Shown here: in pieces, positions 1 to 46,034 of the stretch | Position numbering within the stretch: position 1 is the stretch's first letter | How the letters are laid out: the number at the start of each line of letters is the position of its first letter | Assembly: GCA_046351635.1 (NCBI GenBank) | Contig: JAXLYC010000019.1 | Span: 1 to 46,034, forward strand | Direction of reading: 5' to 3' | Source of the DNA: Nannocystaceae bacterium | GTDB lineage: Bacteria > Myxococcota_A > Polyangia > Nannocystales > Nannocystaceae | Length of the DNA stretch: 46,034 nt | Notes under the pieces: model-generated | What the model saw: the letters and a program-made list of their open reading frames with translations, nothing else | Told to the model about the DNA's origin: nothing | Databases searched by the model: none | Translations under genes and position numbers: made by a program

Positions 1-2
1 AC

Positions 3-275
3 AAGCTGTCGTCGTTCCAGTGCCGCTGCGACGACGGCTGCGGCGGCAGCGTCTGCGAGGTCACGCTCGATCCGCACACCGCGACGTGCACCGGCACGTG
101 CGACGGCACCATCGGCAGCGACGGTCAGCCGTGCTTCGGCTGCGCCTGGCACATCGGCTCCGACTCGCCCGATCCCACGGATCCCTCCGCGGGCGAGCTC
201 GACCCCACGGGCGAGCCGGTGCCCAAGCCGCCCGGCGCCGATCCGGGTCCCGGCGCGGCCGACCCCACCGGTTGA
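3..275 (+). CDS. C-terminal end (partial, no start in window) of a Cys-rich secreted protein
   Basis: Frame 3 is open from the window edge to the TGA at 273-275. The translation (...KLSSFQCRCDDGCGGSVCEVTLDPHTATCTGTCDGTIGSDGQPCFGCAWHIGSDSPDPTDP...) is Cys/Gly/Asp-rich and not Arg-rich, unlike wrong-frame ORFs in this GC-rich DNA. Confidence 0.4.
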   Translation, partial: KLSSFQCRCDDGCGGSVCEVTLDPHTATCTGTCDGTIGSDGQPCFGCAWHIGSDSPDPTDPSAGELDPTGEPVPKPPGADPGPGAADPTG

Positions 276-311
276 CCTCCGCGCGCGCGCGGGGCCGCCA
301 CGGCGCCGCGA

Positions 312-1862
312 TCACGGCGCGTCGCTCAGGCTCTGCGCGTAGGCGTCGTTGCCGTCCGCGTCGACGAAGCGCACGTGCACCGCGTCGGCCTCGGGATCGA
401 ACGTCACGAGCACGCCGTGGGCGGCCGACGACGCAAACGCGAACTGCGGGCCCAGCAGCAGATCGCCCAGCACGCTGGTGTTGCCGCTGGTCAGCGCAAT
501 CTCTCGCAGGCCCGCGGCCCGGCCCTCGCCGCTGGGCTCGAGCCGCGACACGAAGCAGACGTGGAAGTCGCCAGACAGGAACCACACGTTGCGCAGGTCG
601 TGCTGGTCGATGAACTGCAGCAGCGCGTCGCGCGAGGCCTTGTAGCCCTCCCAGCGATCGCCAGCCGCGACGTCCCACAGCAGCGGCATGTTGGTGATCG
701 GCACCGAGTTCATGACGATCTTGAAGTGGCACGGGCTGTTGCGCAGCCGGTCCTGCAGGAACGCCATCTGATCCGCGCTGATGTACGTGCCCTGCGAGGG
801 GCGCCGCTCGTAGCGACAGTCCAGCACGATGATCTCCGCGGTGAGCCCCCAGCGATGGCTGCGCCACAGCCGGCGTGAGCCGTCGTCGGCGATGGGCATG
901 ACCTCGAAGAACGCCGCCAACGCATTGTCGCGCTTCTCGACCTGCTCGGGCTCCATGGTCTCGCGATCGAAGTTGCCGTTGTCGTCGACCTCGTGATCGT
1001 CCCAGGTCGCGTACAGCCCGGCGCCGGCGTAGAAGCGCTTGTAGCCCTCGGTGCCCAGCCAGCTGCGCCAGGCCGCGCGGTACTGCTCGCGGGTGAACGC
1101 ACCGTCGGCGTAGATCTGATCGCCCAGGTGCACGACCATGTCGTAGGGCTCGTCACTCATCACGTCGAGCGCGCTCCACGTCCACGTGCCGCCGACGTCG
1201 CCGTTGCACGCCGCGACCGCCAGCACCAGGGGCTCGATCGCGTCCTCGGCGATCGCGGTGCGCACCTGGCCCAGACGACTGCGCGCGGTGAAGCCGTCCG
1301 CGGGGCCGTCGAACACGCCGTAGCGGTACCAGGTGCCGGGGCACAGACCCTCGACCGTGAGCTTCACGAAGCCGGCGTCGTCGGGGACCACGTCCTGGTC
1401 GAACATCAGCGCGATGGTGTCGTCGCCCTCGAGCGGACGCCACACGCGCAAGCGCTTGGGCGCGCCGTCGGGGATCCAGATCGCGACCATGAACGATCGC
1501 GGCGCCATCTCGCCGGCCATGATCGCCAGCGGGAACATCGTCGCGTCCTCGGCGATCGCATCCGCGGCGAAGACCATCGCAGTGCCCTCGTCGCAGCCGG
1601 GCGCCTCGCCGGTGCTGCTGTCGTCGCCACCGCCGGTGCTCGACGAGCCCTCGCTGCTGGTGGCCTCGAGCGCGCTGCTGCTGCCGCCCTCGCCCGAGGT
1701 GCCCTCGCCGTGCGCGCCGCTGCTCGACGAGCCCCCGGTCCCGTCCTCGCCCGCGCCGGCCGACGGCCCCGCGCAGCCGAGCAGACCGCTCGCGGCCGCA
1801 CCGCCGGCGAGCTCGAGGAACTCGCGCCGCGAGGCCCTGCCTCCGCCTTGTCGCACGACCAT
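312..1862 (-). CDS. phoD: Alkaline phosphatase D (PhoD)-like metallophosphatase with Tat signal and lipobox
   Basis: Long ORF. The N-terminus MVVRQGGGRASRREFLELAGGAAASGLLGCAG has a twin-arginine motif and a Cys lipobox. A Gly/Ser-rich linker follows, then a PhoD-like domain (DHEVDDNGNF..., VWFLSGDFHV). The ATG at 1862 follows 36 junk residues of the six-frame ORF. Confidence 0.8.
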   Translation of the reverse strand: MVVRQGGGRASRREFLELAGGAAASGLLGCAGPSAGAGEDGTGGSSSSGAHGEGTSGEGGSSSALEATSSEGSSSTGGGDDSSTGEAPGCDEGTAMVFAADAIAEDATMFPLAIMAGEMAPRSFMVAIWIPDGAPKRLRVWRPLEGDDTIALMFDQDVVPDDAGFVKLTVEGLCPGTWYRYGVFDGPADGFTARSRLGQVRTAIAEDAIEPLVLAVAACNGDVGGTWTWSALDVMSDEPYDMVVHLGDQIYADGAFTREQYRAAWRSWLGTEGYKRFYAGAGLYATWDDHEVDDNGNFDRETMEPEQVEKRDNALAAFFEVMPIADDGSRRLWRSHRWGLTAEIIVLDCRYERRPSQGTYISADQMAFLQDRLRNSPCHFKIVMNSVPITNMPLLWDVAAGDRWEGYKASRDALLQFIDQHDLRNVWFLSGDFHVCFVSRLEPSGEGRAAGLREIALTSGNTSVLGDLLLGPQFAFASSAAHGVLVTFDPEADAVHVRFVDADGNDAYAQSLSDAP

Positions 1863-2176
1863 GGTTGCCTCCGCCTCGGAGGTGCTCGATACCGCGGTGA
1901 ACTGCTCACCGCAACGCGCGCGCTCGTGTGGGATCCGCCCTCGCGGGAACCGGCGCGCGCGCCCCGGCACGCTGTCGGCGGCGAGTCGCGGCCGCCCCCT
2001 GCGCGCGGGTCGACAGCCTCGGCGCGACCGGCACGAGGATCCACGGGCGTGCTCGCGCCGCGGGCCTGCAGCGCCGCGCGCACGGCAGCGCTGGCGTCGG
2101 CCTCGGTCGCAGCCGTGTACGATCGCCTGCGTCCTTTCGCGGCGAGCTCCGTCTTCGGGGCAAGAGGACCAAACCC

Positions 2177-3004
2177 ATGCCTGAACGAAACGAAGAAGAC
2201 GTCCGCGCCGCCGTGCGAGAGCGCTACGGCTCGGTCGCGCGCACCGGCACCAGCTGCGGCCCGGCCTGCTGCGGACCCGCCCCGCAGGCGAGCCTCGCGC
2301 TGGGCTACTCCGCCGACGATCTCGCAGCAGTGCCCGAGGGCGCCAACCTCGGCCTGGGCTGCGGCAACCCCCAGGCGATCGCAGCGCTGCAACCCGGTGA
2401 GGTCGTGCTCGATCTGGGCGCCGGTGCCGGCTTCGACTGCTTCCTCGCGGCGCGCCAGGTCGGACCCACCGGCCGCGTGATCGGCGTCGACATGACGCCG
2501 GAGATGATCGCCAAGGCCCGCGCCAACGCGGCCCGACTCGCGACCGCCAACGTCGAATTCCGCATGGGAGAGATCGAGCACCTGCCGGTCGCCGATGCCT
2601 CGGTCGACGTGATCATGTCCAACTGCGTCATCAACCTCAGCCCCGCCAAGGGCTCGGTCTTCACCGAGGCGTTCCGTGTGCTCGTCCCCGGCGGGCGGCT
2701 GGCGGTCTCGGACGTGGTCAAGCTGCGCGCGCTGCCGCCGGCGCTCGCGCGCGACCTCGACGCGCTCACCGGCTGCGTCTCGGGGGCCGCGAGCGTCGAC
2801 GAGATCCGCGCCATGCTCGAGGCCGCGGGCTTCACCGAGATCCGCATCGACGTCGAGGCCGGCAGCCGCGAGTTCATCCAGGAATGGTTGCCCGGCAGCG
2901 GCGTCGAGGACTACGTCGCCTCGGCCCGGATCACCGCGACGCGCCCCGGTGGCGCGCGCAGCTGTTGTGGCCCGAGCTGCTGCACGCCGGAGGCCGGCGC
3001 GTGA
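2177..3004 (+). CDS. arsM: SAM-dependent methyltransferase of the arsenite methyltransferase (ArsM) family
   Basis: [21 protein letters not shown]... with an N-terminal Cys cluster ([10 protein letters not shown]), the SAM-binding motif [13 protein letters not shown], and a C-terminal Cys-rich tail [17 protein letters not shown] at 2177 confirmed in sequence. Divergent from phoD across a 314 bp intergenic region. Confidence 0.8.
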
Positions 3005-3013
3005 TCGAGTCGC

Positions 3014-3540
3014 GTGGGCTGGCGCGAGCTCGCCGAGCAGCTGCGGCCGTTCGTCGCCCGTCGTGTCGCCGCTGCGGCCGACGTCGACGACGTGTTGCAG
3101 GAGGTGTTCTTGCGCCTTCAGCGGGGCATCGACGGCCTGCGCGACGACCAACGCTTCGGGCCGTGGGTGTACCGCATCACGCGCAACGCCATCGTCGACC
3201 ACCAGCGATCGCTCGCGCGGCAGCCGGTGGTCGGCACCGACGACGGCGACGAGAGAGCGACTCGAACTCGACGATGGCGACGACGGCGTCGAGCAGGGGC
3301 TCGCGAGCTGCATCGCGCCGTTCGTGGCGATGCTGCCCTCGCCCTACCGCGAGGCGCTCACGCTCACCGAGCTCGAGGGCCTGACCCAGCGCGAGGCCGC
3401 ACAGATGCTGGGCGTGTCGCTGTCGGGCATGAAGTCGCGGGTGCAACGCGGCCGCGTGCAGCTGCGTCGCGCGCTCGAGGGCTGCTGCGACATCGCGGTC
3501 GACGCCCGCGGCCGCGTGATCGCCTACACGCCGCGCAGCG
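3014..3540 (+). CDS. ECF sigma-70 family factor (SigZ/CorE-like, C-terminal CC motif), apparently frameshifted near 3250-3260
   Basis: GTG at 3014, ten bases after the arsM stop. Sigma region 2 (ELAEQLRPFVARRV...DVDDVLQEVFLRL...FGPWVYRITRNAIVDHQRS) lies in one frame. Region 4 (PYREALTLTELEGLTQREAAQMLGVSLSGMKSRVQRGRVQLRRALEGCCD) lies in the frame of ORF 2676..4610. The switch is at the gagagagcga tract near 3251. No in-frame stop follows region 4. Confidence 0.65.
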
Positions 3541-3617
3541 ACGGCCGTCTGCCGGTCGGCGTGCAGACGCGGCAGTTTCTCCCGCGCGGGCGTTGCGACG
3601 GCCGCAGCGCCGCGCGG

Positions 3618-4610
3618 GTGCCCACGCGACTGGCCCACGAGCCCTCGGCGTGGCGCGCCGCCGACGTCGCCGACGCCGCGGCGTGGACCCACGAGCTCGG
3701 CGCGGCCGAACACGCCGAGCTGGTCGCCATCGTCGATCGCCTCGGCGAGCGTCCGCTCGCGGCGATCGACCGCGGCGCCCTGCCGGATCGCGGCGCGCTG
3801 GCCCAGGCCGCCCGCCGCTGGCGTGACGCGCTGCAGCACGGCCTGGGCTTCGTGCGCGTGCGCGGGCTCGACCTCGACGCGCTGACCGGCGACCGACTCG
3901 CGCGCGCGTTCGTGGTGCTGGGCCTGCACCTGGGCACGCCGGTGCCACAGAACCTCCGCGGCGAGCTGCTCACGGACGTGCGCGACACCGGGGCCGATCC
4001 GAGCCTGCCCAGCACGCGGCTGTACACCACCCGCGCCGAGCAGGACTTCCACACCGACGGCGCCGACATCATCGGGCTGGCGTGTCGCCGCGGCGCACGC
4101 ATCGGCGGCACCAGCCAGATCGCCAGCTCGCGCGCGATCGTGGCCGAGATCCAGCGCACGCAGCCCGAGCTGTACGCGGCGCTGTTCGACGACTTTCCCT
4201 GGCGCTACGAGGAACCGGGCGCGCCGCCGGTGGTGCTGACGCGGCCGATCTGCACCGCCCCGGCGGTCAGCGAACGCGGCGCGCGACTGAACACGTTCTT
4301 CATCCCCTGGTACATCCGCCGCTCGCAGGAGCTGGCCCAGGCGCCGCGGCTGACGCCGCTGCAGTCCGAGGCCATCGCGGCGATCGAGCGCCTCGCCCAC
4401 GATCCGCGCTTCCACCTCGACATGACGCTCGAACCCGGCGACGTGCAGTGGCTCGAGAACGCCGCGATCCTGCATCGGCGCACCGCGTACGAGGATCACG
4501 ACGCGGCCGATCGCAAGCGCCACCTGCTGCGGCTGTGGCTGAGCGCGCCGGACTTCGACGACGGCGACGCGCAGCTGCGCGCGGGCGTGACCCCGACCTC
4601 GTGCCGCTGA
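3618..4610 (+). CDS. TauD/TfdA-family Fe(II)/2-oxoglutarate-dependent dioxygenase (clavaminate-synthase-like); start uncertain
   Basis: Same frame as sigma region 4 with no stop between them. Translation shows TauD-like features (HTDGADIIGL, ...LDMTLEPGDVQWLENAAILHRRTAYEDH). The GTG at 3618 is the first plausible start. TGA at 4608-4610. Confidence 0.65.
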   Translation: MPTRLAHEPSAWRAADVADAAAWTHELGAAEHAELVAIVDRLGERPLAAIDRGALPDRGALAQAARRWRDALQHGLGFVRVRGLDLDALTGDRLARAFVVLGLHLGTPVPQNLRGELLTDVRDTGADPSLPSTRLYTTRAEQDFHTDGADIIGLACRRGARIGGTSQIASSRAIVAEIQRTQPELYAALFDDFPWRYEEPGAPPVVLTRPICTAPAVSERGARLNTFFIPWYIRRSQELAQAPRLTPLQSEAIAAIERLAHDPRFHLDMTLEPGDVQWLENAAILHRRTAYEDHDAADRKRHLLRLWLSAPDFDDGDAQLRAGVTPTSCR

Positions 4611-4622
4611 GCCCGGCGCGCG

Positions 4623-7600
4623 TCAGGGCTTGCCGTGCTTGCCGTGCTTGGCGTGCACGACCTCGACGCTCGCGTGCGCGGTGTGGCCGCGGCGCTCGGG
4701 CGCATACATGGCGTGGACGACCGCGGCGGGCATGCGGAAGCTGCCCGGCGTGGTCGCGCGCAGGAACACGGTGGCGACGTGCTCACCGGGCGACAGCGAG
4801 TCCGCAAACAGCAGCGCTCGGTCGCGCCACAGCTCGCGGTGGCTGACCCAGCCACCGCCGCGCGCCGCGAGCACCCGCGCGCGTGCGCCGGCGCCGAGGC
4901 CCTCGTCGACTGCCTCGAGCCCCGGCGGCAGCGGCAGCTCGATCGCGACGTAGCGCTGCGTGCGATCGACCGTGATGGTCACGTCGAGCGCGACCAGCTC
5001 GCCGGCGGTGACGCGCGAGACATCGCGCGCGTCCGCGGTCCGCAGCTCGCGGGCGATCGCGATGCCGTGGGCATCGGCGCTGCGGCCGGCGTCGCGCGGC
5101 GTCCACGACATGCCCACGCGCCAGTACATGCGGCCCTTGCCCTTGCGCTGCAACGTCACGCGCGGGGCCTCGCCCGCACCGGGCACGGCGATGTGCTGCC
5201 GCTCGTGTCCGGGCTTGGGCGTGCGACCGACCAACGAGATCTCGTGGCCGCCGCGCTCGCCGATCCACGCCGCCGCGGTCATCGCCGGCACCACGGTCTC
5301 GCGCGAACGCGCGTAGCGAGACAGCGACAGCAGGGCGTAGGCGCGCTCCTGCGTGTTGGCGAGCCGACCAGCGCCGCGCAGCTCGCCGAGCCCGCGCGCG
5401 AGCGGCTCGATGATGTCGTCGTCGGGCGCCGCCATCAGCAACGCCAGCAGCACCATCGCGTCGGTGCGCGCGCTGGTGTCGAAGTACTCGTCGTAGTACG
5501 TCGGACCCGGCCGCACGGTCGCGGTGCCCTCGCGCACGTCGACCACCTCGCGCAGCTCGGCCAGCAGGGTCTTGCCCGCCGCGCTGCCGGGCTCGAGCGC
5601 GTGGCTGGCCATCAGCAGCAGCGCCTTGGCGAAGATCGGCAGCTCGGCGCGGTGCTCGTGCAGCGCCGCGACCAGTGCGACCGGGCGATCGCCGGCGGCC
5701 ACGAGCGCCTGCGCGGTCATGGCCGCGACCACTGGATCGACGCCGAGGCGATCCCACACCGCCGCCGGGGTCGTGCCCTCGGTCGGTTGCGCGAGCTCGA
5801 CGCCGATGCGCGCGCGCAGATCATTGCGCATGCCCTCGGTCAGCGATTCCGGCACCGCGTGACCCTCGGCGCGCAGCTGCTCGAGCACCCACAGCGCATA
5901 GGCGGTGCCCCACACGTGGACATGGCTCGCGCCGGGCCAGTAGCCCAGGCCGCCGCCGCCGACCTGCATCGCACGCAGCCGCGCGATGCCGGCCGCGACG
6001 TGCTCGTCGACGTCGATGTCGAGGAAGCCCTGGTGCGACAGCCCGCGAAGCGCCACCAGCGGCAAGAGCCCGCTCGAGGTCTGCTCGACGCAGCCGTAGG
6101 GATACGTCGCCAGATCACGCGCCATCGGCTCGAGCCCGGCAAGCATGGTCCCGGCGAGCTCGACGTCGACGTCGAGCCCACTGCGGCCCAGATCGCGCGG
6201 CCGCGCCAACGCGACCGCGAAGGCGCCGTCGTCCTCGATCGACCCGTAGGCCGCCGCGAACTGTCGCAGCTCCTTGGGCTCGGCGATCTCGAACGTCGCG
6301 CGCACGGCATCCTGCAGCTTCGGTGCGCCCTCGCCGGCGGCCAAGCTCGCGCGCAGCTCGAGCTCGACCTCGCCGGCCGACTTCGCCTGCAGCACGAACG
6401 GCAGCTTGGCCTGTCCGCCCGCGACCATCGAGACGCCCAGCGCCGGCGGCTCGACCAGCTCGACGTGCTGCTTGCCGCGCACGATCGACAGCGACAGCTC
6501 GGCCTCGCCATCGGGCCCGCCGAGGTTCTGCAACATCGCCGCGAGCTCGGCGCGATCGCCCGGTCGCAGGATCCGTGGCGTCACCGCGCGCACGACCAAG
6601 GGCGCGGTCACACGCACGCGCGCGTCGCCGTGACCGAAGCGCGCCAGGCCCGGACCGCTGGGGCCGTCGGCCGACGCGATCGCGGTGACGCGGAAGGTCG
6701 TGAGGTTGTCGGGCATGGTGCCGCGCACCGTCGCGTTGCCCTTGGCATCGATCGCGGCGTCGCCGATGAAGATCGGCGTGCCCTCGAACTTCTGCCGCGC
6801 GGTCGGGGCCGAGACGCTGCCGCCGCGCACGCCCAGCCCGCCGCTGCCGTGGCCGGCCCCGCTGCCGCCGGTGCCGAACCCGCCCCACGCCAGCGAGAAC
6901 GGATCCTCGCGGGTCTGGTACGGCCGCAGCACCTCGGAGTAGGTCTCGAGGAAGCGCGTGGGCACGTACCGCGGCGCCGCGAAGGTCGCGGTGAGCAAGA
7001 TCGAGGATCACCCAGCGCGACAGGGAGGTCGGCACCTCGTCGACCGCCCACACCGCCACGCGTCCGGACGCAGGCTGGCCGTCAGGCCCCTGCACGTGCA
7101 CGGCGATCGGCAGCTCGGCGCCGGCATTCGTCACCTCGGGCACGTCGAGTTCGACCGTGAGCCGGCAGGTGTCGGACGCGACGAACACGTTGGCCGACGC
7201 GGTGTAGATGCTGCGGCAGCGCGGCGTCGGCGCTGCGACCGACCACGAACGCGTGAAGCTCGACATGTGGATCCATGCGTCGGTGACGGGTAGCTCGATG
7301 GTGGCTTCGCCCTTGACCAGCTCGAACGGCACGGTGCGGCGCAGGCCCAGGTGCGAAACGCGAGCACGCCGTGGGCATCGATGGTCGGACCATGGGCCTT
7401 CACGACCAGGGTCTGACCCACCGCGGGCGCCTGCGGCGGCAGCTCCAGCTCCAACCACCGCAGCTCGCGGGGCTCGGGGCGGACCACGGGCCGCGGCTCG
7501 TCGATCCAGAACGATTGCTGCCACACCAGCGGCGTCTCGTCGATCGTCGCGGTGAGGTCCGCACGGTAGCGACCCGGCGCCAGCTTGCCGCTGTCGCAGC

Positions 7601-10332
7601 GCGCATCGTCGCCGCTGGTGGTGGTCTCACCGCGGCAACGCTTGACCCGCTCGGGCACGTCGACCATGACGTCGTCGGGGCCGCGCTTGGATCGCATGCG
7701 CGACAGCTCGAGCGTGTAGGCCTGCACCCGTCGCTGCTTGCCGTCGCGATCGACCGCGCGCAGGGTCCAGCTGCTGCCGTCGCTACGCTCGGTCGCCTTG
7801 ATCGCGAGATACTGCGAGGGATACACGAACCACGTCGCGGTCGCGCCGACCTCCTCGAAGCTGGCGTCTTGCACCGCGACGTCGATGCTGCAGGTAGTCG
7901 CCCGCGCAGCAGCCGGTCGACACCGCGTACGCACCGTGCCGTCGCCCTCGATCACCGCCTCGCCCGTGAGCGTGCGCGACCACGCCTCGTCCGGATCGGA
8001 CACCGCGGAGCCATCGACCAGTCGTCGTCGAGCCCCGGCAGGCGCACGCGACGCTGGCTGCAGATGTTGGCGCGGGCGCCGATGCCGTGCACGTGGCCAC
8101 CGAAGTAGAAGCTCGCGTGGGTCACGATCTCGGCCGGCTCGCCGCGCACGCGCGCGTCCGCCAGCGCCGCGGCGCGGACCTCGAACTGCGGCGGCCTCGT
8201 CGCGCAGCTCGAAGCGGGCTGAAGCGATGGCCGTCGATGACGGCGACGGCGTCGGCCATGCCCAGCGACGCCGTCGGCAGCAGGCGCAGGCGACCCCAGT
8301 ACTTGCCGTGGGCCGTGATCGCGACGTTGCGCTGCGCGACCGTCGCCGCGGCCGTCCGAGCTGCAGCACGACCTTGGTACCGGGCTTGGGCCGCGCGAAG
8401 GCCGTGCTCGGTGGTCGGGGTGCTGATCGCGGCCCAGCCCACCATCGAGACCGTCTCGCCCGGCAGGTAGATCGCGCGCTCGGTCGCGACGTCGCTGCGC
8501 AGCTCGTCGTGGGACACCGCCTCGGTCGGGGTCGCCAGCGCGACCAGGGTGCGGTCGTCGCCCTTGCGCACCAGCACCGACGCGCCCGCGGGTAGCACGC
8601 CCTCGCGCGGCAGCTGGGCGAAGCCGTCGTCGCCGGTGCGCAGTCGCTGCGTGCGCTTGCCGGCGGCGTCGATCACCTCGATCTGCGCGCTGGCGACCGG
8701 CGTCAGGTCCTCGAGCCGTCGCACCTGCAAGCGCGAGGTGCCCGGCGAAAGCCACGCGGCCAGGCCCAGATCGGTGACCTGGAACAGCCCGCGCGTGGGC
8801 GTGGGGCCGGGGCGGCCGCGGGCCTCGTCCATCACCGTGCCGGGCACGATCTCGACGAACAGCGGCCGACTCTTGCCGCCGGCGAGCGACGCGACGTCGA
8901 GTGCGATCGAGGACCACGCGAAGCGTCCGCTGGGTCCGAGATCGAGCTTGCGCTCGAGCGCATGTTCGGGGTGCTTGGGGAACGGCACCGAGGCGAGATC
9001 GCCGTGCTGCATCGCGACCCACTCGCTGTCGCTGGGCACCGCCGCGCGCAGGGTCGCGTCGTGCAGCCACCGCGACTCGAGCCCGACGGTGGTCGCGAGG
9101 CCGGGCCGCAGGGTGCCGCGGCTGCCGACCAGCTCGATCGACGGCGGTGGTGACACGAACACGACCTCTCGCGGTCGCTCGCCCGACAAGGCCTGGCCCA
9201 CGCGATCGCGCAAGTTGGCGGGGAACGTCACGCGGTAGCTCCGCAGCTCGAACTCGCCGTAGAGCGTGACCGCGCTGTCGCCCCAGGCCTCGCGGCGGAA
9301 GTGCTTGGGCCGCGGGCTGAGATCGATGCGCTCGAGGTCCTTCTCGGCGAACGGTGCGTCGAACTGCAGCGTCACGCCCATCGGGCCGCAACCGTCGCCG
9401 TGATCCTCCATGCACTGCACGCGCGCGCGCGGCCCCTCGGAGACCAGGAATCGCGCGACCGCGGGCTTGCCCAGGGCGCCGGCGCCTGCGGGTGCGAAGC
9501 GCTCGTCGAGCACGACCTCGACCTCGTGGCCCGCGGGCCAGCGGGTCGCGGGGTGCACGTGCAGGCGCCCGAGCTCGGGCGGATCGAGATCGACCGGCAG
9601 CGGGTGGCGCTGGTGTTCGCCGAGCACCCGCACCGGCACCGGCACCGCGGTCTTCGGATCGGCGCCGCGCTTCCACGCCCGCGCGCGCACGTGACCGCGC
9701 AGCGCCGCGGCGGTCGTGGGCAGCTCGACGCGCACGTCGACCGCGGCCTTGTGGTGCACCGTCGGCAGCGTCGACGCGGTGACCTCGCCGTCGTCGGCGG
9801 TGTCGTCGAGCGGTTGTCCCCACTGCCACGACGAGACCGGCTCGAGCTCGGCCCACGGCGCGCGGGTCTGCAGCGCCCACGACTCGTCGATGGTGATGAC
9901 CGTGCCGTCGTCCCGTTGCAGCTGCCCCTTCGCGCGCACGCGGTAGCTGCGACCCAGCGCCAGGGGTTCGCTGGGCACGAACCACGCGCGGTACGGATCG
10001 ACCCACACCGTCGCGCCCTCGACATGCGGTTCGAGCTCGAATCGCAGCGCATCCACCTGCGGACGCATCGGCCGGCTGAAGTGCACGTACGGCTGCGCCG
10101 ACTCCGACACCGGCGTGCCCGCGCGGGGTCCCACCGCTGCGACCTCGGCCGGCGCGCCGACCAGCTCCGGATCGCGCTTGGGTGCGTGACCGGCGGGATC
10201 GACCGTCGCGATCACCTCCGCTGCGGGCGGCCCCGCCGGCGCCTCGGGCACCAGCGCCCGCGAGGGGCCGTGGCACGCCGCCAGGGTCGTGAGGGCGAGG
10301 ACACCGTGGAGCTTGCGACGCGCGAAAGGCAT
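4623..10332 (-). pseudogene. Alpha-2-macroglobulin family lipoprotein gene disrupted by at least four frame changes
   Basis: N-terminus MPFARRKLHGVLALTTLAACHG (lipobox) starts at the ATG at 10332. The thioester motif YPYGCVEQTSS lies in the 3' part. Protein-like sequence moves between frames: the frame of ORF 8122..10473 down to about 8200; the frame of 7952..10567 to about 8040; the frame of 7131..8369 to about 7370; the frame of 6115..7524 to about 6990; then the frame of 4623..6998 to the stop. Confidence 0.75.
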
Positions 10333-10579
10333 GCGAAGACGAGCGCGAGCATGACAGCTCGCCGCCGCCATGGTTCCGCTGCGGCGCGAAGCCTGTGCGG
10401 CCGCGCCGTACGCCCCTGCGCGGCCCCTTCGCGCCGAGCTTGACGCTTCGGCGCGCCGATCTGCCCATCGCACGGCACTGCCCCGCCTGGACCACGCTGC
10501 ACGCGGACCCGACCGGCCGCGCCTGGTGCCAACACCGTGACCGCGCCGTGCACATGCGCGGGTCCACGCGCGAGGTCGC

Positions 10580-11377
10580 TCAGCCGCGCTCGATCGCGAC
10601 GCCCAGTGCGGTCGACAGGCGCTCGGCGAGGGCCTCGGCGTCGCTGCGCGCGACCGAGAAAGCAGCTTCGTCGAAGAGCACCAGCTGCTCGTCGCCCTCG
10701 AGAACGAGGGTGACCGAGACCATCTTCGCGCCGCGATACACGCCGGCCAGCCGAATCGATCGCGCCTCGGTGATGGCGTGGGACTGCTCGTCGATCCGAT
10801 GCCAGAACCTGCGGCGCACCACCACCGCGCGGCGTCGGGTGTCGATCTCGAGCTCGAGCCGCCGCGGCGCGCGGAAGAACGGCACCACCCACACGGCGCC
10901 GAAGAGGAACGTGATGACCACCTGCGGCCAGCCCATCGTGTCTTCGCCGGCGGGGTACGTCAGATCGAGCGCTGGAGCATCGCCTTCGGCGAAGGTCCTG
11001 GCGACGGCCACGATCTCCTCGTAGCGCGCCGCTGCGCCGCGACCGTACGCGTGCTGCGAGAGCTGCACGTCGTGGCCGTTCGCTTCGCGCACCCACAGCA
11101 GTCGATCGTCGTCACGGCCGTCGGCTCGGATCGTCGAGAGCGCGGTGAGCTCGAACGTGCGCGGCGACCATCCCGCCGACACCGGGCTCACCGTGCACTG
11201 CGCCGCCGCGCGATCGCAGTGCAGCGTGACGGTGTCGGGCTCGTACAGCTTCACGAAGAACATCAACACCGACACGGGCAGCAGCACGAACAGGGAGATG
11301 TACCCCATGTACTTCACGAAGCCCGCCCGCGCGGTGTGCTCGATGCGGATGCCCCCGTCGTGCTCGACGATCTTCAC
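10580..11377 (-). CDS. Hypothetical integral membrane protein
   Basis: 265-aa ORF starting at the GTG at 11377 (MKIVEHD...). It has two clear hydrophobic helices (YMGYISLFVLLPVSVLMFFV, WPQVVITFLFGAVWVVPFF) and normal amino-acid composition. Confidence 0.5.
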   Translation of the reverse strand: MKIVEHDGGIRIEHTARAGFVKYMGYISLFVLLPVSVLMFFVKLYEPDTVTLHCDRAAAQCTVSPVSAGWSPRTFELTALSTIRADGRDDDRLLWVREANGHDVQLSQHAYGRGAAARYEEIVAVARTFAEGDAPALDLTYPAGEDTMGWPQVVITFLFGAVWVVPFFRAPRRLELEIDTRRRAVVVRRRFWHRIDEQSHAITEARSIRLAGVYRGAKMVSVTLVLEGDEQLVLFDEAAFSVARSDAEALAERLSTALGVAIERG

Positions 11378-11483
11378 CCGACCACGTTAGACCAGGCCGG
11401 CGGCGAATTGCGCGGGCCGGGGCCCACGTCCGGAAATCCGCAGCCCCAGCGATCGAACTCTCCGAGGCGGCCACTGCAGCGGC

Positions 11484-12101
11484 ATGGCAGCCGAGTCCGC
11501 CTTCGTCCATCGCCGCGCCGAACGTCGCGCGCGGCTTGTTCTCCACGCCTCACAGGTCCTGACGCTGGCGCTGCTGCCGGCGCTCGCGTGGACCGCAACC
11601 GTACCGCACGCGGACTTCCAGGCTGGCGATCCGGTGCGGGCGAGCGAGATCAACGAGAACTTCGCCGCGCTCGCCGATGCGATCACCGCGCTCGAAGCGG
11701 CCCCGCGAGGCGCGGTGCTGAGCGACGCAGCGGACTTCGATCTCACCGTCGCCGAGGGCTCCCAGCCGGTGCCGGGCCTCGCGCTCGACATCGACAGCGG
11801 CGCCGGCCCGGTGAAGCTCGAGCTCACCGCGGCAGAAGGCGGCGGGATGGTCCGGCTCGTCGGCGCAGGCTATGCGTGGATCGTCTTCCGGCGCAGCCCC
11901 GACGGCAGCAACTGGACGAACTTGACCTACCTCTCGCTCAGCGGCGAGGACCTCGGCGTACCGCCGGGCACGTTCACGTTCTTCGACGAGCCCGGACCCG
12001 GCACCTGGCACTACGACGTGCACGCCGCCGTGTTCCAGAGCGCGACGCTCGAGCTCCACTCGGTCCGCTTCGTCGGTCAGCCGATCGGAGGTGCAGGATG
12101 A
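11484..12101 (+). CDS. Hypothetical secreted protein (signal peptide)
   Basis: ATG at 11484. The N-terminal region is signal-like (LVLHASQVLTLALLPALAWTATVP). Composition is non-degenerate. The stop overlaps the next start (ATGA at 12098-12101). Confidence 0.5.
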   Translation: MAAESAFVHRRAERRARLVLHASQVLTLALLPALAWTATVPHADFQAGDPVRASEINENFAALADAITALEAAPRGAVLSDAADFDLTVAEGSQPVPGLALDIDSGAGPVKLELTAAEGGGMVRLVGAGYAWIVFRRSPDGSNWTNLTYLSLSGEDLGVPPGTFTFFDEPGPGTWHYDVHAAVFQSATLELHSVRFVGQPIGGAG

Positions 12102-12376
12102 GCCGCGCACGCGCGTTCGCCTGCCTCGGCCTGCTCGTCGGCGCCTGCTACCAGCGGCCCGAAGCCCACGGCCCGGGTGCGGGCACCGAATCCGAATCAT
12201 CCAGCGGCAGCAGCACCGACGGTGACGTCACCTCGACATCCGCCGATGGCAGCGGATCGAGCGAGGCGTCGGGGACCGATTCCGACGCGTCGTCCACCGC
12301 GGATGGATCGAGCGACGGCGGTTGCGTCCCGGCGAGCTACGACGACGTGGTGTGGGACGCGGCTTGCTTTCGGTAG
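12098..12376 (+). CDS. Small Ser/Asp/Gly-rich lipoprotein
   Basis: MSRARAFACLGLLVGACYQ is a lipoprotein signal. A low-complexity acidic Ser/Gly/Asp-rich tail follows. Translationally coupled to the upstream gene. Confidence 0.5.
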   Translation: MSRARAFACLGLLVGACYQRPEAHGPGAGTESESSSGSSTDGDVTSTSADGSGSSEASGTDSDASSTADGSSDGGCVPASYDDVVWDAACFR

Positions 12377-12479
12377 CGGGGGCGCGCCATCGCGATTTGG
12401 CGACATCGACTGAGTCACGCGGTTTCTCGGCTCACGATCCAGTGGCCGCGAGGTGAGCGCGGCTGACCGCCCCTTGCTG

Positions 12480-12735
12480 TTCCTGTCCGTGGTCGACGTG
12501 GTCGACGCCAGGCCGGGGCACCCGCGGGGCCGCTCCGGGCGCTCCGGGCCATCGGGCTGCTAGCGTCGGCAGCGTCGGCAACATCGCCCACGACGAACGC
12601 CTGGTTCAGGGCCCCGATGACAAGTCGCAGCCGTTAGATGTCTTGGGCTGCTGCTCGCCCACGTCCTGGCCCCCGTCCGGTGTCCGGTCGTCATGGGTCG
12701 TCGGTCGTCGTCGGTCGTCGTCGATCTGTCCCGAG
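12480..12735. repeat. Cluster of five short (7-12 bp) head-to-tail tandem duplications in non-coding DNA
   Basis: Read directly: gtggtcgac-gtggtcgac, gctccgggc-gctccgggc, agcgtcggc-agcgtcggc, gtccggt-gtccggt, and (ggtcgtcgtc) three times, all within about 250 bp. Confidence 0.5.
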
Positions 12736-13981
12736 CAACCTCTGCGGTTCGCTCTGCTGCCCAACATATCAGGCATTCAGCGGCGGGAGCATCAGGCGTA
12801 GCTCGATGAGCCGTCCCGTTACAACGGCTTGTTGGGCGGGCCCCCCGAAGACGTGGCGTCATATCCGGCGCGGTTGGACTTCAAAGCTGCGGCTTTTAGA
12901 TTTTCAGCCTGGGACCATCTGCCGGTACACGGACCATGTAGCAGAAACAGCTCTTCTCAAGTAGAGTGGGGGTCTTGAGGCCGCTCGGTCAATGGGCTCA
13001 AGTACGTCGATACCGGAACTCCACAAGCCTGTGCAGATAGAACACAGCGTACTTCTGTTTTTGTAGTGGCGAGCACCGCCTTCGTAGCGAGCGTCTCCGT
13101 TTCCGTGATCGCCGTCCCGTCGTCTGCTGTATGCGAAATCGATCCCGCGTCTGCCTTTCAGCATGGCGCCGTGTTCCACCGTCGTCTTTCGCGATGCGGT
13201 CCATCTGTGGTGGCGGCGAATGATCTCGCTGCCGACGAGGCGGTCCCAGTCGGCGAGCGGCTCTCCCCCTCGCGCGGCGCGCTTTCCGTCACAATGTCGA
13301 GATTGTAGTAGCGTGACTGCTTCGCGAATCTTGTGAGAAGCATGACCATGTTCTTCACGATTTCGTCATCAGGCGTGGCGTCTGCTCCAAGTCCGCGGAC
13401 CTCGTTTATCTCTCGCCTTATTCAGCAGGTTGTCGACATCGTGGCCCAGATCGCGGAGATATCTGTTGTCAGGGGTCTTCCATGCGTTCGATAGTAGTCG
13501 AGAACGACGATCAGCTTAAGAGAATGCGTTCAACCCGATCGTGAACGCGAATGACCGAGCGAAAAAATGCGCCTTTGTCGCCGAACGTATAGCGACGAAT
13601 GGAGTCGAACCCGTAGCAATATTGCTTGCGAAAGGATAGAATCGCCTCGAGTAGGAGGGGCCTCGATACGCTTCCATTAGCGCCTCCTCTGGGTTTCGTT
13701 TCGAGAACCGGCTCAGGCGCGCGTTATCGATTATTCGCACCAGACGTCGCACGCTTCATCCTTCCGGAGGTTGAGTAGCTTTGCGGATGTGAATCCCCAG
13801 CGCGCTCCCTCGACAAACACGTGCTGTCCCCCTCTTCCCAGCCAAGGCACCAGGTTCTCGCCTGGAACATATCCAGTGATCACCGAGGCCTCTCATCCGC
13901 GATACCGTGTTCAATCGGGTACTCGCTTGGGGACGCGTCTGTGGCCGGGCCGCGTGCAGCAGAGCCGCGCCGATTCTCCAG

Positions 13982-14446
13982 TCAACGGGGATAATAAGTT
14001 ACTTCGTGCTCCGCGCAAGGAGTGAAAAATGCGAGGCGGTCGGGGTTTGCGACAGCGTTTGGACTTCGTCGCAAGTTCTCGTAGAAGTCGGCACAGCTTT
14101 CGAAGCTGCTGCGACAGGAATTCGAGACCGGGTGTCGTCGAGAACAAAGACGCAATAGGCTGTTGGCCGCGGTGAAGCGAAAAGTGCTCGCTATGTGCGG
14201 TGTAGCGAGCTGCACACTGAGAGCGTGTTCGGAGCAGGTGTCCGCGAGTAGTTGCCCGTTCTCTCGCGCCATCCAGCAGGACCACTGGGGGCGTGCTTCA
14301 ACATCGGGCTGCGTCGCTCTTGCGGCGCCTTCCGAAGTTGCCATCGCGCCTGCGCGCTCGACTCGTAGGGACGCCTCGTCAGGTGCACCGCCACACGAAG
14401 CGAAGAGTCCTGATTCCACCGATGGCAACGACGCGCAGGGGCCCAT
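13982..14446 (-). CDS. Longest ORF inside the low-GC island (154 aa), hypothetical; may be a relic
   Basis: The composition is not Arg-rich (...RENGQLLADTCSEHALSVQLATPHIASTFRFTAANSLLRLCSRRHPVSNSCRSSFESCADFYENLRR...), but I recognise no motif. Confidence 0.2.
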   Translation of the reverse strand: MGPCASLPSVESGLFASCGGAPDEASLRVERAGAMATSEGAARATQPDVEARPQWSCWMARENGQLLADTCSEHALSVQLATPHIASTFRFTAANSLLRLCSRRHPVSNSCRSSFESCADFYENLRRSPNAVANPDRLAFFTPCAEHEVTYYPR

Positions 14447-15084
14447 GAGCAGGCTTGAGCCCAGCGCTGCTTGCCGCGTTCGATGTCGTCGCGGAGGTCA
14501 TCTTCACGCTCGCGCCTCTCAGCAGAACTCCAGGGGCGCTCCAGTGATCGCGGATACGGAGGCGACAAAGGCGACGGATCTGCTCGTCGTCGAGCTTGGA
14601 CAAGATGGGAAAATCGGTGGCGTTCCCGGCAGGCCCAGCGCCTGGGACCTCGACCCGAACGACGTTGAGGGGTAGCGCCCGTCTTCGACGCCCACGCCCA
14701 GTTCTTCGCGGGGTCCGTCTTGTGCTGCACCCACGCGCGCCAGGCCGTCAGGCCCTTGGCCTCACTCGACGTACTTCTGCCCATTGTGTCCGTGCTGAAT
14801 CGGTATCCACCGCATCAGGCTGCGCCTCGCGCCCATCGTAATTCGGCCAGACCCGCCCAGGCGCGCTTCTTCAGCAACGACCCAGCCTTTCGCGACCGTG
14901 CCAACACCCCTCACCACGATTCCACCGAGATCCCGGCCTTGCACCCCAAGCCCCCCGACTTTCCCCCGACCGCGTTATCCTGCAAGCTCGCTGCGTTTGT
15001 CCTTTCGGGCAACACTGCGAGCCGAGTTCGCGGGCTCGAGGCGTTCGGCGAATCGGCAGGTGTCCGGGCATGCGTGGCCGGCGA

Positions 15085-15215
15085 ACGGCTGGGAGTCGCG
15101 GTATCGCCCATGTTCGCACGCCTGCCAGCGCGCGGTTGAGCACGTGGGTGTAGACCATCGTGGTGTTCACGTCGCGCGTCTCCATCAGGCGCGCCCATGC
15201 GCCGGCGAAGCGCTC
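15085..15215 (-). pseudogene. 3'-terminal remnant of a tyrosine recombinase gene with the integron-integrase-type C-terminal box (catalytic Tyr)
   Basis: The minus-strand translation ERFAGAWARLMETRDVNTTMVYTHVLNRALAGVRTWAIPRLPAV matches the IntI-family C-terminus (LLGHSDVSTTMIYTHVLxxGGxGVRSPLDxLP). Only about 45 residues are present. Upstream of it, the minus strand is occupied by the cupin gene in another frame. Confidence 0.55.
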
Positions 15216-15244
15216 GCCTTCGCCCGCTCCCACCCCCGCAGCCG

Positions 15245-15730
15245 TCAGCGCGACTCGGGAAACCCGCTGCCATCCTTGCGGGTGAACAGCGCGCGTCCGT
15301 CGGGCCCCTTGCGGTACGCGAGGTCGACGTCGGGATACTCCGCGCCGTCCTCGAGGTCGCGGTTGCTGATCTCGAGGTAGCGCGCGTCCCGATCGCTGCG
15401 GTTGATCAGCTGATGCCCGTCGCGCGAGCCCGCGGCGAAGCCCGCACACATGCCCGCGGTCAGGATCTGCTCGCCGGCGTCGGTCACGAGCACGACCTCG
15501 CCCTCGAGCACGTAGACCAGCTCGTCCTCGCGCGTGTGCCAGTGACGCATCGCCGACTCCTTGCCCGGCGGCAGCGTGGTCAGGTTCACGCCGATCTTGG
15601 TCAGGCCCAGCGCGTCGCCCAGCGCCCGCTTCTCGCGCGGCAGCACGCGCGAACGATAGGGCTCGGGATAACCAGAGCCGGTGCGAGGGGACAGCGTCGC
15701 GGGGTCGAGTGCGGGGAGCAGCAGTGCCAT
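15245..15730 (-). CDS. Cupin-domain protein
   Basis: MALLLPALDP... with a cupin-2 core (GVNLTTLPPGKESAMRHWHTREDELVYVLEGEVVLVTDAGEQILTAGMCAGFAAG). ATG at 15730 and TGA at 15245-15247, both confirmed. Confidence 0.75.
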   Translation of the reverse strand: MALLLPALDPATLSPRTGSGYPEPYRSRVLPREKRALGDALGLTKIGVNLTTLPPGKESAMRHWHTREDELVYVLEGEVVLVTDAGEQILTAGMCAGFAAGSRDGHQLINRSDRDARYLEISNRDLEDGAEYPDVDLAYRKGPDGRALFTRKDGSGFPESR

Positions 15731-15759
15731 CGCTGCCGTCGTACCATGGCCACGGCCCC

Positions 15760-16503
15760 GTGAGCACCGTCGCCGAGGTCCGCGCCGCACTGCGTCAGGC
15801 CGCTTCGCCCGAGCGGGCGCAGGGTGCCGCGCGGTTCTTCAAGACCGGCAAGGGCGAGTACGCCGAGGGCGATGTGTTCATCGGCGTACCCGTGCCCGCG
15901 GTGCGCACGATCGTGCGGCTGCACCGCGAGCTGCCGCTCGCCGGCGTCGACGCGCTGCTGCGCTCGAAGGTGCACGAGGAGCGACTGACCGCGCTGTTGC
16001 TGCTGGTCGATCGCTACAAGCGCGCCAAGCGTGACGCGGCCGCGCGCGAACAGATCGTGCAACTTTATCTCGATCGGCTCGCGCACGTGGACAACTGGGA
16101 TCTGGTCGACAGCAGCGCGCCACAGCTGCTGGGCGCGTGGTTGTTCGAACGCGAGCGTGACCAGCTCGATCGCCTGGCCGCGTCCGAATCGCTGTGGTCG
16201 CGGCGTGTCGCCATGGTCGCGACGCAGTACTTCATCCGCAAGGGCGAGGCCGAGGACGCGCTACGCATCGCGACCACGCTGCTCGGCGACCGCCACGATC
16301 TCATCCACAAGGCTGTGGGCTGGATGCTGCGCGAGGTCGGCGAGTCGGTCGATCTCGCGGCGCTGCGCGGGTTCCTGCGCAAACACGCCGCGACCATGCC
16401 GCGCACCGCCCTGCGCTACGCCATCGAGAAGCTGCCGGCGGACGAGCGCGCGCGGTGGCTGCAGGCCCGCGATGGCTCGAAGGACCGCCGCTCGCGCGGC
16501 TAG
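15760..16503 (+). CDS. DNA alkylation repair protein (AlkD-like HEAT-repeat glycosylase family)
   Basis: The GTG at 15760 is in frame (VSTVAEVRAALRQAASPERAQGAARFFKTGKGEYAEGDVFIGVPVPAVR...). Typical AlkD-family N-terminus and length (247 aa). Divergent from the cupin gene with about 29 bp between the starts. Confidence 0.7.
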   Translation: MSTVAEVRAALRQAASPERAQGAARFFKTGKGEYAEGDVFIGVPVPAVRTIVRLHRELPLAGVDALLRSKVHEERLTALLLLVDRYKRAKRDAAAREQIVQLYLDRLAHVDNWDLVDSSAPQLLGAWLFERERDQLDRLAASESLWSRRVAMVATQYFIRKGEAEDALRIATTLLGDRHDLIHKAVGWMLREVGESVDLAALRGFLRKHAATMPRTALRYAIEKLPADERARWLQARDGSKDRRSRG

Positions 16504-17741
16504 CGGCCCGGACGCCGCGGGCGGCGGCGCATCGCCGCGATCGCGACCACCAACCATGCCGTCACGCCGCTGCGATCGCGCGTGTCCGCGCGGCACTGGC
16601 AACCGCTGGGCTCGATGTGGCCGTCGTCGTCGATGCCGACCGTCAGCGTGCTCGCACCCGAGTTGCCGCCCGCCGAGTCGCCGCTGCTGCCGTCCTCGCT
16701 CGAGCCACCGTCGCCGGCCGAGTCGCCACCAGTGCCCGCGCCACCGCCCTCGCTGCTGCCCGAGCCGCTGCCGCCGTCGTCGCCCGGGTCCCAATCGCCG
16801 CTCGCGCGGCGGTTGTTGGCGGTGAAGGTCATCGCGGCGAAGGCCGCGAGGTCGAGGCCGGTGTTCGCGACGTAGACCGCGCCGCCACCCATCCCGCTGC
16901 CGGCGGGCCAGTTGTGGCCCACGCCCATCGAGGTGACAAACGCGATGCGCTCGCCCTGGGCGTCGTCGTAGCGGACGCCGGTGCCGGCGGGGTTGGTGCC
17001 GGGCAGCGTCGCGACGTCGAGCGCACCCGTGGTCAGATCGCCGCCGTAGAGCGTCGCGAACATGTCGGCGTTGATCTGCGCGTAGCCCTGCGCGACCGTG
17101 AAGTCCTGCGTGTCGGTGAACGTGATCGCGACCTGGGTCGCGAACTCGCCCACGTGTTCGCCGGCGAACTGCTGGCACAGCGCGACGGTCTGCTCGACCG
17201 TCGTGCCGACCTGCGCGATCTGGGCCACGGTCGTGCCCAGCGAGGGACCCGCGGAGATCGCCAGGCCCGCGAAGAGCTCGGGCGCGAGGCAGCCGACGAT
17301 GAGCGCCTGACCGCCGCCCGACGAGAAGCCGGTGAGGTAGACCTGCGCGGGATCGATGCCGTAGCTGGGGTCGTCGCGCAGGGTCTGGGTCAGCTCGAGC
17401 AGCGGCGCGTTGTGCCCGCTCGTGCGATCGTGGGTGGGCCCGTAGTAGTCCCAGCAGCCCGCGATCACACCGCCACCGGGCACGGTCGGCAGCGCGAGGA
17501 CCATGCCGAAGTCCTCCGCGGTCTGCTCGAATGCGCCGTACTGCCGCAGGTTCGCGCCGGTCTGCGCGCAGCCGTGCAAGCCCAGCATCAGCGCACGGCC
17601 TTCGCCGATCGGGCTGTGCGATGCTGGGGTGTAGACCTCGACGCTCATGCCCGCGATCGGCTTGGTCTCCCACGCCGCGCGCGCGGACGATGGCAGCGAC
17701 AGTGCGGCGATCAACGTGAACCCCAGGGTGCTCGTGCGCAT
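16500..17741 (-). CDS. PHB-depolymerase-family (LpqC-like) esterase with signal peptide and C-terminal MYXO-CTERM sorting signal
   Basis: MRTSTLGFTLIAALSLPSSARA signal peptide. Esterase motifs LHGCAQTG and YLTGFSSGG. A Gly/Ser/Asp linker precedes the C-terminus PSGCQCRADTRDRSGVTAWLVVAIAAMRRRPRRPGR (Cys motif, hydrophobic stretch, Arg-rich tail). Confidence 0.8.
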   Translation of the reverse strand: MRTSTLGFTLIAALSLPSSARAAWETKPIAGMSVEVYTPASHSPIGEGRALMLGLHGCAQTGANLRQYGAFEQTAEDFGMVLALPTVPGGGVIAGCWDYYGPTHDRTSGHNAPLLELTQTLRDDPSYGIDPAQVYLTGFSSGGGQALIVGCLAPELFAGLAISAGPSLGTTVAQIAQVGTTVEQTVALCQQFAGEHVGEFATQVAITFTDTQDFTVAQGYAQINADMFATLYGGDLTTGALDVATLPGTNPAGTGVRYDDAQGERIAFVTSMGVGHNWPAGSGMGGGAVYVANTGLDLAAFAAMTFTANNRRASGDWDPGDDGGSGSGSSEGGGAGTGGDSAGDGGSSEDGSSGDSAGGNSGASTLTVGIDDDGHIEPSGCQCRADTRDRSGVTAWLVVAIAAMRRRPRRPGR

Positions 17742-18370
17742 CAGCGTGGATCTCCGTCGTGGGGGCCAGCCAGACCGAGGCCGGCGCGGATCAAGGCGAA
17801 CACGTCGTCGATGGTCTCGGCCGGCGGAAGGCGGCCCTCCCACAGCACCCAGCGCATGCCCATGAAGTCGAAGATACCCATGAGCGCATAGGCGACCGCC
17901 TCCGGATCGAGCGCACGGATCTCGCCGCGCTGCATGGCCTTGGCCAGGCCGTCGCGGTAACCCTGCGCCAGTCGGCGGTAGTATTCGCGATGCAGCGCCT
18001 CGTCGACGAACTCGGCCTGGCGGATGATGCGATACAGGTTCTTGTGCTCCTGCACGAAGTGCAGGAACGCGACCAGACCCGCGCGCTCGATCGCGAGGCG
18101 ATCGGCGAGTCCCTCGACCGCGGCCGCGAGCGTGCGGCGCAGCGTCGCGCCGAGCTCGTCGACCAGCTCGGCGAAGATCGCCTTCTTGCCGCCGAAGTAC
18201 AGGTAGAAGGTGCCCTGGGCCACGCCGGCGGTGCGCGTGATGTCGACGATCGACGCGGCCTCGTAGCCGCGTTCGCCGAACACGACCTCGGCGGCCTCGA
18301 GCAGGTTCTGCCGCGTGCGCTGGCCCCGGGCCGTGACGGGCTCGGCGATGGCGTCGCTCCCGGTCGCCAT
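17741..18370 (-). CDS. TetR/AcrR family transcriptional regulator
   Basis: MATGSDAIAEPVTARGQRTRQNLLEAAEVVFGERGYEAASIVDITRTAGVAQGTFYLYFGGKKAIF is a classic TetR helix-turn-helix. 209 aa. Start and stop codons overlap the neighbouring genes (cTGATGc at both ends). Confidence 0.85.
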   Translation of the reverse strand: MATGSDAIAEPVTARGQRTRQNLLEAAEVVFGERGYEAASIVDITRTAGVAQGTFYLYFGGKKAIFAELVDELGATLRRTLAAAVEGLADRLAIERAGLVAFLHFVQEHKNLYRIIRQAEFVDEALHREYYRRLAQGYRDGLAKAMQRGEIRALDPEAVAYALMGIFDFMGMRWVLWEGRLPPAETIDDVFALIRAGLGLAGPHDGDPR

Positions 18371-19827
18371 CAGCCCTCCTCCGCGGCTGCGATCGCGGCG
18401 CGGCCGCGCGCGAACAGCAGCGCCAGACCGACCATCATGCTGACGAAGATCGCCGCGCAGGCGGACACCGCGGGGTTGTCGACCGTGCCGTGCCACAACA
18501 GCCCCACGTGGGTGACCAGGGCCGTGGCCGCGGCGGTGCCGACGATCCACGCCGGCATCGCGCCGCGCACGATCACGCCGAACACCACCGGCACGAACGA
18601 CGCCGCGGCCAGGGCATACACGCCGCGTTGGGCGAACAGGCCCACCAGCGCCGGCGGATCGAGCGCGAGCACGAACGAGACCAGGCCCACGCCCACCAGC
18701 GCCACCCGCGATGCCAACAGCCCGGTCTTGGCGTCTGCGTCGCGGCTGCGGCCGCGCAGCACCAGATCGTGCGTGACCATGGCCGACAGCGCGACCAAGA
18801 TGCCGTCGAGCGTCGACATACCCGCGGCCAGCATCGTCACCAAGGTGATCGCGGAGACCATCTCGCCCGCGGTGCCGCCGCCGAACGCGAGCGTGACGTA
18901 GTCGGTCACCACGCGGTCCTGCTGCTCCGGGCCGTAGCTCATGCCGTCGAGCCGCGCGTACAGGCCGGTGAACAGGCACAGCGAGAACACGCAGCCCAGC
19001 GCGACCGCAGTGACGATGAAGCGGTTCACGTCGCGCTCGCTGCGGAGGTACAGCACCTTGGTGATGATGTGCGGCTGCAGCATCAGCGCGAACGTCACGA
19101 CGAAGGCGCTGACGAACACGGAGAACACCGAGCCGTAGAGGTCGCTGTCGGGGTTGACGGGCGCGGCGAAGTTGCTCGAGACCTTGGCGAACGCGTCGAC
19201 GATGCCGTCGCCCAGGTGCTCCGCGCCCGAGGCGAACATCGCGACCGCGATCACGGCCATCATCGCCGCCTGCACCACGTTGGTGTAGGCGTGGGCATAG
19301 GTGCCGCCGAGCAGCACGTAGCTGAACACGACCACGAGCGTGCCCGCGAGCGCGATCTCGTAGGATACGCCCAGTAGCGCGACCACCAGCAGCGCGCAGC
19401 CGACCATGATGAGCACGACGAAGCTGATCGACAACAGGTTGAGCACGGCGAAGCCCCGCGCGAGCGCCTCGCTGCCGTAGCGCGCGCGGATCCAGTCCGG
19501 TACCGTGAGGCTGCCGTGGCTGTCACCGACGCGGCGGAAGCCCTTGCACACCGCGAGCAGACCGAACGCCACGCCGGCCTGGGCCGCCACGCCGTAGTGC
19601 AGCAGCGCCGAGAGCCCGTGGGTGTAGACGAAGCCGGGGTTGATCACGAACGTCGCGGTCGATGCGATCGACGCGGCCATGACCACACCGACGAGCACCG
19701 GGCCCATGTCGCGATTGCCGATGGCGAAGCCGACCAAGGAGGTGGTCTTGCGCATGCCGATCCACGACAGCCAGTAGACCGCGACGAGGTAGACCGCGAG
19801 CAGCGAGAGCTTGACCAGCAGGATCAC
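18370..19827 (-). CDS. Sodium:solute symporter (SSS) family transporter
   Basis: About 13 predicted transmembrane helices (VILLVKLSLLAVYLVAVYWLSW...). GTG start at 19827 with GGAGGG seven bases upstream. The start overlaps the upstream hydrolase stop (GTGA). Confidence 0.75.
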   Translation of the reverse strand: MILLVKLSLLAVYLVAVYWLSWIGMRKTTSLVGFAIGNRDMGPVLVGVVMAASIASTATFVINPGFVYTHGLSALLHYGVAAQAGVAFGLLAVCKGFRRVGDSHGSLTVPDWIRARYGSEALARGFAVLNLLSISFVVLIMVGCALLVVALLGVSYEIALAGTLVVVFSYVLLGGTYAHAYTNVVQAAMMAVIAVAMFASGAEHLGDGIVDAFAKVSSNFAAPVNPDSDLYGSVFSVFVSAFVVTFALMLQPHIITKVLYLRSERDVNRFIVTAVALGCVFSLCLFTGLYARLDGMSYGPEQQDRVVTDYVTLAFGGGTAGEMVSAITLVTMLAAGMSTLDGILVALSAMVTHDLVLRGRSRDADAKTGLLASRVALVGVGLVSFVLALDPPALVGLFAQRGVYALAAASFVPVVFGVIVRGAMPAWIVGTAAATALVTHVGLLWHGTVDNPAVSACAAIFVSMMVGLALLFARGRAAIAAAEEG

Positions 19828-21065
19828 GGCGAGCCCTCCGCGTCGGCGCGGTCGCGACGGCGCGCGGCGACCGGCTCCGTCGGCGGCGGTGCGTCGACGC
19901 TCGGCTGCGGCGGCGGATCGCCGGCCGGCACCTCCGCCGGGCTCGACGTCGGCGTGGGCTCGGCCGACGCGGGCGCCGATGGCTCGGGCTCGCGCGGCGC
20001 GGCGGCGCTGGGTCGCGCGTCGGGATCGGTGCCCGGGGCGTACAGCGGCTCGACGCTGGTGCCCGGCGCCGCCATCCGCGGCTTGCGCGTGCGTTCGCCC
20101 TTGGGCACGCGGACGTCGTCGAGAAAGCGCAGCACCGCGCTGTTCCACGCGTCGGCGGCCTCGAACTGCGCGAAGTGTCCCGCGCGTTCGAGCATCACCA
20201 GCTGACCATCGCGCATGGTCTCGACCGCCTTCTTGGCCAGCCGCTCGGTGCTGCCGCCGTGCAGCAGCGGGTTGGGGATGAGGTTGTCGTACTCGCCGAA
20301 CACCACCAACGTCGGCAGCTCGAGGTCGCGCAGGCGATCGACGACCGGGCCGTCGAGCATGCCCGCGACCGAGCGCGAGACCGCGTTGCAGTAGGCTTCG
20401 AAGTCGGGCCCACCGACCACCGCGAGGCGATCACGGACCATGAACTCCGCGGACTTGGGCACGCGGTGGAAGTTCTGCGTGTGGCGCAGCCACACCGCCT
20501 CGGCGTCGGCCTTGCACGTGAACTCGGGCGTGGTCGCGCCGGCGAGCCAGTGCGCCTCGCCGTCGGCGAAGCGCTCGAGCCCGGCGGGCGACGACAAGAC
20601 CAGCGCGTCGACGTCCTGCGGGTACTCGAGCGCGTAGGTCATCGCGATCTGGCCGCCCATCGAGTGACCCACGAGCACGACATGCGACAGTCCCAGCTCG
20701 CGCACCACGCCGCGCACGGCCTTGGCGAAGAAGGCCATCGAGTAGTCGTAGTTGCCCTTGGAGCTCTTGCCATAACCGGGCAGGTCGATCGCGACCACGC
20801 GGTGGCGGGCCGACAGCGCCGCGAGGTTCTCCTTCCACGCCGGCATCGAGCTGCCCAGGCCGTGGATCAGCACCAGCGTGCGCGCGTCCGCGTCCGCGGG
20901 CGCGCCGCTGTCGTGCACCGCGATGGTGGCGGTGCCGACCGCCAGCTGTCGCGTGGGCATGGGGTACTGCAGCGCCGAGAAGGCCACGCCGGACTTCGCG
21001 GCACAACCGCCCGCGAGCAGGGCCGCGAGCAGCAACGTGGGCAGCGTGCGAGTGGGTCGCGTCAT
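19824..21065 (-). CDS. Alpha/beta-hydrolase-fold lipoprotein with Pro-rich C-terminal tail
   Basis: MTRPTRTLPTLLLAALLAGGCAAK lipobox. HGLGSS and GHSMGG nucleophile-elbow motifs. C-terminal low-complexity Pro/Ala/Glu tail. ATG at 21065 confirmed. Confidence 0.8.
   Translation of the reverse strand: MTRPTRTLPTLLLAALLAGGCAAKSGVAFSALQYPMPTRQLAVGTATIAVHDSGAPADADARTLVLIHGLGSSMPAWKENLAALSARHRVVAIDLPGYGKSSKGNYDYSMAFFAKAVRGVVRELGLSHVVLVGHSMGGQIAMTYALEYPQDVDALVLSSPAGLERFADGEAHWLAGATTPEFTCKADAEAVWLRHTQNFHRVPKSAEFMVRDRLAVVGGPDFEAYCNAVSRSVAGMLDGPVVDRLRDLELPTLVVFGEYDNLIPNPLLHGGSTERLAKKAVETMRDGQLVMLERAGHFAQFEAADAWNSAVLRFLDDVRVPKGERTRKPRMAAPGTSVEPLYAPGTDPDARPSAAAPREPEPSAPASAEPTPTSSPAEVPAGDPPPQPSVDAPPPTEPVAARRRDRADAEGSP
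19834..19839 (-). promoter_or_regulatory. Shine-Dalgarno (GGAGGG) for the SSS transporter, embedded in the 3' end of the hydrolase gene
   Basis: The minus-strand sequence ggagggctcgccGTGatc is read directly. Confidence 0.5.
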
Positions 21066-21073
21066 CGGTGGCC

Positions 21074-22666
21074 TCACAACATCAACCACTTGAGCGTGAG
21101 CATGGTGGTCCAGGGATCGCGCGGACGTTGGCTCTCGCCGCTGCTGCCCGTGACGATCTCGGGGCTGGCGAAGTAGTCGCCCAGGCGCAGGTACGCCGCG
21201 TGGGCCTCGAGCGACAGCATCGGGCGGATGCGCCACGAGACGTTGCCGTTGACCTCGGCGCCCATGAAGTAGGCGCCCTGCACCGGCTGCACGTTCGATC
21301 GCGCGAACGCACCGCCGATGCGAGCGGACAGCTTGTTGCGCAAGATGTCGCCCGAGACGCCCAGCGACAGCGCGGTCATGCCGTAGCCGGCGTTGGAGAT
21401 GTCCGCGGCCGCGGCGTAGTAGCGGTTGACGACGTTGGCGTGGGGCAACAGCAGGTAGGTGCCGAAGCTGGTGAACGGCGCCGCCGGTGAGCCCCAGGTG
21501 TTGCCGGTGACGACGCCGGTGTAGCTGCCGTCCTGCAGACCGTTCTTGTCGCCCGAGGTGTAGAGGAAGTCGGCGGTGACGGCATCGCGGGCGGTGCGAC
21601 CCCATCGCGCCGCGAGCCGCACGTTGGCGGCGAGCCCGAGCACGTTGGTGAGCTTCTGGAAGTCGCCGGGCTGGTTGGGGATCGCGGTGACGATCTGGCC
21701 GAAGTTGCCGACCATGAAGGCCGAGCCGCCGAAGCGACCGGCGGCGAGCTCGGGGTTGAACGAGGTATCGCCCGCGAGCCACAGGAAGTGGCCGCGCCAG
21801 CTCGGGGCATCATCGGGGATCGTGAAGCGGTAGCCGCCGTTGTAGTCGACCAGCACGCTGTCGGGGCCCTGGCCGAGGATGCCGACGCCGCCCTGACCGG
21901 TGGAGGTGTCCCGCAGGTATCGCAGACTGCCGCCGACGTGCCAGGTCTTGCCCAGGTGGCGATCGGTCGCGAGCTCGAACAGCGCGACGTCGTCGTCCTT
22001 CTGGATCAGGTTCTCGTACAGCTGATAGGCGCCGAGCTTGAAGCGCTGTCCCGCGGTGGTGCCGTGCAACACTGCGCCGACCGCATCGGTGCCCCAGAAG
22101 GCCATGCGCGTGCCGGTCAGCTGCATCGTCGGCACCGGCGTGCGGTAGGGATCGTAGGTGCTGTCGTAGAGCCGCTGCAGGCCCACGTCGATCGACCAGC
22201 CCTTCCACAGATCGATCTCGACCGCGAGGTTCTGCGTCTGCAGGTTGACCTGGTCCGCGGTGATGGCCGAGCCGAAGTTGCCGCCGGCGGAGTTGGAGGT
22301 GTCGCCGAAGGTCCAGTCGAGCTCGAACGAGGCCCGCAGTCGCGCGCGGTGATCGAGCAGCGCCGGCTCGACCACCGCGAAGGGGATGAGCCGCTGCTCG
22401 AGGAAGACCGCGCGCTCCTTCGACGTGGTCGTGGTGTTGGGCCCGAACAGGCGCCCGACGATCTGACCCTTGAACAGGTCGTTCTGCGGCGAGACGTTGG
22501 TCATCTCGGCGCGGGTCATGAAGTAGCCGTAGAGCTGGAACGCGCGCCACGCTCGCTTGCTGCGCTGCAGCTGCTCGGGCGCCTGCTGCACCGCGACGTC
22601 GGGCAGCGGCGGCGGTGAGGGTGCCCACGCGGTCGTGAGCGCGGCGAGCAGCGTGGACGTCAACAT
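21074..22666 (-). CDS. Outer-membrane beta-barrel protein (possible polysaccharide/solute porin)
   Basis: Signal peptide MLTSTLLAALTTAWAPSP. 530 aa with alternating amphipathic beta-strand character rich in Gly/Tyr/Asn. Ends ...LTLKWLML. Stop 8 bp upstream of the hydrolase start. Confidence 0.6.
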   Translation of the reverse strand: MLTSTLLAALTTAWAPSPPPLPDVAVQQAPEQLQRSKRAWRAFQLYGYFMTRAEMTNVSPQNDLFKGQIVGRLFGPNTTTTSKERAVFLEQRLIPFAVVEPALLDHRARLRASFELDWTFGDTSNSAGGNFGSAITADQVNLQTQNLAVEIDLWKGWSIDVGLQRLYDSTYDPYRTPVPTMQLTGTRMAFWGTDAVGAVLHGTTAGQRFKLGAYQLYENLIQKDDDVALFELATDRHLGKTWHVGGSLRYLRDTSTGQGGVGILGQGPDSVLVDYNGGYRFTIPDDAPSWRGHFLWLAGDTSFNPELAAGRFGGSAFMVGNFGQIVTAIPNQPGDFQKLTNVLGLAANVRLAARWGRTARDAVTADFLYTSGDKNGLQDGSYTGVVTGNTWGSPAAPFTSFGTYLLLPHANVVNRYYAAAADISNAGYGMTALSLGVSGDILRNKLSARIGGAFARSNVQPVQGAYFMGAEVNGNVSWRIRPMLSLEAHAAYLRLGDYFASPEIVTGSSGESQRPRDPWTTMLTLKWLML

Positions 22667-22684
22667 GGCGCGGACCCCGTCGAG

Positions 22685-23362
22685 CTACTGGCGGACGAAC
22701 ACCTGGGTGAGATCGGGGCCGAGCGACGTCGCGCCGAAGCCGGCCTCTGCGGTCGGCGCGACCGCGCCGACGCTGGGCTCGGTCTGCACGACCTCGTAGC
22801 GCAGCACCGCCGGGCTCACGCTGTCGTCGATCTCGAAGATGCCCTCGACCGTGATCGCCTGCGGCATGGTCTGCTCGAGCGTGATGTCGAAGATCTCGCC
22901 GACACCCGAGGGCGTGGCGGTGTAGACCCCGACCTGCTGCACCTGCTGGCCCTGGTCGTCGATCGTCACGACGGTGAAGGCCTGGGGCCCGAAGGTCGCG
23001 GTGATCGAGGTCGCGCCGGTGAGCTCGACCAACAAGGGCGCGATGTCGTCGCCCTCGCTGAGCCACGCGCCCTCGAGCGTGACGGGCTGCGCCGCGGTGT
23101 CGTCTGCGCCGCCCGAGTCCGAGCCTGCATCCGCGCCGCCGTCGACCGCGGTGTCGCTGGTGTCCGCTGCCGAGTCCAGTCCGCCGGAATCCACCGCGCC
23201 CTCGCCTGCGTCGTCGCCAGCGTCGTCGCCGACGCTGGCGGCATCGCCCGCGCTCGCGTCGGTGTCACCGACGCTGTCTCCGGAGGTCCGCGCGGTGGTG
23301 GAGACGCCGGCGCCACTGCAGGCGGTCAGCAGCGCGAGCACGACGAAGGGCTTGGTTCGCAT
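22685..23362 (-). CDS. Acidic lipoprotein, hypothetical
   Basis: MRTKPFVVLALLTACSGAG lipobox. Asp/Gly/Ser-rich linker then a folded C-terminal domain. ATG at 23362 confirmed. 18 bp upstream of the outer-membrane protein gene. Confidence 0.6.
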   Translation of the reverse strand: MRTKPFVVLALLTACSGAGVSTTARTSGDSVGDTDASAGDAASVGDDAGDDAGEGAVDSGGLDSAADTSDTAVDGGADAGSDSGGADDTAAQPVTLEGAWLSEGDDIAPLLVELTGATSITATFGPQAFTVVTIDDQGQQVQQVGVYTATPSGVGEIFDITLEQTMPQAITVEGIFEIDDSVSPAVLRYEVVQTEPSVGAVAPTAEAGFGATSLGPDLTQVFVRQ

Positions 23363-23543
23363 GGTGGATCCCCGGCTGCCCGCCATGTCGCAGTGCAACA
23401 TGACGAGCGATTCAGGTCTCATACTCGACGCGTGCGGGCCTGTCAAGGCGCCCTGGCGGGGGAATTCTCCCCTCGCGGGCCTTTCGCATCGCAGCGAGAC
23501 CGGGCTTCGCCCGACCCCCGAGGAAGCGCGCAGGCGTGCGACG

Positions 23544-26500
23544 TCAGCGACGGCGACGACGCCCAGACACTGCGACGACGACGACCAGTGCCCACGGCCA
23601 CGCGTGCGCGCGGGTCGTGGTGCAGCCGCAGCCGCCGCTGCCCTCGCCCTCGCCGTCGGCACCGGCGCTGCTGCTGCCACCGCTGCCGTCGGCGTTGCCC
23701 GAGCTCGCGCCGGCGGTGCCACCACTGCCGTCGCCACCACTGCCGTCGGCGCCGGTGTCGGTGCCGGCAGGATCGGGCGGCAGCGGCGAGTCGAGCAACC
23801 ATCGCACCGTGCGACGCACCTCGGTCTCGTTGCCGGCGAGGTCCTTCACCCGCGCCATGACCTCGACCTCGGGGTCCGACAGCGCGGTCGCGAGCGGGAT
23901 CTCGAGCACGTCGTGGGGCATCGCGCCGCCCTGCGCCAACATCGTCGCGCACGTTCCGGCCTCGTCGAGCACGCAGACCTCGAGCGAGGCGACGTCGATG
24001 CCGCTGGGGATGTCGACCGTGCCGACGCGCAAGGCGGTGACGGCGTCGCCGTCGTAGAGCGCGGCGAGGTTGAGCGTGGGCTTCTGCGTGTCGGTCAGCT
24101 CCTCGGGTCCACCGGGCGCGCCGATGTCGATCCAGCGGCCCAGGATGCCGAGCTGCTCCGGTGTGATCGTGGTCGGGTGATCGGGGCCGAAGTCGAGGTC
24201 GCGATCGTCGGGCGGCGACGCCTCGTCGAAGCTCGCGTCGGTGTTGCCGTCGGTGCGCATGCCCGCGGCCTTCCAGTACAGCGGGCTGCCCAGCGAGTTG
24301 AACGCGCGCACGTAGCGGGTCAGCTGTGGCCGGCGGAAGGTCGTGCCGTTGGTCGTGGCCATGCGCTGGGCCTCGGGCACGCACGACTGGCCGCGATCGG
24401 CGACCAGACACCACCAGGTCGAGTCCTGCTCGACCCCAGGGCGATCGAGCGCGAGCGATCCGTCGGGCGCGTCGCCGCTGTGGCACTGCGCGCAGTGCTC
24501 GTCGAAGATCGGCATGATGTCGCGCTCGAAGTCGATCTGCAGCGCGTAGCCCTCGACCTCGCGCACGGCCGGGCCCTGCGCGCCCGCACCCGCCAGCAGC
24601 GGCACGGTGCCCTCGCCCAGCGGGATCACGGGGTAGTCCGGCATCGCGGCGTAGCTGTCCTCGAAGCCGATGCGCGAGTCCTTCGAGTGCACGTGGCAGC
24701 CGCCGCAGGTCTTCATCTCGCCCGGCCGCAGGCTCTGCCAGCTCTGATCGGTGTTGAGCGTGTGGCCGTCGCAATCGATGCCCTGCATGAGATAGGGCGT
24801 GTTGGCGGGGAAGCGCACCAGGAAGCTGGTGTCGGCGTTGCCGCTGGGATCGACGACCGGCGCGCCGTCTTGCAGGTTGCGCACGCCGAACTCGCCGAGG
24901 ATGACCACGCGCTCACCGGCGACGTTGGCGATCTGCTCGTAGAGGTTGGTGCCGCGGTTGGGCAGCACGCCCAGGATGCGCACGCCGCAGAGATCCTCGT
25001 CGCCGTACTCGATCGTGTCGGTGCCCTGCAGATTGAACTGGTGCTCGCCGGCGAAGTGGATGCCGCCGACCGGGTGGGTCTCGCGATCGGTGATCGAGGC
25101 CGCGCCGAGCAGGCCGAACGGCGTGCCGACCGGCAGCTCCGGGCGCGAGGCCTGCTGGTCCGCGCGGGGGATCGCGGCCGGCGTCTCGATGCCGTGGATC
25201 GCCGCGTAGGGCACGACCGCGCGGGCCATGATCTCGTGCCACTGCGGCTCGTCGACCACGCGCTCGAGATCGCTGGGATGCTCCGAGGGCATCGTCGCGA
25301 CCTCGTAGATGCCCGCGTCGCACGCCGGCGTGTCGAGCTGCAGCTGGGTGAAGACGTTGGCCGCGACGCCCTGCCCCGAACCCGAGGTCGCCGGCGGCAC
25401 CGGCAGGCCCAGCGCGTCGAAGATGCCGTTGTCGGCCACGGTCCCGCACGCGCCCTTGCCCCACGTCGCCATCAGCCCGCCGTCGGGCAGCGCCGCGGCG
25501 TGGCCGAGCTTGCCGGCGAACACCACCGGATCGGCGTAGTTCGGATCCTGGTACGCGGGCGCGGGCATCACCGCCGCGAAGGAATCGCTGCTGCTGGACC
25601 AAGGCGCCAGCCGCACGATGTCGTGCGGCGCGTACAGATCCGCCAGCGGCGCAGTGGGATCGAGCATGCCCTCCTGCCCCGCCGGCTCGGGCATCACGCC
25701 CACGAGGTTGCCCAGGCCGTTGTTGTTGCCGCGGTAGTAGTCGGTGAACCACACGCGGCCATCGCCGGTCTGCGCGAGGAAGTGCGCGGCCTTGTGATCG
25801 ACGCCGGCGCTGGTGATGGGCGAGTGGTCGCCGCAGTGCTGGCCGTAGAACGCGAACGGATGCGCGCCGTCGGGCGCCTGCACGAAGATGTTGAAGGCGT
25901 TGCCGATGGTGCCGAAGCCACCCGGGCTGCCGTTGGTGTAGCGGAACGTCAGACCACCGAAGATCTGCCAGCTCGAGTAGGCCACGCGACCGTCGGCGAG
26001 CACCAGCGGGTGTTGCTCGAGCGACAGCGAGTGGTGACTGGCGAGATCGAGATTGCGACCGTCGGGATCGACGGTCCAGATGCGCGAGCCGTTGCCGGCG
26101 TTGTTGGTGCCCCACACCATCGTGGTGAGGTTGCCGTCGCGCGTGGAGGTGAACGCCAGGCGCCCGTCGGGTAGCCACGCCGGCCCCGCGTCCCAGGTGC
26201 CGGGCAGCCACGGCAGCTCGGTGAGCTCACCGGTCGCGACATCGACCAACATCAGCTGCGCGTGCTCGGTCTGCAGCAGCTTGCCCGGCAGATCGTGCCA
26301 CGCGTCGTCGCCACCGACCGCGACGGAGAAGTTCTCGCTGTTCGGCGTCAACGTGCCGCGGAAGACCGAGAACGCGATGGTCTCGCCGTCGAACGACACC
26401 GCCGGATCCATCGCCGCGCACGCGGCTGCATCGGTGCTCTCGCTGCCGCAGTCGTACAGCAGCGACTCGCTGCCGTCGGGTTGCCGCAGCACCAGATCGC

Positions 26501-26750
26501 ACGGCGCACTGAAGCCGCTGTAGAAGTGCGTGACGTCCGGCAGCACGTCGTAGACGTCGATGCCGATCATCGTCGTGCCCGGCAGCTGCAGCGGCTCGGT
26601 CGTGCGCGGGCAGCGGACGTAGGCGATCGGATGATCGAGCGCTTGGGCGCTGGGCACCAGCCACGGCACGGCCACGGCCGCCGCGATCACCAGGGGCGAG
26701 ACGTGCACCGCGCGGAGCACAGGACGGGGACGACGGCCGGGGGTGCGCAT
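23544..26750 (-). CDS. Large secreted protein: PD40/TolB-like beta-propeller repeats, two CxxCH motifs (one matching the PSCyt1 pattern), C-terminal MYXO-CTERM
   Basis: Signal peptide MRTPGRRPRPVLRAVHVSPLVIAAAVAVPWLVPSAQA. WLPDGRLAFTSTRDG-type propeller repeats. Two CxxCH motifs: MKTCGGCHVHSKD and FERDIMPIFDEHCAQCHSGDAPDGSLALD (the second fits the PSCyt1 pattern). The C-terminus GCGCTTTRAHAWPWALVVVVAVSGRRRRR is a MYXO-CTERM signal. Confidence 0.75.
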   Translation of the reverse strand: MRTPGRRPRPVLRAVHVSPLVIAAAVAVPWLVPSAQALDHPIAYVRCPRTTEPLQLPGTTMIGIDVYDVLPDVTHFYSGFSAPCDLVLRQPDGSESLLYDCGSESTDAAACAAMDPAVSFDGETIAFSVFRGTLTPNSENFSVAVGGDDAWHDLPGKLLQTEHAQLMLVDVATGELTELPWLPGTWDAGPAWLPDGRLAFTSTRDGNLTTMVWGTNNAGNGSRIWTVDPDGRNLDLASHHSLSLEQHPLVLADGRVAYSSWQIFGGLTFRYTNGSPGGFGTIGNAFNIFVQAPDGAHPFAFYGQHCGDHSPITSAGVDHKAAHFLAQTGDGRVWFTDYYRGNNNGLGNLVGVMPEPAGQEGMLDPTAPLADLYAPHDIVRLAPWSSSSDSFAAVMPAPAYQDPNYADPVVFAGKLGHAAALPDGGLMATWGKGACGTVADNGIFDALGLPVPPATSGSGQGVAANVFTQLQLDTPACDAGIYEVATMPSEHPSDLERVVDEPQWHEIMARAVVPYAAIHGIETPAAIPRADQQASRPELPVGTPFGLLGAASITDRETHPVGGIHFAGEHQFNLQGTDTIEYGDEDLCGVRILGVLPNRGTNLYEQIANVAGERVVILGEFGVRNLQDGAPVVDPSGNADTSFLVRFPANTPYLMQGIDCDGHTLNTDQSWQSLRPGEMKTCGGCHVHSKDSRIGFEDSYAAMPDYPVIPLGEGTVPLLAGAGAQGPAVREVEGYALQIDFERDIMPIFDEHCAQCHSGDAPDGSLALDRPGVEQDSTWWCLVADRGQSCVPEAQRMATTNGTTFRRPQLTRYVRAFNSLGSPLYWKAAGMRTDGNTDASFDEASPPDDRDLDFGPDHPTTITPEQLGILGRWIDIGAPGGPEELTDTQKPTLNLAALYDGDAVTALRVGTVDIPSGIDVASLEVCVLDEAGTCATMLAQGGAMPHDVLEIPLATALSDPEVEVMARVKDLAGNETEVRRTVRWLLDSPLPPDPAGTDTGADGSGGDGSGGTAGASSGNADGSGGSSSAGADGEGEGSGGCGCTTTRAHAWPWALVVVVAVSGRRRRR

Positions 26751-26934
26751 GGCGACCTCCAGAGGTCGCGCGAGCGCGGCGAAACGGCTCACGGGCCCGC
26801 ACGGGTGTGGGGCCACGGTGCGTGCCCCGACCCGCGCCCGTGCGCGGTCGCGCGGGTGGCGAGCTGACACACCCCGCGCGCGGTATCGTCGAGCCTGCGC
26901 CGCCCCGCGGCACCGGGCAGCGCAGGCCCGACGC

Positions 26935-28019
26935 ATGAGACTCGATCCCACCCTCGCGCTCCCGTTCGCCGTGGCACTGGCGTGCCACGCACCGACCACC
27001 TCGCCCGGCAGCGCGCCCGCGGTCGCGCAGGATTCCGCGACGCGGCTGCAGGTGCGGGTCGATCCGCGCGTCGAGCTGTTCTCGATGCTGTGGCGCACCG
27101 CTGGCATCCCGCCCTACGCGCCGCAGGACGAGCATCGCACGCCCTACGAAGCGGCGGTCGACGCTCGCATGGCGCCGCTGCGGTCGCACCCCGCGGTGCA
27201 GCAGGCCGAGGCGCTGGCCGAGTCCAAGGGCATCGGCTTCGACGCGCCGATGAGCCTCGCGGTCACCTGAGCTGGCCCGAGCTCGAGCTCGTGCGTCCGC
27301 TGCAGCCCTGGCCAGCATCGCTCGACGACCGCTGGCAGGGGGTCGACATGGACGCGTGGCTCAGCACGGTGCGTTCGTTCGCGAGCGACGCGCGGCTGGC
27401 CGAGTTCTTCGGCGAGCAACGGCCGTTGTGGGACCGCGTCGACGCGACGATGGCGGCGTTCGTGCAGGCGCACGGTGCCGACGCGCCCCAGTGGCTGCAC
27501 GAGTTCAGCGGCACCGCGATCGCACAGACGGTGCTGGTCCAGGGCCTGCTCACCGAGCGCGGCAACTACGGCCCGCACGTCGTGCTGCCCGACGGGCGCA
27601 AGACCGCATACCAGATCATCGTGAACTGGCACCCCGACGAGGACGGCGTGCCACGGCCACAGCCCGATCTCGCGGTGTTCTACATCCACGAACTCGCGCA
27701 CAGCTACATGAACCCGCTGGTCGAGCGCCACGCGTCGATCCTGCAAGCCTCGGCGCAGGCGCTGTACGACCGACATGCCGCGGCGATGGAGGCAGTGGGC
27801 TACGGCGAGTGGTACTCGGTCGCGTGCGAGTCGTTGGTGCGCGCCGCGACCCGCACCTACCTGCACGATGATCCCGAGGCGGCCGCCGGCGCGGACGAGA
27901 ACGACCGCCTGCAAGGCTTCGCGTGGGTCCCCGAGGTTGCCGCCGTGCTCGAGCCACCACTCGACGAGACCGACATGACCGCGGTCGCACAGGTGCTCGC
28001 GCGCCACGGCGCGCCGTGA
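26935..28019 (+). CDS. HExxH-motif lipoprotein (possible zinc-dependent hydrolase), apparently frameshifted near 27265
   Basis: MRLDPTLALPFAVALACHAP lipobox in the frame of ORF 26743. That frame ends ...GFDAPMSLAVT*, and the protein continues in the frame of ORF 26982 (LSWPELELVRPLQPW...YIHELAHSYMNPL...). The junction is at cggtcacctgagctgg. Confidence 0.6.
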
Positions 28020-28022
28020 GGG

Positions 28023-29633
28023 TCAGCCCAGCGCGCGGATCGTCACCACCGTCGGCCGCAGCCCCACGTCCGCGGCCAGGCACCACCGCGGCGCGGCCTT
28101 GCCCATCGCGCGCCAGCCCGGCGCCTGCGACAGCGCGAAGGCGCCGCGATCGAGCGCGAGCTCGACGGTCTCACCCCGCGGCAGGAACACCAGCGCGCCG
28201 TTGTCGGTGGTGCGCACGCGCAGGGACTCGGGCACGAAGTAGCGCACCACCCCCGCGACGACGGGCGGCGCGAGTTCGTCGGTGATCTGGATGCGATCGC
28301 CGTCGAAGATCACGCGACGTCGGTGGGTCGCGGCGCCCTTGTAGCCGCGGACCTCGGCCAGCAGGCGCCGCGCACTGGCCTCGAGCTGGTGCGGCAGCGC
28401 GCGGCCGCCGATGCGGTGGCTCTTCCACAGCTCGTGTTGATCGCGGTCGCCCACGGTGACGGTGTTGTGCGCCGCGGTCGAGCGCGCGTAGCGACGATCG
28501 TCACCCTCGACGTAGGTGCCCACGCCGGCGTCGACCAGCACGCGCGTGCGACCGTACGACAGCTCGATCGACAGGCAATCGCCGTGGATGTGCCCGGTCT
28601 GCTGCGGCAGGCCCACGCCGCCTTGGTTCCACAGCAACGTGAACGGACCCCATGCTCGCCGTGCGAAGCCGCTGTCGCTCGCGTCGGCGTCGCCCTCGGC
28701 CAAGGCCACGGCGCAGCGATGGGCCAGGCGCATGGGCGTGACCGGGGCCTGCAGCTGGCTGTCGCCCCACAGCGCGACGTCGCCATCGGGATGCGTGAAC
28801 GCGGGCAACACTGCGAGCATGTGCTCCAAGGCCACGCGCAGCGGATCGGCCACACCCGGCAGGCGCGGCTCGGCCAGCGCGATCACCAGCGACAGCTGCT
28901 CGGCGAGCAGGCAGTGGTAGCTGGGCGTGCGCTCGGCATGCACGCCGTCGTCGCCCAGCTGCGCCTGCACGCAGTGCAGCAGCGGTGTCGCGAAACGCTC
29001 GAGCATGGCTGCCGGTACGTGACCGCGCAGCGCCAACCCACCGGCGACCAGCGCGACCAGGTTGGTCCACAGGTGGTTGCCGTCGAGGTGGAGCTCGACG
29101 TGCGAGGCGAGGTGCTGCAGCTGCGCGCTCACCGACGCGAGCACCAGCTCGAGCTCGCCCGCATGCAGGTGGGCGCCGTCACGCGCGAGCCAGCCGAGCC
29201 AGTGCAGCAGCCGCTGCGAGCAGGGATACGGCTCCCAGCCCACGCCTTCGCGGTGCTCTTCGATCCAGTCGAGCACGGTCGCGCGGGCCTGCGCGCGTGT
29301 GCACGCGGGATCGGCGAGCCAGCCGTGGTAGTGCAGCGTGTACACCCACAGCGGATCGCCATCGCCGGTCCAGCCGAAGCGCACCGGATCGTGCGCCGGC
29401 TGACCCAGCAACACCACGCCGCCGTCGGGCTCGATGTGGCCCTCGGGCGAGGGCCCCACGAAGCCCTCGGGCAGCTGCAGCGCGTCGCAGCCGGGCGCGC
29501 GCGACTGCGTGGGGCTGCGCGCGGGCCCGCGGGAACGCTGGCGCACGAACGCGAGCAGCTGCGTCGGCCGCAGGTGCGCCGCCGATCGCAGCGTGGGGCC
29601 CAGGGTCTCGATCGCGCGGCGCAGTCGGGTCAT
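28023..29633 (-). CDS. Heparinase II/III-like polysaccharide lyase family protein
   Basis: MTRLRRAIETLGPTLRSAAHLRPTQ.... It has motifs I take to be heparinase II/III-like and alginate-lyase-like (WVYTLHYHGWL, HGDCLSIELSYG). ATG at 29633 confirmed. Confidence 0.7.
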   Translation of the reverse strand: MTRLRRAIETLGPTLRSAAHLRPTQLLAFVRQRSRGPARSPTQSRAPGCDALQLPEGFVGPSPEGHIEPDGGVVLLGQPAHDPVRFGWTGDGDPLWVYTLHYHGWLADPACTRAQARATVLDWIEEHREGVGWEPYPCSQRLLHWLGWLARDGAHLHAGELELVLASVSAQLQHLASHVELHLDGNHLWTNLVALVAGGLALRGHVPAAMLERFATPLLHCVQAQLGDDGVHAERTPSYHCLLAEQLSLVIALAEPRLPGVADPLRVALEHMLAVLPAFTHPDGDVALWGDSQLQAPVTPMRLAHRCAVALAEGDADASDSGFARRAWGPFTLLWNQGGVGLPQQTGHIHGDCLSIELSYGRTRVLVDAGVGTYVEGDDRRYARSTAAHNTVTVGDRDQHELWKSHRIGGRALPHQLEASARRLLAEVRGYKGAATHRRRVIFDGDRIQITDELAPPVVAGVVRYFVPESLRVRTTDNGALVFLPRGETVELALDRGAFALSQAPGWRAMGKAAPRWCLAADVGLRPTVVTIRALG

Positions 29634-29636
29634 CGC

Positions 29637-29702
29637 GGACAGCCCGCCCACGGTATCCACGACCGGCGCACGATTGAACCGCCCTCGACGCAGCCGCGAG
29701 AA
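29637..29702 (-). other. Relic of the 3' end of a UDP-sugar 6-dehydrogenase gene, in frame immediately upstream of the heparinase start
   Basis: The translation RLRRGRFNRAPVVDTVGGLS and the DNA around 29655-29712 are about 75% similar to the true 3' end of the dehydrogenase gene at 31570-31620 (RLRREWFNRPSVVDTVGLLTR*). Confidence 0.5.
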
Positions 29703-29836
29703 CCTGCCGTGTTGCAGCGACAGGACGCCCCACTGCGGTGCGCCGAGCCGGCCCCGCGTCACCGAGCCGTGCCCAACGCAGCGGCGCCGCAGCCCTCGCC
29801 GTCATCGCGACGGTGCCGACCGACCAAGGGCCCTGC

Positions 29837-31543
29837 GTGCACCGCCACGTCCTGACCCTCGCCGTGACCTGCGCCCTGGGTGGGTGCCGAGCGCACGACC
29901 CCGAATCGCAGAGCCTGCAGCCGGGCGAGAGCTCCTCGGACAGCGGCGCCGACGCGTCGTCCGCGGGCCCGAGCAGCGCGTCGGGCGGCGGCGACAGCAG
30001 CACGGGAACCAGCGACGACACCGGCACCTCGAGCACTGGCGCGGACGCGCCGCAGGGCATCGTCGCGATCCTCGCCATCCGCGAGGTCGACGGCCGGGTG
30101 CAACAGCACCGCGTGCGGCTGCAGCACGGCGCACCGCCGCAGTTCGAGCGGTTGCACCCCGACGATGGGCGCTCGTGGATCGAGACCGTCGAGCTCTCCG
30201 ACGGTGGGCTCGTGCTGCACGCCGAGGGATCCGACGGCACCACGCTGTGGTCGGTTGCGGTCGACGACAGCGGCGTCGGTGAAGCCACCCCGATCGCCAC
30301 CGTGGGTGGACCCGCCGGCATCTCGACCCTGCAGGCGATCCCGGGCGCGGCGGCGGTCGCCTTCGTCGACGTGGGCGAAGGCAACGCCTACCGCGTCGAC
30401 TTCGACGACGTCGACGACCCCGCCGCGGCGATCGTCGCAACCGACGTGATCGTCGGCGGACCCGTGAGCCCAGACGGCGCAGCCATGCTCGTCACACGAT
30501 CACCGAGTCCCGGCGGCGGCGTCGCGCACTGGCAGCGCGCTCGGCTGGTTGCGCCCGGCGGGGTCGAACCGATCGCGTTCGCGCCCAGCGTGGGCGACAC
30601 GTTCGCGGGCTTCACCGCCGACGGCCGCGGCGCGTGGTTCACGACCTTCGACAACGCGGCGTTCGCCAACGGCGACGATCTCTATTACGTCGACTTGACC
30701 TCCGACCCGTTGGCTGCGCCGGTGCGGGTCAACGACGTCGTCACCGACCCCGACGAGCGGCTGGTGCCGTGTCAGGGCGACGTCGTCAGCGCGGCCGCCG
30801 GCGCCAGCAGCCACGTCGTCGACGACCTCGCGACCGGCGAGCGGCGGCGGTACGTCTCGCGGGTCGTCGACGGCACGCCTCAGCCGAGCGAGGTGATCGC
30901 GGTCGGCGTGGGCGCGTCCTCGGACGAGTGCCGCTGGTCCGCGGACGGGTCGTGGTTGGTGTACGAGGGCGGCGACCTCGACACCAGCACGCTCGACATG
31001 CTCGCGGTCGAAGGCGGGGCCCCGCGGGACATCGCGACGCTGGTGGCGTGGCCGCGCGGCGAGGAGCCCTTCCGCGTCGTCGCCGGCGACGCCGACGGCA
31101 TCGTGCTGGTGCACCGCGTCGACGACCCCGATTTCGCCGAGCTGTGGCGGGTGCCGCTCGTCGACGGCGTCTCCGGTGAGCCCGAGCTGCTGGTCGATGC
31201 CGAAAGCGACGGCGCGCCGCCGCGCAACGGTCTCGATGCCGGGGTCACGCCCTCACGCCCGCCGATCGCAGGATCGATCCTCTATCGCGGCAAGTACGGC
31301 GACGGCCACGCGATCTGGATGGTCCACACCACCGACGCCACACTCGAGCAGATCAGCGACGAAGATCCCGGCGCCGAGGTGTTGGCCGGCTCGATCGCGC
31401 CCGATGGCACCTTCGTGACGTACGGATTGTGGGACGAGCAGACCGCGTCCGCCGAGCTGCGCGTCCGCGACCGCATGCTCGGCGGACCTTCGATCCACCT
31501 CGCCGATGGCGTGGTCGCGGAGCGCTTTGCCAGGCAGCCGTAG
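29837..31543 (+). CDS. Hypothetical lipoprotein (probable beta-propeller fold)
   Basis: GTG start in frame (VHRHVLTLAVTCALGGC lipobox). Ser/Gly/Asp linker. Repeated DG/WxxDG-like segments. TAG at 31541-31543. Convergent with the dehydrogenase gene. Confidence 0.55.
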   Translation: MHRHVLTLAVTCALGGCRAHDPESQSLQPGESSSDSGADASSAGPSSASGGGDSSTGTSDDTGTSSTGADAPQGIVAILAIREVDGRVQQHRVRLQHGAPPQFERLHPDDGRSWIETVELSDGGLVLHAEGSDGTTLWSVAVDDSGVGEATPIATVGGPAGISTLQAIPGAAAVAFVDVGEGNAYRVDFDDVDDPAAAIVATDVIVGGPVSPDGAAMLVTRSPSPGGGVAHWQRARLVAPGGVEPIAFAPSVGDTFAGFTADGRGAWFTTFDNAAFANGDDLYYVDLTSDPLAAPVRVNDVVTDPDERLVPCQGDVVSAAAGASSHVVDDLATGERRRYVSRVVDGTPQPSEVIAVGVGASSDECRWSADGSWLVYEGGDLDTSTLDMLAVEGGAPRDIATLVAWPRGEEPFRVVAGDADGIVLVHRVDDPDFAELWRVPLVDGVSGEPELLVDAESDGAPPRNGLDAGVTPSRPPIAGSILYRGKYGDGHAIWMVHTTDATLEQISDEDPGAEVLAGSIAPDGTFVTYGLWDEQTASAELRVRDRMLGGPSIHLADGVVAERFARQP

Positions 31544-31554
31544 GCGCGACGACG

Positions 31555-32817
31555 TCAGCGCGTCAGCAACCCCACGGTGTCGACCACCGACGGCCGGTTG
31601 AACCACTCGCGCCGCAGCCGTGCGAACGCGCGGTGGGCCACCAGCACCACGACGATGTCGGCGGTGCGCAGGGCTTCCTCCGCGCCCACCAGCGGCACGC
31701 CCGGGATCGGCGAGTTCTGCAGGTGGGGCTCGACCGCGACGACGTCGCCGAAGTCCGCGGCGGCGAGCTCGCGCACGACCTCGATCGCCGGGCTCTCGCG
31801 CACGTCGTCGATGTCGGGTTTGTAGCTCAGGCCCAGGCACGCGATCTTCGGCCGCTTGAAGCGCTCCGCGACCGTGCGGACCTGCGCGACCACGCGGTGC
31901 GGTCGCTGATCGTTGACGCGGCGTGCGGCGGCGATGAGCGGGGTGTGCTCGGGCGCGACCGCGATGATGAACCACGGGTCGACCGCGATGCAGTGTCCAC
32001 CCACGCCGGGACCCGGGCGCAGGATGTTCACGCGCGGGTGACGGTTGGCCAGCTTGATGACCTCCCACACGTCGAGGTCGAGCGCGTCGCACACGTTCGA
32101 CAGCTCGTTGGCGAAGGCGATGTTCACGTCGCGGAACGCGTTCTCCGACAGCTTGACCAGCTCCGCCGCGTCGGCGGTGCAGCGCAGCACCTCGCCGGCG
32201 ACGAAGCGCTCGTAGAACGCGGCCGCGACCTCGGTGCAGGCGGGGGTCACGCCGCCGACGACGCGGTCGTTCTCGACCACCTCGCGGATGACGGCCCCGG
32301 GCAACACCCGTTCCGGTGCGTGCGCCACATAGACGTCCTGGCCGGCCACGAGCCCGGCCTGGGCGAGGATCCCCGCGACCATCGTGCGGGTGGTCCCCGG
32401 CGGGCTGGTCGACTCGAGCACGACGAGGTTGCCCGGTCGCAGCACCGGCACCAGCGCGCGCGTCGCCGACTCGACGTAGCTCAGATCCGGCGTGTGCCCC
32501 GGTCCGAAGGGCGTGGGCACGCAGATCAGGAACGCGTCCGCGGGCTGCGGCGTCGCGAACGCGCGCAGCCGCCCCGCGCTGACCGAGGCCCGGACCAGCG
32601 CGTCGAGCTCGGGCTCGACGATGTGGATCTTCCCCTCGTTGATGGTCGCGACCACGTCGTTCCGTGTGTCGGTGCCACAAATTTTCATCTGCCCGCGGGT
32701 CGCGAGCACCGCGGCGGTCGGCAACCCCACGTATCCGAGACCGATCACACAGACATCCCATGCGCTCGATGCGGTCGGGTCTGCAGCTGCGCGTGAAGTG
32801 GGCGATGACGTGTTCAT
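31555..32817 (-). CDS. UDP-N-acetyl-D-mannosamine / UDP-N-acetylglucosamine 6-dehydrogenase (WecC/WbpA family)
   Basis: Near-colinear match to WecC: VCVIGLGYVGLPTAAVLATRG, GKIHIVEPELD, CVPTPF, RVNILRPGPGVGGHCIAVDPWFI, KPDIDDVRESPA. ATG at 32817 (the second start of the ORF). Confidence 0.85.
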   Translation of the reverse strand: MNTSSPTSRAAADPTASSAWDVCVIGLGYVGLPTAAVLATRGQMKICGTDTRNDVVATINEGKIHIVEPELDALVRASVSAGRLRAFATPQPADAFLICVPTPFGPGHTPDLSYVESATRALVPVLRPGNLVVLESTSPPGTTRTMVAGILAQAGLVAGQDVYVAHAPERVLPGAVIREVVENDRVVGGVTPACTEVAAAFYERFVAGEVLRCTADAAELVKLSENAFRDVNIAFANELSNVCDALDLDVWEVIKLANRHPRVNILRPGPGVGGHCIAVDPWFIIAVAPEHTPLIAAARRVNDQRPHRVVAQVRTVAERFKRPKIACLGLSYKPDIDDVRESPAIEVVRELAAADFGDVVAVEPHLQNSPIPGVPLVGAEEALRTADIVVVLVAHRAFARLRREWFNRPSVVDTVGLLTR

Positions 32818-32958
32818 CTGCAAGACTCCATGTCATGCTACGGGCAAAGTCGTGATCGCGTCCATGGTGGGTAGGTTCGATTCCTCGCCGCGGTGGGTCC
32901 GGCAGCGCGCCGCGACTGTCATCGCCCGCGCGCTCGCGACAAGGATCGGGGTCTGGCC

Positions 32959-34473
32959 GTGAACGCATCCCTGGGCACGCTGTGGCTCGGCGCGCTGGTC
33001 TCGTTCGCGCTCGTCGCGGGCGCGATGCCGCTGGTGCTGCGGGCGTGGCGGTCGCTCGGTCGTCGCGACGACGAGGTCAGCCTGCGCAAGGTCCACACCG
33101 GCCAGATCCCGCGCGCCGGCGGCCTGGTCATCCTGTTCGGCTTCGGCGTGATGCTGGTCGCCGGCCTCGCCGGCGTCAGCTCGCTGTCCGCGACCCACGA
33201 GCTGTTCTCGGTCTCGCCGCTGACCGGCGCGCTGGTCGGCGCGCTCGTGGTCGGACTCACCGGCGCGTGGGATGATCTCATCGGCCTGCGGCCGCGGACC
33301 AAGCTCGCGATGCAGCTGGTCGGCGCGACGCTCGCGGTGCTCTACGGCCTGCACTGGCCCGCGCTCGAGTTGCTCGTGGGCTGGGAGTACAACTGGCTCG
33401 CGACGCTGCTGACCATCGGCTTTCTGGTCGCGTCGGTGAACGCGGTCAACATGATGGACGGGCTCGACGGGCTCGCCGCGGGCATCTGCCTGGTGGGCTT
33501 CGGCACCGTGGTCGCGGCGATCTTCGCCGGCCCGACCCTGGTCCCGGGCACGCTCGCGGTCGGCTGGGCCGCGGCCTGTGCCCTGGGTGCCACCGGCGGC
33601 TTCCTGCTGCACAACCGCCACCCCGCGCGCGTGTTCATGGGCGACGCGGGCAGCTACTTCCTGGGCTTCCTGCTGCCGGCGCTGCTGGTCCAGGTGGGCC
33701 CGGTGCGCTGGCGCGTGCCGGAGATCCAGCTGTCGATCGCGATCCTGCCGCTGGCGGTGCCGATGTTCGACATGACGCTCGCGATCGTGCGCCGGACCCT
33801 GCGGGGCCAGCCGATCTTCAGCGGCGACTCCGACCACGTGCACCACCGGCTGATGGCCGCGGGCTTCACCCACGCGCGCGCGGTGACCGTGCTGTGGCTG
33901 TCGGCGGCGATGTTCGGATCGCTCGCCTACCTCAACGTCATCGGCATCGGTGGATGGTGGACGCTGCTGGGCACCCTGGTCGCGATGGTGCTGGCCGCGG
34001 TGCTGCTGGGCTACCACCGCATGCTGGCGCAGCTGCCCGCGTTCACCGGCGAGCGCTTCCTGGGCTGGCGGGATCGTCGCCGCGAGGTGATGGAACTGCT
34101 CGACACGCTCGAGCACGTGCGACTGTCGGGCAACGACCGCGGCGAGGTCCGCTGGCGCCGGGTCGCGCCCGACCTCGCGCTGGTGCTGGGACGCCTGGGC
34201 ATCCCCGCGTTCCAGATCCGCCGCTTCGACGACGTCGTGGTCGGCAGCGGCGACGCGCGCGATGCCTGGGCGTGGCTGAGCCTGCCGGTGCCGGGCGAGG
34301 ACGGGGCCGAGCTGCGACTGGCGCTGGCGGTGCGGCTGCCCGAGCTGCAGCAGGAGCGCCTGATGCTGATCGAGCGCGCCGTGCTGGCGGTCGCCGGCGA
34401 CGGCGGTGCCGCGGCGCGTCAGCTGACGGTCGTGCGCGGCGGCGGCGAGCGTCCCTCGGCCGCCGCGCCCTGA
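32959..34473 (+). CDS. UDP-HexNAc:undecaprenyl-phosphate HexNAc-1-phosphate transferase (WecA/MraY GT4 family) with a C-terminal extension of about 170 aa
   Basis: GTG at 32959. RKVHTGQIPRAGGLVILFGFGV aligns with WecA. Has the NAVNMMDGLDGLAAG and VFMGDAGSYFLG motifs. Protein-like sequence continues about 170 aa past the last transmembrane helix. Divergent from the dehydrogenase gene across a 141 bp intergenic region. Confidence 0.8.
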   Translation: MNASLGTLWLGALVSFALVAGAMPLVLRAWRSLGRRDDEVSLRKVHTGQIPRAGGLVILFGFGVMLVAGLAGVSSLSATHELFSVSPLTGALVGALVVGLTGAWDDLIGLRPRTKLAMQLVGATLAVLYGLHWPALELLVGWEYNWLATLLTIGFLVASVNAVNMMDGLDGLAAGICLVGFGTVVAAIFAGPTLVPGTLAVGWAAACALGATGGFLLHNRHPARVFMGDAGSYFLGFLLPALLVQVGPVRWRVPEIQLSIAILPLAVPMFDMTLAIVRRTLRGQPIFSGDSDHVHHRLMAAGFTHARAVTVLWLSAAMFGSLAYLNVIGIGGWWTLLGTLVAMVLAAVLLGYHRMLAQLPAFTGERFLGWRDRRREVMELLDTLEHVRLSGNDRGEVRWRRVAPDLALVLGRLGIPAFQIRRFDDVVVGSGDARDAWAWLSLPVPGEDGAELRLALAVRLPELQQERLMLIERAVLAVAGDGGAAARQLTVVRGGGERPSAAAP

Positions 34474-34480
34474 GCCGGCA

Positions 34481-36070
34481 TCACTGCGACCGCGGCGGCG
34501 CGGTGCGAGGCGGCCGCGCGGCCGCGGCGTTGCGGCTCGCGACCACGCGCGGCATCGGTCCGGTCACGTGGACGTCGAAGTCGTCGCCCTTGCGCGTGAC
34601 CACCGCGTGGGTCGGCGCGCGCGCCGGTGTCAGGCCCAGCAGCGGCGCAAGCGACTCGAGCCCGCGCAGCTGCGACAGCATCTCGCCCTCGATCGCGAAC
34701 GCGGCCGAAAGCAGATCCTCGGTGGTCTTGCTGCCCGGGGTCGCGCCCTTGGTCTGCTCGAGCCACTCGCCCAGGGCCTCGTTGGCCGAGGGCCCGACCG
34801 CGACCACGACCGCGCCGGCGTGCTCGCTGCCGGCGAACGCGATGCGTAGCGCACCCTCGTCGTCGATGAGCGGCGCGAGCTCCGGCGGCAGCAGCTTGCG
34901 TGCGTTGTCGACCGCGATCACGTGGATCGACACGCCCGCCGCGGTCGAGCGGTTGCGCTTGAACCGCAGCTTGGGCACCGACACGCCGAAGGTGCGCGCG
35001 AGATCGAGGTTGCCCAGCACCGCGTCGATGAGGCTGCCGACCGCGCCGCTGGCCTTCTTGGGATCGTCGGCGCCCAGCGCCAGCAACACGTGGCGCTTGG
35101 GGCCCAGGCCCACCAGCACGCGGCCGTTCCAGCTGCGCAGCACCGCGTTGTAGCGCTTGAGCATGTCCTCGAGCACGCCCTTGACCAGGAAGTTCTGCTT
35201 GTCGACCGTGCGCGTGGCCTGGCCGATGAGATCCTTCACCACGGTCTGGTACTTGGCGTAGCGCGAGCTCGCGGCCGCGACGATCGACGGCGATGCCAGC
35301 AGCCCCGTGAGCGCGCCCTCGGTGAAGTCGGACAGCTGCGCGATGGGGCCGTCGCCGTCGGCGGTGATGCGGAAGTCGGTCACGTCCTCGCCGACCAGGC
35401 CGATGCGCTGGAACGGGAACGAGGGCACGCCCTTGCGCACCTCGGCGCCGTCGAGCGTCAGATACAGCCCGTGCTTGCCGTAGGCGCGGCCGAGCTCGCG
35501 CGCGGTCGCGAGGCCGCGCTCGTCGCTCGCGAGCGCGAGCGTGGCGTTGGCGGTGTCGAGCCACGCGAGCTTGGGTGGCGGCGGCGTCATCTCGATGGCC
35601 TCGCGCGGCAGCTCGACCGCGCCGAACTTGCCCACCGCCTTCTTGCCGCGCAGCAGTGCCTGGACCTCGGCCAACCGCACGCGCTCGATCGGCACCTGCA
35701 CCACCAGCTGACCTTCGACCAGCGCCGCGCTCCACGGCCGCGCCAGATCGAGGTCGTCGACCAGCTGACGCTCGAACGAAAGACCGACGGCGCCGAGCAG
35801 CTCGCGCAGCACCGCGCGGGGATCGTTGCCCAGGCCCAACGTCTGGCCCAACGCCGCCAGCGCAGGCGCAGGCGCGGCGACGTGGCTCGCGAACGCCGGC
35901 TTGGCCGCCAGGCTGTAGGGCCGCGGCATCGACGGGGGCGGCGGCGCCTCGCGCTGCCGACCGTGCACACCGCCGGTGCCCGGGGTCGTCGCGCCGGGCT
36001 TGGGATCGTGCTTGCACGCCACCGGGGCGAGCAGGAGGAGCGAGAGCAGCAACCGCGGCGAGCGTCGCAT
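34481..36070 (-). CDS. Hypothetical lipoprotein
   Basis: MRRSPRLLLSLLLLAPVACKHD lipobox. 529 aa with balanced composition. ATG at 36070 confirmed. Confidence 0.6.
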   Translation of the reverse strand: MRRSPRLLLSLLLLAPVACKHDPKPGATTPGTGGVHGRQREAPPPPSMPRPYSLAAKPAFASHVAAPAPALAALGQTLGLGNDPRAVLRELLGAVGLSFERQLVDDLDLARPWSAALVEGQLVVQVPIERVRLAEVQALLRGKKAVGKFGAVELPREAIEMTPPPPKLAWLDTANATLALASDERGLATARELGRAYGKHGLYLTLDGAEVRKGVPSFPFQRIGLVGEDVTDFRITADGDGPIAQLSDFTEGALTGLLASPSIVAAASSRYAKYQTVVKDLIGQATRTVDKQNFLVKGVLEDMLKRYNAVLRSWNGRVLVGLGPKRHVLLALGADDPKKASGAVGSLIDAVLGNLDLARTFGVSVPKLRFKRNRSTAAGVSIHVIAVDNARKLLPPELAPLIDDEGALRIAFAGSEHAGAVVVAVGPSANEALGEWLEQTKGATPGSKTTEDLLSAAFAIEGEMLSQLRGLESLAPLLGLTPARAPTHAVVTRKGDDFDVHVTGPMPRVVASRNAAAARPPRTAPPRSQ

Positions 36071-36219
36071 CGTGTTGGACCCTACCAGGAAGACCACGCG
36101 CGGGCACGCGCGCGCATGGGGCACTGACGCCGCGCGACAGCGGCGGCTTCAGCGTCGCGGTGGCCGACGTGGCGCGGCACACCGGTAGCCCGCCAGCTTT
36201 GCGCCAGCCTGCAGCGCGC

Positions 36220-37068
36220 TCACGGTCGCGGTGTCGGATCGAGCACGCAGCGGAAACCGATCGCGACGTGACGCACCACCGGCGGCACCAAGCGTCGTGC
36301 CGGCGCGCGCGCAGCCCAGTGTGGATCGCTCCAGGCCGCGCCCTTCACGACCGCTTGGCCGTGCTCGCCGCCGGCGGTCCACTCCGCGACGTTGCCTGCG
36401 AGGTCGAGCACACCCTCGGGGCTCGCGGCGCGCGGCCGTGCACCCACGGGTTGCACGTCGCCCATGCCGTGCTCGCGCGTGTTCGCGTGCTCGGGCACGA
36501 AGCGATCGCCCCAGGGGTAGTCGCGACCATCGACGCCCCGCGCGGCGCGTTCCCACTGCGCCTCGCTCGGCAGCGAACCGAAGCCGCCGCGCTGCTCACC
36601 CCACCACGCGCAGTAGGCCTCGGCCTCGACGCGGCTGACCAGCACCGCGGGCTCGTGGACGCGTGCGGGCTGCGGGCGGCCGTGCTGCCAGGCGTAGCGC
36701 GCGGGCGGCTGCGCCGCGGGCACGCTGCACTGTTGCCGGGCCGCCAGCGCGGGGTCGATCCACGGCTCGGGCGCGCCGGTGCTCCACACGAAGCGCGCGT
36801 ACTCGTCCTGCGTGACCGGGTGGATCATGATGTGGAACGCACCGAGGCGCAGGTGGTGCTCGGCCAGCTCCTCGCGCACGGCCGCGACCGCGCCGCGGGG
36901 ATCGCTGTCGCTGCGAGCGGCCTGCTCGATCGCGCGCGAGCGCGAGTCGAGGCTGGAGCCCATCGTGAAGCTGCCCGCGTCGATCGTCACCGTGCCGGCG
37001 GTGTCGAGGTTGCCGTGGCCGCAGCCGATCGCGATCGCGACGGCGCCGAGCGATGCGAGCGCGCGCAT
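36220..37068 (-). CDS. Formylglycine-generating enzyme (SUMF1/FGE) family lipoprotein
   Basis: MRALASLGAVAIAIGCGHG lipobox. FTMGS, AEAYCAWWG, LPSEAQWERAARG, YPWGD, GNVAEW and a C-terminal RHVAIGFRC. Confidence 0.75.
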   Translation of the reverse strand: MRALASLGAVAIAIGCGHGNLDTAGTVTIDAGSFTMGSSLDSRSRAIEQAARSDSDPRGAVAAVREELAEHHLRLGAFHIMIHPVTQDEYARFVWSTGAPEPWIDPALAARQQCSVPAAQPPARYAWQHGRPQPARVHEPAVLVSRVEAEAYCAWWGEQRGGFGSLPSEAQWERAARGVDGRDYPWGDRFVPEHANTREHGMGDVQPVGARPRAASPEGVLDLAGNVAEWTAGGEHGQAVVKGAAWSDPHWAARAPARRLVPPVVRHVAIGFRCVLDPTPRP

Positions 37069-37154
37069 GACCGCGTCATCGGCCGCGACCGCGCGCGGCT
37101 GCAGCGCGGACGGAAGCGGGCCACCGACGCGGCGCGGCGGCCCGCGAGCGGCGC

Positions 37155-37901
37155 TCAGCTGCGCCGCGCGGCGGCGGCCTCGAGCGCGGGGCGGAACTTC
37201 GCGATCGCGTCGCCGATCACGGGCGCGCCGTGGGCCGGCAGTACGTGGGTGAACGGCAGCCGCAACACCGCGAGCAGATCTTCGGCCGGCGGCTTGCACT
37301 GCGACAGCCACCCCGGCCCGACGTTGTGCGGCTTGATGAAGCCGAACCTGCGCATCATCAGCGCACCCAACCAGCTGAAGAACTCGTCGCGTTGGGCCCA
37401 GTTCTGCAGCGCATCTCCGGCGATGACGACGCCGTCGTGACGCTCGAGCAAGAGCAGCGCCTCGGGCGGCGTCGAGCGGAACATGTGCACGCTCGCACCA
37501 CGCAGCGGCAGCTTCGTGCTGGCGTCGAAGCGCTGGTCGGGCTCGAAGTACGGCGGCGCCTTGGGCGAAAAGCCGGGCATGTACGGCGCGTCGACCGGCG
37601 CCCATACCCGCGCGCCGTAGTGCTGCTTGTAGAAGGGATCATCGGCGCCGTGGTTGCCCGCGAGGCGGATGACGTCGGTGACCTTGCCCAGGCGATCGAG
37701 CGCGGCCAGGCCGTCGGGATCGAGCCGCACGCTGTTGACCAGCACCAGCCGCTCGCCCTCGCGCACGATCGTCATCGCGCGGCTGAAGCGGACCGGCAGC
37801 GGCCCCGGCATCGCCGCGGTGCCGGTCACGAACCACAGATCGGGCAGGACCTCGGTCAGGACACCGTGCGGACGTGCGGGCGGGTGCGGGCGTGGCTTCA
37901 C
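37155..37901 (-). CDS. Hypothetical protein (possible metallo-hydrolase fold); start uncertain
   Basis: 248-aa ORF with a GTG at 37901 and non-degenerate composition (VIRLAGNHGADDPFYKQHYGARVWAPVD...). Confidence 0.45.
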   Translation of the reverse strand: MKPRPHPPARPHGVLTEVLPDLWFVTGTAAMPGPLPVRFSRAMTIVREGERLVLVNSVRLDPDGLAALDRLGKVTDVIRLAGNHGADDPFYKQHYGARVWAPVDAPYMPGFSPKAPPYFEPDQRFDASTKLPLRGASVHMFRSTPPEALLLLERHDGVVIAGDALQNWAQRDEFFSWLGALMMRRFGFIKPHNVGPGWLSQCKPPAEDLLAVLRLPFTHVLPAHGAPVIGDAIAKFRPALEAAAARRS

Positions 37902-37985
37902 CCCGCTGGCGTAGCAAGCGTCGGCGCCGAGGGCCAGATGACAGATCGGCCATTGTCGGGGGTGATTTCCGCCAGCGGACGGCGC

Positions 37986-39161
37986 TCAGCCGGCGGTGCG
38001 CCAGCGCTGCGCGACGATGGTGCTGGCCTTGCGGTCGGGATCGTCGCCGGGCCCCGCGAGCAGCCACGCGGTCTCGCCGTCGATCCACAGCGGCCGCAAC
38101 CACTGCAGCCCCGGCGGCGGCGCGATGGCGTGCTGCTCGCCGTCCGAGACGGCCGTGATCACGGCGCGCTCGGCATCGTCGATCGTGAGCACGCGACCGT
38201 CGTCCGCGACCATGCCCCAGCCGCCGTGGCCGATCCGATCCGGCAGCGGGCCGACCGCGCCGCGGCGCCCCCTCGCCCACCGGCGCGAGCCACAACGTCG
38301 CGTCGCGGTACCACGCGGCCGAATCGAGCTGGGCATCGACCCGCACGATCGCGCCGGCGCTGCGATCGATCGCGACCTCGGCGAGCTCGCCGAGCGGCCG
38401 CATGCAGGGCGAGCCGCGTGATGTCGCGCGCACAGCGACGTGCGGCGATCGAGCGCCTGCAGCAGCGCGCCGCGGGGCAGCGCGCGCGGCCGCGTGGCAC
38501 CGGCGGCGATGGGCACCAGCCCGCCGTCGGGATCGACCGCGACCACGCCCGACGCCTCGAGCTCGACCCCAGCTCTGGCCGTCGCCGACCGCGAGGACCT
38601 GCGTCGCCAGCTCCGGCAGCGACACCCGCTCGAGCGCGCCGTCGCCCCACGGTCGCCGCAACAGCACGTCCTGGGTCGCACCAGCGGCCGCGCGATCGCC
38701 GCGACGCCGCGATCACCGGTCGCGACGCGCACGGCACAGCCGTCGGGCGCGGCCGGGTCGGCGCGCAGACCGCCGCACCGCGCAGCGCTGACCACGTGGG
38801 TCCAGCCCTGCAGCGCGCTGGCTCGAGTCGCCCTCGTGGCGCATGTATGTCGTAGCGGCGCGCCTGCCGGTACGACGCGTCGGCCCCGTGCACCGACAAG
38901 GTGTTGCGCACGTCGCGCGCTCGACCACGTCGCAGGCTGCTCGCAGCCGTCGCCGCAGCCGATCCACGACGGCGCGCAAGCTCGCTCGGGCTCGGCCACG
39001 ACCGTGGGCTTCGCCGCAGCCGCTGCGGGCACGCGAGTTCAGGCCCGGCCCGCCCGCACCGGCGCGCCGCCAGGCACGGACTCGGGTTGCGGCGTCGCGC
39101 GCCACGTCGGCGCGCTCGACCACGCCGCGGGTGCGGTGCACGCCGCCAACAGCACCCACAT
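37986..39161 (-). pseudogene. Lipoprotein gene (signal MWVLLAAC) fragmented across all three frames, with at least four frame changes
   Basis: The ATG at 39161 gives MWVLLAACTAPAAW.... Protein-like segments lie in the frames of ORF 37986..39032 (AGVELEASGVVAVDPDGGLVPIAAGATRPRALP; GPLPDRIGHGGWGMVADDGRVLTIDDAERAVITAVSDGEQHAIAPPPGLQWLRPLWIDGETAWLLAG...*) and ORF 37639..38667 (LLRRPWGDGALERVSLPELATQVLAVGDGQ; RPLGELAEVAIDRSAGAIVRVDAQLDSAAWYRDATLWLAPVGEGA), in alternation. Confidence 0.4.
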
Positions 39162-39176
39162 GATCGCGAGCCCGCG

Positions 39177-41931
39177 TCAGAACGCGGCCTCCATCGCGCG
39201 GATGTGGAAGCTCCTGCTCGCCGACCGCGACGCGGTGCGCCGCGGGTGCCGACTGCGGCATCGCGCCGATCCAGTACACGCCGTGGCTGGTCGCGTGGGC
39301 CGGCGAGGCCAGCATGTCCTGCGCGTGCTCCTGCGCCCACAGGTGCACGCCGCTCTCGTCGAAGCTCAGCACCGACACGACCACGTGCCACGGCGCCGAC
39401 GACGTCACCACCAGCTCGCCGCGCGGGCCGATGGTCAGCGCGAGCGACTCGAACGCATGGGCATCGGGCCAGGCGCCGACGATCTCGACCGTGCGACCGC
39501 GGGGGAAGCGGAGGATCCGCGCGCCGAACTGCCCGCCGTTGCGCTCGATGGCGTAGTACGCGTCGTCGTGGGCGTTGTAGGCCAACGCCAGCACCTGCTC
39601 GGGTCGCACGTCGCCGATGAAGCGCTCGTACTCGGTCGCGCCGGTGTCGAGATCGATGGTGCGCAACATCGGCTGGCCCTGCACGTCGCGCTCGAACACC
39701 GCGAGCTCCTGGCGGCGGGCCGACATCGCCGCGACCACCGGCGCTTGCGTCGGCACCTGCGGCTCGCTGTACGGCGCAGGCTCGACGTGGACCAGGCCGT
39801 CGCCGCGCACGACGAACATGAGCCGGCCGCCGATGTCGAAGAACGCTCCGATCGCGCCGCCGTGGGCGGCACCCGCGGCATCGCCGGCGAACACCGGCAC
39901 CATCGCCGGGTCGCGCAGTTGCATGACCAGCTCGTGGTCGATGACGTCGCCGCCGCCGCGCACACCGCCCTCGCCGGCCAGCAACAGCACCTCGTCGCCG
40001 CCCATGGGATCGTGGGGGATGCCGGTGAACCAGCCGTCGTCGGCGTCGGTGCAGTCGGAGCACGGCAGGTCGAACGGATCGACGTAGGGATCGACAAGCG
40101 GGACCTTGAACCACGGGATGGTGTCGCACGGCAGCGGCAGCGACGGCGTCGCGACCTCGTCGACCGTGATGCGTGCGAAGTTCTGGCGGCGCCGCTGCTC
40201 CGCCTCGGTGCCGGTGACGGTGCCGGGCGAAGGCGGCGAGCCCACGCTGTTCCAGTGGGTCGCGACCCAGGCCCACGCGAGGCCGTCGAAGACCCCGTAG
40301 GCGGCGCCGGGCATCACCGGGGCGAGGGAGAGATCGGCCCAGTAGTTCCAGCCCAACCGCCGCGGCGTGGGCGAGATCGGCGTGGTGGTCTTGGTCAGCG
40401 ACGGGTGCGTGGTCGCCAGGCGACCGCTGCCGTCGGTCACGATGGTGCCGGTCGCCAGATCCGTCAGCGTCATCGACCGCCAGCCCCAGGGCATGCCGAC
40501 ACTGTCGCGGTTGCAGCCGTAGCTGAGCGCGCACACGCTGGGATCGCTCGAGGCGCACGAGCACGTCATCATGCGCGTGATGCCGTCCTGGTCGGCGCCG
40601 GTGCCCACGAACGACTCCGCGACGATCACGTTGCCGTACGAGACGCCGCAGTCACCCGCCGAGGGCCAGCCGCCGCAGATGGGCTCGCGCGAGAACTCGC
40701 AGGGGATGCGGCGACCGTCGGGGCGGGTGTCGTCGAAGCGATCGTAGCTCGCGGTCAGACGGGTCTGCGGGTACGGATCGCAGACGTCGCCGGGGAAGTA
40801 GGTCTCGAGGTAGACGTCGTCGCGCGGCGGCTCGACGCCGCCGAGGAAGGCCTTGGCGTAGGCCTCGCGCTCCGCGGGCTGGTTGCTGTTGTGCTGGTCG
40901 GGGTTGGCGATGAGGCGGCAGTTGTCGCAGTGGTCACCGCGCCAGTCGCCGTCGCTGTTGACCTGCGTCGGATTGAACACGTCGGGGCAGTTGTCACAGT
41001 CGGCGCCGACGAGGTCGCCGTCCGGATCGGCGCCGCCGCACTCGCCCTCCCAGGTGCCGGACTTGGACGACCACGCGGTGTCGTAGATGAAGTCGTGGTT
41101 GTCGGGTGCGTCGGTCTGGGCCCAGTAGCTGTGGTATTCGGACGCGCCCGACGCGACGCCGCACACCAGCGGCGGGCTGGTCTTGTTGAACAGCGGTCCG
41201 CCCGAGTCGCCGCGCAGGGTGCCGCGGTAATCGTCGAACAAGAACGAGGTCTCGCAAAGACTGTCCTCGCAATCGATGTCGCTCTCGTACGCCTGTCGCG
41301 TGGTCGCACGCTCGCCGGGCTTGTCGAGTCGTCCCCAGCCGGTGTAGCGGCCCGAGAACTCGTCGGGGCAGGTCATGCCCGGCTCCCAGGCGTGCACCGG
41401 CACGATGTTCCACAGCCCCGGGCCGGTGCCGATGGGCATGCGTCGATCGAGCTCGAGCACCGCGATGTCGCGACCCATGAGCTCCGGCGTCCACGAGACG
41501 GTGTCGCGCAGCCAGCCGCGGATCGCGGTTGCGGTATGCGTCGGGTGCTCGGACGTGTACAGCCCGACGCCGATGCTGATCGGCTTGGAGCCCTTGGCCA
41601 CCGCCCACTTCGTTCCGTACGGACTCGTGGTCTCCGGCGGGCCCCACAAGCCCGGCTTGCCGTCCTCGCCCGCGGTGAGGCAGTGGTTGGCGGTCAGCAC
41701 CCGCGTCGGCGTGATGAGTGTGCCGGTGCACAAGGCGTCTGCCGCGTTGGTCAGCCGCACCGATGCGTTCGACTGCGGCGTGGCGACGTCGTCCCAGCCG
41801 TGGCGGATCCGCGGGTGCTCGCCGGCATCGCGCGGCTGCTCGTCCGCGGCGCAACCGAGCGTGGCGACGAGCGCCGCCGCGCTCGCGCGACAGTAGCGAA
41901 GGCGAGGATGGGATCGAACGGACGGACGCAT
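39177..41931 (-). CDS. Trypsin-like (S1) serine protease lipoprotein with thrombospondin type-3 Ca-binding repeats; 3' end unresolved
   Basis: MRPSVRSHPRLRYCRASAAALVATLGCAADE lipobox. Catalytic triad context TANHC, DIAVLELD, GDSGGPLF. TSP3 repeats (DPDGDLVGADCDNCPDVFNPTQVNSDGDWRGDHCDNCRLIANPDQ). About 500 aa of further domain. Protein-like translation in this frame ends near 39200, with no stop in frame until 38713, so a frame change is needed to reach the TGA at 39177-39179. Confidence 0.7.
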
Positions 41932-42016
41932 CGCGGGCTCCTGGTCGGGCCGGCGCGATGCCGGCTCCACCGGACTGACCCGCTGGGGTTCGATCCGTCT
42001 CGCGGAAAAGCGCGCG

Positions 42017-42511
42017 TCAGAATTCGATGCGCCACGCGAGCGCGAGGCCGCGTCCGCGCGAGTACACCCGCAGGCTGTGCCGCTGCACCAGCTTGCCGTC
42101 GCGGCGCACGCCCAGCACCGGCAGGCCCGCAGCCGCGACCGAGCCCGCGGCGGTCAGCGCCGTCGCACCGGCACCGGGCCGATGCACGAGCAGATCGCCG
42201 CGCATCTCCGCGAGCCCGAGCACCAGCTGCTCGCGGCGCTGCGGTGCGAACGGGTCGAGCGAACCGCCGTCACCGGCCATGATCCACCGCGTCCACGTCA
42301 GCTCGCGACCGGCCCGCATCTCGGTCAGCCACGGCCGCAGCGACACCACCGGCGCGTCCGCGGAGCGCAACAGCACCGCGCCGTCCTGGGGCTCTGCGCC
42401 CTCGTCGGCGCGGGCAGGGGCCGCGGTCGCGAGCACGCCAACGGCCATCGCGGTCACTCCCAGTCGGGCGAACCAGCGTCCGGAGCGGCGGTCTGTGGAC
42501 GCGATCCCCAT
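42017..42511 (-). CDS. Small secreted protein, hypothetical
   Basis: MGIASTDRRSGRWFARLGVTAMAVGVLATAAPARA signal peptide. 164 aa. ATG at 42511 confirmed. 85 bp upstream of the protease gene. Confidence 0.5.
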   Translation of the reverse strand: MGIASTDRRSGRWFARLGVTAMAVGVLATAAPARADEGAEPQDGAVLLRSADAPVVSLRPWLTEMRAGRELTWTRWIMAGDGGSLDPFAPQRREQLVLGLAEMRGDLLVHRPGAGATALTAAGSVAAAGLPVLGVRRDGKLVQRHSLRVYSRGRGLALAWRIEF

Positions 42512-42912
42512 CGCGCCAGATGAGGCTACCGTGTGGCGCGCGCGTCGTGAAGCCCGTTTGTCGCCCATCGTCGAGGTGATCCGAACGGATCGGGGGGGTG
42601 ATCCCGTCGTGCCGGTGGGAGGCATCGACCGCAGGAACGCCGCCGATGTGCCGCGCCCTACGCCCCAGGCGCGCGCCCGGTACGATTTTGGGGACACGCG
42701 GCGCGAGTCGGCCCAGGGATGCCCACGCCGTGCCACCGGGTGCGGCACCCGTTGGGGCGGCGTGCCGCAGCCGGCGCCCAGCCGCGCGCGCTCGCGCGCC
42801 GTGACCACCGCCTCGGGCCGACGAGGGCCGCACCCGCGGCTGCGTTGCGCAGCTTGCCCACCGGCGCGGCGGCCGGCGCAGGCGCTGCAGTACGATGCGG
42901 GCGCCCGCCGTC

Positions 42913-43110
42913 ATGAAGGACGAGACCCGAGTCCTGCGCGCCATCAGCACGGTCCTCTTCGTGCTCGGCGTCGGCGCGTTGTTGCTGCTGCTGCGCGATC
43001 CCTCGGTGCAGCGCAACCCACAGCCGATCCTGTTCGGCGGCACCGCGCTCATCGGTGCCCTGGTGCTGCGCGGGATCGCTTGGCTGCTGCGATCGCCGCC
43101 ACCGCAATGA
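42913..43110 (+). CDS. Small two-helix membrane protein (65 aa), coupled to the ABC permease
   Basis: MKDETRVLRAISTVLFVLGVGALLLLLRDPSVQRNPQPILFGGTALIGALVLRGIAWLLRSPPPQ. The stop TGA at 43108-43110 overlaps the permease ATG at 43107. Confidence 0.5.
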   Translation: MKDETRVLRAISTVLFVLGVGALLLLLRDPSVQRNPQPILFGGTALIGALVLRGIAWLLRSPPPQ

Positions 43111-44555
43111 CCCCGGCCGCGCGACGATCCCCGATCGAGCCGTGGCTGCGCGCCGCGCTCGTGCTCGCGGCGATGTTGGCGACCGCGACGTTGCTGCTGG
43201 GCGTCGTCGATGCGCTCGCCGAGGCGGCGCCCGATCGGGCTGCGATCGCGCTGGCGGCGACCAGCCTCGCGCGCACCGGCGCGATCGTGCTGGCCACCGC
43301 CGTGGTCGCGACGGTGGTCGCATGGCCGCTGGCGCGCGCGGTGCCCTCGTCGCTGCTGCTGGGCTGGGCGCTCGTGGGTGCGCCGGCACGCAGCCTCGGC
43401 GTGCTCGACCTGGGCCTGGCCCCGGGCGCACTGGCGATCGCCTACGCGGCGATCCTGGGCGGTGCGCCCTGGATCGCGTTGGTGGTGCAGCTGCGGCGCG
43501 AGGCGTTGCCGCGCGGCGTGCTCGAGGCGGCGCAGGATCTGGGCGCGTCACCCTTGCGCGCATGGTGGACCGTGGAGCTGCCGCTGTGCCGCGGCGCGCT
43601 CGGCTTCGGCCTGATGTGGTGCGCGCTGCAGCAGCTCGCCGACGCGACCACGTGGGAGCTCGCCGGTGGCGGCAAGCTGTACTCGACCGCGCTGCTGCTG
43701 CGCGACGCGGCGCTCGAGGACGACGCGCCGGCGCTGGTGTCCGCGGTGCTGCTGGGATTGCTCGCGACCAGCGTGCCGCTGTCGTGGTGGATCGCGGCGA
43801 TGCTGCGACGCGTCGCGATGGATCCGACCGCCGCCCCGCGCGCGCACTGGCACGGCCCCGCGCGCGGTGTCGCGATCGCGCTGGCGATCCTGGTCGCGTT
43901 GCCGCTGGCGGCGCTCGTGCCCGCCGCGCTGCACCCGCTGGGACCGCTCGACGCCCGCCTCGCGGCGCGACTGCAGCCGACGTTCTCGGTCATCGCCGGC
44001 ACCGTCGCGCTGGGCGTGCCGCTGGGCGCAGCCGCGGCGATCGCCAACGAACGCTGGCCGCGGCTGTCGCCGGTGGTGCTGTTGCCGCTGGTGATCCCAC
44101 CGGGCGCGTACGCGGCCGCGACGCTGTTCGCGGCGCACGGCCTGGGTTGGCCGCCGGGTCCCGGGCTCATGATCGCCGCGAGCACGCCGACTGCGATCGC
44201 GCTGGCGTTCGTGGTCACGACCCTCGCGCTGCCCCGCGTGGCGCCGACCCTGCGCGAGGCCGCGGCCGATCTCGGCGCGGGTGCGTGGGCGCGGCTGCGA
44301 TGGCTGTGGTGGCCGCGGCTGGCCCCGGCGTGGGCCGGCGCCGCGGTGCTGGTCGCGGCGTGGTGCCTCAACGACACCGCGGTCGCGCCCTACCTCGCGG
44401 GCCCGGGCGACAGCACCTTGGCGATCGCGACGACGACGGCGTTCCGCGGCCTCGATGCCGCGACCGCGACGCGGTGGGCGCTGTTGCAGGCGGCCACGGC
44501 GATCCTCGCGGCGCTGGCGTTGCCGCGGTTGCGTGCGGCACGGAGGCCGGCGTGA
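43107..44555 (+). CDS. ABC transporter permease with two fused transmembrane domains (FbpB/ThiP-like)
   Basis: 482 aa. Two EAA loops (LEAAQDLGASPLRAWWTVELPL and REAAADLGAGAWARLRWLWWPRLAP). ATG at 43107 confirmed. Confidence 0.8.
   Translation: MTPAARRSPIEPWLRAALVLAAMLATATLLLGVVDALAEAAPDRAAIALAATSLARTGAIVLATAVVATVVAWPLARAVPSSLLLGWALVGAPARSLGVLDLGLAPGALAIAYAAILGGAPWIALVVQLRREALPRGVLEAAQDLGASPLRAWWTVELPLCRGALGFGLMWCALQQLADATTWELAGGGKLYSTALLLRDAALEDDAPALVSAVLLGLLATSVPLSWWIAAMLRRVAMDPTAAPRAHWHGPARGVAIALAILVALPLAALVPAALHPLGPLDARLAARLQPTFSVIAGTVALGVPLGAAAAIANERWPRLSPVVLLPLVIPPGAYAAATLFAAHGLGWPPGPGLMIAASTPTAIALAFVVTTLALPRVAPTLREAAADLGAGAWARLRWLWWPRLAPAWAGAAVLVAAWCLNDTAVAPYLAGPGDSTLAIATTTAFRGLDAATATRWALLQAATAILAALALPRLRAARRPA
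44542..44546 (+). promoter_or_regulatory. Shine-Dalgarno (GGAGG) for the ABC ATPase, inside the permease 3' end
   Basis: cGGAGGccggcGTGAcg is read directly. The GTG at 44552 overlaps the permease TGA. Confidence 0.5.
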
Positions 44556-45514
44556 CGCTGTCGCTGCGCGGCCTGTGCAAGCGGCATCCCGGCAGCGCGC
44601 ACGCCGTGGGCCCGATCGATCTGGCGCTGCCGAGCGCCGGCTACGTCTGCGTGATGGGACCCTCGGGCTGCGGCAAGACCACGCTGCTGCGGTTGGTCGC
44701 GGGCCTCGAGCGCGCCGACGCCGGCAGCGTCGCGCTGCGCGGCACGCCGATCGACGGCCTGCCGCCCGAGGCTCGACCGACGCGGCTGCTATTCCAGAGC
44801 GGCGCGCTGTTTCCCCACCTCGACGTCGCCGCCAACATCGGCTTCGCGCTCACGCTCGCGGGTCGCCGCGGCGTAGCCCTCGCGCAACGGGTACGCGAGC
44901 TCGCGGCGATGGTCGAGCTGCCCGAGGCGTTGCTGTCGCGCACGCCCGAGGGGCTTTCGGGCGGCGAGCGCCAGCGCGTCGCACTCGCGCGGGCGCTGGC
45001 CGACGATCCGCCCGTGCTGCTGCTCGACGAGCCGCTCTCGGCGATCGATCGCCCGCAGCGCGCGAGCCTGCGCGAGCGCCTGCGCGTGCTGCAGCGCCAG
45101 GCCGAGCGACTGTTCGTGCACGTCACCCACGATCCCGACGAGGCGCTGGCGCTCGCGGACATCCTGGTCGTGATGGACGAAGGTCGCGTCTGCGCGCAGG
45201 GCCCGGCCGAGGCGCTGTACCAGCGTCCACCCGATCGCGCGACCGCGCGCTTGCTCGGCGAGCTCACCGCGGTGCCCGGAGATCCCCGGCGAGCGCTGCG
45301 ACCCGAGCACCTGCGCGAGGCCGACGCCGCGGGCGCGCGCGCACGGGCGTCGGTGGTGTCGCGTCAGCGCACCGGCGAGTGTGTCGAGTTGACGCTGCGA
45401 TCGCGCGAAGCGGGACCGCCGCTGCGGTTGCGGGCCTTGCAGACGCATGCCAACCTCGGCGACGAGATCGGCCTGTGTTGGGACGACGACGACGTGATGG
45501 ACTTTCCTGCGTGA
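44552..45514 (+). CDS. ABC transporter ATP-binding protein (PotA/FbpC-like)
   Basis: Walker A GPSGCGKTT. Q-loop. Signature LSGGERQRVALARAL. Walker B LLLDEPLSAID. H-loop HVTHD. C-terminal regulatory/TOBE-like domain. Confidence 0.85.
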   Translation: MTLSLRGLCKRHPGSAHAVGPIDLALPSAGYVCVMGPSGCGKTTLLRLVAGLERADAGSVALRGTPIDGLPPEARPTRLLFQSGALFPHLDVAANIGFALTLAGRRGVALAQRVRELAAMVELPEALLSRTPEGLSGGERQRVALARALADDPPVLLLDEPLSAIDRPQRASLRERLRVLQRQAERLFVHVTHDPDEALALADILVVMDEGRVCAQGPAEALYQRPPDRATARLLGELTAVPGDPRRALRPEHLREADAAGARARASVVSRQRTGECVELTLRSREAGPPLRLRALQTHANLGDEIGLCWDDDDVMDFPA

Positions 45515-46034
45515 GCGACCGACCCGCGGCCCCGCAGTGGTCGCGGCGCGAGCTGACGCGGGCGCTGCTGGCCGGCCTGCTGCTGCCGCAGGGCTGCGGC
45601 GGGACCTCCAAGCCGACGCTGTCGCTGTACAACTGGGGCGATTACATCGCCCGCAGCGTGCTCGATGCCTTCGTCGCGCGCGAGGTCGCGGCCGGACGAG
45701 CGCTCGAGATCGTCGAGGACGTGTTCTTGTCCGAGGCCGAGATGGTCGCCAAGCTCAAGACCCTGGCGGCGTACGACGTGGTGTTCCCCATCGACTACCT
45801 GCTCGACGAGCTGGTGCGCAACGGCTCGCTGCGCCGCATCGATCCGGCCAGCTTGGCCAACGTGAAGCACCTGGGCAAGCACTTCGCGCCCTGGCACAAC
45901 GACGAGGGCACGGTCTACGCGATCCCGTACCTGTGGGGCACCACCGGCATCGGATACGACAGCGAGAAGGTCGACAAGCCCACCAGCTGGAAGGCGCTGT
46001 TCGACCCGCGCTACGCCGGTCACATCAGCGTGAT
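45511..46034 (+). CDS. Periplasmic substrate-binding lipoprotein of the PotD/PotF (polyamine-type) family; partial, runs off the window
   Basis: The GTG overlaps the ATPase stop (GTGA). SRRELTRALLAGLLLPQGCGG is a Tat-like motif plus lipobox. Family motifs LSLYNWGDYIA, YDVVFPIDYL and IPYLWGTTGIGYD are present. Confidence 0.75.
   Translation, partial: MSDRPAAPQWSRRELTRALLAGLLLPQGCGGTSKPTLSLYNWGDYIARSVLDAFVAREVAAGRALEIVEDVFLSEAEMVAKLKTLAAYDVVFPIDYLLDELVRNGSLRRIDPASLANVKHLGKHFAPWHNDEGTVYAIPYLWGTTGIGYDSEKVDKPTSWKALFDPRYAGHISV

Follow-up and report, generated by a model that had tools for sequence, protein, structure and literature searches.

Bacterial alpha-2-macroglobulins (A2M) of the YfhM/ECAM type trap proteases through bait cleavage and thioester attack, an activity that is putative for the copy described here. 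Escherichia coli YfhM (PDB 4RTD, 5A42, 4ZIQ) and Salmonella A2M (4U48) served as the reference system for a gene in a 46,034-nt window, the whole stretch of DNA analyzed, from a 114,419-bp contig of a Nannocystaceae metagenome-assembled genome (MAG). The gene shares with the reference proteins an N-terminal lipoprotein signal, a CxEQ thioester motif (GCVEQ in this copy), a chain of MG domains, a bait-region domain, an A2M domain, a thioester-domain region and bMG10. It differs from them in being ~250 residues longer than ECAM (~1,905 vs. ~1,650 aa), in lacking a nearby pbpC/PBP1c gene, and in having its reading frame broken 13 times in the assembly. The pattern of these breaks fits a patch of poor consensus sequence far better than genuine inactivation of the gene.

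Layout of the A2M-type lipoprotein gene

The gene encodes a YfhM/ECAM-type lipoprotein of ~1,905 aa, and its identification as an alpha-2-macroglobulin-type thioester lipoprotein in the first-pass annotation was correct, with the lipobox and the GCVEQ motif claimed there both present in the translation (Table 1). Residues Y-P-Y-G-C-x-E-Q around the thioester form invariant columns in the A2M alignment (A1), and the C-terminal 791 aa matched Salmonella A2M (4U48) and E. coli YfhM (4RTD/5A42) among PDB sequences at E ~1 × 10−21. Membership in the YfhM/ECAM type was thus supported by the lipobox signal, the CxEQ motif and the domain architecture, while a continuous full-length frame was absent, given 13 frame-breaking indels between 8399 and 6995. 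Ten single-base edits produced one ORF of 1,901 aa, and when orthologue DNA guided the repair, 13 edits gave 1,909 aa with zero internal stops. The repaired protein matched the Pfam models bMG3, MG2 (weakly), A2M_BRD (E = 4.5 × 10−9), A2M and bMG10, with A2M_BRD (repaired residues 959–1098) detected only after repair, and the Pfam thioester-domain model PF07678 had no match in this copy.

In the deposited sequence, translation begun at 10332 ends at 8124. The translation of 8125–10332 is identical to P0032, which is the hypothetical protein U0168_17190 of the source MAG, and the MAG annotates the C-terminal frame separately as an ‘alpha-2-macroglobulin family protein’ (MFO0634578.1). U0168_17190 and MFO0634578.1 are the N- and C-terminal fragments of this single gene. 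The pbpC partner, whose absence the first-pass annotation had proposed to check, is indeed missing from the window: the scanned ORFs contained no transglycosylase or transpeptidase domain, and no pbpC (PBP1c) gene was found among the syntenic genes annotated in the related locus L081. ORFs longer than 700 aa in the window were limited to the A2M gene, an HZS_alpha/PD40 protein and a trypsin-like protease.

Table 1 Coordinates of the A2M gene, its indel-dense patch and the other frame-broken genes of the window.
Feature	Position	Strand	Description and basis
A2M-type lipoprotein gene, whole	4623..10332	−	~1,901–1,909 codons once frame-breaking indels are corrected
Predicted lipoprotein signal peptide MPFARRKLHGVLALTTLAAC	10273..10332	−	Lipobox LAAC, Cys20; translation, judged by sequence pattern
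Intact N-terminal reading frame	8400..10332	−	~645 codons; alignment to P0031, codon-LLR scan clean
Indel-dense patch	6995..8399	−	13 frame-breaking gaps and one 3-nt gap vs. intact orthologue
Frame-breaking indels vs. orthologue locus L083	8399 (+1); 8357, 8342, 8220, 8199 (−2 each); 8002 (−1); 7926 (−5); 7901, 7893 (−2 each); 7357, 7272 (−1 each); 7208 (−2); 6995 (+4)	−	DNA–DNA alignment
Stop codon closing the 736-aa N-terminal ORF	8122..8124	−	ORF 8125–10332
Intact C-terminal reading frame	4623..6998	−	791 aa, TTG start; identical to P0001
Thioester motif GCVEQ in YPYGCVEQTSS	6081..6095	−	Translation
Second frame-broken gene, 395-aa lipoprotein	37998..39176	−	Orthologue P0029, syntenic locus L081
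Third frame-broken gene, ECF sigma–TauD fusion	3005..4610	+	One frameshift at ~3250–3263

Distribution of frame-breaking indels

Frame changes near 8200, 8020–8040, 7355–7370 and 6995–7000 were recovered by GC3 frame plots, a codon-usage Viterbi path and tblastn with homologues. The disruptions first read by eye are thus real features of the deposited sequence, although the figure of four was too low. Frameshift-aware protein-to-DNA alignment gave 10 frame changes against P0027, a close orthologue, and recovered these 10 against P0031 as well, with three more at the lowest penalty, while a DNA–DNA alignment with L083, the locus of the intact orthologue, yielded 13 gaps that were not multiples of three and located each of them, as the first-pass annotation had proposed doing with an intact orthologue. 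Several of the indels form compensating sets without a stop codon, and they were therefore overlooked in the reading by eye. Frameshift calls were trusted only from close orthologues (P0027, P0002, P0031, P0029 and P0049); the distant homologues in L001 and L005 (30–40% identity) were rejected as references, having produced many false calls between two intact control genes.

The indels are present in the sequence as deposited and are confined to the central 1.4 kb of the gene. All 13 frame-breaking indels fell within 1,405 of the 5,710 nt of the gene (scan approximation, P ~6 × 10−7), in the portion of the protein extending from MG2 to the bait-region domain, while all six gaps outside the patch were multiples of three (Fisher’s P = 1.8 × 10−4). 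At the rate of the patch, 40 frame-breaking indels would be expected over the 4.3 kb of flanks, which measure 1.9 and 2.4 kb, and none were observed (P ~5 × 10−18). P0031 (1,910 aa, 82.6% nucleotide identity to the gene) aligned without a frame break over the first 645 and the last 791 codons. The N-terminal frame was 79% identical to its residues 1–641 with zero frameshift calls at the lowest penalty, every gap in the DNA alignment there being 3n, and the C-terminal frame was 85% identical to it without a frameshift, as was also the case against P0002.

Deletions accounted for 11 of the 13 indels in the patch and 2-nt deletions for seven, frequently with GT or TG missing, and few were located in long homopolymers, a spectrum that is odd for the usual homopolymer errors. 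No notable repeats, tandem repeats or GC anomaly that could have caused a local failure were found in or around the patch. Both observations count against an error patch.

Elsewhere in the window, the other long genes named in the first-pass annotation were clean in a sliding codon-LLR scan, as claimed, and ~38 kb of other coding sequence in the 46 kb was undamaged. A frame excursion in an FGE-sulfatase gene (36220–37068, LLR 11.9) was dismissed as noise, the gene being intact and its orthologue alignment devoid of non-3n gaps. The view that disruptions were restricted to the A2M gene did not survive, since two further genes proved to be frame-broken (39176–37998 on the reverse strand and 3005–4610 on the forward strand), and more frame-breaking indels on the same contig are what consensus error predicts. 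The orthologue of the lipoprotein gene (75% identity) aligned only across 6–11 frame changes, depending on the frameshift penalty, and comparison with L081 DNA gave 15 non-3n gaps, while the other genes had zero internal non-3n gaps against this locus except for a 1-nt gap at 39208, at the boundary of the protease gene. In mismatch (16.4%), indel density and codon-position pattern (third-position fraction 0.42), 38001–39176 resembles intergenic DNA, and the gene may be an authentic pseudogene of some age, a possibility that weakens the argument for an error patch from damage elsewhere. The third gene encodes Sigma70_r2 in frame +1 and Sigma70_r4_2 with TauD in frame +2, and an intact 538-aa fusion homologue (P0049) aligned to it with a single frameshift. 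Damage on the window contig is patchy, and with the rest of the window so clean, an error process would have to be strongly local.

Selection on patch and flanks and the origin of the indels

Purifying selection acts on the flanks at undiminished strength, and the patch combines many indels with few extra substitutions. In relative-rate tests with five outgroups, flank distances of the window gene and P0031 differed by −1 to +1.5 percentage points, while the patch had 2.5–5 points more amino-acid divergence, part of which is due to imprecise repair. GC3 in the patch, read in the segments’ own frames, was 0.912 compared to values of 0.921 and 0.936 for the flanks. The surplus of nucleotide mismatches in the patch was ~2–2.5%, or ~30 differences per 13 indels, compared to 11.4 mismatches per indel in intergenic DNA between the window genome and its close relative in L081. 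Equal flank rates and small patch divergence indicate that the gene was constrained until essentially the present, which contradicts gradual pseudogene decay.

An ordinary pseudogene, inactivated some time ago and decaying neutrally, is accordingly a highly improbable account of the gene, even though frame-broken genes occur in large myxobacterial genomes and the neighboring lipoprotein gene resembles neutral DNA. Neutral decay would have scattered disruptions over the 5.7 kb and relaxed constraint gene-wide, whereas 13 non-3n gaps were found in 1.4 kb and none in the flanks, where only 3n gaps occurred, rates were not accelerated relative to outgroups and a strong third-position bias was kept. 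Differences dominated by indels with codon bias preserved are instead what a patch of consensus error would leave. Of the two alternatives raised in the first-pass annotation, assembly error is thus favored, and ordinary pseudogenization is contradicted by flanks, rates and codon bias.

Sharp limits between the patch and perfectly constrained flanks would also arise if the patch were real DNA of a co-occurring strain or recombination donor with a long-dead allele, joined by the assembler or by homologous recombination, and MAG contigs can mix strains. A long-dead allele predicts ~11 substitutions per indel, as in intergenic DNA, together with ~6–10% extra nucleotide divergence and eroded third-position bias, while the observed excess was ~2–2.5% with GC3 at 0.91 and only 2.5–5 points of extra amino-acid divergence, such that we consider this origin quite unlikely.

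Real but very recent indels, introduced as a burst of small deletions when a single local mutational catastrophe (for example, error-prone repair synthesis over ~1.4 kb) killed a functional gene, would agree with their presence in the deposited sequence, the deletion bias (11 of 13) and sizes of 2–5 nt that are atypical of homopolymer miscalls, and the flanks and relative rates are compatible with an event too young for further decay. Such an event would need to have hit at least one further gene in the same 46 kb, and we know of no bacterial process that gives ~1% small indels over 1.4 kb almost without substitutions, so that we regard it as unlikely. That a near-simultaneous burst of mostly 2-nt deletions inactivated the constrained A2M gene, and perhaps the nearby lipoprotein gene too, is in our judgment very unlikely. 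If true, such a burst would indicate a patch-wise process of indel hypermutation, so far undescribed, that acts on secreted-lipoprotein genes; nothing in the analysis requires a localized mutational process.

Programmed recoding, with ribosomes reading through the frame changes, or fission into separate functional N- and C-terminal ORFs with a decaying linker has in its favor that the flanking ORFs are carried as separate proteins in the source record, and we assign this explanation almost no probability. Programmed frameshifting was rejected, as the 13 shifts are of mixed sign and have no common slippery motif. Against fission, the TTG start of the C-terminal ORF coincides exactly with the last junction, and this ORF lacks a signal peptide, which would leave the thioester domain stranded in the cytoplasm, and every orthologue is a single ORF.

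Indel-rich, substitution-poor differences are the signature of single-molecule read error. We infer a technical cause for the indels, and a local unpolished or low-coverage consensus patch in the MAG contig is their likely source. Under this explanation, the gene would be an ordinary YfhM/ECAM-type lipoprotein gene of a Nannocystaceae bacterium, functional until now, and the 13 indels between 8399 and 6995 would most likely be absent from the organism’s DNA. The stretch may have been backed by very few or unpolished long reads, may represent a long-read gap fill joining accurate short-read contigs, or may reflect a polishing failure where strains differ.

Exact look-up of both annotated fragments revealed no independent assembly of this strain, and neither did a degenerate DNA pattern or a scan of JGI metagenome contigs guided by protein sequence. 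Two protein searches returned nothing above 75–85% identity besides the window’s own ORFs, and among the matches listed in a scan of genome contigs, only relatives of at most 40% identity appeared.

The case serves mainly as a caution. In the source record one A2M gene appears as two proteins, of 736 aa (‘hypothetical protein’) and 791 aa (‘alpha-2-macroglobulin family protein’), and comparative work on Myxococcota would be misled if such fragments were tallied as genes or as pseudogenes. Even without reads, three tests can distinguish an error patch from a true pseudogene: the distribution of 3n and non-3n gaps relative to a close intact orthologue, a relative-rate test of the flanks, and the ratio of indels to substitutions compared to intergenic DNA.

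Comparison with related genes and with assembly errors

A family of ~1,900-aa A2M-like lipoproteins is widespread in Nannocystaceae. Members from Nannocystaceae and other Myxococcota (P0031, P0033–P0043; L083, L001, L005) are collinear with the window copy over their full length, are 75–85% identical to P0031 and have the same arrangement of Pfam domains, and the TauD-type gene downstream of the A2M gene is conserved in L083. Intact orthologues span 1,891–1,921 aa. Each of the recovered orthologues (P0031, P0033–P0043 and those in L001 and L005) is a single uninterrupted ORF, unlike the window copy.

The error rates of long reads give rise to frameshifts by which genes are pseudogenized (PMC12007338). 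As with the indel errors of long-read and hybrid assemblies described there, differences dominated by indels split a conserved gene while coding statistics remain intact, and the adjacent ORFs of the split gene are annotated separately. Compared to such errors, the indels in the window are concentrated in patches rather than spread contig-wide, and 2-nt deletions dominate over single-base homopolymer errors.

Frame breaks in the alpha-2-macroglobulin gene

The window (G+C 72%) belongs to an NCBI metagenome-assembled genome (MAG) labelled Nannocystaceae bacterium, in which MFO0634578.1 and U0168_17190 are the two ends of one alpha-2-macroglobulin (A2M) gene, 4623-10332(-), entered as two separate ordinary proteins rather than as one frameshifted gene. 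The minus-strand coding frame shifts near 8200, 8030, 7370 and 7050 in a GC3 frame plot, and the homologues P0010 and P0007 track these frames collinearly in tblastn. Codon-usage Viterbi decoding of the whole window placed frame changes at 8400, 8355, 8218, 8189, 8019, 7930/7885, 7353 and 6999.

Junctions were also located with a purpose-written frameshift-tolerant protein-to-DNA aligner, restricted to close orthologues because distant homologues over-called frameshifts in two intact-vs-intact controls. The partial orthologue P0027 (50-65% identity) gave ten frame changes, which persisted when each shift was penalised by as much as 25. With the penalty at its lowest, P0002, which comes from the same relative as P0027, still showed no frame change across the C-terminal 2 kb. 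P0031, an intact orthologue spanning the full length (1,910 aa) that shares 79% identity over the N-terminal and 85% over the C-terminal part, gave the same ten junctions, plus possibly three more at 7922-7890, with zero shifts in the first 645 and last ~791-792 codons. Global alignment with the DNA locus of P0031 (L083, Logan assembly of SRR1027651; 82.6% identity over 6.3 kb) placed 13 gaps of lengths not divisible by three, plus one 3-nt gap, inside 8399-6995, hereafter the patch, with sizes of +1, −2 (seven), +4 and otherwise −1 or −5; all six gaps outside it were multiples of three. This alignment to an intact orthologue, proposed as a check in the first-pass annotation, confirms its observation of frame disruptions in the sequence and revises its count: there are 13 rather than four, all within 1.4 kb.

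Repair by ten single-base edits yielded one ORF of 1,901 codons, and a 13-edit repair yielded 1,909 codons with zero internal stops. Pfam detected a complete bait-region domain, A2M_BRD, in the repaired protein (residues 959-1098, E 4.5e-9) and in none of the unrepaired pieces. Recoding or fission of the gene is exceedingly improbable.

Features of the A2M gene and of other frame-broken genes
Feature	Position	Strand	Identity or evidence
C-terminal A2M ORF	4626-6998	-	Identical to MFO0634578.1, 791-aa 'alpha-2-macroglobulin family protein', TTG start, 114,419-bp contig
N-terminal A2M ORF	8125-10332	-	Identical to 736-aa 'hypothetical protein U0168_17190', same contig as MFO0634578.1
GCVEQ thioester motif	6095-6081	-	Within YPYGCVEQTSS, C-terminal part of A2M gene
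395-aa lipoprotein gene, frame-broken	37998-39176	-	P0029 alignment and syntenic L081 DNA alignment
ECF sigma-TauD fusion gene, frame-broken	3005-4610	+	Domain frames and P0049 alignment

Pseudogene decay or technical error

Across the 4.3-kb flanks, the remainder of the gene, zero frame-breaking indels were observed vs about 40 expected at patch density (P about 5e-18), and the ratio of non-3n to 3n gaps differed between patch and flanks (Fisher P = 1.8e-4). In a relative-rate test of the window and P0031, each against five outgroup orthologues (P0033-P0038), distances in both flanks were the same (differences −1 to +1.5 percentage points) and the window was only 2.5-5 points further in the patch, an excess to which imprecise repair placement contributes. 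Because the flank distances equal those of P0031 and the patch excess is small, the gene was constrained like this intact orthologue until essentially the present. Read in its own frames, the patch had a GC3 of 0.912, vs 0.921 and 0.936 in the flanks. Nucleotide mismatch to L083 was about 21% in the patch and about 18.4% in the N-terminal flank, or roughly 30 extra mismatches per 13 indels; since intergenic DNA compared between the window genome and L081, a close relative with conserved synteny, carries 11.4 mismatches per indel, the patch is poor in substitutions, and natural decay yielding 13 indels should bring many more. Indel distribution, relative rate, codon bias and indel-to-substitution ratio therefore exclude ordinary pseudogenisation, one of two options in the first-pass annotation, as highly improbable.

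Only a technical origin or a burst without biological precedent remains compatible with these tests. A recent burst of real indels, localized in this gene, is unlikely, and import of a dead allele through strain chimerism or recombination is improbable. A technical cause, in line with the error-prone local assembly offered as the second option, is probable and is favoured over a pseudogene. The patch would then be a poor-consensus stretch in the MAG, arising perhaps from unpolished or very low-coverage long-read sequence, from a long-read gap fill, or from polishing that failed where strains differ. Long-read error rates create frameshifts and premature stops, such that genes are pseudogenised (PMC12007338). 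No other, independent assembly of this strain turned up in protein look-ups and searches, including JGI metagenome contigs.

A technical cause sits awkwardly with two observations. Seven of the 13 frame-breaking gaps against L083 are 2-nt deletions, often of GT/TG (four or five of the seven; for example, orthologue GACGTGGTC vs window GACGGTC) and not homopolymer slips, and no unusual GC content or repeats were seen in the patch. Such a 2-nt-rich spectrum matches neither the usual run of natural indels nor miscalled homopolymers, and might reflect motif-specific basecalling or polishing error.

Frame damage elsewhere in the window

A likelihood scan sliding over 14 codons at a time found clean frames in all genes save in the A2M patch and at 37987-38677, which upholds the initial reading that the other long genes it named are uninterrupted, but the 395-aa lipoprotein and sigma-TauD genes are broken. 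The 395-aa lipoprotein gene can be aligned with its intact, 75% identical orthologue P0029 (GCA_019694555.1; identical copy in an independent Logan assembly) only through frame changes, 6-11 in number according to the penalty set on each shift. The 14.5-kb syntenic alignment with L081, in which neighbouring proteins share 76-98% identity (at least 85% for all except one small protein), places 15 non-3n gaps inside this gene and none inside the others, save a 1-nt gap at 39208 at the boundary of the protease gene. Because its mismatch (16.4% vs 17.7% in intergenic DNA), indel density and codon-position pattern (third-position fraction 0.42 vs 0.57-0.87 in neighbouring genes) resemble intergenic DNA, it may be a true old pseudogene; otherwise it may be a second error patch. 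Synteny with L081 (GCA_019694555.1, JAIBBS010000017.1) spans 31553-46034, in the shared order trypsin-like protease, lipoprotein, FGE-sulfatase, WecA-type glycosyltransferase, UDP-glucose dehydrogenase and ABC transporter. The L081 contig stops short of the A2M locus, and the protein database searched held no A2M orthologue from that MAG.

In the sigma-TauD gene, Sigma70_r2 is read in a different frame from Sigma70_r4_2 and TauD, and alignment with the intact fusion homologue P0049 (538 aa) needs exactly one frameshift near 3250-3263. Taken with the A2M patch and the 395-aa lipoprotein gene, frame damage on the contig is patchy. The sigma-TauD frameshift sits in an acidic linker adjoining a (GA)n run. 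The gene joins an ECF sigma factor, with regions 2 and 4 and a CC-motif tail, in frame to a TauD/TfdA-type dioxygenase domain, a fusion that the existence of P0049 indicates to be natural; separate study may be worthwhile for a sigma factor whose C-terminal domain is dioxygenase-like. About 3 kb at 12085-15114 have lower GC (57-64%), lack a convincing coding signal and end at about 15115-15252(-) in a fragment resembling a tyrosine/integron-type recombinase C-terminus (...TTMVYTHVLNR...), and may be a decayed mobile element. No tRNA or Rfam matches occurred in the whole window.

Relation to known bacterial alpha-2-macroglobulins

The A2M gene has a convergent downstream neighbour, the sigma-TauD gene, conserved in L083, and an upstream neighbour encoding a 265-aa protein without a Pfam match. 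Its identification as an A2M lipoprotein with a thioester motif was borne out by the N-terminus (MPFARRKLHGVLALTTLAAC, LAAC lipobox), the GCVEQ site, the domain architecture and matches to Salmonella A2M (4U48) and E. coli YfhM (4RTD, 5A42; E about 1e-21). The protein is of the YfhM/ECAM type, with which it shares the lipoprotein signal, CxEQ thioester and MG/BRD/A2M/bMG10 architecture. Enterobacterial yfhM typically has a pbpC partner, whereas pbpC, whose absence from the neighbourhood had been raised as a check, was not found anywhere in the 46-kb window. The gene itself is most likely an ordinary functional gene with nothing new about it. Its product is one of a subfamily of ~1,900-aa proteins that is common among Nannocystaceae, in which every other member is a single ORF, whereas the window copy is frame-broken.

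Follow-up and report, generated by a model that had tools for sequence, protein, structure and literature searches.

What does a tightly packed run of six genes in a Nannocystaceae bacterium take up and degrade, and do these genes act together? The block lies on the minus strand of contig JAXLYC010000019.1, in the 46,034-nucleotide stretch of DNA that we analyzed as a whole (the window). The initial annotation read it as a self-contained uptake and degradation module for an esterified polymer or lipid and left the substrate unnamed. We found no published description of this six-gene locus in the literature.

Gene structure and upstream region

The G+C content of the whole stretch is 72%, and many spurious open reading frames are therefore present (52 of at least 80 aa within 12 kb in the ORF listing). 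A GC3 frame plot picked out six minus-strand reading frames, with GC3 of ~0.8 to 0.99 across their interiors and low second-position GC in the minus orientation, and gene boundaries were then set by inspection of start codons:

G1, 23362..22685, minus strand: lipoprotein of 225 aa with lipobox LLTAC
G2, 22666..21074, minus strand: predicted outer-membrane barrel of 530 aa
G3, 21065..19824, minus strand: alpha/beta-hydrolase lipoprotein of 413 aa with lipobox Cys21
G4, 19827..18370, minus strand: sodium:solute symporter family protein of 485 aa with a GTG start
G5, 18370..17741, minus strand: TetR-type regulator of 209 aa
G6, 17741..16500, minus strand: PHB-depolymerase-family esterase of 413 aa

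Start-codon inspection bore out the layout first described for positions 16500-23362: G1 and G2 lie 18 nt apart and G2 and G3 8 nt apart, and the remaining junctions are stop/start overlaps of GTGA (G3/G4), TGATG (G4/G5), and TGATG (G5/G6). Shine-Dalgarno sequences of the GAGG or GGAGG type precede G3, G5, and G6, and the long GTG start of G4 is supported by its Bacteroidales orthologue, which aligns from residue 9. We infer that the six genes are co-transcribed as one operon. Four-base and one-base overlaps are frequent in high-GC genomes, and the genes could instead be mere neighbors with unrelated functions, their overlaps reflecting compact packing in a gene-dense genome. We regard this as very improbable, since the arrangement recurs in related genomes and is thus far from chance. 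The synteny comparison envisaged with the initial annotation recovered the complete six-gene order in Nannocystaceae relatives (L009 to L012, L014, and L015); the symporter, TetR, and esterase genes keep the same order in relatives at 51 to 96% identity. The comparison covered 80 related loci in Myxococcota, Bacteroidota, Ignavibacteriota, and Calditrichota; across these four phyla G1, G2, and G3 are adjacent almost without exception (15 of 15 and more than 90% of loci), a degree of synteny that brings the reading of unrelated neighbors close to refuted. A conserved promoter ahead of G1 only also argues against it. This upstream region contains the following elements:

23441..23446, minus strand: putative -35 element TTGACA, read from sequence
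23418..23423, minus strand: putative -10 element TATGAG, 17 nt past the -35 element
23397..23418, minus strand: imperfect 22-bp dyad GACCTGA-N8-TCATGTT, candidate operator for the TetR regulator G5

The TTGACA hexamer is invariant upstream of the block in L007 and L009 to L014, with a 17-nt spacer that varies, and the -10 element is kept as TATGAG or TATGAA in L007, L009 to L013, and L015 and differs in L014. A strict consensus promoter scanner did not report the TTGACA/TATGAG promoter; it demands a terminal T that TATGAG lacks, and the -10 assignment therefore comes from conservation. A search for an operator palindrome, also suggested with the initial annotation, turned up the dyad, which overlaps the predicted transcription start. 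A 23-mer at this site, CTGAATCGCTCGTCATGTTGCAC (23393-23415), occurs nowhere else in the window (0 expected by shuffling) and is kept with at most two changes in L007 and L009 to L014. Complementary pairs in the dyad number 6 of 11 here, 8 of 11 in L011 and L012, and 9 of 11 in L015. Promoter and dyad are conserved upstream of G1 even where a different gene precedes it, and the dyad is a candidate for an operator that G5 would bind.

An outer-membrane set shared by four phyla

Searches of Pfam and NCBIfam profiles matched G2 to no family. Its homologues number 564, and species-representative genomes contain 439 matching stretches. The AF2 model of G2 (pLDDT 80.5, pTM 0.83) has 18 strands, and its best Foldseek match in the PDB is the alginate exporter AlgE (3rbh; E 1e-17, TM about 0.5-0.65), followed by MOMP, Occ/OprD, and chitoporin. 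The predicted fold is thus that of the alginate export porins and agrees with the outer-membrane channel proposed initially, but at the sequence level the resemblance fades: identity to AlgE is 10-12%, and PF13372 (Alginate_exp) matches only 3 of 71 family members (best E 1.7e-7), G2 not among them. G2 also differs from AlgE in having no alginate biosynthesis context around it and in its inferred direction, which is import; we propose that G2 may serve as an entry channel across the outer membrane.

Since AlgE, the nearest fold, is an exporter, the barrel could operate outward, with G1, G2, and G3 exporting or remodeling an oligoester, polyester, or lipid made in the cell by the neighboring ligase, KASIII, and PhaC-type enzymes and G6 trimming it at the surface. 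The biosynthetic-looking genes for PhaC, KASIII, and ligase that adjoin the triad in relatives fit such a role. However, no inner-membrane synthase or copolymerase and no AlgK-like TPR partner accompanies the barrel, its second-best structural matches (Occ/OprD and chitoporin) are uptake channels, and the scarcity of Alginate_exp matches in its family points the same way. The most constant partner is moreover an importer, the Na+/solute symporter (39 of 40 loci), and the thiolase and CoA-transferase found nearby are catabolic, so that we consider export improbable and retain import as the direction.

The initial label of lipoprotein for G1 stands, with a lipidation site at Cys15, but the protein is not a generic one. 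An acidic disordered linker of ~75 aa leads to a C-terminal domain (residues about 95-225) that structure prediction renders as an eight-stranded antiparallel barrel of the lipocalin/calycin fold, with no match in Pfam or NCBIfam profile searches. Lipocalin folds are typical of proteins that bind hydrophobic ligands. Lipocalin-fold lipoproteins are known from other bacteria (Treponema Tp0751, Bacteroides BACUNI_01346/BACOVA_00364, and Escherichia coli Blc), but none belongs to a sequence family matching G1, and unlike them G1 is always encoded beside a specific barrel and esterase. The lipoprotein surface-export signal of Bacteroidota has been defined experimentally (PMC5080379). This signal, the rule for which is established for Bacteroidota and does not cover Myxococcota, is present in 42 of 47 G1 orthologues from loci outside Myxococcota. 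G1 is probably a surface-exposed lipocalin-fold binder and partner of the barrel G2, and we propose that it binds oligomers in that capacity.

G3 matches Abhydrolase_1 (E 6e-33), and its catalytic residues (Ser135 in GHSMGG, Asp260, and His297) and lipobox Cys21 are invariant in a cross-phylum alignment; the C-terminal tail is rich in Pro, Ala, and Glu. The gene directly follows G2 in 15 of 15 and 53 of 53 loci. An acidic motif resembling the lipoprotein export signal (LES) was found in 0 of 46 G3 orthologues outside Myxococcota, in keeping with the periplasm-facing hydrolase lipoprotein read initially, and G3 probably faces the periplasm. It scores far under the cutoffs of all specific NCBIfam equivalogs (83.8 against 300 for NF050089, i_nPHAscl; 43.7 against 250.6 for TIGR02240), and its Pfam matches include no oligomer-hydrolase family. 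A role as a periplasmic 3-hydroxybutyrate (3HB)-oligomer esterase is what we propose.

The arrangement recalls the Sus-like polysaccharide utilization loci of Bacteroidota, which likewise encode a surface-exposed binding lipoprotein beside an outer-membrane barrel, together with hydrolases at the surface and in the periplasm, a transporter in the inner membrane, and a local regulator; SusD-type proteins and G1 orthologues even carry the same lipoprotein export signal. The components nevertheless differ. SusC is a 22-strand TonB-dependent barrel, whereas G2 is an 18-strand AlgE-like one with no plug or TonB box; SusD is a TPR protein, whereas G1 carries a 130-residue lipocalin barrel; and the substrate of Sus-like loci is a glycan, whereas here a polyester is indicated. 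Neither G1 nor G2 has a TonB_dep_Rec or SusD match in Pfam, and the two do not form a SusC/SusD pair. G1-G2-G3 is probably an uncharacterized outer-membrane uptake set, present in at least four phyla. That the triad constitutes an undescribed TonB-independent machine for the uptake of polyester fragments, common to all four of the phyla compared and built from a surface lipocalin lipoprotein, an AlgE-like barrel, and a periplasmic lipoprotein esterase, is a more tentative suggestion, somewhat short of an even chance in our estimation.

The esterase, the symporter, and the regulator

G6 scores above the cutoffs of TIGR01840, the PHB-depolymerase-family esterase model (155.1 bits versus 107.85), and of PF10503 (Esterase_PHB; 32.2 bits versus 23), but it does not reach that of NF050058, a hypothetical equivalog for extracellular type-1 scl-PHA depolymerases (140.3 versus 150; the L007 orthologue scores 142.7). 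Its signal peptide is followed by an oxyanion His56 (LHGC), Ser140 in the GxSxG motif GFSSG, Asp213, and His276, a Ser-Asp-His triad with the oxyanion His upstream, as in the type-1 order of the NF050058 depolymerases (solved relative PDB 8daj/9byu). The best solved relative is the PHB-depolymerase-family esterase 8daj (E 4e-15, 250 residues aligned), in which the lipase-box Ser, Asp, and His find their counterparts and His56 aligns with the LHGC of 8daj.

G6 departs from classical multidomain PHB depolymerases after residue about 300, where no PHB substrate-binding domain was detected and an acidic linker rich in Gly, Ser, and Asp (about 310-375) leads to a C-terminal anchor instead. MYXO-CTERM tails are tripartite, consisting of a Cys-containing motif, a transmembrane helix, and an Arg-rich end (PMC11980579), and all three parts are present in G6 (SGCQC at 379-383, helix WLVVAIAAM at 396-404, and the end RRRPRRPGR). 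For the TIGR03901 profile, with its cutoff of 20, the result is borderline: the 52 aa of the tail by themselves score 20.4 bits, the complete protein 14.6 bits. The pattern IEPSGCQC...RRRR is conserved in seven G6 orthologues (L009 to L012, L014, L015, and L017), and the orthologue in L019 has a looser Cys/helix/Arg tail. With this linker and anchor G6 is predicted to be cell bound rather than released, and the surface-anchored PHB-depolymerase-family esterase of the initial annotation is upheld in its family and its tail. Going one step further, we propose that G6 is a surface-anchored PHB depolymerase.

The symporter and regulator assignments also held. PF00474 (SSF) matches G4 across its transmembrane core (residues 34-428; 119.9 bits, E 2e-34), placing it in the sodium:solute symporter family, with a TIGR00813 score under the cutoff (99 versus 184). 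Full-length identity to the SSF gene of a Bacteroidales thiolase/reductase/CoA-transferase cluster is 31% (E 8e-86), and an SSF gene is present at 39 of 40 full-flank loci outside Myxococcota and 7 of 12 within. Homology does not reveal the substrate of G4; we propose that it imports 3HB or a short hydroxy-acid. G5 contains an N-terminal TetR helix-turn-helix (TetR_N, PF00440; 55 bits versus a cutoff of 24, E 7e-15) and weak TetR_C_24 and TetR_C_6 matches. In NCBIfam it comes closest to ScbR, FasR, Bacillus FadR, and FabR, in each case under cutoff. Genes for G5-type regulators occur at 7 of 12 full-flank Myxococcota loci.

Substrate and a possible route

The gene neighborhood of related loci bears on what the block degrades. 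A PHB-depolymerase-family esterase adjoins the triad in 13 of 15 Myxococcota loci with enough downstream sequence, in two subtypes that share only 25-30% identity. Nannocystaceae, Paraliomyxa, and other Myxococcota encode PhaR, a class-III-like PhaC, and PhaE immediately upstream. Outside Myxococcota the triad is accompanied by genes for a thiolase, a reductase of the PhaB/FabG type, an SSF symporter orthologous to G4, and either a CoA-transferase or an acyl-CoA ligase, a set that could convert (R)-3-hydroxybutyrate to acetyl-CoA.

The architecture and direction could be as proposed and the substrate a different ester, such as another polyester, cutin or suberin fragments, a polysaccharide bearing acetyl or feruloyl groups, or short-chain acyl esters whose acids, once activated, would serve the KASIII-like enzyme as primers. 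The TIGR01840/Esterase_PHB family also covers acetyl-xylan and feruloyl esterases, which are among the PDB matches of G6, and G6 falls under the specific depolymerase cutoff. KASIII-like, FabG-like, and ligase partners resemble a fatty-acid priming module, and no depolymerase was found within 10 kb of the loci outside Myxococcota. Set against this, adjacency to PhaR, PhaC, and PhaE is specific to PHA metabolism, and the thiolase, PhaB-like reductase, and CoA-transferase suit a C4 hydroxy-acid. The match of G6 to 8daj exceeds that to a xylan esterase by ~22 bits, and the queries used detected no glycoside hydrolase or sugar transporter in the 80 loci. We thus judge a different ester unlikely; poly-3-hydroxybutyrate (PHB) and its oligomers, as indicated by gene neighborhood only, are the most likely substrate. 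Our preferred reading, held with moderate confidence, is that the six genes form one operon, under TetR control, that serves to scavenge PHB, a short-chain PHA, from outside the cell.

Under this PHB-scavenging reading, G6 would be exported, its MYXO-CTERM tail cleaved and lipid anchored by a myxosortase, and the enzyme therefore held on the cell surface by its flexible acidic linker. There it would cut PHB, possibly from granules of lysed prey or dead cells, into 3HB monomers and short, poorly soluble oligomers. G1 would capture the oligomers and hand them over to G2, through which they would cross the outer membrane without TonB; on the periplasmic side G3 may trim them to monomers for import by the Na+ symporter G4. 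By binding the 22-bp dyad at the transcription start, G5 would keep the promoter repressed until it is released by a metabolite of the pathway. Documented by the analysis itself are the gene structure, the folds and families, the synteny across phyla, and the conserved cis-element; the steps of this route are proposed.

A comparable division of labor is that of Ideonella sakaiensis PETase/MHETase, where a secreted polyesterase reportedly frees small esters, a lipoprotein esterase completes the hydrolysis, and the monomer is then taken up; the enzyme families and substrate are different there, and we know of no dedicated lipocalin-plus-barrel pair described for that pathway. Among predators, Bdellovibrio encodes a PHA depolymerase that exploits the storage polyester of its prey (summarized in PMC11893044). 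Its enzyme works inside the invaded prey periplasm, whereas G6 would sit on the predator's own surface, tied to an uptake set. If G1-G2-G3 is indeed an uptake machine for polyester fragments, it would supply the missing import step of extracellular PHA turnover, and numerous organisms, predators and activated-sludge scavengers among them, would eat or re-polymerize the PHB of other cells.

The initial description of a self-contained module holds for the architecture of uptake and degradation but not for the cytoplasmic steps, for which the window contains no 3HB-activating or 3HB-oxidizing enzyme. Relatives keep genes for these steps adjacent (acyl-CoA ligase or CoA-transferase, KASIII-like, PhaB-like reductase, and PhaC/PhaE/PhaR), and the window is without them. 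The KASIII-like gene, a near-universal partner, has no evident function in the breakdown of 3HB, a point against the PHB reading.

Gene organization and promoter region of the block

Open frames alone count for little in the window because of its 72% G+C content, and 52 frames of at least 80 aa overlap its 14- to 26-kb region. A per-phase GC plot resolved six successive minus-strand segments, within which third-position GC was ∼0.8 to 0.99 before dropping at the gene junctions, and the GC minimum fell at the expected codon position 2 of the minus strand. Together with inspection of start codons, by which the gene ends were set, this plot confirmed that the six-gene minus-strand block described at 16500-23362 in the initial annotation is real. 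Its genes, in transcription order, are as follows.

G1, 23362..22685, minus strand: lipocalin-like lipoprotein, 225 aa
G2, 22666..21074, minus strand: outer membrane barrel, 530 aa
G3, 21065..19824, minus strand: alpha/beta-hydrolase lipoprotein, 413 aa
G4, 19827..18370, minus strand: Na+/solute symporter, 485 aa
G5, 18370..17741, minus strand: TetR regulator, 209 aa
G6, 17741..16500, minus strand: esterase of the poly-3-hydroxybutyrate (PHB) depolymerase family, 413 aa

The junctions, too, are exactly those first reported, with gaps of 18 and 8 nt followed by the overlaps GTGA, TGATG, and TGATG; GAGG or GGAGG Shine-Dalgarno-like sequences lie 5' of G3, G5, and G6. Downstream, a convergent DNA alkylation repair gene (15709-16503, plus strand) shares a 4-nt overlap with the G6 stop. 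Upstream, beyond a 181-nt gap, lies the gene for a 1,187-aa protein (23544-27107, minus strand) that combines a hydrazine-synthase-alpha domain in its middle with a PD40 repeat and whose MYXO-CTERM tail is clear (23 bits); it is probably outside the system, since it adjoins the block only in a 96%-identical relative.

The region upstream of G1 contains a putative promoter with the following elements.

23446-23441, minus strand: putative -35 hexamer, TTGACA
23423-23418, minus strand: putative -10 hexamer, TATGAG, after a 17-nt spacer
23415-23393, minus strand: 23-nt block CTGAATCGCTCGTCATGTTGCAC, directly after the -10 hexamer and unique in the window

We compared this region among orthologous loci from other genomes at 64 to 96% G2 identity (L007 and L009-L015). 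The -35 hexamer is kept in L007 and L009-L014, the -10 hexamer in L007, L009-L013, and L015, and the 23-nt block in all of these loci; the 17-nt spacer between the hexamers is not kept. This conservation holds even with another co-directional gene 5' of G1, indicating that G1 starts a transcription unit. A consensus promoter and terminator scan of 16300-23700 was empty; the terminal G of the -10 hexamer is the sole reason why the promoter escapes this scanner, and we accepted it on conservation.

The search suggested for a TetR operator palindrome upstream of G1 yielded an imperfect candidate, a conserved 22-bp dyad in the 23-nt block (23397-23418), (A/G)AC(A/C)TGA-N8-TCATGTT, with 6 of 11 complementary pairs in the window and as many as 9 of 11 in relatives. 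Its overlap with the predicted transcription start is the placement expected for a repressor operator, and the obvious candidate to bind it would be G5. Two other inverted repeats, CCTGTCAAGGCGCC/GGCGCCCTGGCGGG and GGGGGAATTC/GAATTCTCCC, were rejected as operators, being conserved no further than the 96% relative. The PhaR-type core motif YGCRNYGCR (PMC12542648) occurs in the conserved leader at 23389-23397; we gave it no weight by itself, as it is found at chance frequency in this DNA (131 occurrences in the window versus 169 expected).

Conservation of the G1-G2-G3 triad across phyla

Synteny was assessed from the genomic neighborhoods of eight G2 homologs and from a scan of species-representative genomes, which returned 439 stretches matching G2; 80 of these were fetched and analyzed by tblastn with the window proteins and neighbor proteins as queries. 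The gene directly upstream of G2 is G1 in 15/15 loci from Myxococcota and in 51/56 others, and the gene directly downstream is G3 in 15/15 and 53/53, respectively. Carriers of the triad include Myxococcota (Nannocystaceae and Polyangia), Bacteroidota (Bacteroidales, Saprospiraceae, Lewinellaceae, and others), Ignavibacteriota, and Calditrichota. Among the carriers, Paraliomyxa miuraensis SMH-27-4 and Stygiobacter electus 09-Me are available in culture. As to whether the six genes stay together in Myxococcota, the full six-gene order recurs in L009-L012, L014, and L015, and the synteny argues against adjacency by chance, an explanation that is close to excluded.

Downstream of the triad, 13 of 15 Myxococcota loci with sufficient flank have a PHB-depolymerase-family esterase. 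These include the Polyangia loci, which have two tandem esterases of another subtype, each with a MYXO-CTERM-like tail; in L002 (10576-12981) and L021-L024, what the gene caller rendered as a single 801-aa "Esterase_PHB x2" protein is really two such esterases. Directly upstream in many Myxococcota loci are PhaR, a class-III-like PhaC with PhaE, an acyl-CoA ligase, and a KASIII-like gene. Partners outside Myxococcota are similarly recurrent.

Partners of the triad in 40 full-flank non-Myxococcota loci (family assignments were made separately from the counts)
SSF symporter: 39/40
PhaB/FabG-type reductase: 36/40
KASIII-like gene: 35/40
Acyl-CoA ligase: 20/40
Butyryl-CoA:acetate-type CoA-transferase: 17/40
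Thiolase: 14/40
PhaC: 6/40

Nearly every triad has a KASIII (FabH)-like gene as a partner (35/40 and 8/12 of the loci with full flanks; L003-L005, L007, and L010-L088), and Bacteroidales have two copies of it. What this gene would contribute to 3-hydroxybutyrate catabolism is not obvious; one idea is that it might encode an NphT7-like acetoacetyl-CoA synthase. Two lineage-specific accessory proteins also recur. One, which follows G3 in Bacteroidales and relatives (L003:10824-12254 and orthologs), is a helix-rich protein of 476 aa with no signal sequence and is possibly a regulator; the other, encoded between the TetR and esterase genes in Nannocystaceae (L007:13932-15224 and orthologs), is a 430-aa lipoprotein with GPxGP repeats. 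Neither had a family match, and PDB sequence searches with both were empty.

Encoded proteins, candidate substrate, and proposed import route

G1 and G2 had no match in Pfam or NCBIfam. A Nannocystaceae MAG encodes a protein with 100% identity to G1, which places the window in Myxococcota. Identity between phyla is 40 to 57% for G1, G2, and G3. An AlphaFold model of G2 from 71 homologs is an 18-stranded barrel (pLDDT 80.5, pTM 0.83) whose closest structure by Foldseek is AlgE (E value of 1e-17, 10 to 12% identity), followed by MOMP, Occ/OprD channels, and chitoporin. G2 has the AlgE fold but no sequence membership in that family, and only 3/71 family members touch Pfam Alginate_exp. An AlgE-like barrel could serve export, but we regard this as very unlikely for G2, given that the partners of the triad are an importer and catabolic enzymes and include neither a synthase nor an AlgK-type protein.

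G3 is an Abhydrolase_1 protein with a lipobox Cys21 and a Ser135/Asp260/His297 triad that are invariant across phyla; known PHA depolymerases, oligomer hydrolases, and C-C hydrolases resemble it at superfamily level only and were rejected as its identity. Outside Myxococcota, 42/47 G1 orthologs carry at least two acidic residues at positions +2 to +8 past the lipidated Cys, typically as C-x-K-S-(D/E)3, compared to 0/46 G3 orthologs. This pattern corresponds to the lipoprotein export signal defined by experiment in Bacteroidota, C-X-K-(D/E)2-X or SDDDD (PMC5080379), implying from these residues that in non-Myxococcota orthologs G1 would be surface exposed and G3 would face the periplasm. Each of the three exported non-barrel proteins has a long linker or tail of low complexity, acidic Gly/Ser/Asp-rich or Pro/Ala/Glu-rich (G1 residues 25-95, G3 325-413, and G6 310-375); the Bacteroidota orthologs of G1 and G3 lack these stretches.

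G4 is an SSS-family symporter to which the Bacteroidales symporter is homologous over its full length (31% identity, E value of 8e-86), and G5 is a TetR regulator. G6 exceeds the TIGR01840 (PHB-depolymerase-family) cutoff (155 versus 108 bits) and falls just under that of the extracellular type-1 short-chain PHA depolymerase model (140 versus 150 bits). Among solved structures G6 is closest to 8daj (E value of 4e-15), a PHB-depolymerase-family esterase with which its lipase box, Asp, and His align, and is further from acetyl-xylan and feruloyl esterases. No substrate-binding domain is present in G6, which ends in a Gly/Ser/Asp linker followed by SGCQC, a hydrophobic helix, and RRRPRRPGR. The earlier designation of G6 as a MYXO-CTERM protein agrees with the tripartite architecture of such tails (PMC11980579), albeit with a borderline HMM score; the IEPSGCQC...RRRR tail is kept in seven orthologs, and an eighth has a looser Cys/helix/Arg tail. 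By these sequence features G6 belongs to the PHB-depolymerase esterase family, with an unusual predicted surface anchor replacing the binding domain.

PHB and polyesters related to it serve microbes as a major carbon store and are sold commercially as a biodegradable plastic. Their depolymerases are well studied, whereas the passage of hydrolysis products across the outer membrane in Gram-negative cells is not. The substrate that we propose is PHB with its oligomers, because the neighbors share the (R)-3-hydroxybutyryl-CoA/acetoacetyl-CoA node and PHA-specific proteins. Another ester is a less likely substrate, albeit one that would fit the breadth of the G6 family, the lack of a specific family assignment for G3, and the unexplained constancy of the KASIII-like partner. 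With PHB as the substrate, context and fold suggest that surface-anchored G6 would depolymerize the polymer, G1 would bind the hydrophobic oligomers and hand them to the G2 channel, periplasmic G3 would hydrolyze them, G4 would import the monomer, and G5 would regulate the operon.

As a whole, the block would work like a polymer utilization locus, but by the defining SusC/SusD test it is not a Sus-like locus; G1-G2 would exemplify a surface lipoprotein paired with a non-TonB barrel, beyond the SusCD paradigm. The main interest lies in the conserved G1-G2-G3 triad and in an import step of PHA turnover that becomes testable: the locus offers as candidates a binder, channel, periplasmic esterase, symporter, and regulator with its operator, common to four phyla that include abundant wastewater and sediment lineages. 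Found in a myxobacterial family of predators, the locus also suggests that they target the storage granules of their prey as a nutrient. Full-text literature searches on PHB depolymerases, covering the outer membrane, oligomers, utilization loci, myxobacteria, Saprospiraceae, and anaerobic Bacteroidales, found no description of the locus, with incomplete coverage that does not prove absence; a 2025 review of PHA biodegradation nowhere mentions uptake, transporters, or the outer membrane.

Other features of the window

The remainder of the window has no PHA-metabolic genes, and Rfam and tRNA scans of the window were empty. G+C content falls to 0.51 to 0.64 at 12600-15200, where no frame shows the GC3 pattern of coding DNA and no tRNA or Rfam match lies; positions 15141-15164 (minus strand) encode an integrase-like C-terminal peptide, TTMVYTHVLNRA, and the region looks like what is left of an integrated mobile element after decay. 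At 4623-10332 (minus strand), alpha-2-macroglobulin-like domains are spread over ORFs in different frames (A2M and bMG10 in 4623-6998, bMG3 in 8122-10332, and a third open frame between them at 7133-8300), probably one large gene broken by frameshifts through assembly error or as a pseudogene. Finally, 28023-37068 encodes heparinase II/III-like, UDP-glucose dehydrogenase, glycosyltransferase family 4, and FGE-sulfatase-like proteins, and looks like a separate polysaccharide metabolism cluster that appears unrelated to the G1-G6 block.

What the first reader, a model, noticed from the sequence alone, without database searches (positions are those of the whole stretch)
23544..26750. 1068-aa MYXO-CTERM surface protein combining beta-propeller repeats with two CxxCH (PSCyt1-like) motifs
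Signal peptide, PD40/TolB-like repeats, then MKTCGGCHVH and FERDIMPIFDEHCAQCHSGD (the latter fits the PSCyt1 pattern), ending in GCGC + hydrophobic + RRRRR. This is a putative haem-binding, surface-tethered propeller protein of unknown function. It sits directly upstream of the uptake module and is separated from it by a 180 bp promoter region.
Basis: partly seen in the sequence, partly recalled or inferred. Interest (0 to 1): 0.55.

Follow-up and report, generated by a model that had tools for sequence, protein, structure and literature searches.

The report
Surface-anchored hydrazine-synthase-alpha-like dihaem protein
The gene encodes an exported, probably cell-surface-tethered two-haem protein of a myxobacterium that has the same fold as the alpha subunit of anammox hydrazine synthase. 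It lacks that enzyme's key catalytic residues and partner subunits, so it belongs to a widespread but uncharacterised family of stand-alone relatives whose chemistry is unknown.

Summary
A 1068-aa minus-strand ORF (23544-26750) carries a Sec signal peptide, a TolB-like six-bladed propeller, two CxxCH motifs, an Ig-like domain, a Gly/Ser linker and a MYXO-CTERM tag. Both CxxCH motifs are kept in every complete homologue found, down to 38% identity.

The evidence is Pfam HZS_alpha, Foldseek E 6e-27 with TM 0.63, and hhalign probability 98%. PSCyt1 membership is not met.

It is not a hydrazine synthase:
- The haem-alphaI Tyr591 ligand is absent.
- The Zn ligand Cys303 is replaced by an invariant His305.
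- No beta or gamma subunit gene lies nearby.
- The HzsA equivalog model scores 51 bits against a cutoff of 800.

The bis-His haem alphaII site is kept, including the His772 equivalent, H858.

The family is spread across Myxococcota, Nitrosomonas, Colwellia, Lysobacterales and others. Members are 50-60% identical, have no gene neighbour shared across the family, and carry lineage-specific surface-sorting tags. The link to the downstream "uptake module" holds only in the closest relative.

A conserved ECF-sigma-like promoter motif (TGAGCC-N17-CGAC) ends 14 nt before the ATG here and 9-14 nt before it in all Nannocystaceae orthologues.

The chemistry remains unknown. Interest is moderate.

The parts
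26765..26791 (-). Conserved ECF-sigma-like promoter motif TGAGCCGTT-N8-CTCGCGCGAC (equivalent to TGAGCC-N17-CGAC), ending 14 nt before the ATG
   Evidence: It is the only block conserved in otherwise unalignable upstream DNA of 7 Nannocystaceae orthologues. Exact matches lie upstream of every such orthologue, 9-14 nt from the ATG. The only other matches (0-2 mismatches) in 1.3 Mb of loci are three sites in L074, one each in L008 and L069. The L074 sites lie 9 nt before the first gene of an ECF sigma/FecR operon, just before the ECF sigma gene itself, and before another gene. Promoter function is inferred.
26756..26760 (-). GGAGG Shine-Dalgarno-like sequence 5 nt before the ATG
   Evidence: Read directly from the sequence. 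It may not be used if the mRNA is near-leaderless.
26640..26750 (-). Sec-type signal peptide, residues 1-37 (cleavage predicted after AQA)
   Evidence: Sequence inspection. Homologues become alignable only from residue ~41 onward. pLDDT is below 50 for residues 1-17.
24846..26639 (-). N-terminal beta-propeller domain, residues ~38-635. It is TolB/PD40-like and HzsA-like, with large family-specific insertions. It contains invariant H305 (25836-25838), H247 (26010-26012), H323 (25782-25784), H319, H505 and several invariant Cys.
24546..24845 (-). Middle domain (Pfam HZS_alpha), residues ~636-735, carrying haem site 1
   Evidence: PF18582: 42.8 bits against a cutoff of 26.6, residues 639-686. Aligned to 5c2v_A.
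24687..24707 (-). Haem-attachment motif 1: C682-G-G-C685-H686-V-H688, equivalent to HzsA haem alphaI C583xxC586H587
   Evidence: Translation check. CxxCH is invariant in all homologues. H688 is kept in the main clade and replaced by Arg or Pro in a paralogue clade.
24096..24545 (-). C-terminal helical cytochrome-c-like domain, residues ~736-885, carrying haem site 2
   Evidence: Helical secondary structure with the CxxCH directly after the first helix. Sub-threshold hits to Cytochrome_CBB3, PccH and PSCyt1. hhalign to the HzsA C-terminal domain.
24480..24494 (-). Haem-attachment motif 2: C753-A-Q-C756-H757, equivalent to HzsA haem alphaII C685xxC688H689
   Evidence: Invariant in all complete homologues.
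24177..24179 (-). H858, predicted distal ligand of haem 2 (aligned to HzsA His772)
   Evidence: Local hhalign run. Invariant wherever the region is present.
23781..24095 (-). Ig-like beta-sandwich domain, residues ~886-990, absent from HzsA
   Evidence: All-beta secondary structure at high pLDDT. Sub-threshold Big_13 and Big_3_2 hits. The HzsA alignment ends at residue 879.
23640..23780 (-). Disordered Gly/Ser/Asp-rich stalk, residues ~991-1037
   Evidence: pLDDT below 50 for residues 996-1053. Low-complexity sequence.
23547..23639 (-). MYXO-CTERM sorting signal, residues 1038-1068: GCGC motif, TM helix, RRRRR
   Evidence: TIGR03901: 23.1 bits against a cutoff of 20. Helix at 1054-1067. Present only in Myxococcota members of the family.
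23544..23546 (-). Stop codon TGA

Best explanation
The gene encodes a stand-alone member of the 'HzsA-related' family.

Biogenesis and location (inferred from the sorting signals and the published MYXO-CTERM pathway):
1. The protein is exported by Sec.
2. It receives two covalently bound c-type haems in the periplasm.
3. Its MYXO-CTERM tag is lipidated at a Cys and cleaved by myxosortase.
4. It is then displayed on the cell surface through the type II secretion system, held on an Ig-like domain and a roughly 50-residue flexible stalk.

Architecture (shown): it is that of the hydrazine synthase alpha subunit, namely a six-bladed propeller, a middle domain with haem 1, and a cytochrome-c-like domain with haem 2.

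Haem sites (ligands inferred from alignment):
- Haem 2 keeps the bis-His ligation of HzsA haem alphaII (H757 and H858). It is the likely electron-transfer or structural haem.
- Haem 1 sits where the HzsA active-site haem alphaI sits, but its surroundings are rebuilt. The Tyr that ligates iron in HzsA is missing. The Zn-binding Cys303 is an invariant His (H305). Further His residues (H247, H323, H688), which are conserved in the main clade only, occupy neighbouring active-site positions.

Proposed function (inferred, low certainty on the substrate): it acts alone, without beta/gamma partners, as an extracytoplasmic haem enzyme. Haem 1 is His-ligated, with an adjacent His-rich site that may bind a metal. 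It probably converts a small N- or O-containing species such as hydroxylamine, NO or peroxide. It does not make hydrazine.

Regulation (inferred): expression appears to be driven by an ECF sigma-type promoter immediately upstream of the ATG, giving a near-leaderless mRNA. The gene would therefore belong to an envelope-signal-responsive regulon.
For: Fold and homology:
- Pfam HZS_alpha 42.8 bits.
- phmmer and hmmsearch hit 5c2v_A at both haem motifs.
- The AF2 model has pLDDT 89 and pTM 0.88.
- Foldseek's top PDB hit is 5c2v_A at E 6.3e-27, TM 0.63 over 979 columns. The next hit is TolB at 1.5e-9.
- hhalign of the family against true HzsA gives probability 98.3% over 619 columns.

Haem sites: both CxxCH motifs are invariant. 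H858 aligns with HzsA His772.

Remodelled site 1:
- Tyr591 aligns with the variable K/R/Q at residue 690.
- Cys303 aligns with invariant H305.
- D257 aligns with H247, T319 with H323, and G589 with H688.
- H247, H323, H688 and D308 are lost together, along with 32 other pocket positions, in a paralogue clade.

Stand-alone status:
- No gene neighbour is conserved across the 82 family loci.
- No HzsB or HzsC homologue is found in 1.29 Mb of flanks or in the window.

Surface location:
- MYXO-CTERM is present, and its pathway is described in PMC11980579.
- A Colwellia orthologue carries GlyGly-CTERM at 18.1 bits against a cutoff of 15.5.
- Other orthologues carry Ig, cadherin or PKD extensions.

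Promoter.
Against: - No catalytic activity, haem content or localisation has been measured for any family member.
The proximity of the His residues to haem 1, the presence of a metal, and the haem-haem distance are all untested.
- In HzsA, haem alphaII is out of electron-transfer range of alphaI (PMC12607021). If the same holds here, haem 2 cannot feed haem 1.
- The joint loss of H247, H323 and H688 is a single phylogenetic event. It is accompanied by many other changes, so it does not isolate a metal site.
- The family occurs in organisms with very different lifestyles, which gives no clear substrate hint.
- The ECF promoter assignment rests on motif conservation and one ECF/FecR operon in another genome. 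No cognate sigma factor was identified in the window.
Confidence: 0.55

Rival explanations
1. It is a genuine hydrazine synthase alpha subunit. The organism would then have anammox-like hydrazine-forming chemistry.
For: It has the same three-domain fold and both haem sites. The NCBIfam hydrazine_alpha model gives a weak hit.
Against: - The NF052339 equivalog scores 50.8 bits against a cutoff of 800.
- The Tyr591 ligand is absent and Cys303 is replaced.
- No beta or gamma genes are found in the window or next to any of the 82 family loci.
- The host lineages include aerobic bacteria such as myxobacteria and Nitrosomonas.
- The protein is sorted to the cell surface.
- Published work on other HzsA homologues reaches the same negative conclusion when these residues are missing (PMC12758564).
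Confidence: 0.02
2. It is a non-catalytic surface cytochrome: an electron conduit or redox sensor that passes electrons between the cell envelope and an extracellular acceptor or donor. The propeller would serve only as a scaffold or binding module.
For: It has two c-type haems, predicted surface display, and a bis-His low-spin-type haem 2. The propeller resembles the protein-binding TolB and YWTD propellers.
Against: - Two haems in a ~1000-residue protein are unlikely to form a wire.
- In the HzsA template the two haems are beyond efficient electron-transfer distance.
- About 120 residues are invariant across both clades, including many polar residues on propeller loops that align with the HzsA active-site region. 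This suggests a pocket under catalytic constraint.
Confidence: 0.13
3. It is the extracellular capture or processing component of the downstream 'uptake module' (lipoprotein, putative outer-membrane barrel, alpha/beta hydrolase, sodium:solute symporter). It would act on the substrate that module imports.
For: The genes share the same strand and are adjacent with a 181-bp gap. The arrangement is kept in the closest relative, L005.
Against: - The arrangement is absent from five other Nannocystaceae orthologous loci and from all other family loci.
- The gene has its own conserved promoter-like motif.
- A TTGACA-N17-TATGAG in the gap suggests separate transcription of the downstream genes.
Confidence: 0.07
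4. It is a PSCyt1/DUF1549/DUF1553-type 'planctomycete cytochrome' protein.
For: The DIxPIFxxxCxxCH string resembles the start of PSCyt1. PSCyt1 appears as a weak hit (E 0.069) on the isolated domain. In one paralogue locus (L074), a protein with sub-threshold PSCyt2 and PSCyt3 similarity is nearby.
Against: - The score is 14.2 bits against a cutoff of 22, and only 20 of 59 model positions match.
- No such partners appeared among the window ORFs scanned.
- The domain aligns along its whole length with the HzsA C-terminal domain instead.
Confidence: 0.03

Closest known systems
Hydrazine synthase alpha subunit (HzsA, kuste2861; PDB 5C2V/5C2W chain A) of anammox bacteria
   Same: - It has the same three-domain architecture: a six-bladed propeller, a middle domain with a CxxCH haem, and a C-terminal cytochrome-c-like domain with a bis-His CxxCH haem.
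- Foldseek gives E 6e-27 and TM 0.63. hhalign gives probability 98%.
- The distal His772 of haem alphaII is conserved as H858.
- It is secreted through a signal peptide.
   Different: - Sequence identity is about 15%.
- There is no Tyr591 haem ligand.
- The Zn ligand Cys303 is His305, and extra His residues occupy neighbouring positions.
- No beta or gamma subunits are encoded nearby.
- It has about 200 extra residues of propeller insertions, an added Ig-like domain, a stalk and a MYXO-CTERM tag.
- It is displayed at the cell surface rather than inside an anammoxosome.
- The hosts are not anammox bacteria.
HzsA homologues of clades I-IV in Planctomycetota and Desulfobacterota (Hagglund et al. 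2025, PMC12758564)
   Same: They are distant HzsA-like proteins with a conserved haem alphaI motif, and they also lack Tyr591 and Cys303. The authors likewise judged them not to be hydrazine synthases.
   Different: - Those genes are co-localised with fused beta-gamma (CCP/MauG-like) genes and often with an FG-GAP/CRTAC1 gene. They occur in bacteria the authors describe as obligate anaerobes.
- Clade I lacks the His772 equivalent, and clades II and III lack haem alphaII altogether.
- The present family is stand-alone, keeps the complete bis-His haem 2 site, and carries surface-sorting tags.
Database family 'HzsA-related protein' / 'HZS_alpha domain-containing protein' (UniRef names; Pfam PF18582)
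   Same: The target is a typical member. Orthologues 50-89% identical over the full length are so named in UniRef, or called 'MYXO-CTERM sorting domain-containing protein' or 'PD40 domain-containing protein' by NCBI.
   Different: Nothing distinguishes the target from its orthologues except the lineage-specific tail. No member has an experimentally determined function (and the literature searches).
TolB (Tol-Pal system beta-propeller protein)
   Different: TIGR02800 scores 14.6 bits against a cutoff of 343. TolB has no haem domains. The similarity covers the propeller only.
MYXO-CTERM surface proteins such as TraA (myxosortase MrtX substrates)
   Same: It has the tripartite C-terminal tag: a Cys motif, a TM helix and an Arg-rich end.
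   Different: The passenger domain is unrelated. Only the sorting mechanism is shared.

Membership tests
Hydrazine synthase alpha subunit (NCBIfam NF052339 equivalog; functional HzsA) | Full-length match to the equivalog model at or above its cutoff of 800 bits | tested here: not met
   50.8 bits, in three short stretches.
Hydrazine synthase alpha subunit (NCBIfam NF052339 equivalog; functional HzsA) | Three-domain fold: propeller, middle haem domain and C-terminal cytochrome c domain | tested here: met
   Foldseek to 5c2v_A gives E 6.3e-27, TM(target) 0.63 over 979 columns. hhalign gives probability 98.3% over 619 columns.
Hydrazine synthase alpha subunit (NCBIfam NF052339 equivalog; functional HzsA) | Haem alphaI CxxCH motif (C583/C586/H587) | tested here: met
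   C682/C685/H686 align to it and are invariant.
Hydrazine synthase alpha subunit (NCBIfam NF052339 equivalog; functional HzsA) | Tyr591 as proximal iron ligand of haem alphaI | tested here: not met
   It aligns to K690, a position that varies (K, R, Q, T, D, S, A) across the family.
Hydrazine synthase alpha subunit (NCBIfam NF052339 equivalog; functional HzsA) | Cys303 co-ligating the zinc ion with His587 | tested here: not met
   It aligns to H305, which is invariant in all 77 sequences checked. This is a possible metal ligand, but not Cys. Whether a metal is bound could not be tested.
Hydrazine synthase alpha subunit (NCBIfam NF052339 equivalog; functional HzsA) | Bis-His haem alphaII (C685xxC688H689 plus distal His772) | tested here: met
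   C753/C756/H757 and H858 align to these residues and are invariant.
Hydrazine synthase alpha subunit (NCBIfam NF052339 equivalog; functional HzsA) | Co-encoded beta (propeller) and gamma (CCP/MauG-like dihaem) subunits | tested here: not met
   tblastn with HzsB and HzsC found no hit at E <= 0.1 in the 46-kb window or in the flanks of 82 family loci, 1.29 Mb in total. No CCP_MauG Pfam hit appeared among the neighbours. The rest of the genome was not searchable.
Hydrazine synthase alpha subunit (NCBIfam NF052339 equivalog; functional HzsA) | Hydrazine-forming activity | not testable with these tools
   This needs biochemistry.
Pfam PF18582 HZS_alpha (middle domain) | Score at or above the gathering threshold of 26.6 bits | tested here: met
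   42.8 bits, E 7.8e-11, residues 639-686.
MYXO-CTERM sorting domain (TIGR03901) | Model score at or above 20 bits, with the tripartite Cys motif, TM helix and Arg-rich tail at the extreme C-terminus | tested here: met
   23.1 bits at residues 1038-1068. The tail reads GCGC...WALVVVVAV...RRRRR, and a helix is predicted at 1054-1067.
MYXO-CTERM sorting domain (TIGR03901) | Cleavage by myxosortase and display on the cell surface | not testable with these tools
   This is known for TraA in M. xanthus (PMC11980579). It is inferred here.
PSCyt1 (Pfam PF07635, planctomycete cytochrome C) | Score at or above the gathering threshold of 22 bits over the domain | tested here: not met
   There was no hit on the full protein at E <= 1. 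The isolated domain scored 14.2 bits, covering model positions 1-20 of 59.
TolB (TIGR02800) | Equivalog score at or above 343 bits | tested here: not met
   14.6 bits. Only the propeller fold is shared.
ECF-sigma-dependent promoter | Conserved -35/-10-like elements at fixed spacing upstream of the gene, also found upstream of an ECF sigma gene (autoregulation) | tested here: inconclusive
   TGAGCC-N17-CGAC is conserved upstream of all Nannocystaceae orthologues. It also lies before an ECF/FecR operon, and before the sigma gene itself, in L074. No transcription-start data exist and no cognate sigma was identified for this genome.

The most novel reading that the evidence does not exclude
The stand-alone HzsA-related proteins form a new class of cell-surface haem enzymes. 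In them the hydrazine-synthase active-site haem is paired with a His-ligated metal site (H305 plus H247, H323 and H688) instead of the Tyr/Zn-Cys arrangement. They would carry out N-N or N-O chemistry, such as conversion of hydroxylamine, NO or hydrazine, under oxic conditions in myxobacteria, ammonia oxidisers (Nitrosomonas marina carries at least five copies) and marine gammaproteobacteria, under the control of an ECF sigma/FecR envelope-signalling system. If so, they would be the closest functional window onto how hydrazine synthase evolved.
Probability: 0.12. Interest if true: 0.85.

Novelty: new variant of a known kind. Interest (0 to 1): 0.5.

Why it matters
Hydrazine synthase is the signature enzyme of anammox. 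Its origin is debated, and de novo birth has been proposed.

The published distant homologues sit next to beta-gamma genes in bacteria described as obligate anaerobes. Most of them have lost the full haem alphaII site.

This gene represents a different branch:
- It is a highly conserved, stand-alone, surface-sorted family. About 25-30 clusters at 50% identity match over the full length, and 354 clusters score E <= 1e-30 in the wider superfamily.
- It occurs in bacteria that include aerobes.
- It keeps the bis-His haem alphaII ligands.
- It has a His at the position of the Zn-binding Cys.

The family offers proteins from cultivable hosts, such as Chondromyces crocatus, Labilithrix luteola, Tahibacter amnicola, Colwellia psychrerythraea and Nitrosomonas marina. 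In these one could test what the HzsA scaffold does outside anammox. It also adds a haem enzyme to the known cargo of the MYXO-CTERM and GlyGly-CTERM surface-sorting systems.

For genome annotation, 'MYXO-CTERM sorting domain-containing protein' or 'hypothetical protein' can be replaced by 'HzsA-related dihaem c-type cytochrome, not hydrazine synthase'.

Tried and rejected
2. The afdb50 structure library was unavailable.
3. A search of the protein database with a 65-aa HzsA fragment returned only one 94-aa fragment. Full-length HzsA sequences were recovered instead from metagenome contigs.
4. The neighbourhood analysis covered 82 loci. ORFs within 6 kb of the match were compared all-against-all, and HzsB and HzsC were searched across the full stored flanks.
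   - No neighbour shared across the family was found. The largest cluster is a mixed bag of signalling proteins at variable positions.
   - A ~620-aa lipoprotein with weak alpha/beta-hydrolase similarity lies next to the gene in seven loci, but it is absent from the window.
5. The sigma-70 promoter and intrinsic terminator scan of 22600-27300 found nothing.
6. Rfam and tRNA scans of the whole window found nothing.
7. Literature searches for HzsA-like, HZS-like or HzsA-related proteins outside anammox found only two relevant papers, and neither treats this family.
9. Model coordinates are not exposed by the tools. His-to-haem distances, a metal site and the haem-haem distance could therefore not be measured.

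Full report
**1. Observation**

The window is about 72% G+C. The minus-strand ORF 23544-27107 has the codon-position GC signature of a real gene: GC1 0.69, GC2 0.54, GC3 0.92.

Two things support this start. GGAGG lies 5 nt upstream. A promoter-like motif conserved in orthologues ends 14 nt upstream.

All the quoted strings are present:
- A basic/hydrophobic/AQA signal peptide at residues 1-37.
- KTCGGCHVH at residues 680-688.
- FERDIMPIFDEHCAQCH at residues 741-757.
- The tail SGGCGC-TM-RRRRR.

Two CxxCH motifs in a protein of this composition arise in 3.5e-5 of shuffles.

**2. What the protein is**

Domain and sequence searches:
- Pfam assigns residues 639-686 to HZS_alpha, the middle domain of the hydrazine synthase alpha subunit (42.8 bits, cutoff 26.6). 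It also finds one PD40 repeat.
- NCBIfam gives MYXO-CTERM at 23.1 bits (cutoff 20). The hydrazine_alpha equivalog scores only 50.8 bits against a cutoff of 800.
- Against PDB sequences the only real hit is 5c2v_A, the Kuenenia hydrazine synthase alpha subunit, with both haem motifs aligned.

Structure:
- An AlphaFold2 model built on 81 homologues is confident: pLDDT 89.1, pTM 0.88. Only the signal peptide and the 996-1053 linker are disordered.
- Foldseek against the full PDB puts 5c2v_A first, at E 6.3e-27 and TM 0.63 normalised to the target, over 979 columns. TolB follows at 1.5e-9 and covers only the propeller.

Profile comparison with true HzsA:
- I recovered true HzsA sequences from anammox metagenome contigs. 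They are 809-810 aa, and their numbering matches the literature: C303, H587, Y591, H772.
- hhalign of the target family against them gives probability 98.3% and E 1.2e-14 over 619 columns. It spans target residues 103-905 and HzsA residues 81-794.

Domain map:

| Residues | Domain |
|---|---|
| 1-37 | signal peptide |
| 38-635 | propeller, with ~200 residues of family-specific insertions |
| 636-735 | middle domain with haem 1 |
| 736-885 | helical cytochrome-c-like domain with haem 2 |
| 886-990 | Ig-like domain (absent from HzsA) |
| 991-1037 | disordered Gly/Ser/Asp stalk |
| 1038-1068 | MYXO-CTERM |

**3. Is it a hydrazine synthase? No**

The literature defines the HzsA active site as follows (PMC12607021; PMC12758564). 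Tyr591 ligates the iron. Haem alphaII is bis-His, with His772 as the distal ligand.

The profile alignment maps HzsA residues onto the target as follows:

| HzsA | Target | Comment |
|---|---|---|
| C583/C586/H587 | C682/C685/H686 | invariant |
| Tyr591 | K690 | varies across the family, so no Tyr ligand |
| Cys303 | H305 | invariant in all 77 sequences, paralogues included |
| Asp257 | H247 | |
| Glu306 | D308 | |
| Gln315 | H319 | |
| Thr319 | H323 | |
| Gly589 | H688 | |
| C685/C688/H689 | C753/C756/H757 | |
| His772 | H858 | invariant |

The electron-transfer-type haem site is therefore intact. The catalytic site is rebuilt around histidines.

No HzsB or HzsC homologue occurs in the 46-kb window or in the flanks of 82 family loci, 1.29 Mb in total. 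None of the neighbouring ORFs has a CCP/MauG domain.

The defining features of a functional HzsA are thus tested and not met. Hagglund et al. drew the same conclusion for other HzsA homologues.

**4. The family**

The target is typical of a large family.
- The homology search returned 206 proteins at E <= 1e-5 among the candidates scored. All 120 listed have E-value 0, and most cover about 90% or more of the query at 50-89% identity.
- A profile search of 1.84 billion cluster representatives finds 354 clusters at E <= 1e-30, 1250 at <= 1e-10 and 4140 at <= 1e-3. Roughly 25-30 clusters match over the full length.
- Among GTDB species representatives the family occurs in these groups:
  - Myxococcota: Nannocystaceae, Polyangiaceae, Sandaracinaceae, Labilithrix, Archangium and Myxococcaceae.
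  - Nitrosomonas, with at least five copies in N. marina Nm71.
  - Burkholderiales, Lysobacterales, Colwellia/Thalassotalea/Glaciecola, Alcanivoracaceae and Sedimenticola.
  - Nitrospirales, Bdellovibrionota and an Acidimicrobiaceae MAG.
- Both CxxCH motifs are kept in every complete copy, down to 38% identity.

The exact target sequence is already in public collections without a name. Its 90%-identity cluster holds Nannocystaceae MAG proteins called 'MYXO-CTERM sorting domain-containing protein' or 'hypothetical protein'. UniRef calls relatives 'HzsA-related protein' or 'Hydrazine synthase alpha subunit middle domain-containing protein'. No paper I could find treats this family.

A Nannocystales paralogue clade (38-45% identity) keeps H305, H319, H505, both haem motifs and H858. 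It has lost H247, H323, H688 and D308, together with 32 other positions that are conserved in the main clade. These include the YYRGNN loop (residues 338-343), D668/W671/Q672, and K680. This marks those residues as the specificity-determining pocket of the main clade. It is one evolutionary event, so it does not by itself prove a metal site.

**5. Location**

The C-terminal tail differs by lineage while the ~990-residue core is constant.
- Myxococcota members carry MYXO-CTERM.
- A Colwellia psychrerythraea orthologue carries GlyGly-CTERM at 18.1 bits (cutoff 15.5). A second Colwelliaceae tail scores 15.0, just under the cutoff.
- Other members carry Ig-like, cadherin-like or PKD extensions.
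- Lysobacterales copies end in a shared ..IFxxGFE string.

[quoted passage not shown] Surface display of the target is therefore a well-founded inference, though untested.

**6. Genomic context and regulation**

The window is collinear only with a Nannocystaceae MAG contig (L005, 88% nt identity). Relative to L005 it carries an extra ~1.2 kb holding a DUF4932 gene just upstream of the target.

Five other Nannocystaceae orthologous loci (~80% nt identity) share nothing but the gene itself. Across all loci no neighbour is conserved.

The downstream genes in the window are a lipoprotein (23362-22685), a 530-aa putative outer-membrane barrel, an alpha/beta hydrolase and an SSF symporter. They are therefore not a conserved partner set.

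What is conserved is a 27-nt element, TGAGCCGTT-N8-CTCGNGCGAC. It ends 9-14 nt before the ATG in the window (26765-26791) and in every Nannocystaceae orthologue, within upstream DNA that otherwise does not align.

In the 1.3 Mb of loci the only other matches (0-2 mismatches) are:
- Three sites in L074, a Nannocystales paralogue locus. One is 9 nt before the first gene of an operon encoding a lipoprotein, an ECF sigma, a FecR-type anti-sigma, a 394-aa protein and the HzsA-like paralogue. One is just before that sigma gene. One is before a gene pair, the first of which has sub-threshold PSCyt2/PSCyt3 similarity.
- One site in L008, before a ~620-aa lipoprotein that neighbours the gene in seven loci.
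- One 2-mismatch site in L069.

Read as TGAGCC-N17-CGAC, this looks like an autoregulated ECF-sigma promoter producing near-leaderless mRNAs. I infer that the target belongs to such a regulon. No cognate sigma was identified in the window.

**7. Mechanism**

Shown:
- The fold.
- Conservation of both haem-attachment motifs.
- The ligand mapping given by the profile alignment.
- The absence of beta/gamma genes nearby.
- The presence of the sorting tags.
- Conservation of the upstream motif.

Inferred:
- Sec export and Ccm haem attachment.
- Myxosortase processing and surface display.
- Haem 2 as a bis-His electron-transfer or structural haem.
- Haem 1 as a catalytic, probably His-ligated haem flanked by a His-rich (possibly metal-binding) pocket formed by propeller loops.
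- Action on a small N- or O-containing molecule.

The substrate is not known. I give roughly 0.6 to 'catalytic haem enzyme acting alone'. Within that, about 0.2 goes to hydroxylamine/NO-type chemistry and about 0.15 to peroxide chemistry.

A caveat applies. In HzsA the two alpha-subunit haems are too far apart for efficient electron transfer. I could not measure the distance in the model because coordinates are not exposed.

**8. Verdict**

The finding is real and the haem and surface reading is right. The PSCyt1 label and the link to the uptake module are not supported.

The gene is a member of the uncharacterised HzsA-related family. This is a stand-alone, surface-sorted variant of the hydrazine synthase alpha scaffold with a remodelled active site.

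That is of moderate interest for the evolution of anammox enzymes and for surface redox biochemistry. It is not a new kind of system, and the family is already recognisable in public databases.

Noticed in passing
window 26795-28029 (DUF4932 gene, + strand 26982-28019): This ~1.2-kb segment carries a DUF4932-family gene. It is present in the window but absent from the otherwise collinear contig of the closest relative (L005). It is an insertion or deletion immediately upstream of the target's promoter region.
   Followed up: partly
window 12400-14900: A stretch of about 2.5 kb has lower G+C (0.62-0.67 against ~0.72). It has no ORF with coding-like composition, no tRNA and no Rfam match. Its nature is unknown.
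   Followed up: partly
window 18370-23362, minus strand: The downstream genes are a 225-aa lipoprotein with an Asp/Gly/Ala-rich linker, a 530-aa signal-peptide protein with an outer-membrane-barrel-like C-terminus (no Pfam hit), an alpha/beta hydrolase, and a sodium:solute symporter. This arrangement is shared only with L005.
   Followed up: partly
L001 13213-15087, L008 ~6140-7990, L017, L036, L041 (not in the window): A ~620-aa lipoprotein has sub-threshold alpha/beta-hydrolase (Peptidase_S9/Esterase) similarity. It lies directly next to the HzsA-like gene in seven loci from Nannocystaceae, Polyangiales and Sandaracinaceae. In L008 it carries its own copy of the ECF-like motif. It could be an occasional partner.
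   Followed up: partly
L074 3066-7818 and 13894-16861: In a Nannocystales MAG the HzsA-like paralogue sits in an operon with a lipoprotein, an ECF sigma factor, a FecR-type anti-sigma and a 394-aa protein. Relatives of that 394-aa protein occur in L001, L002, L007, L069, L070, L076 and L077. A second motif-bearing gene pair encodes a protein with sub-threshold PSCyt2/PSCyt3 similarity and a 345-aa CxxCH protein. Relatives of this pair flank the family gene in L011, L055, L069 and L070.
   Followed up: partly
L026, L027, L040, L043 (N. marina Nm71); L028, L052, L054, L057 (Nm22): Nitrosomonas marina genomes carry four or more copies of the family. Several contigs end inside a copy at the same residue (689 or 914), which suggests near-identical paralogues that break the assemblies.
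   Followed up: no
L012, L004, L024, L030-L032, L042 (C-termini): Lysobacterales and Alcanivoracaceae orthologues end in a shared ..(D/G)x(I/V/L)F(x)xGFE string with no hit in NCBIfam. It may be an undescribed C-terminal signal, or the start of a domain cut by gene calling.
   Followed up: no
window 4623-~11386, minus strand: Bacterial alpha-2-macroglobulin-like ORFs are present, with bMG10, A2M and bMG3 domains.
   Followed up: no
window 38713-41970, minus strand: A 1085-aa ORF has an N-terminal trypsin-like serine protease domain.
   Followed up: no

Follow-up and report, generated by a model that had tools for sequence, protein, structure and literature searches.

In a 46,034-nt stretch of Nannocystaceae DNA (hereafter the window), the final ~80 nt of wecC (31555-31635, minus strand) recur in decayed form just before a heparinase II/III-like gene, and this identity of the relic at 29634-29711 was confirmed by alignment, database-style search and comparison with relatives. 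We consider it very probable (about 0.8) that the relic is a true gene remnant, that is, a displaced and decaying wecC end left at a junction opened by foreign DNA. As a trace of genome rearrangement it is genuine but rather commonplace, and the event that left it is neither recent nor unique. The features of the locus are listed in Table 1.

Table 1. Features at the wecC/heparinase-like junction (positions in the window)
Feature	Position	Strand	Remark
Heparinase II/III-like gene, 536 aa	28023..29633	-	Hepar_II_III_C and Hepar_II_III_N
ATGA, overlap site of heparinase-like ATG and ancestral wecC TGA	29630..29633	-	
Relic core, wecC 3' end	29634..29711	-	~78 nt; decayed copy of the codons for HRAFARLRREWFNRPSVVDTVGLLTR
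Possible more decayed part of the relic, boundary uncertain	29712..29750	-	exact GCGCACCGC block, ~57% identity (hand count)
Spacer from relic to lipoprotein gene start	29712..29836	.	
Putative lipoprotein gene, 568 aa, inserted cargo	29837..31543	+	
11-nt gap between the convergent lipoprotein-gene and wecC stops	31544..31554	.	other edge of the insert
Functional wecC 3' end, intact repeat copy	31555..31635	-	
wecC, UDP-N-acetyl-D-mannosamine dehydrogenase family, 420 aa	31555..32817	-	
Glycosyltransferase family 4 (GT4; WecA/MraY-like), divergent from wecC	32893..34473	+	conserved syntenic flank; start probably GTG 32959

The repeat and its parent gene

A repeat search of the window returned 29640-29711 and 31564-31635 as a 72-nt direct repeat with 74% identity (53 of 72 ungapped matches), in good agreement with the ~75% identical copy of the dehydrogenase 3' end that an earlier note had described. 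When gaps are allowed, the local alignment lengthens to 29629-29711 against 31554-31635, so that the wecC stop TGA lines up with the ATGA at the heparinase-like start. As a control for chance, both strands of the whole window (450 tiles) were scanned with the 176 nt that lie upstream of the heparinase-like gene. The wecC 3' end ranked first with a score of 54, the next unrelated tile scored 37, and the tile mean was 23 (sd 4); the pairwise alignment that the note had proposed as a check is therefore above chance. Our rough Gumbel estimate for such a match anywhere in the window, with positional information unused, is ~p = 0.02. The relic (VLSLQHGRFSRLRRGRFNRAPVVDTVGGLS) was also found by tblastn in ~0.7 Mb (window plus loci) with the last 47 aa of WecC as query (E = 4.6e-5), the match being restricted to aa 17-46 of these 47.

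The translation given in the note is correct, and the relic does share its frame with the heparinase-like start codon, the ATG at 29633. However, this frame relation is true for the window only: it was created by a 1-nt insertion near 29637-29638 in the window lineage and is absent in other lineages, where the terminal TGA of the relic overlaps the heparinase-like ATG. Besides this insertion before the ATG, the window relic shows decay in replaced residues (among them E to G, W to R, L to G and T to S) and in the loss of its stop. Partial similarity to the parent, the position held by the parent in relatives, and decay, all of them expected of a gene remnant, are thus found together, and orthologous relics that are better preserved occupy the same position in two other lineages.

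The remnant is ~80 nt long, perhaps with a further decayed part that brings it up to ~120 nt. The extension over 29712-29750 is only suggestive, since permissive scoring over-extends in 72% GC DNA, and exact relic edges read from permissive (+1/-1) alignments were discarded as unreliable for the same reason. Across the copies the lengths seem unequal (~80-120, ~105 and ≥108 nt); the high-identity part begins near -80 in all of them, and weaker homology reaches ~-105 to -120, varying by copy.

Ancestral gene order and the lineages that carry a relic

The proposal that the dehydrogenase was once followed directly by the heparinase-like gene is borne out by the comparison with related genomes that the note had called for. 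In 26 of 36 related Nannocystaceae/Myxococcota loci, wecC directly precedes the heparinase-like gene on the same strand, and in 11 of these, including L003, L009, L023 and L006, the wecC stop and the heparinase-like start overlap as ATGA. These four are the nearest relatives of the adjacent type. Adjacency with the ATGA overlap is both the common and the outgroup state, and the relic retains the ATGA. The window is also collinear with its relatives, having unk547, GT4 and wecC on one side and the heparinase-like and 1187-aa genes on the other, so that the lipoprotein gene represents extra DNA between wecC and the heparinase-like gene, which supports the claimed insertion of this segment. In the genomes of the sister 'N' group, GT4-wecC is kept and the heparinase-like gene is located elsewhere. 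No relic above chance was found in the N-group loci L002, L004, L005, L007, L008, L010-L012 and L054, nor any additional tail copy in all remaining loci.

The same three-gene order together with the relic, which the note would have taken as a sign of an ancient conserved feature, was seen only in L048 and L049, and these are not independent evidence because their genomes are 99.4-99.7% identical. The suggestion that the insertion is recent did not hold, since the opening predates the split from SSF46 and a 71%-identical lineage has a relic too. Both SSF46 (93% identical) and that lineage, L056/L050, carry a wecC-tail relic before the heparinase-like gene with different cargo, and the relics of SSF46 and L056 are 79-96% identical to wecC. 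In SSF46 the cargo comprises a membrane protein, a lipoprotein homologue, a cupin and TetR; in L056 a MacAB-like efflux operon lies between wecC and the relic, which is followed by the heparinase-like gene. Between the window and SSF46 the flanks are collinear with ~90% nt identity but the interior is not: the lipoprotein genes show 74% (nt) and 63% (aa) identity, and the window lacks the remaining SSF46 cargo genes. Since SSF46 shares both the lipoprotein homologue and the relic, the opening of the junction is older than that split.

The SSF46 type has, in addition, a third, nested wecC-tail copy. A 4.4-kb contig (L043), 99-100% identical to two MAG contig ends, reads SSF46-type wecC tail, geneX, tail copy 2, lipo', cupin, TetR and tail copy 3. 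Copies 1 and 3, the outer ones, share ~96% identity, and the middle one is 83-89% identical to them.

The signal peptide of the window's putative lipoprotein contains LGGC, where the homologue has LAAC, and the protein belongs to no Pfam family; its gene has a GC3 of 0.89 and a dN/dS of 0.47 versus its only homologue cluster. No homology was detected between the 29712..29836 spacer and the equivalent SSF46-type sequence. Scans for consensus promoters and terminators (29400-31800) found none, and an Rfam scan of 28000-33000 gave chance-level miRNA matches only. A donor genome in which the cargo natively adjoins wecC was not found, which counts against the displaced-remnant reading. Elsewhere in the window, a DUF4932 gene insertion (~26796-28028) is absent from SSF46; no tail duplication was detected at its junctions, where the score is at chance level.

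Origin of the duplicated end

The following history would account for these observations. The ancestor had wecC next to the heparinase-like gene on one strand, the two overlapping as ATGA. In the clade holding this genome, foreign DNA probably opened the junction; wecC retained or received a whole 3' end, while the heparinase-like gene stayed joined to a second copy of it. Since both genes are intact after their separation, the event was presumably duplicative, the only kind that leaves both whole. The site afterwards behaved as a variable-cargo spot, with three gene sets between wecC tail and relic in three lineages, the cargo being bounded by wecC-tail repeats without an integrase or transposase. 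By analogy with a published model (PMC5361080), we infer that the most likely process, known as homology-facilitated illegitimate recombination or 'C-terminal displacement', was recombination that used homology in wecC as its anchor and made a non-homologous join at the far side, and that the cargo may later have been swapped via the conserved flanks by ordinary homologous recombination. Gene conversion between tail and relic probably took place as well, judging from genome-specific states common to both: those of SSF46 show 3 differences over ~78 nt, and those of L056 have GGC, ACC CGA TGA and GAT in common.

What stands against the displaced-remnant reading is the order of divergence among the SSF46-type copies, which is unlike simple serial displacement and requires either that gene conversion took place or that the whole block was recently re-integrated. 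The ~80 informative nt fit a single ancient opening with later conversion and several independent duplicative insertions alike. As regards a possible donor origin of the functional 3' end, the functional tail of the window is the least SSF46-like part of wecC (0.85 versus 0.93 overall). It contains a 32-nt block identical to the outgroup L009, and a run of this kind is expected ~0.14 times by chance along the gene (a rough estimate), which is not significant.

Chance similarity in GC-rich DNA, or a true heparinase-like N-terminus starting from GTG 29762, would remove the relic altogether, and both are extremely improbable. Although 25-50-nt chance repeats at 70-77% identity are numerous in this 72% GC window, the wecC-tail match is a clear top-score outlier with a tblastn E value of 5e-5; a chance match is thus refuted by the window-wide tile scan, by tblastn and by the orthologous relics. 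An open frame from GTG 29762 does continue into the heparinase-like gene, but all heparinase-like homologues begin at the ATG, as does the NCBI call, and SSF46 and L056 lack the frame continuity, which rules out an N-terminal extension. We also regard it as very improbable that the wecC 3' end is an attachment site at which integrase islands, each bringing its own tail copy, left attL/attR-like repeats, the integrase being since lost or acting in trans. Such islands would explain why inserts are bounded by direct repeats of a gene's 3' end and why one site holds different cargo in three lineages, with a tandem nested arrangement in one of them. Tail direct repeats are present at both ends, but neither a tyrosine/serine recombinase gene nor any other integrase, transposase or mobility gene was found in any cargo or in ~9 kb of flanks (Pfam scans and precomputed calls); furthermore, the relic lengths are apparently unequal and the cargo consists of ordinary chromosomal-type genes. 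A transposon with target-site duplication was rejected, as the repeat measures ~80 nt or more against 2-15 bp and a transposase is absent; no terminal inverted repeats were detected at 29712 or 31554.

Whether the relic is neutral or selected was judged from divergence. The window and SSF46 relics are 80% identical, close to the 77% of fourfold-degenerate sites in the heparinase-like gene, so the window relic looks neutral; from these values it appears to evolve neutrally and probably has no role beyond being part of the heparinase-like gene leader. The relic cores of L056 and SSF46, on the other hand, are 86% identical versus 56% at neutral sites (p = 2e-6), which could reflect selection instead of neutrality. 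It is conceivable, though unlikely, that the relic is selected as the carrier of heparinase-like expression signals once contained within the wecC 3' end (such as a promoter, leader or short coupled reading frame that lies upstream and ends in ATGA), so that viable rearrangements would have to bring ~60-80 nt of wecC with the gene. In keeping with this, all three separated-but-linked haplotypes have a relic although the cargo turned over completely, its heparinase-like-proximal part is better kept than the distal part in all three, and the core (-56..-1) of L050/L056 is 81-86% identical to that of the window or SSF46, against 56-57% at heparinase-like fourfold sites. By eye we noted TTCAAT-N17-TACCGT in the two most conserved blocks, a motif uncalled by the consensus scan. 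However, the functional tails of SSF46 and L056 are equally alike (7 differences in 51 nt, ~86%, hand count), so that copying from the coding tail explains the conservation of the relic, and genome-specific states are common to tail and relic. The window relic is frameshifted and its divergence matches the neutral rate, the N-group genomes express the heparinase-like gene without any relic, and a comparison of relics and tails gave no conserved RNA structure, with an unfavourable covariation term. The GAT that gives TACCGT also occurs in the functional L056 tail, and a relic-specific, promoter-making GAC to GAT change was dropped on this account. The broader idea that in a Nannocystaceae clade the wecC 3' end is a reusable homology anchor for integrase-free serial gene capture, with the adjoining tail copy kept by conversion or selection for heparinase-like expression signals, seems doubtful to us; it would amount to a displacement array like those of rhs and T6SS loci, but one built on a housekeeping-type polysaccharide gene and loaded with non-toxin cargo.

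Taken together, the displaced wecC end provides a dated, anatomically clean case in which translationally overlapping genes were parted without loss via a duplicated shared end, and in which the opened junction became a place of turnover for unrelated genes among close relatives. It reveals no new kind of element. For the annotation of polysaccharide loci in Nannocystaceae this means that the relic is not to be taken for an N-terminal extension of the heparinase-like protein.

Comparison with known systems

Like the pseudogene fragments found at ordinary breakpoints, the relic is short, non-functional and decaying, with a frameshift and amino-acid-changing substitutions. Unlike them, it is kept at the same place in three lineages with different inserted genes, and in two of the three it is near-identical to the functional tail.

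Genomic islands in the 3' ends of tRNA or protein-coding genes duplicate the target end as attL/attR (for example ICESt1/ICESt3 in fda), and tandem island accretion occurs at such sites. The junction shares with them an intact gene end on one side and a partial copy on the other, the direct repeats and the possibility of tandem accretion. It differs in having no integrase, excisionase or conjugation genes, in repeats of ~80-120 nt with unclear and apparently unequal edges, and in a cargo of one to four ordinary genes.

For rhs loci and for the T6SS effector-immunity arrays of Vibrio cholerae, C-terminal or sequential displacement by homology-facilitated illegitimate recombination was put forward (Kirchberger 2017, PMC5361080, which cites Jackson 2009, PMC2935791). 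There, as presumably here with wecC, a constant upstream gene is the homology anchor, incoming DNA brings genes along with a new 3' end and shifts the previous end downstream, serial 3' fragments are left over, and cargo differs among related strains without an integrase. The conserved anchor, serial 3' fragments and strain-specific downstream genes of a displacement array are all seen here: the tail is present three times in the SSF46 type, and the three lineages hold three sets of cargo. In contrast to those arrays, the anchor is a sugar-nucleotide dehydrogenase and not a polymorphic toxin, the displaced end is a conserved tail and not a variable toxin domain, the cargo (lipoprotein, membrane protein, cupin/TetR, MacAB-like pump) follows no toxin-immunity logic, and the divergence of the copies breaks the 'newest next to the anchor' rule. 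Even so, it is 3'-end displacement, one-sided homologous recombination plus an illegitimate join, that the junction most resembles. On a small scale, nature here provides a case in which one-sided-homology insertion can be examined outside toxin systems.

Repeat of the wecC 3′ end and ancestral gene order

The window, from a Nannocystaceae metagenome-assembled genome (MAG), is 72% GC.

Genes around the wecC/heparinase-like junction of the window
Gene	Position	Strand	Remarks
PD40/HZS_alpha protein	23544–27107	−	mechanical ORF, 1187 aa; true start probably near 26750
DUF4932 gene	about 27150–28019	+	
Heparinase II/III-like gene	28023–29633	−	536 aa
Putative lipoprotein gene (lipo)	29837–31543	+	568 aa; without Pfam family
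wecC-type UDP-sugar dehydrogenase	31555–32817	−	
Family-4 glycosyltransferase (GT4)	32893–34473	+	
Unknown protein	34481–36124	−	

The start calls for wecC conflict (31555–32823): NCBI gives 397 aa for this MAG, relatives and JGI give 420 aa, and the longest ORF, opening with TTG, has 422 aa. The PD40/HZS_alpha ORF is too long, the version at the related locus L048 having 1068 aa; from comparison with L048 and SSF46 (the MAG of a close relative), the start is probably an ATG preceded by GGAGG. The DUF4932 gene (26796–28028) lies on the opposite strand, and 3 nt separate its stop from that of the heparinase-like gene. The window and L048/L049 have this gene but SSF46 lacks it, and there the next gene after the heparinase-like one is the large PD40/HZS_alpha gene. 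The DUF4932 junctions show no duplication.

An earlier note had proposed that the last ~55 bp of wecC recur before the heparinase-like gene. Alignment, a window scan and tblastn all confirm this decayed copy (the relic), at about 80 nt. Ungapped, 29640–29711 and 31564–31635 agree at 53 of 72 positions, in DNA where short repeats of 70–77% identity are frequent; with one gap allowed the alignment extends to 29629 and 31554, and the wecC TGA falls on the ATGA where the heparinase-like gene begins. The match stands above background: of the whole window, the functional wecC end (the tail) best matches the sequence that precedes the heparinase-like gene (score 54, next tile 37; tile mean 23, sd 4), and at the protein level tblastn matches the relic to wecC with E = 4.6e-5. 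The relic translation and the frame shared with the heparinase-like gene had also been read correctly. The relic ends in CGATGA and the outgroup terminus is CTG TCG CGA TGA, the difference being one base inserted in the relic. It is this 1-nt insertion that creates the shared frame, and the in-frame relation is therefore accidental.

A profile of the heparinase-like protein, run against one genome per species, returned 37 loci, 36 of which are counted here (SSF46 excluded). The immediate upstream same-strand neighbour is wecC in 26 of the 36, usually with a divergent GT4 gene and an unknown 547-aa gene further upstream. The wecC stop and heparinase-like start overlap as ATGA in 11 loci, including L003, L006, L009 and L023 (the nearest adjacent-type relatives of the window) and five named Nannocystis species. 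Since the adjacent order is found in the sister of the window clade (L003/L009) and on all deeper branches of a neighbour-joining tree of the heparinase-like protein, and overlaps occur in 11 loci, adjacency with overlap is, on this comparison, ancestral, as the earlier note had supposed.

Three haplotypes at the junction

In haplotype H1 (window, L048, L049), wecC is followed by lipo on the opposite strand, the relic and the heparinase-like gene; L048 and L049 are 99.4–99.7% identical to the window and thus belong to the same population. In H3 (L050/L056, heparinase-like protein 71% identical to that of the window), an ABC ATPase, an FtsX/MacB permease and a MacA-like adaptor, all on the opposite strand, separate wecC from a relic that reads FAEFLRAWFNRHAVVDTVGLLTR up to its stop, with the ATGA overlap present before the heparinase-like gene. 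H2 is that of SSF46 (93% for the same protein), whose wecC contig stops just past wecC and whose other contig begins 482 nt before the heparinase-like gene; a 4.4-kb Logan contig (L043) joins both ends at 99–100% identity. Here the wecC tail is followed by a 282-aa membrane protein (geneX), a second, decayed tail copy (L043 3210–3320, reading RSTRATAVRSARGALSRLRRERSNRRAVVDTVGPLPR, stop lost), a lipo homologue (lipo′), a cupin, a TetR gene, and a third tail copy terminating in ATGA at the heparinase-like start. The middle copy and lipo′ are collinear with the window wecC tail and lipo over 1.8 kb (74% identity), and the H1 and H2 flanks are collinear for >9 kb on each side (about 90% identical). 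No integrase or transposase was found in any cargo or flank. By gene content, the junction is a variable-cargo site common to at least three lineages.

Because lipo and lipo′ (63% aa identity) have equal lengths of 568 aa, a dN/dS of 0.47 and high GC3, they are, by these sequence measures, real genes. With a dS of 0.56 they are about twice as diverged at synonymous sites as the flanks (0.24–0.30), so the interior is older than the flanks or faster-evolving. The family is extremely narrow: about 5.8 billion proteins yielded just two clusters at 90% identity, each of them from this Nannocystaceae group, and there is no Pfam match.

Eight of the profile-search loci (L002, L004, L005, L007, L008, L010, L011, L012) and L054, whose upstream sequence is identical to L002, form the N group, sister genomes that retain GT4-wecC with other genes downstream of it. 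Their heparinase-like loci have unrelated surroundings, in which no relic was found. A GGTGCTAAGGTCGC motif ~14–25 nt before the heparinase-like ATG is common to L002 (about 1990–2019), L004 (about 7970–8000) and L007 (about 7940–7970), and may represent an extended −10-like element whose leader would be very short.

Age, decay and origin of the relic

Of the relics in the three haplotypes, that of the window has decayed furthest, and its 80% identity to the SSF46 relic, against 77% at fourfold sites, is about the divergence of neutral sites. In SSF46, relic and functional tail disagree at only 3 of about 78 positions, and the L056 relic shares with its own tail the genome-specific states GGC, ACC CGA TGA and GAT. 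The L056 and SSF46 relic cores agree at 86% of positions, fourfold sites at 56% (p = 2e-6); the functional tails of the two resemble each other to the same degree, with 7 differences in 51 nt by hand count. The outer two H2 copies are most alike (middle copy 83–89%), an order that speaks against simple serial displacement unless conversion also took place. Over the ~80 nt compared, two histories suit these patterns: one old opening with tail-to-relic gene conversion, or repeated duplicative insertions. The earlier note had set a recent insertion against an ancient conserved feature; with relics in at least three lineages, the insertion is not recent.

The window functional tail (31555–31640) shares a 32-nt identical block with outgroup L009 (7923–8004). 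The synonymous states of all other copies in its clade form a different set, and wecC is least like that of SSF46 over its last ~100 nt (0.85 vs 0.93). This tail may be a recombination patch, a reading that is not statistically secure.

Two overlapping genes have thus been separated by completely different cargo in different lineages, and both remained intact because their common end exists twice. The relics and differing cargo of the three haplotypes support the earlier proposal that intervening DNA pushed the genes apart and left a dehydrogenase relic behind. We infer one-sided recombination, in which homology in wecC would provide the anchor and an illegitimate join the other side, as the kind of event that best fits an integrase-free insert with the resident 3′ end left downstream; cargo swaps via the conserved flanks, and conversion between the repeats, would account for the remaining patterns. 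A tandem duplication across the junction with later insertion is possible. A live rival is that selection maintains the relic to serve the heparinase-like gene as promoter or leader; its proximal part is the best kept in all three haplotypes. However, neither a consensus promoter nor a conserved RNA structure was found for it, the N-group genomes manage without it, and the window copy appears neutral. Homology-anchored recombination with an illegitimate join, as favoured here, is also the origin proposed for rhs C-terminal displacement and Vibrio T6SS arrays (PMC5361080). The present locus, with its wecC-tail relic and variable cargo, is a further example of an already known kind of scar.

What the first reader, a model, noticed from the sequence alone, without database searches (positions are those of the whole stretch)
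37986..39200. Frameshift hotspot: about 1.2 kb in which coding sense alternates among all three frames
Downstream of the S1 protease, a lipoprotein gene (start MWVLLAAC at 39161) has protein-like segments switching frame at least four times in about 1.1 kb. The protease itself seems to need a shift to reach a stop. This indel density is far above the rest of the window. It may be a degraded gene pair, a hypervariable region, or an assembly collapse over a repeat.
Basis: seen in the sequence. Interest (0 to 1): 0.5.

Follow-up and report, generated by a model that had tools for sequence, protein, structure and literature searches.

The report
Garbled 950-base patch, likely assembly error
The frame-hopping is real in this sequence, but a nearly identical genome of the same species carries two clean genes here, so the 950-base patch of small insertions and deletions is most likely a local sequencing or assembly error and not biology.

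Summary
On the minus strand, the gene after the S1 protease can only be read by changing frame at least 8 times. It has also lost its start codon and carries an in-frame TGA. The protease has a 1-base insertion 30 bases before its true stop.

The window comes from an NCBI metagenome-assembled genome (MAG) of a Nannocystaceae bacterium. A second genome of the same species, GCA_964505145.1, is about 99.7% identical in the flanks. It has an intact 917-aa protease and an intact 401-aa gene. Over 30.9 kb compared, 25 of the 27 indels lie in 949 bases (39209-38261), P about 5e-36.

Within that patch:
- Substitutions are ten times denser than outside.
- They are spread evenly over codon positions.
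- Nearly all sit within 11 bases of an indel.
- Almost all changes are unique to the window, and four other assemblies carry the intact alleles wherever they overlap.

No repeat lies under the patch. Elsewhere the window has single-base homopolymer deletions and a second gene that also changes frame.

The best reading is an uncorrected noisy-consensus patch (confidence 0.78). A real, oddly mutated pseudogene is not excluded without the reads. Interest is low.

The parts
39177..41931 (-). S1 (trypsin-family) serine protease gene with thrombospondin type 3-like repeats, in its ancestral extent. It starts at ATG 41931 and ends at the ancestral stop TGA 39179-39177. That stop is reached only if the extra T at 39209/39208 is removed.
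   Evidence: Pfam Trypsin PF00089, E = 1.3e-12. Weak NCBIfam match to a thrombospondin type 3 repeat model, below cut-off. Orthologs of 916 and 917 aa end at this TGA.
38713..39176 (-). Spurious read-through tail of the protease ORF. Out-of-frame reading begins at the inserted T (39209); the stretch given here is the part beyond the ancestral stop. The deposited protein MFO0634603.1 is 1072 aa, 155 aa longer than the 917-aa ortholog.
   Evidence: ORF 38713..41970. The exact 1072-aa product is in NCBI. The tail overlaps the next gene in the wrong frame.
39208..39209 (-). One-base insertion (T becomes TT; GAGC-TCGAC becomes GAGCTTCCAC), with a neighbouring G>C at 39206. It shifts the last 10 codons of the protease.
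   Evidence: Absent from L014, L001 and the Logan contig L016. Coordinates.
39176..39177 (-). Site of a 2-base deletion (TGATGCGC becomes TGACGC). It removes the TG of the ATG start codon of the downstream gene, which overlaps the protease stop in the orthologs.
   Evidence: L014, L001 and L016 all read TGATG. The called genes overlap by one base in L001 and L014.
37986..39176 (-). Disrupted gene for a predicted beta-propeller lipoprotein, the conserved partner of the protease. It is 401 aa in the same-species genome and 395 aa in P0001.
   Evidence: P0001 aligns end to end with 8 frame changes. Synteny in L001 and L014. Structure model of P0001 has pLDDT 87 and gives generic propeller hits.
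38261..39209 (.). The error patch. In 949 bases (77% GC) there are 25 indels (14 deletions, 11 insertions, 1-7 nt) and 29 substitutions relative to GCA_964505145.1.
   Evidence: In the three-way polarisation, 44 of 47 indel columns and 28 of 38 substitution columns are unique to the window.
39039..39041 (-). In-frame TGA in the frame that carries the lipoprotein N-terminus. It results from C>T at 39041 combined with the +1 insertion at 39051.
37986..38213 (-). The only piece of the partner gene annotated in the deposited MAG: a 75-aa 'hypothetical protein', MFO0634602.1 (U0168_17300). It is the undamaged C-terminal end of the gene.
   Evidence: Exact look-up. This stretch is identical to L014 apart from one substitution at 37995.
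37155..37901 (-). Next gene downstream: a 248-aa hypothetical protein (MFO0634601.1), intact. It marks the clean flank.
   Evidence: There are no indels against L014 from 38260 down to 31191.

Best explanation
The frame changes come from a local patch of uncorrected, noisy consensus sequence in this metagenome-assembled genome. They are not a property of the organism.

The true locus is a two-gene module. The first gene is a 917-aa secreted S1 protease. The second is a ~400-aa beta-propeller lipoprotein whose ATG overlaps the protease stop (TGATG). In the deposited contig about 950 bases spanning the junction carry roughly 5.7% error (54 events). Half of the events are small indels, as expected from one or a few error-prone long reads, or from a stretch that polishing could not reach. 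The flanks are accurate.

What is shown:
- The changes are unique to the window.
- The changes are confined to one short patch.
- The composition of the changes looks like noise.
- The orthologs are intact.

What is inferred: the cause, such as a long-read gap fill, a coverage drop or failed polishing in a 77% GC stretch. I could not see the reads or the assembly method.
For: 1. A same-species genome (GCA_964505145.1; loci L014, L018, L019) is about 99.7% identical outside the patch (99.2-99.7% over the whole aligned stretches) across window 15170-46034. It has clean 917-aa and 401-aa ORFs.

2. Of 27 indels in 30,865 bases, 25 lie in 949 bases, P = 5e-36. Substitutions are at 3.1% inside and 0.30% outside, Fisher P = 1e-17.

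3. With L001 (87% identical) as outgroup, 44 of 47 indel columns and 28 of 38 substitution columns in the patch are unique to the window. In the flanks the split is 9 window-unique to 10 L014-unique, with no indels.

4. Independent short-read contigs from other samples carry the intact alleles at every site they cover. L016 (SRR14234090) covers 39209, 39206, 39176 and 39160. L017 (SRR23702531) covers 38261.

5. The indel-to-substitution ratio is about 1:1. Of 29 substitutions, 26 lie within 11 nt of an indel. They fall evenly on codon positions (11/8/10) and 20 of 29 are nonsynonymous. In the flanks 27 of 42 are at third positions and 28 are synonymous against 14 nonsynonymous, Fisher P = 0.004.

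6. The same assembly shows other marks of indel error:
- GGGG to GGG at 15231, where three other assemblies (L019, L021, L024) agree against the window.
- CC to C at 27264, splitting a DUF4932 gene.
- A second run of frame changes in the alpha-2-macroglobulin gene at about 8400-7000.

7. Long-read indel errors are known to break reading frames and to survive polishing (PMC6487183, PMC12007338, PMC9262707).
Against: - No reads, coverage or assembly method were available, so the cause is inferred.
- Several indels are 2-7 nt and about half are not in homopolymers or dinucleotide runs. That is more than the residual errors of a well-polished assembly and requires near-raw read quality over the patch.
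- The rest of the compared sequence is very accurate, so a special local cause must be assumed.
- Another part of the window at 78% GC (34150-34600) is clean, so GC content alone does not explain the patch.
- Six substitution columns in the patch are shared by the window and L001 against L014, more than the flank rate predicts. This could mean the patch comes from a slightly different strain.
- A JGI contig (L015) has a junction at 38244, 17 nt from the patch edge. This may point to real structural variation at this locus.
Confidence: 0.78

Rival explanations
1. This is a real, strain-specific pseudogene. In this population the propeller lipoprotein gene was inactivated and has decayed, and the same decay clipped the protease tail.
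For: - Substitutions in the patch show no codon-position bias and are mostly nonsynonymous, as in unconstrained DNA.
- The start codon is lost and there is an in-frame stop.
- About half of the indels are of the slippage type in G runs or GC dinucleotide runs, which replication can also produce.
- The JGI contig L015 breaks at 38244, which may mean the gene is variable in nature.
Against: - The flanks differ from the intact genome by only 0.3%, with 9 window-unique substitutions in 6.5 kb. Neutral decay over that time predicts a handful of substitutions and fewer than one indel in 949 bases, not 28 and 25.
- A 1:1 indel-to-substitution ratio is far from the substitution-dominated pattern that I know of for bacterial pseudogenes (my own knowledge, not tested here).
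- The damage stops abruptly at 38261, while the last 270 bases of the same gene are essentially identical to the intact copy. A pseudogene should decay along its whole length.
- The patch also crosses into the protease gene.
Confidence: 0.12
2. The stretch was imported by recombination or gene conversion from a diverged, already decayed copy, either a paralog elsewhere in the genome or another lineage.
For: - The boundaries are sharp and the flanks are near-identical.
- Six substitution columns in the patch have the window agreeing with L001 against L014, more than the flanks predict.
Against: - Between the indels the sequence is L014-like for long perfect runs, so the donor would have to be about 97% identical in bases yet carry 25 indels. 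That is again an unnatural ratio.
- No second copy is found in the window.
- None was found in the public genome or metagenome scans, which returned only orthologs at 40% identity or less, plus L001.
Confidence: 0.04
3. This is a localized burst of error-prone DNA synthesis, for example mutagenic break repair. It would have produced a real cluster of frameshifts in one event or a few.
For: The mutations are tightly clustered in under 1 kb with sharp edges. To my knowledge (not tested here), Myxococcota encode error-prone polymerases.
Against: - I know of no bacterial process that gives about 5.7% change, half of it indels of 1-7 nt, over 950 bases.
- The other isolated homopolymer deletions and the second frame-shifted gene in the same contig point to a property of the assembly, not of the locus.
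Confidence: 0.03
4. The gene is expressed through programmed recoding, that is, ribosomal frameshifting.
For: Protein-like sense continues across each frame change.
Against: - The orthologs encode the same protein in a single frame.
- 23 separate non-3n indels, a lost start codon and an in-frame stop cannot be serviced by any known recoding signal.
Confidence: 0.01

Closest known systems
Gene-fragmenting indel errors in long-read or hybrid assemblies (false pseudogenes)
   Same: - The differences from a near-identical reference are dominated by indels.
- There are homopolymer deletions elsewhere in the contig.
- Genes are split or over-extended in the annotation: a 1072-aa protease and a 75-aa stub.
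- The effect on gene calling matches that described in PMC6487183 and PMC12007338, and the homopolymer indels match PMC9262707.
   Different: Such errors are usually scattered at a low rate. Here 25 are packed into 949 bases next to flanks that are almost error-free. This implies a stretch of near-raw read quality (a gap fill, a coverage drop or failed polishing), not ordinary residual error. The sequencing platform of this MAG is unknown to me.
Genuine bacterial pseudogenes (frameshift and nonsense decay)
   Same: The start codon is lost, there are multiple frameshifts and an in-frame stop, and substitutions show no codon-position bias.
   Different: The amount of damage is out of proportion to the 0.3% divergence of the flanks. 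Indels are as frequent as substitutions. The last quarter of the gene is untouched and the patch spills into the neighbouring gene.
Hypervariable or phase-variable loci (diversity-generating retroelements, simple-sequence contingency loci)
   Same: The differences between closely related genomes are concentrated in a short stretch of a surface-protein gene.
   Different: There is no template repeat, no adenine-specific substitution pattern and no simple-sequence tract. The other four assemblies agree with one another, so the region is not variable in the population sampled.

Membership tests
Assembly or consensus error patch | The changes are found in one assembly only, and independent assemblies of the same population carry the undamaged sequence. 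| tested here: met
   L014, L001, L016 and L017 all carry the intact alleles wherever they overlap. 44 of 47 indel columns are unique to the window.
Assembly or consensus error patch | The error spectrum is typical of noisy reads: many small indels, and substitutions clustered with indels without regard to codon position. | tested here: met
   There are 25 indels against 29 substitutions. 26 of the 29 substitutions lie within 11 nt of an indel. Codon positions are hit 11/8/10 times.
Assembly or consensus error patch | The same assembly shows similar errors elsewhere. | tested here: met
   GGGG to GGG at 15231 against three assemblies, CC to C at 27264, and an alpha-2-macroglobulin gene read in at least 3 frames.
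Assembly or consensus error patch | The reads show low coverage or do not support the consensus over the patch. | not testable with these tools
   No reads or assembly metadata were available. The source contig is not even in the DNA index.
Real pseudogene | The amount of damage is in proportion to the neutral divergence from the nearest intact ortholog. | tested here: not met
   The flanks have 0.30% substitutions and no indels in 13.9 kb. The patch has 3.1% substitutions and 25 indels in 949 bases.
Real pseudogene | The decay affects the whole released gene. | tested here: not met
   From 38260 to the stop at 37986 there is one substitution and no indel.
Assembly collapse over a repeat | Repeated sequence is present in the intact version of the locus. 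| tested here: not met
   Only short, low-identity chance repeats occur in the window (37500-39700) and in L014 (10300-12200).
Programmed ribosomal frameshifting | The frame change is conserved in orthologs, at a slippery site. | tested here: not met
   The orthologs P0001, P0002, P0020 and P0064 are single ORFs.
Diversity-generating retroelement target or phase-variable locus | A template repeat with adenine-directed substitutions, or one simple-sequence tract whose length varies. | tested here: not met
   The differences are scattered indels of 1-7 nt. There is no template repeat or tract.
Peptidase S1 (trypsin) family, for the upstream gene | Match to the Trypsin domain model above the curated cut-off. 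| tested here: met
   PF00089 scores 48.4 bits against a cut-off of 20.6. The translation contains TANHC and GDSGGP motifs.

The most novel reading that the evidence does not exclude
The patch is real. One natural Nannocystaceae population would have suffered a sharply bounded burst of indel-rich mutagenesis, about 54 changes in 949 bases, across the junction of a protease gene and its propeller-lipoprotein partner. The surrounding 30 kb stayed about 99.7% identical to a sister strain. That would be a bacterial counterpart of clustered hypermutation, with a frameshift-heavy spectrum not described before.
Probability: 0.04. Interest if true: 0.75.

Novelty: not a real feature. Interest (0 to 1): 0.1.

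Why it matters
As biology it most likely does not matter. The organism almost certainly has two ordinary genes here.

It matters as data hygiene. The deposited MAG carries a protease with a false 155-residue tail (MFO0634603.1). It also carries a 75-residue stub (MFO0634602.1) that already serves as a cluster representative in a large protein collection. At least two other genes in the same contig are broken in the same way. Pseudogene counts or gene-loss inferences drawn from this assembly would be inflated.

A by-product is the gene pair itself. A secreted S1 protease followed by a start/stop-overlapping beta-propeller lipoprotein is conserved in several Myxococcota genomes. The lipoprotein belongs to an unnamed family with about 135 cluster representatives and may deserve a description of its own.

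Tried and rejected
- **Single-frame tblastn of P0001.** This forced one frame and hid the shifts. I replaced it with my own frameshift-aware alignment.
- **Public scans for the partner protein.** The species-representative genome scan returned only L001 itself. The JGI metagenome scan returned only relatives at 40% identity or less. Neither holds the window's source.
- **Exact look-up of the window's 248-aa neighbour gene.** This failed, so the source contig and its reads could not be reached.
- **P0018.** This 53-aa member of the protease cluster, listed on a 499-kb contig, turned out to sit on a eukaryote-like contig and is irrelevant.
- **Global MAFFT alignment of 15 kb.** It timed out, so I used blastn alignments instead.
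- **First structure model.** With 4 sequences it was poor, pLDDT 51. A 40-sequence alignment gave pLDDT 87.
- **Family searches for the partner protein.** Pfam, NCBIfam and PDB sequence searches found nothing.
- **GC content as the sole cause.** Rejected, because another 78% GC stretch at 34150-34600 is clean.
- **Short-read contig break points as evidence of a hard-to-sequence region.** L016 ends near 39127, L017 starts near 38322 and L015 has a junction at 38244. I judged this too weak, because these contigs are short at both ends anyway.
Full report
**What is in the window**

The window is 72% GC. Genes can be followed by the GC content of third codon positions, which runs at about 0.95. 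On the minus strand one frame runs cleanly from about 41900 to about 39250. The phase then changes repeatedly until about 38250. After that a single frame runs to a TGA at 37988-37986.

The long ORF 41970..38713 starts as an S1 (trypsin-family) protease (Pfam PF00089, E = 1.3e-12). It continues with thrombospondin type 3-like repeats and a long C-terminal region. Below 39250 protein-like sense can only be followed by hopping between all three frames.

**Homologs show one gene read in many frames**

I spliced the protein-like pieces into a conceptual translation. It found a 395-aa hypothetical protein, P0001, from a Nannocystaceae MAG at 77% identity over 98% of the query. It also found a more distant 356-aa relative, P0002.

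P0001's locus (L001) is fully syntenic with the window. The gene order is a 916-aa trypsin-domain protein, then P0001 overlapping its stop by one base, then a 231-aa protein, an FGE-sulfatase protein and a 530-aa protein.

A frameshift-aware alignment that I wrote places P0001 end to end on window 39179-37989 at 75% identity. It needs 8 frame changes, at about 38915, 38887, 38811, 38686, 38568, 38411, 38392 and 38259, and it crosses an in-frame TGA at 39041-39039.

**Source of the window and a same-species reference**

Exact-sequence look-ups show that the window comes from an NCBI MAG labelled Nannocystaceae bacterium (locus tags U0168_172xx, contig of 114,419 bp). In that record the protease is deposited as a 1072-aa protein, MFO0634603.1. 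The only product annotated between it and the next gene is a 75-aa stub, MFO0634602.1, at 38213..37986.

The same protein clusters led to another NCBI genome, GCA_964505145.1 (contig CAZDHJ010000013.1; loci L014, L018, L019). It has a 917-aa protease, an overlapping 401-aa gene, and then neighbours of 248, 282 and 529 aa, the same lengths as in the window. Outside the patch it is about 99.7% identical to the window across window 15170-46034.

**Where the differences lie**

- Against that genome the window has 27 indels in 30,865 aligned bases, and 25 of them lie between 39209 and 38261, a span of 949 bases (binomial P = 5e-36).
- Substitutions are at 3.1% inside the patch and 0.30% outside (Fisher P = 1e-17).
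- The 25 indels are 14 deletions and 11 insertions of 1 to 7 nt. Of these, 23 are not multiples of three.
- An extra T at 39209/39208 shifts the last 10 codons of the protease, 30 nt before its true stop at 39179-39177.
- A 2-nt deletion directly after that stop turns TGATG into TGAC and removes the start codon of the partner gene.
- The remaining indels lie inside the partner gene.
- From 38260 to the stop of that gene there is one substitution and no indel.

**Whose changes are they?**

I used L001 (87% identical) as an outgroup. In the patch, 44 of 47 indel columns and 28 of 38 substitution columns are unique to the window. In 6.5 kb of flanks the substitutions split 9 window-unique to 10 unique to the other genome, with no indels.

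Two short-read contigs from other samples carry the intact alleles at every patch site they reach. L016 (SRR14234090) covers 39209, 39206, 39176 and 39160. L017 (SRR23702531) covers 38261. Four assemblies therefore agree with each other and only the window deviates.

**Character of the changes**

- Indels are as frequent as substitutions.
- Of the 29 substitutions, 26 lie within 11 nt of an indel.
- The substitutions hit codon positions 1, 2 and 3 a total of 11, 8 and 10 times, and 20 of 29 would be nonsynonymous.
- In the flanks 27 of 42 coding substitutions are at third positions, with 28 synonymous against 14 nonsynonymous (Fisher P = 0.004).
- About half of the indels extend or shorten G runs or GC dinucleotide runs. 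The rest are in no repeat.
- There is no tandem or dispersed repeat in the window or in the intact version that could cause a collapse.

**Other damage in the same contig**

- At 15231 the window has GGG where three other assemblies (L019, L021, L024) have GGGG.
- At 27264 a CC to C deletion splits a DUF4932 gene that is intact in the reference.
- The alpha-2-macroglobulin gene (about 10332 to 4623, minus strand) is read in at least three frames. The bMG3 domain is in one ORF and a homolog's middle section (P0056 residues 56-168) matches a second frame. The A2M and bMG10 domains are in a third. GC3 phase switches occur near 8300, 8020, 7390 and 7010. This part of the window has no close reference, because synteny with GCA_964505145.1 ends at 15170.

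**Interpretation**

Decay of a real pseudogene cannot easily explain these numbers. Flank divergence attributable to the window lineage is about 0.14%. That predicts a few neutral substitutions and fewer than one indel in 949 bases, not 28 and 25. A released gene should also decay along its whole length, yet its last 270 bases are pristine and the damage crosses into the protease.

Import from a diverged decayed copy would need a donor about 97% identical in bases but carrying 25 indels. No such copy was found. Programmed frameshifting is excluded by the single-frame orthologs.

The pattern is about 5.7% difference, half of it small indels, with sharp edges and accurate flanks, plus homopolymer deletions and a second broken gene in the same contig. 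This is what a stretch of near-raw long-read consensus looks like. Long-read indel errors are known to break reading frames and to persist after polishing (PMC6487183, PMC12007338, PMC9262707).

I therefore read the hotspot as an assembly artefact with confidence 0.78. The mechanism (a gap fill, a coverage drop or failed polishing in a 77% GC stretch) is inferred, because I had no reads and no assembly metadata.

Four points count against the artefact reading:
- Some indels are large (2-7 nt).
- Another stretch of similar GC content is clean.
- Six patch substitution columns are shared with the outgroup.
- A JGI contig (L015) matches the window only from 38244 downward and is unrelated sequence before that, 17 nt from the patch edge. 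This may be a chimera or a hint of real structural variation.

**What the genes are**

The intact partner protein has a lipoprotein-type N-terminus (MRGLAITWVLLAAC in the same-species genome, MRHLASVLLLSAAC in P0001). With a 40-sequence alignment it models confidently as an all-beta protein (pLDDT 87, pTM 0.84). Foldseek gives only generic beta-propeller matches at TM 0.4-0.5.

It has no Pfam, NCBIfam or PDB sequence match. A full HMMER scan finds about 135 cluster representatives.

The protease-then-propeller pair recurs in two more distant genomes, L003 and L005, at 51-53% and 37-40% identity. The overlapping TGATG in L001 and L014 suggests translational coupling. The function is unknown, and a partner role for the protease is only a guess from conserved adjacency.

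**Verdict**

There is an assembly problem, but it is not a repeat collapse and not a hypervariable region.
- The feature is most likely not real biology.
- Interest is 0.1.
- The most novel reading still open is a real, sharply bounded burst of indel-rich mutagenesis. I give it about 4%.

Noticed in passing
window 27264 (gene about 26921-28006, + strand): A 1-nt deletion (GGTCCACC to GGTCACC) relative to GCA_964505145.1 splits a DUF4932-family gene that is a single 361-aa ORF in the reference. It is an isolated homopolymer-type frameshift outside the patch.
   Followed up: yes
window 15231 (intergenic, just after the cupin gene 15730..15245): The window has GGG where three other assemblies (L019, L021, L024) have GGGG. 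This is another window-unique homopolymer deletion.
   Followed up: yes
window about 10332-4623, minus strand; frame changes near 8300, 8020, 7390 and 7010: An alpha-2-macroglobulin gene of about 1900 codons is read in at least three frames. NCBI annotates only a 791-aa C-terminal piece. This is a second run of frameshifts, but no close reference was available to count the indels.
   Followed up: partly
window 15170 and 12600-14900: Synteny with the same-species genome ends at 15170, beside the C-terminal remnant of a tyrosine recombinase (..DVNTTMVYTHVLNR..). The next 2-3 kb is 52-66% GC against 72% for the window and shows no coding-like signal. This is probably the edge of an acquired island.
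   Followed up: partly
L015 (JGI Ga0493731_048036) 1-180, junction at window 38244: This 1364-base metagenome contig matches the window only from 38244 downward. Its first 180 bases are unrelated, 62% GC, and encode a membrane-protein fragment on the other strand. It is either a chimeric contig or a real junction 17 nt from the patch edge. It explains why the 75-aa stub sequence is also found in JGI/IMG.
   Followed up: partly
window 37986-38213 and 38713-41931: The errors have propagated into databases. The 75-aa stub MFO0634602.1 is a cluster representative in both the 90% and the 50% identity protein collections. The 1072-aa protease record has a false 155-residue tail.
   Followed up: yes
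window 37902-37985 (intergenic, upstream of the 248-aa gene): The intergenic stretch GGCGGAAATCACCCCCGACAATGGCCGATC... is well conserved even in the 87%-identical species (L001), although the sequence just before it is full of large gaps. It may be a promoter or leader of the downstream gene.
   Followed up: no
L001 7251-11188; L014 8001-11959; L003 5206-9071; L005 922-4724: The S1 protease and the beta-propeller lipoprotein form a conserved pair in at least four genomes. The stop and start overlap (TGATG) in the two closest. The lipoprotein family has no name in Pfam or NCBIfam and has about 135 cluster representatives.
   Followed up: partly
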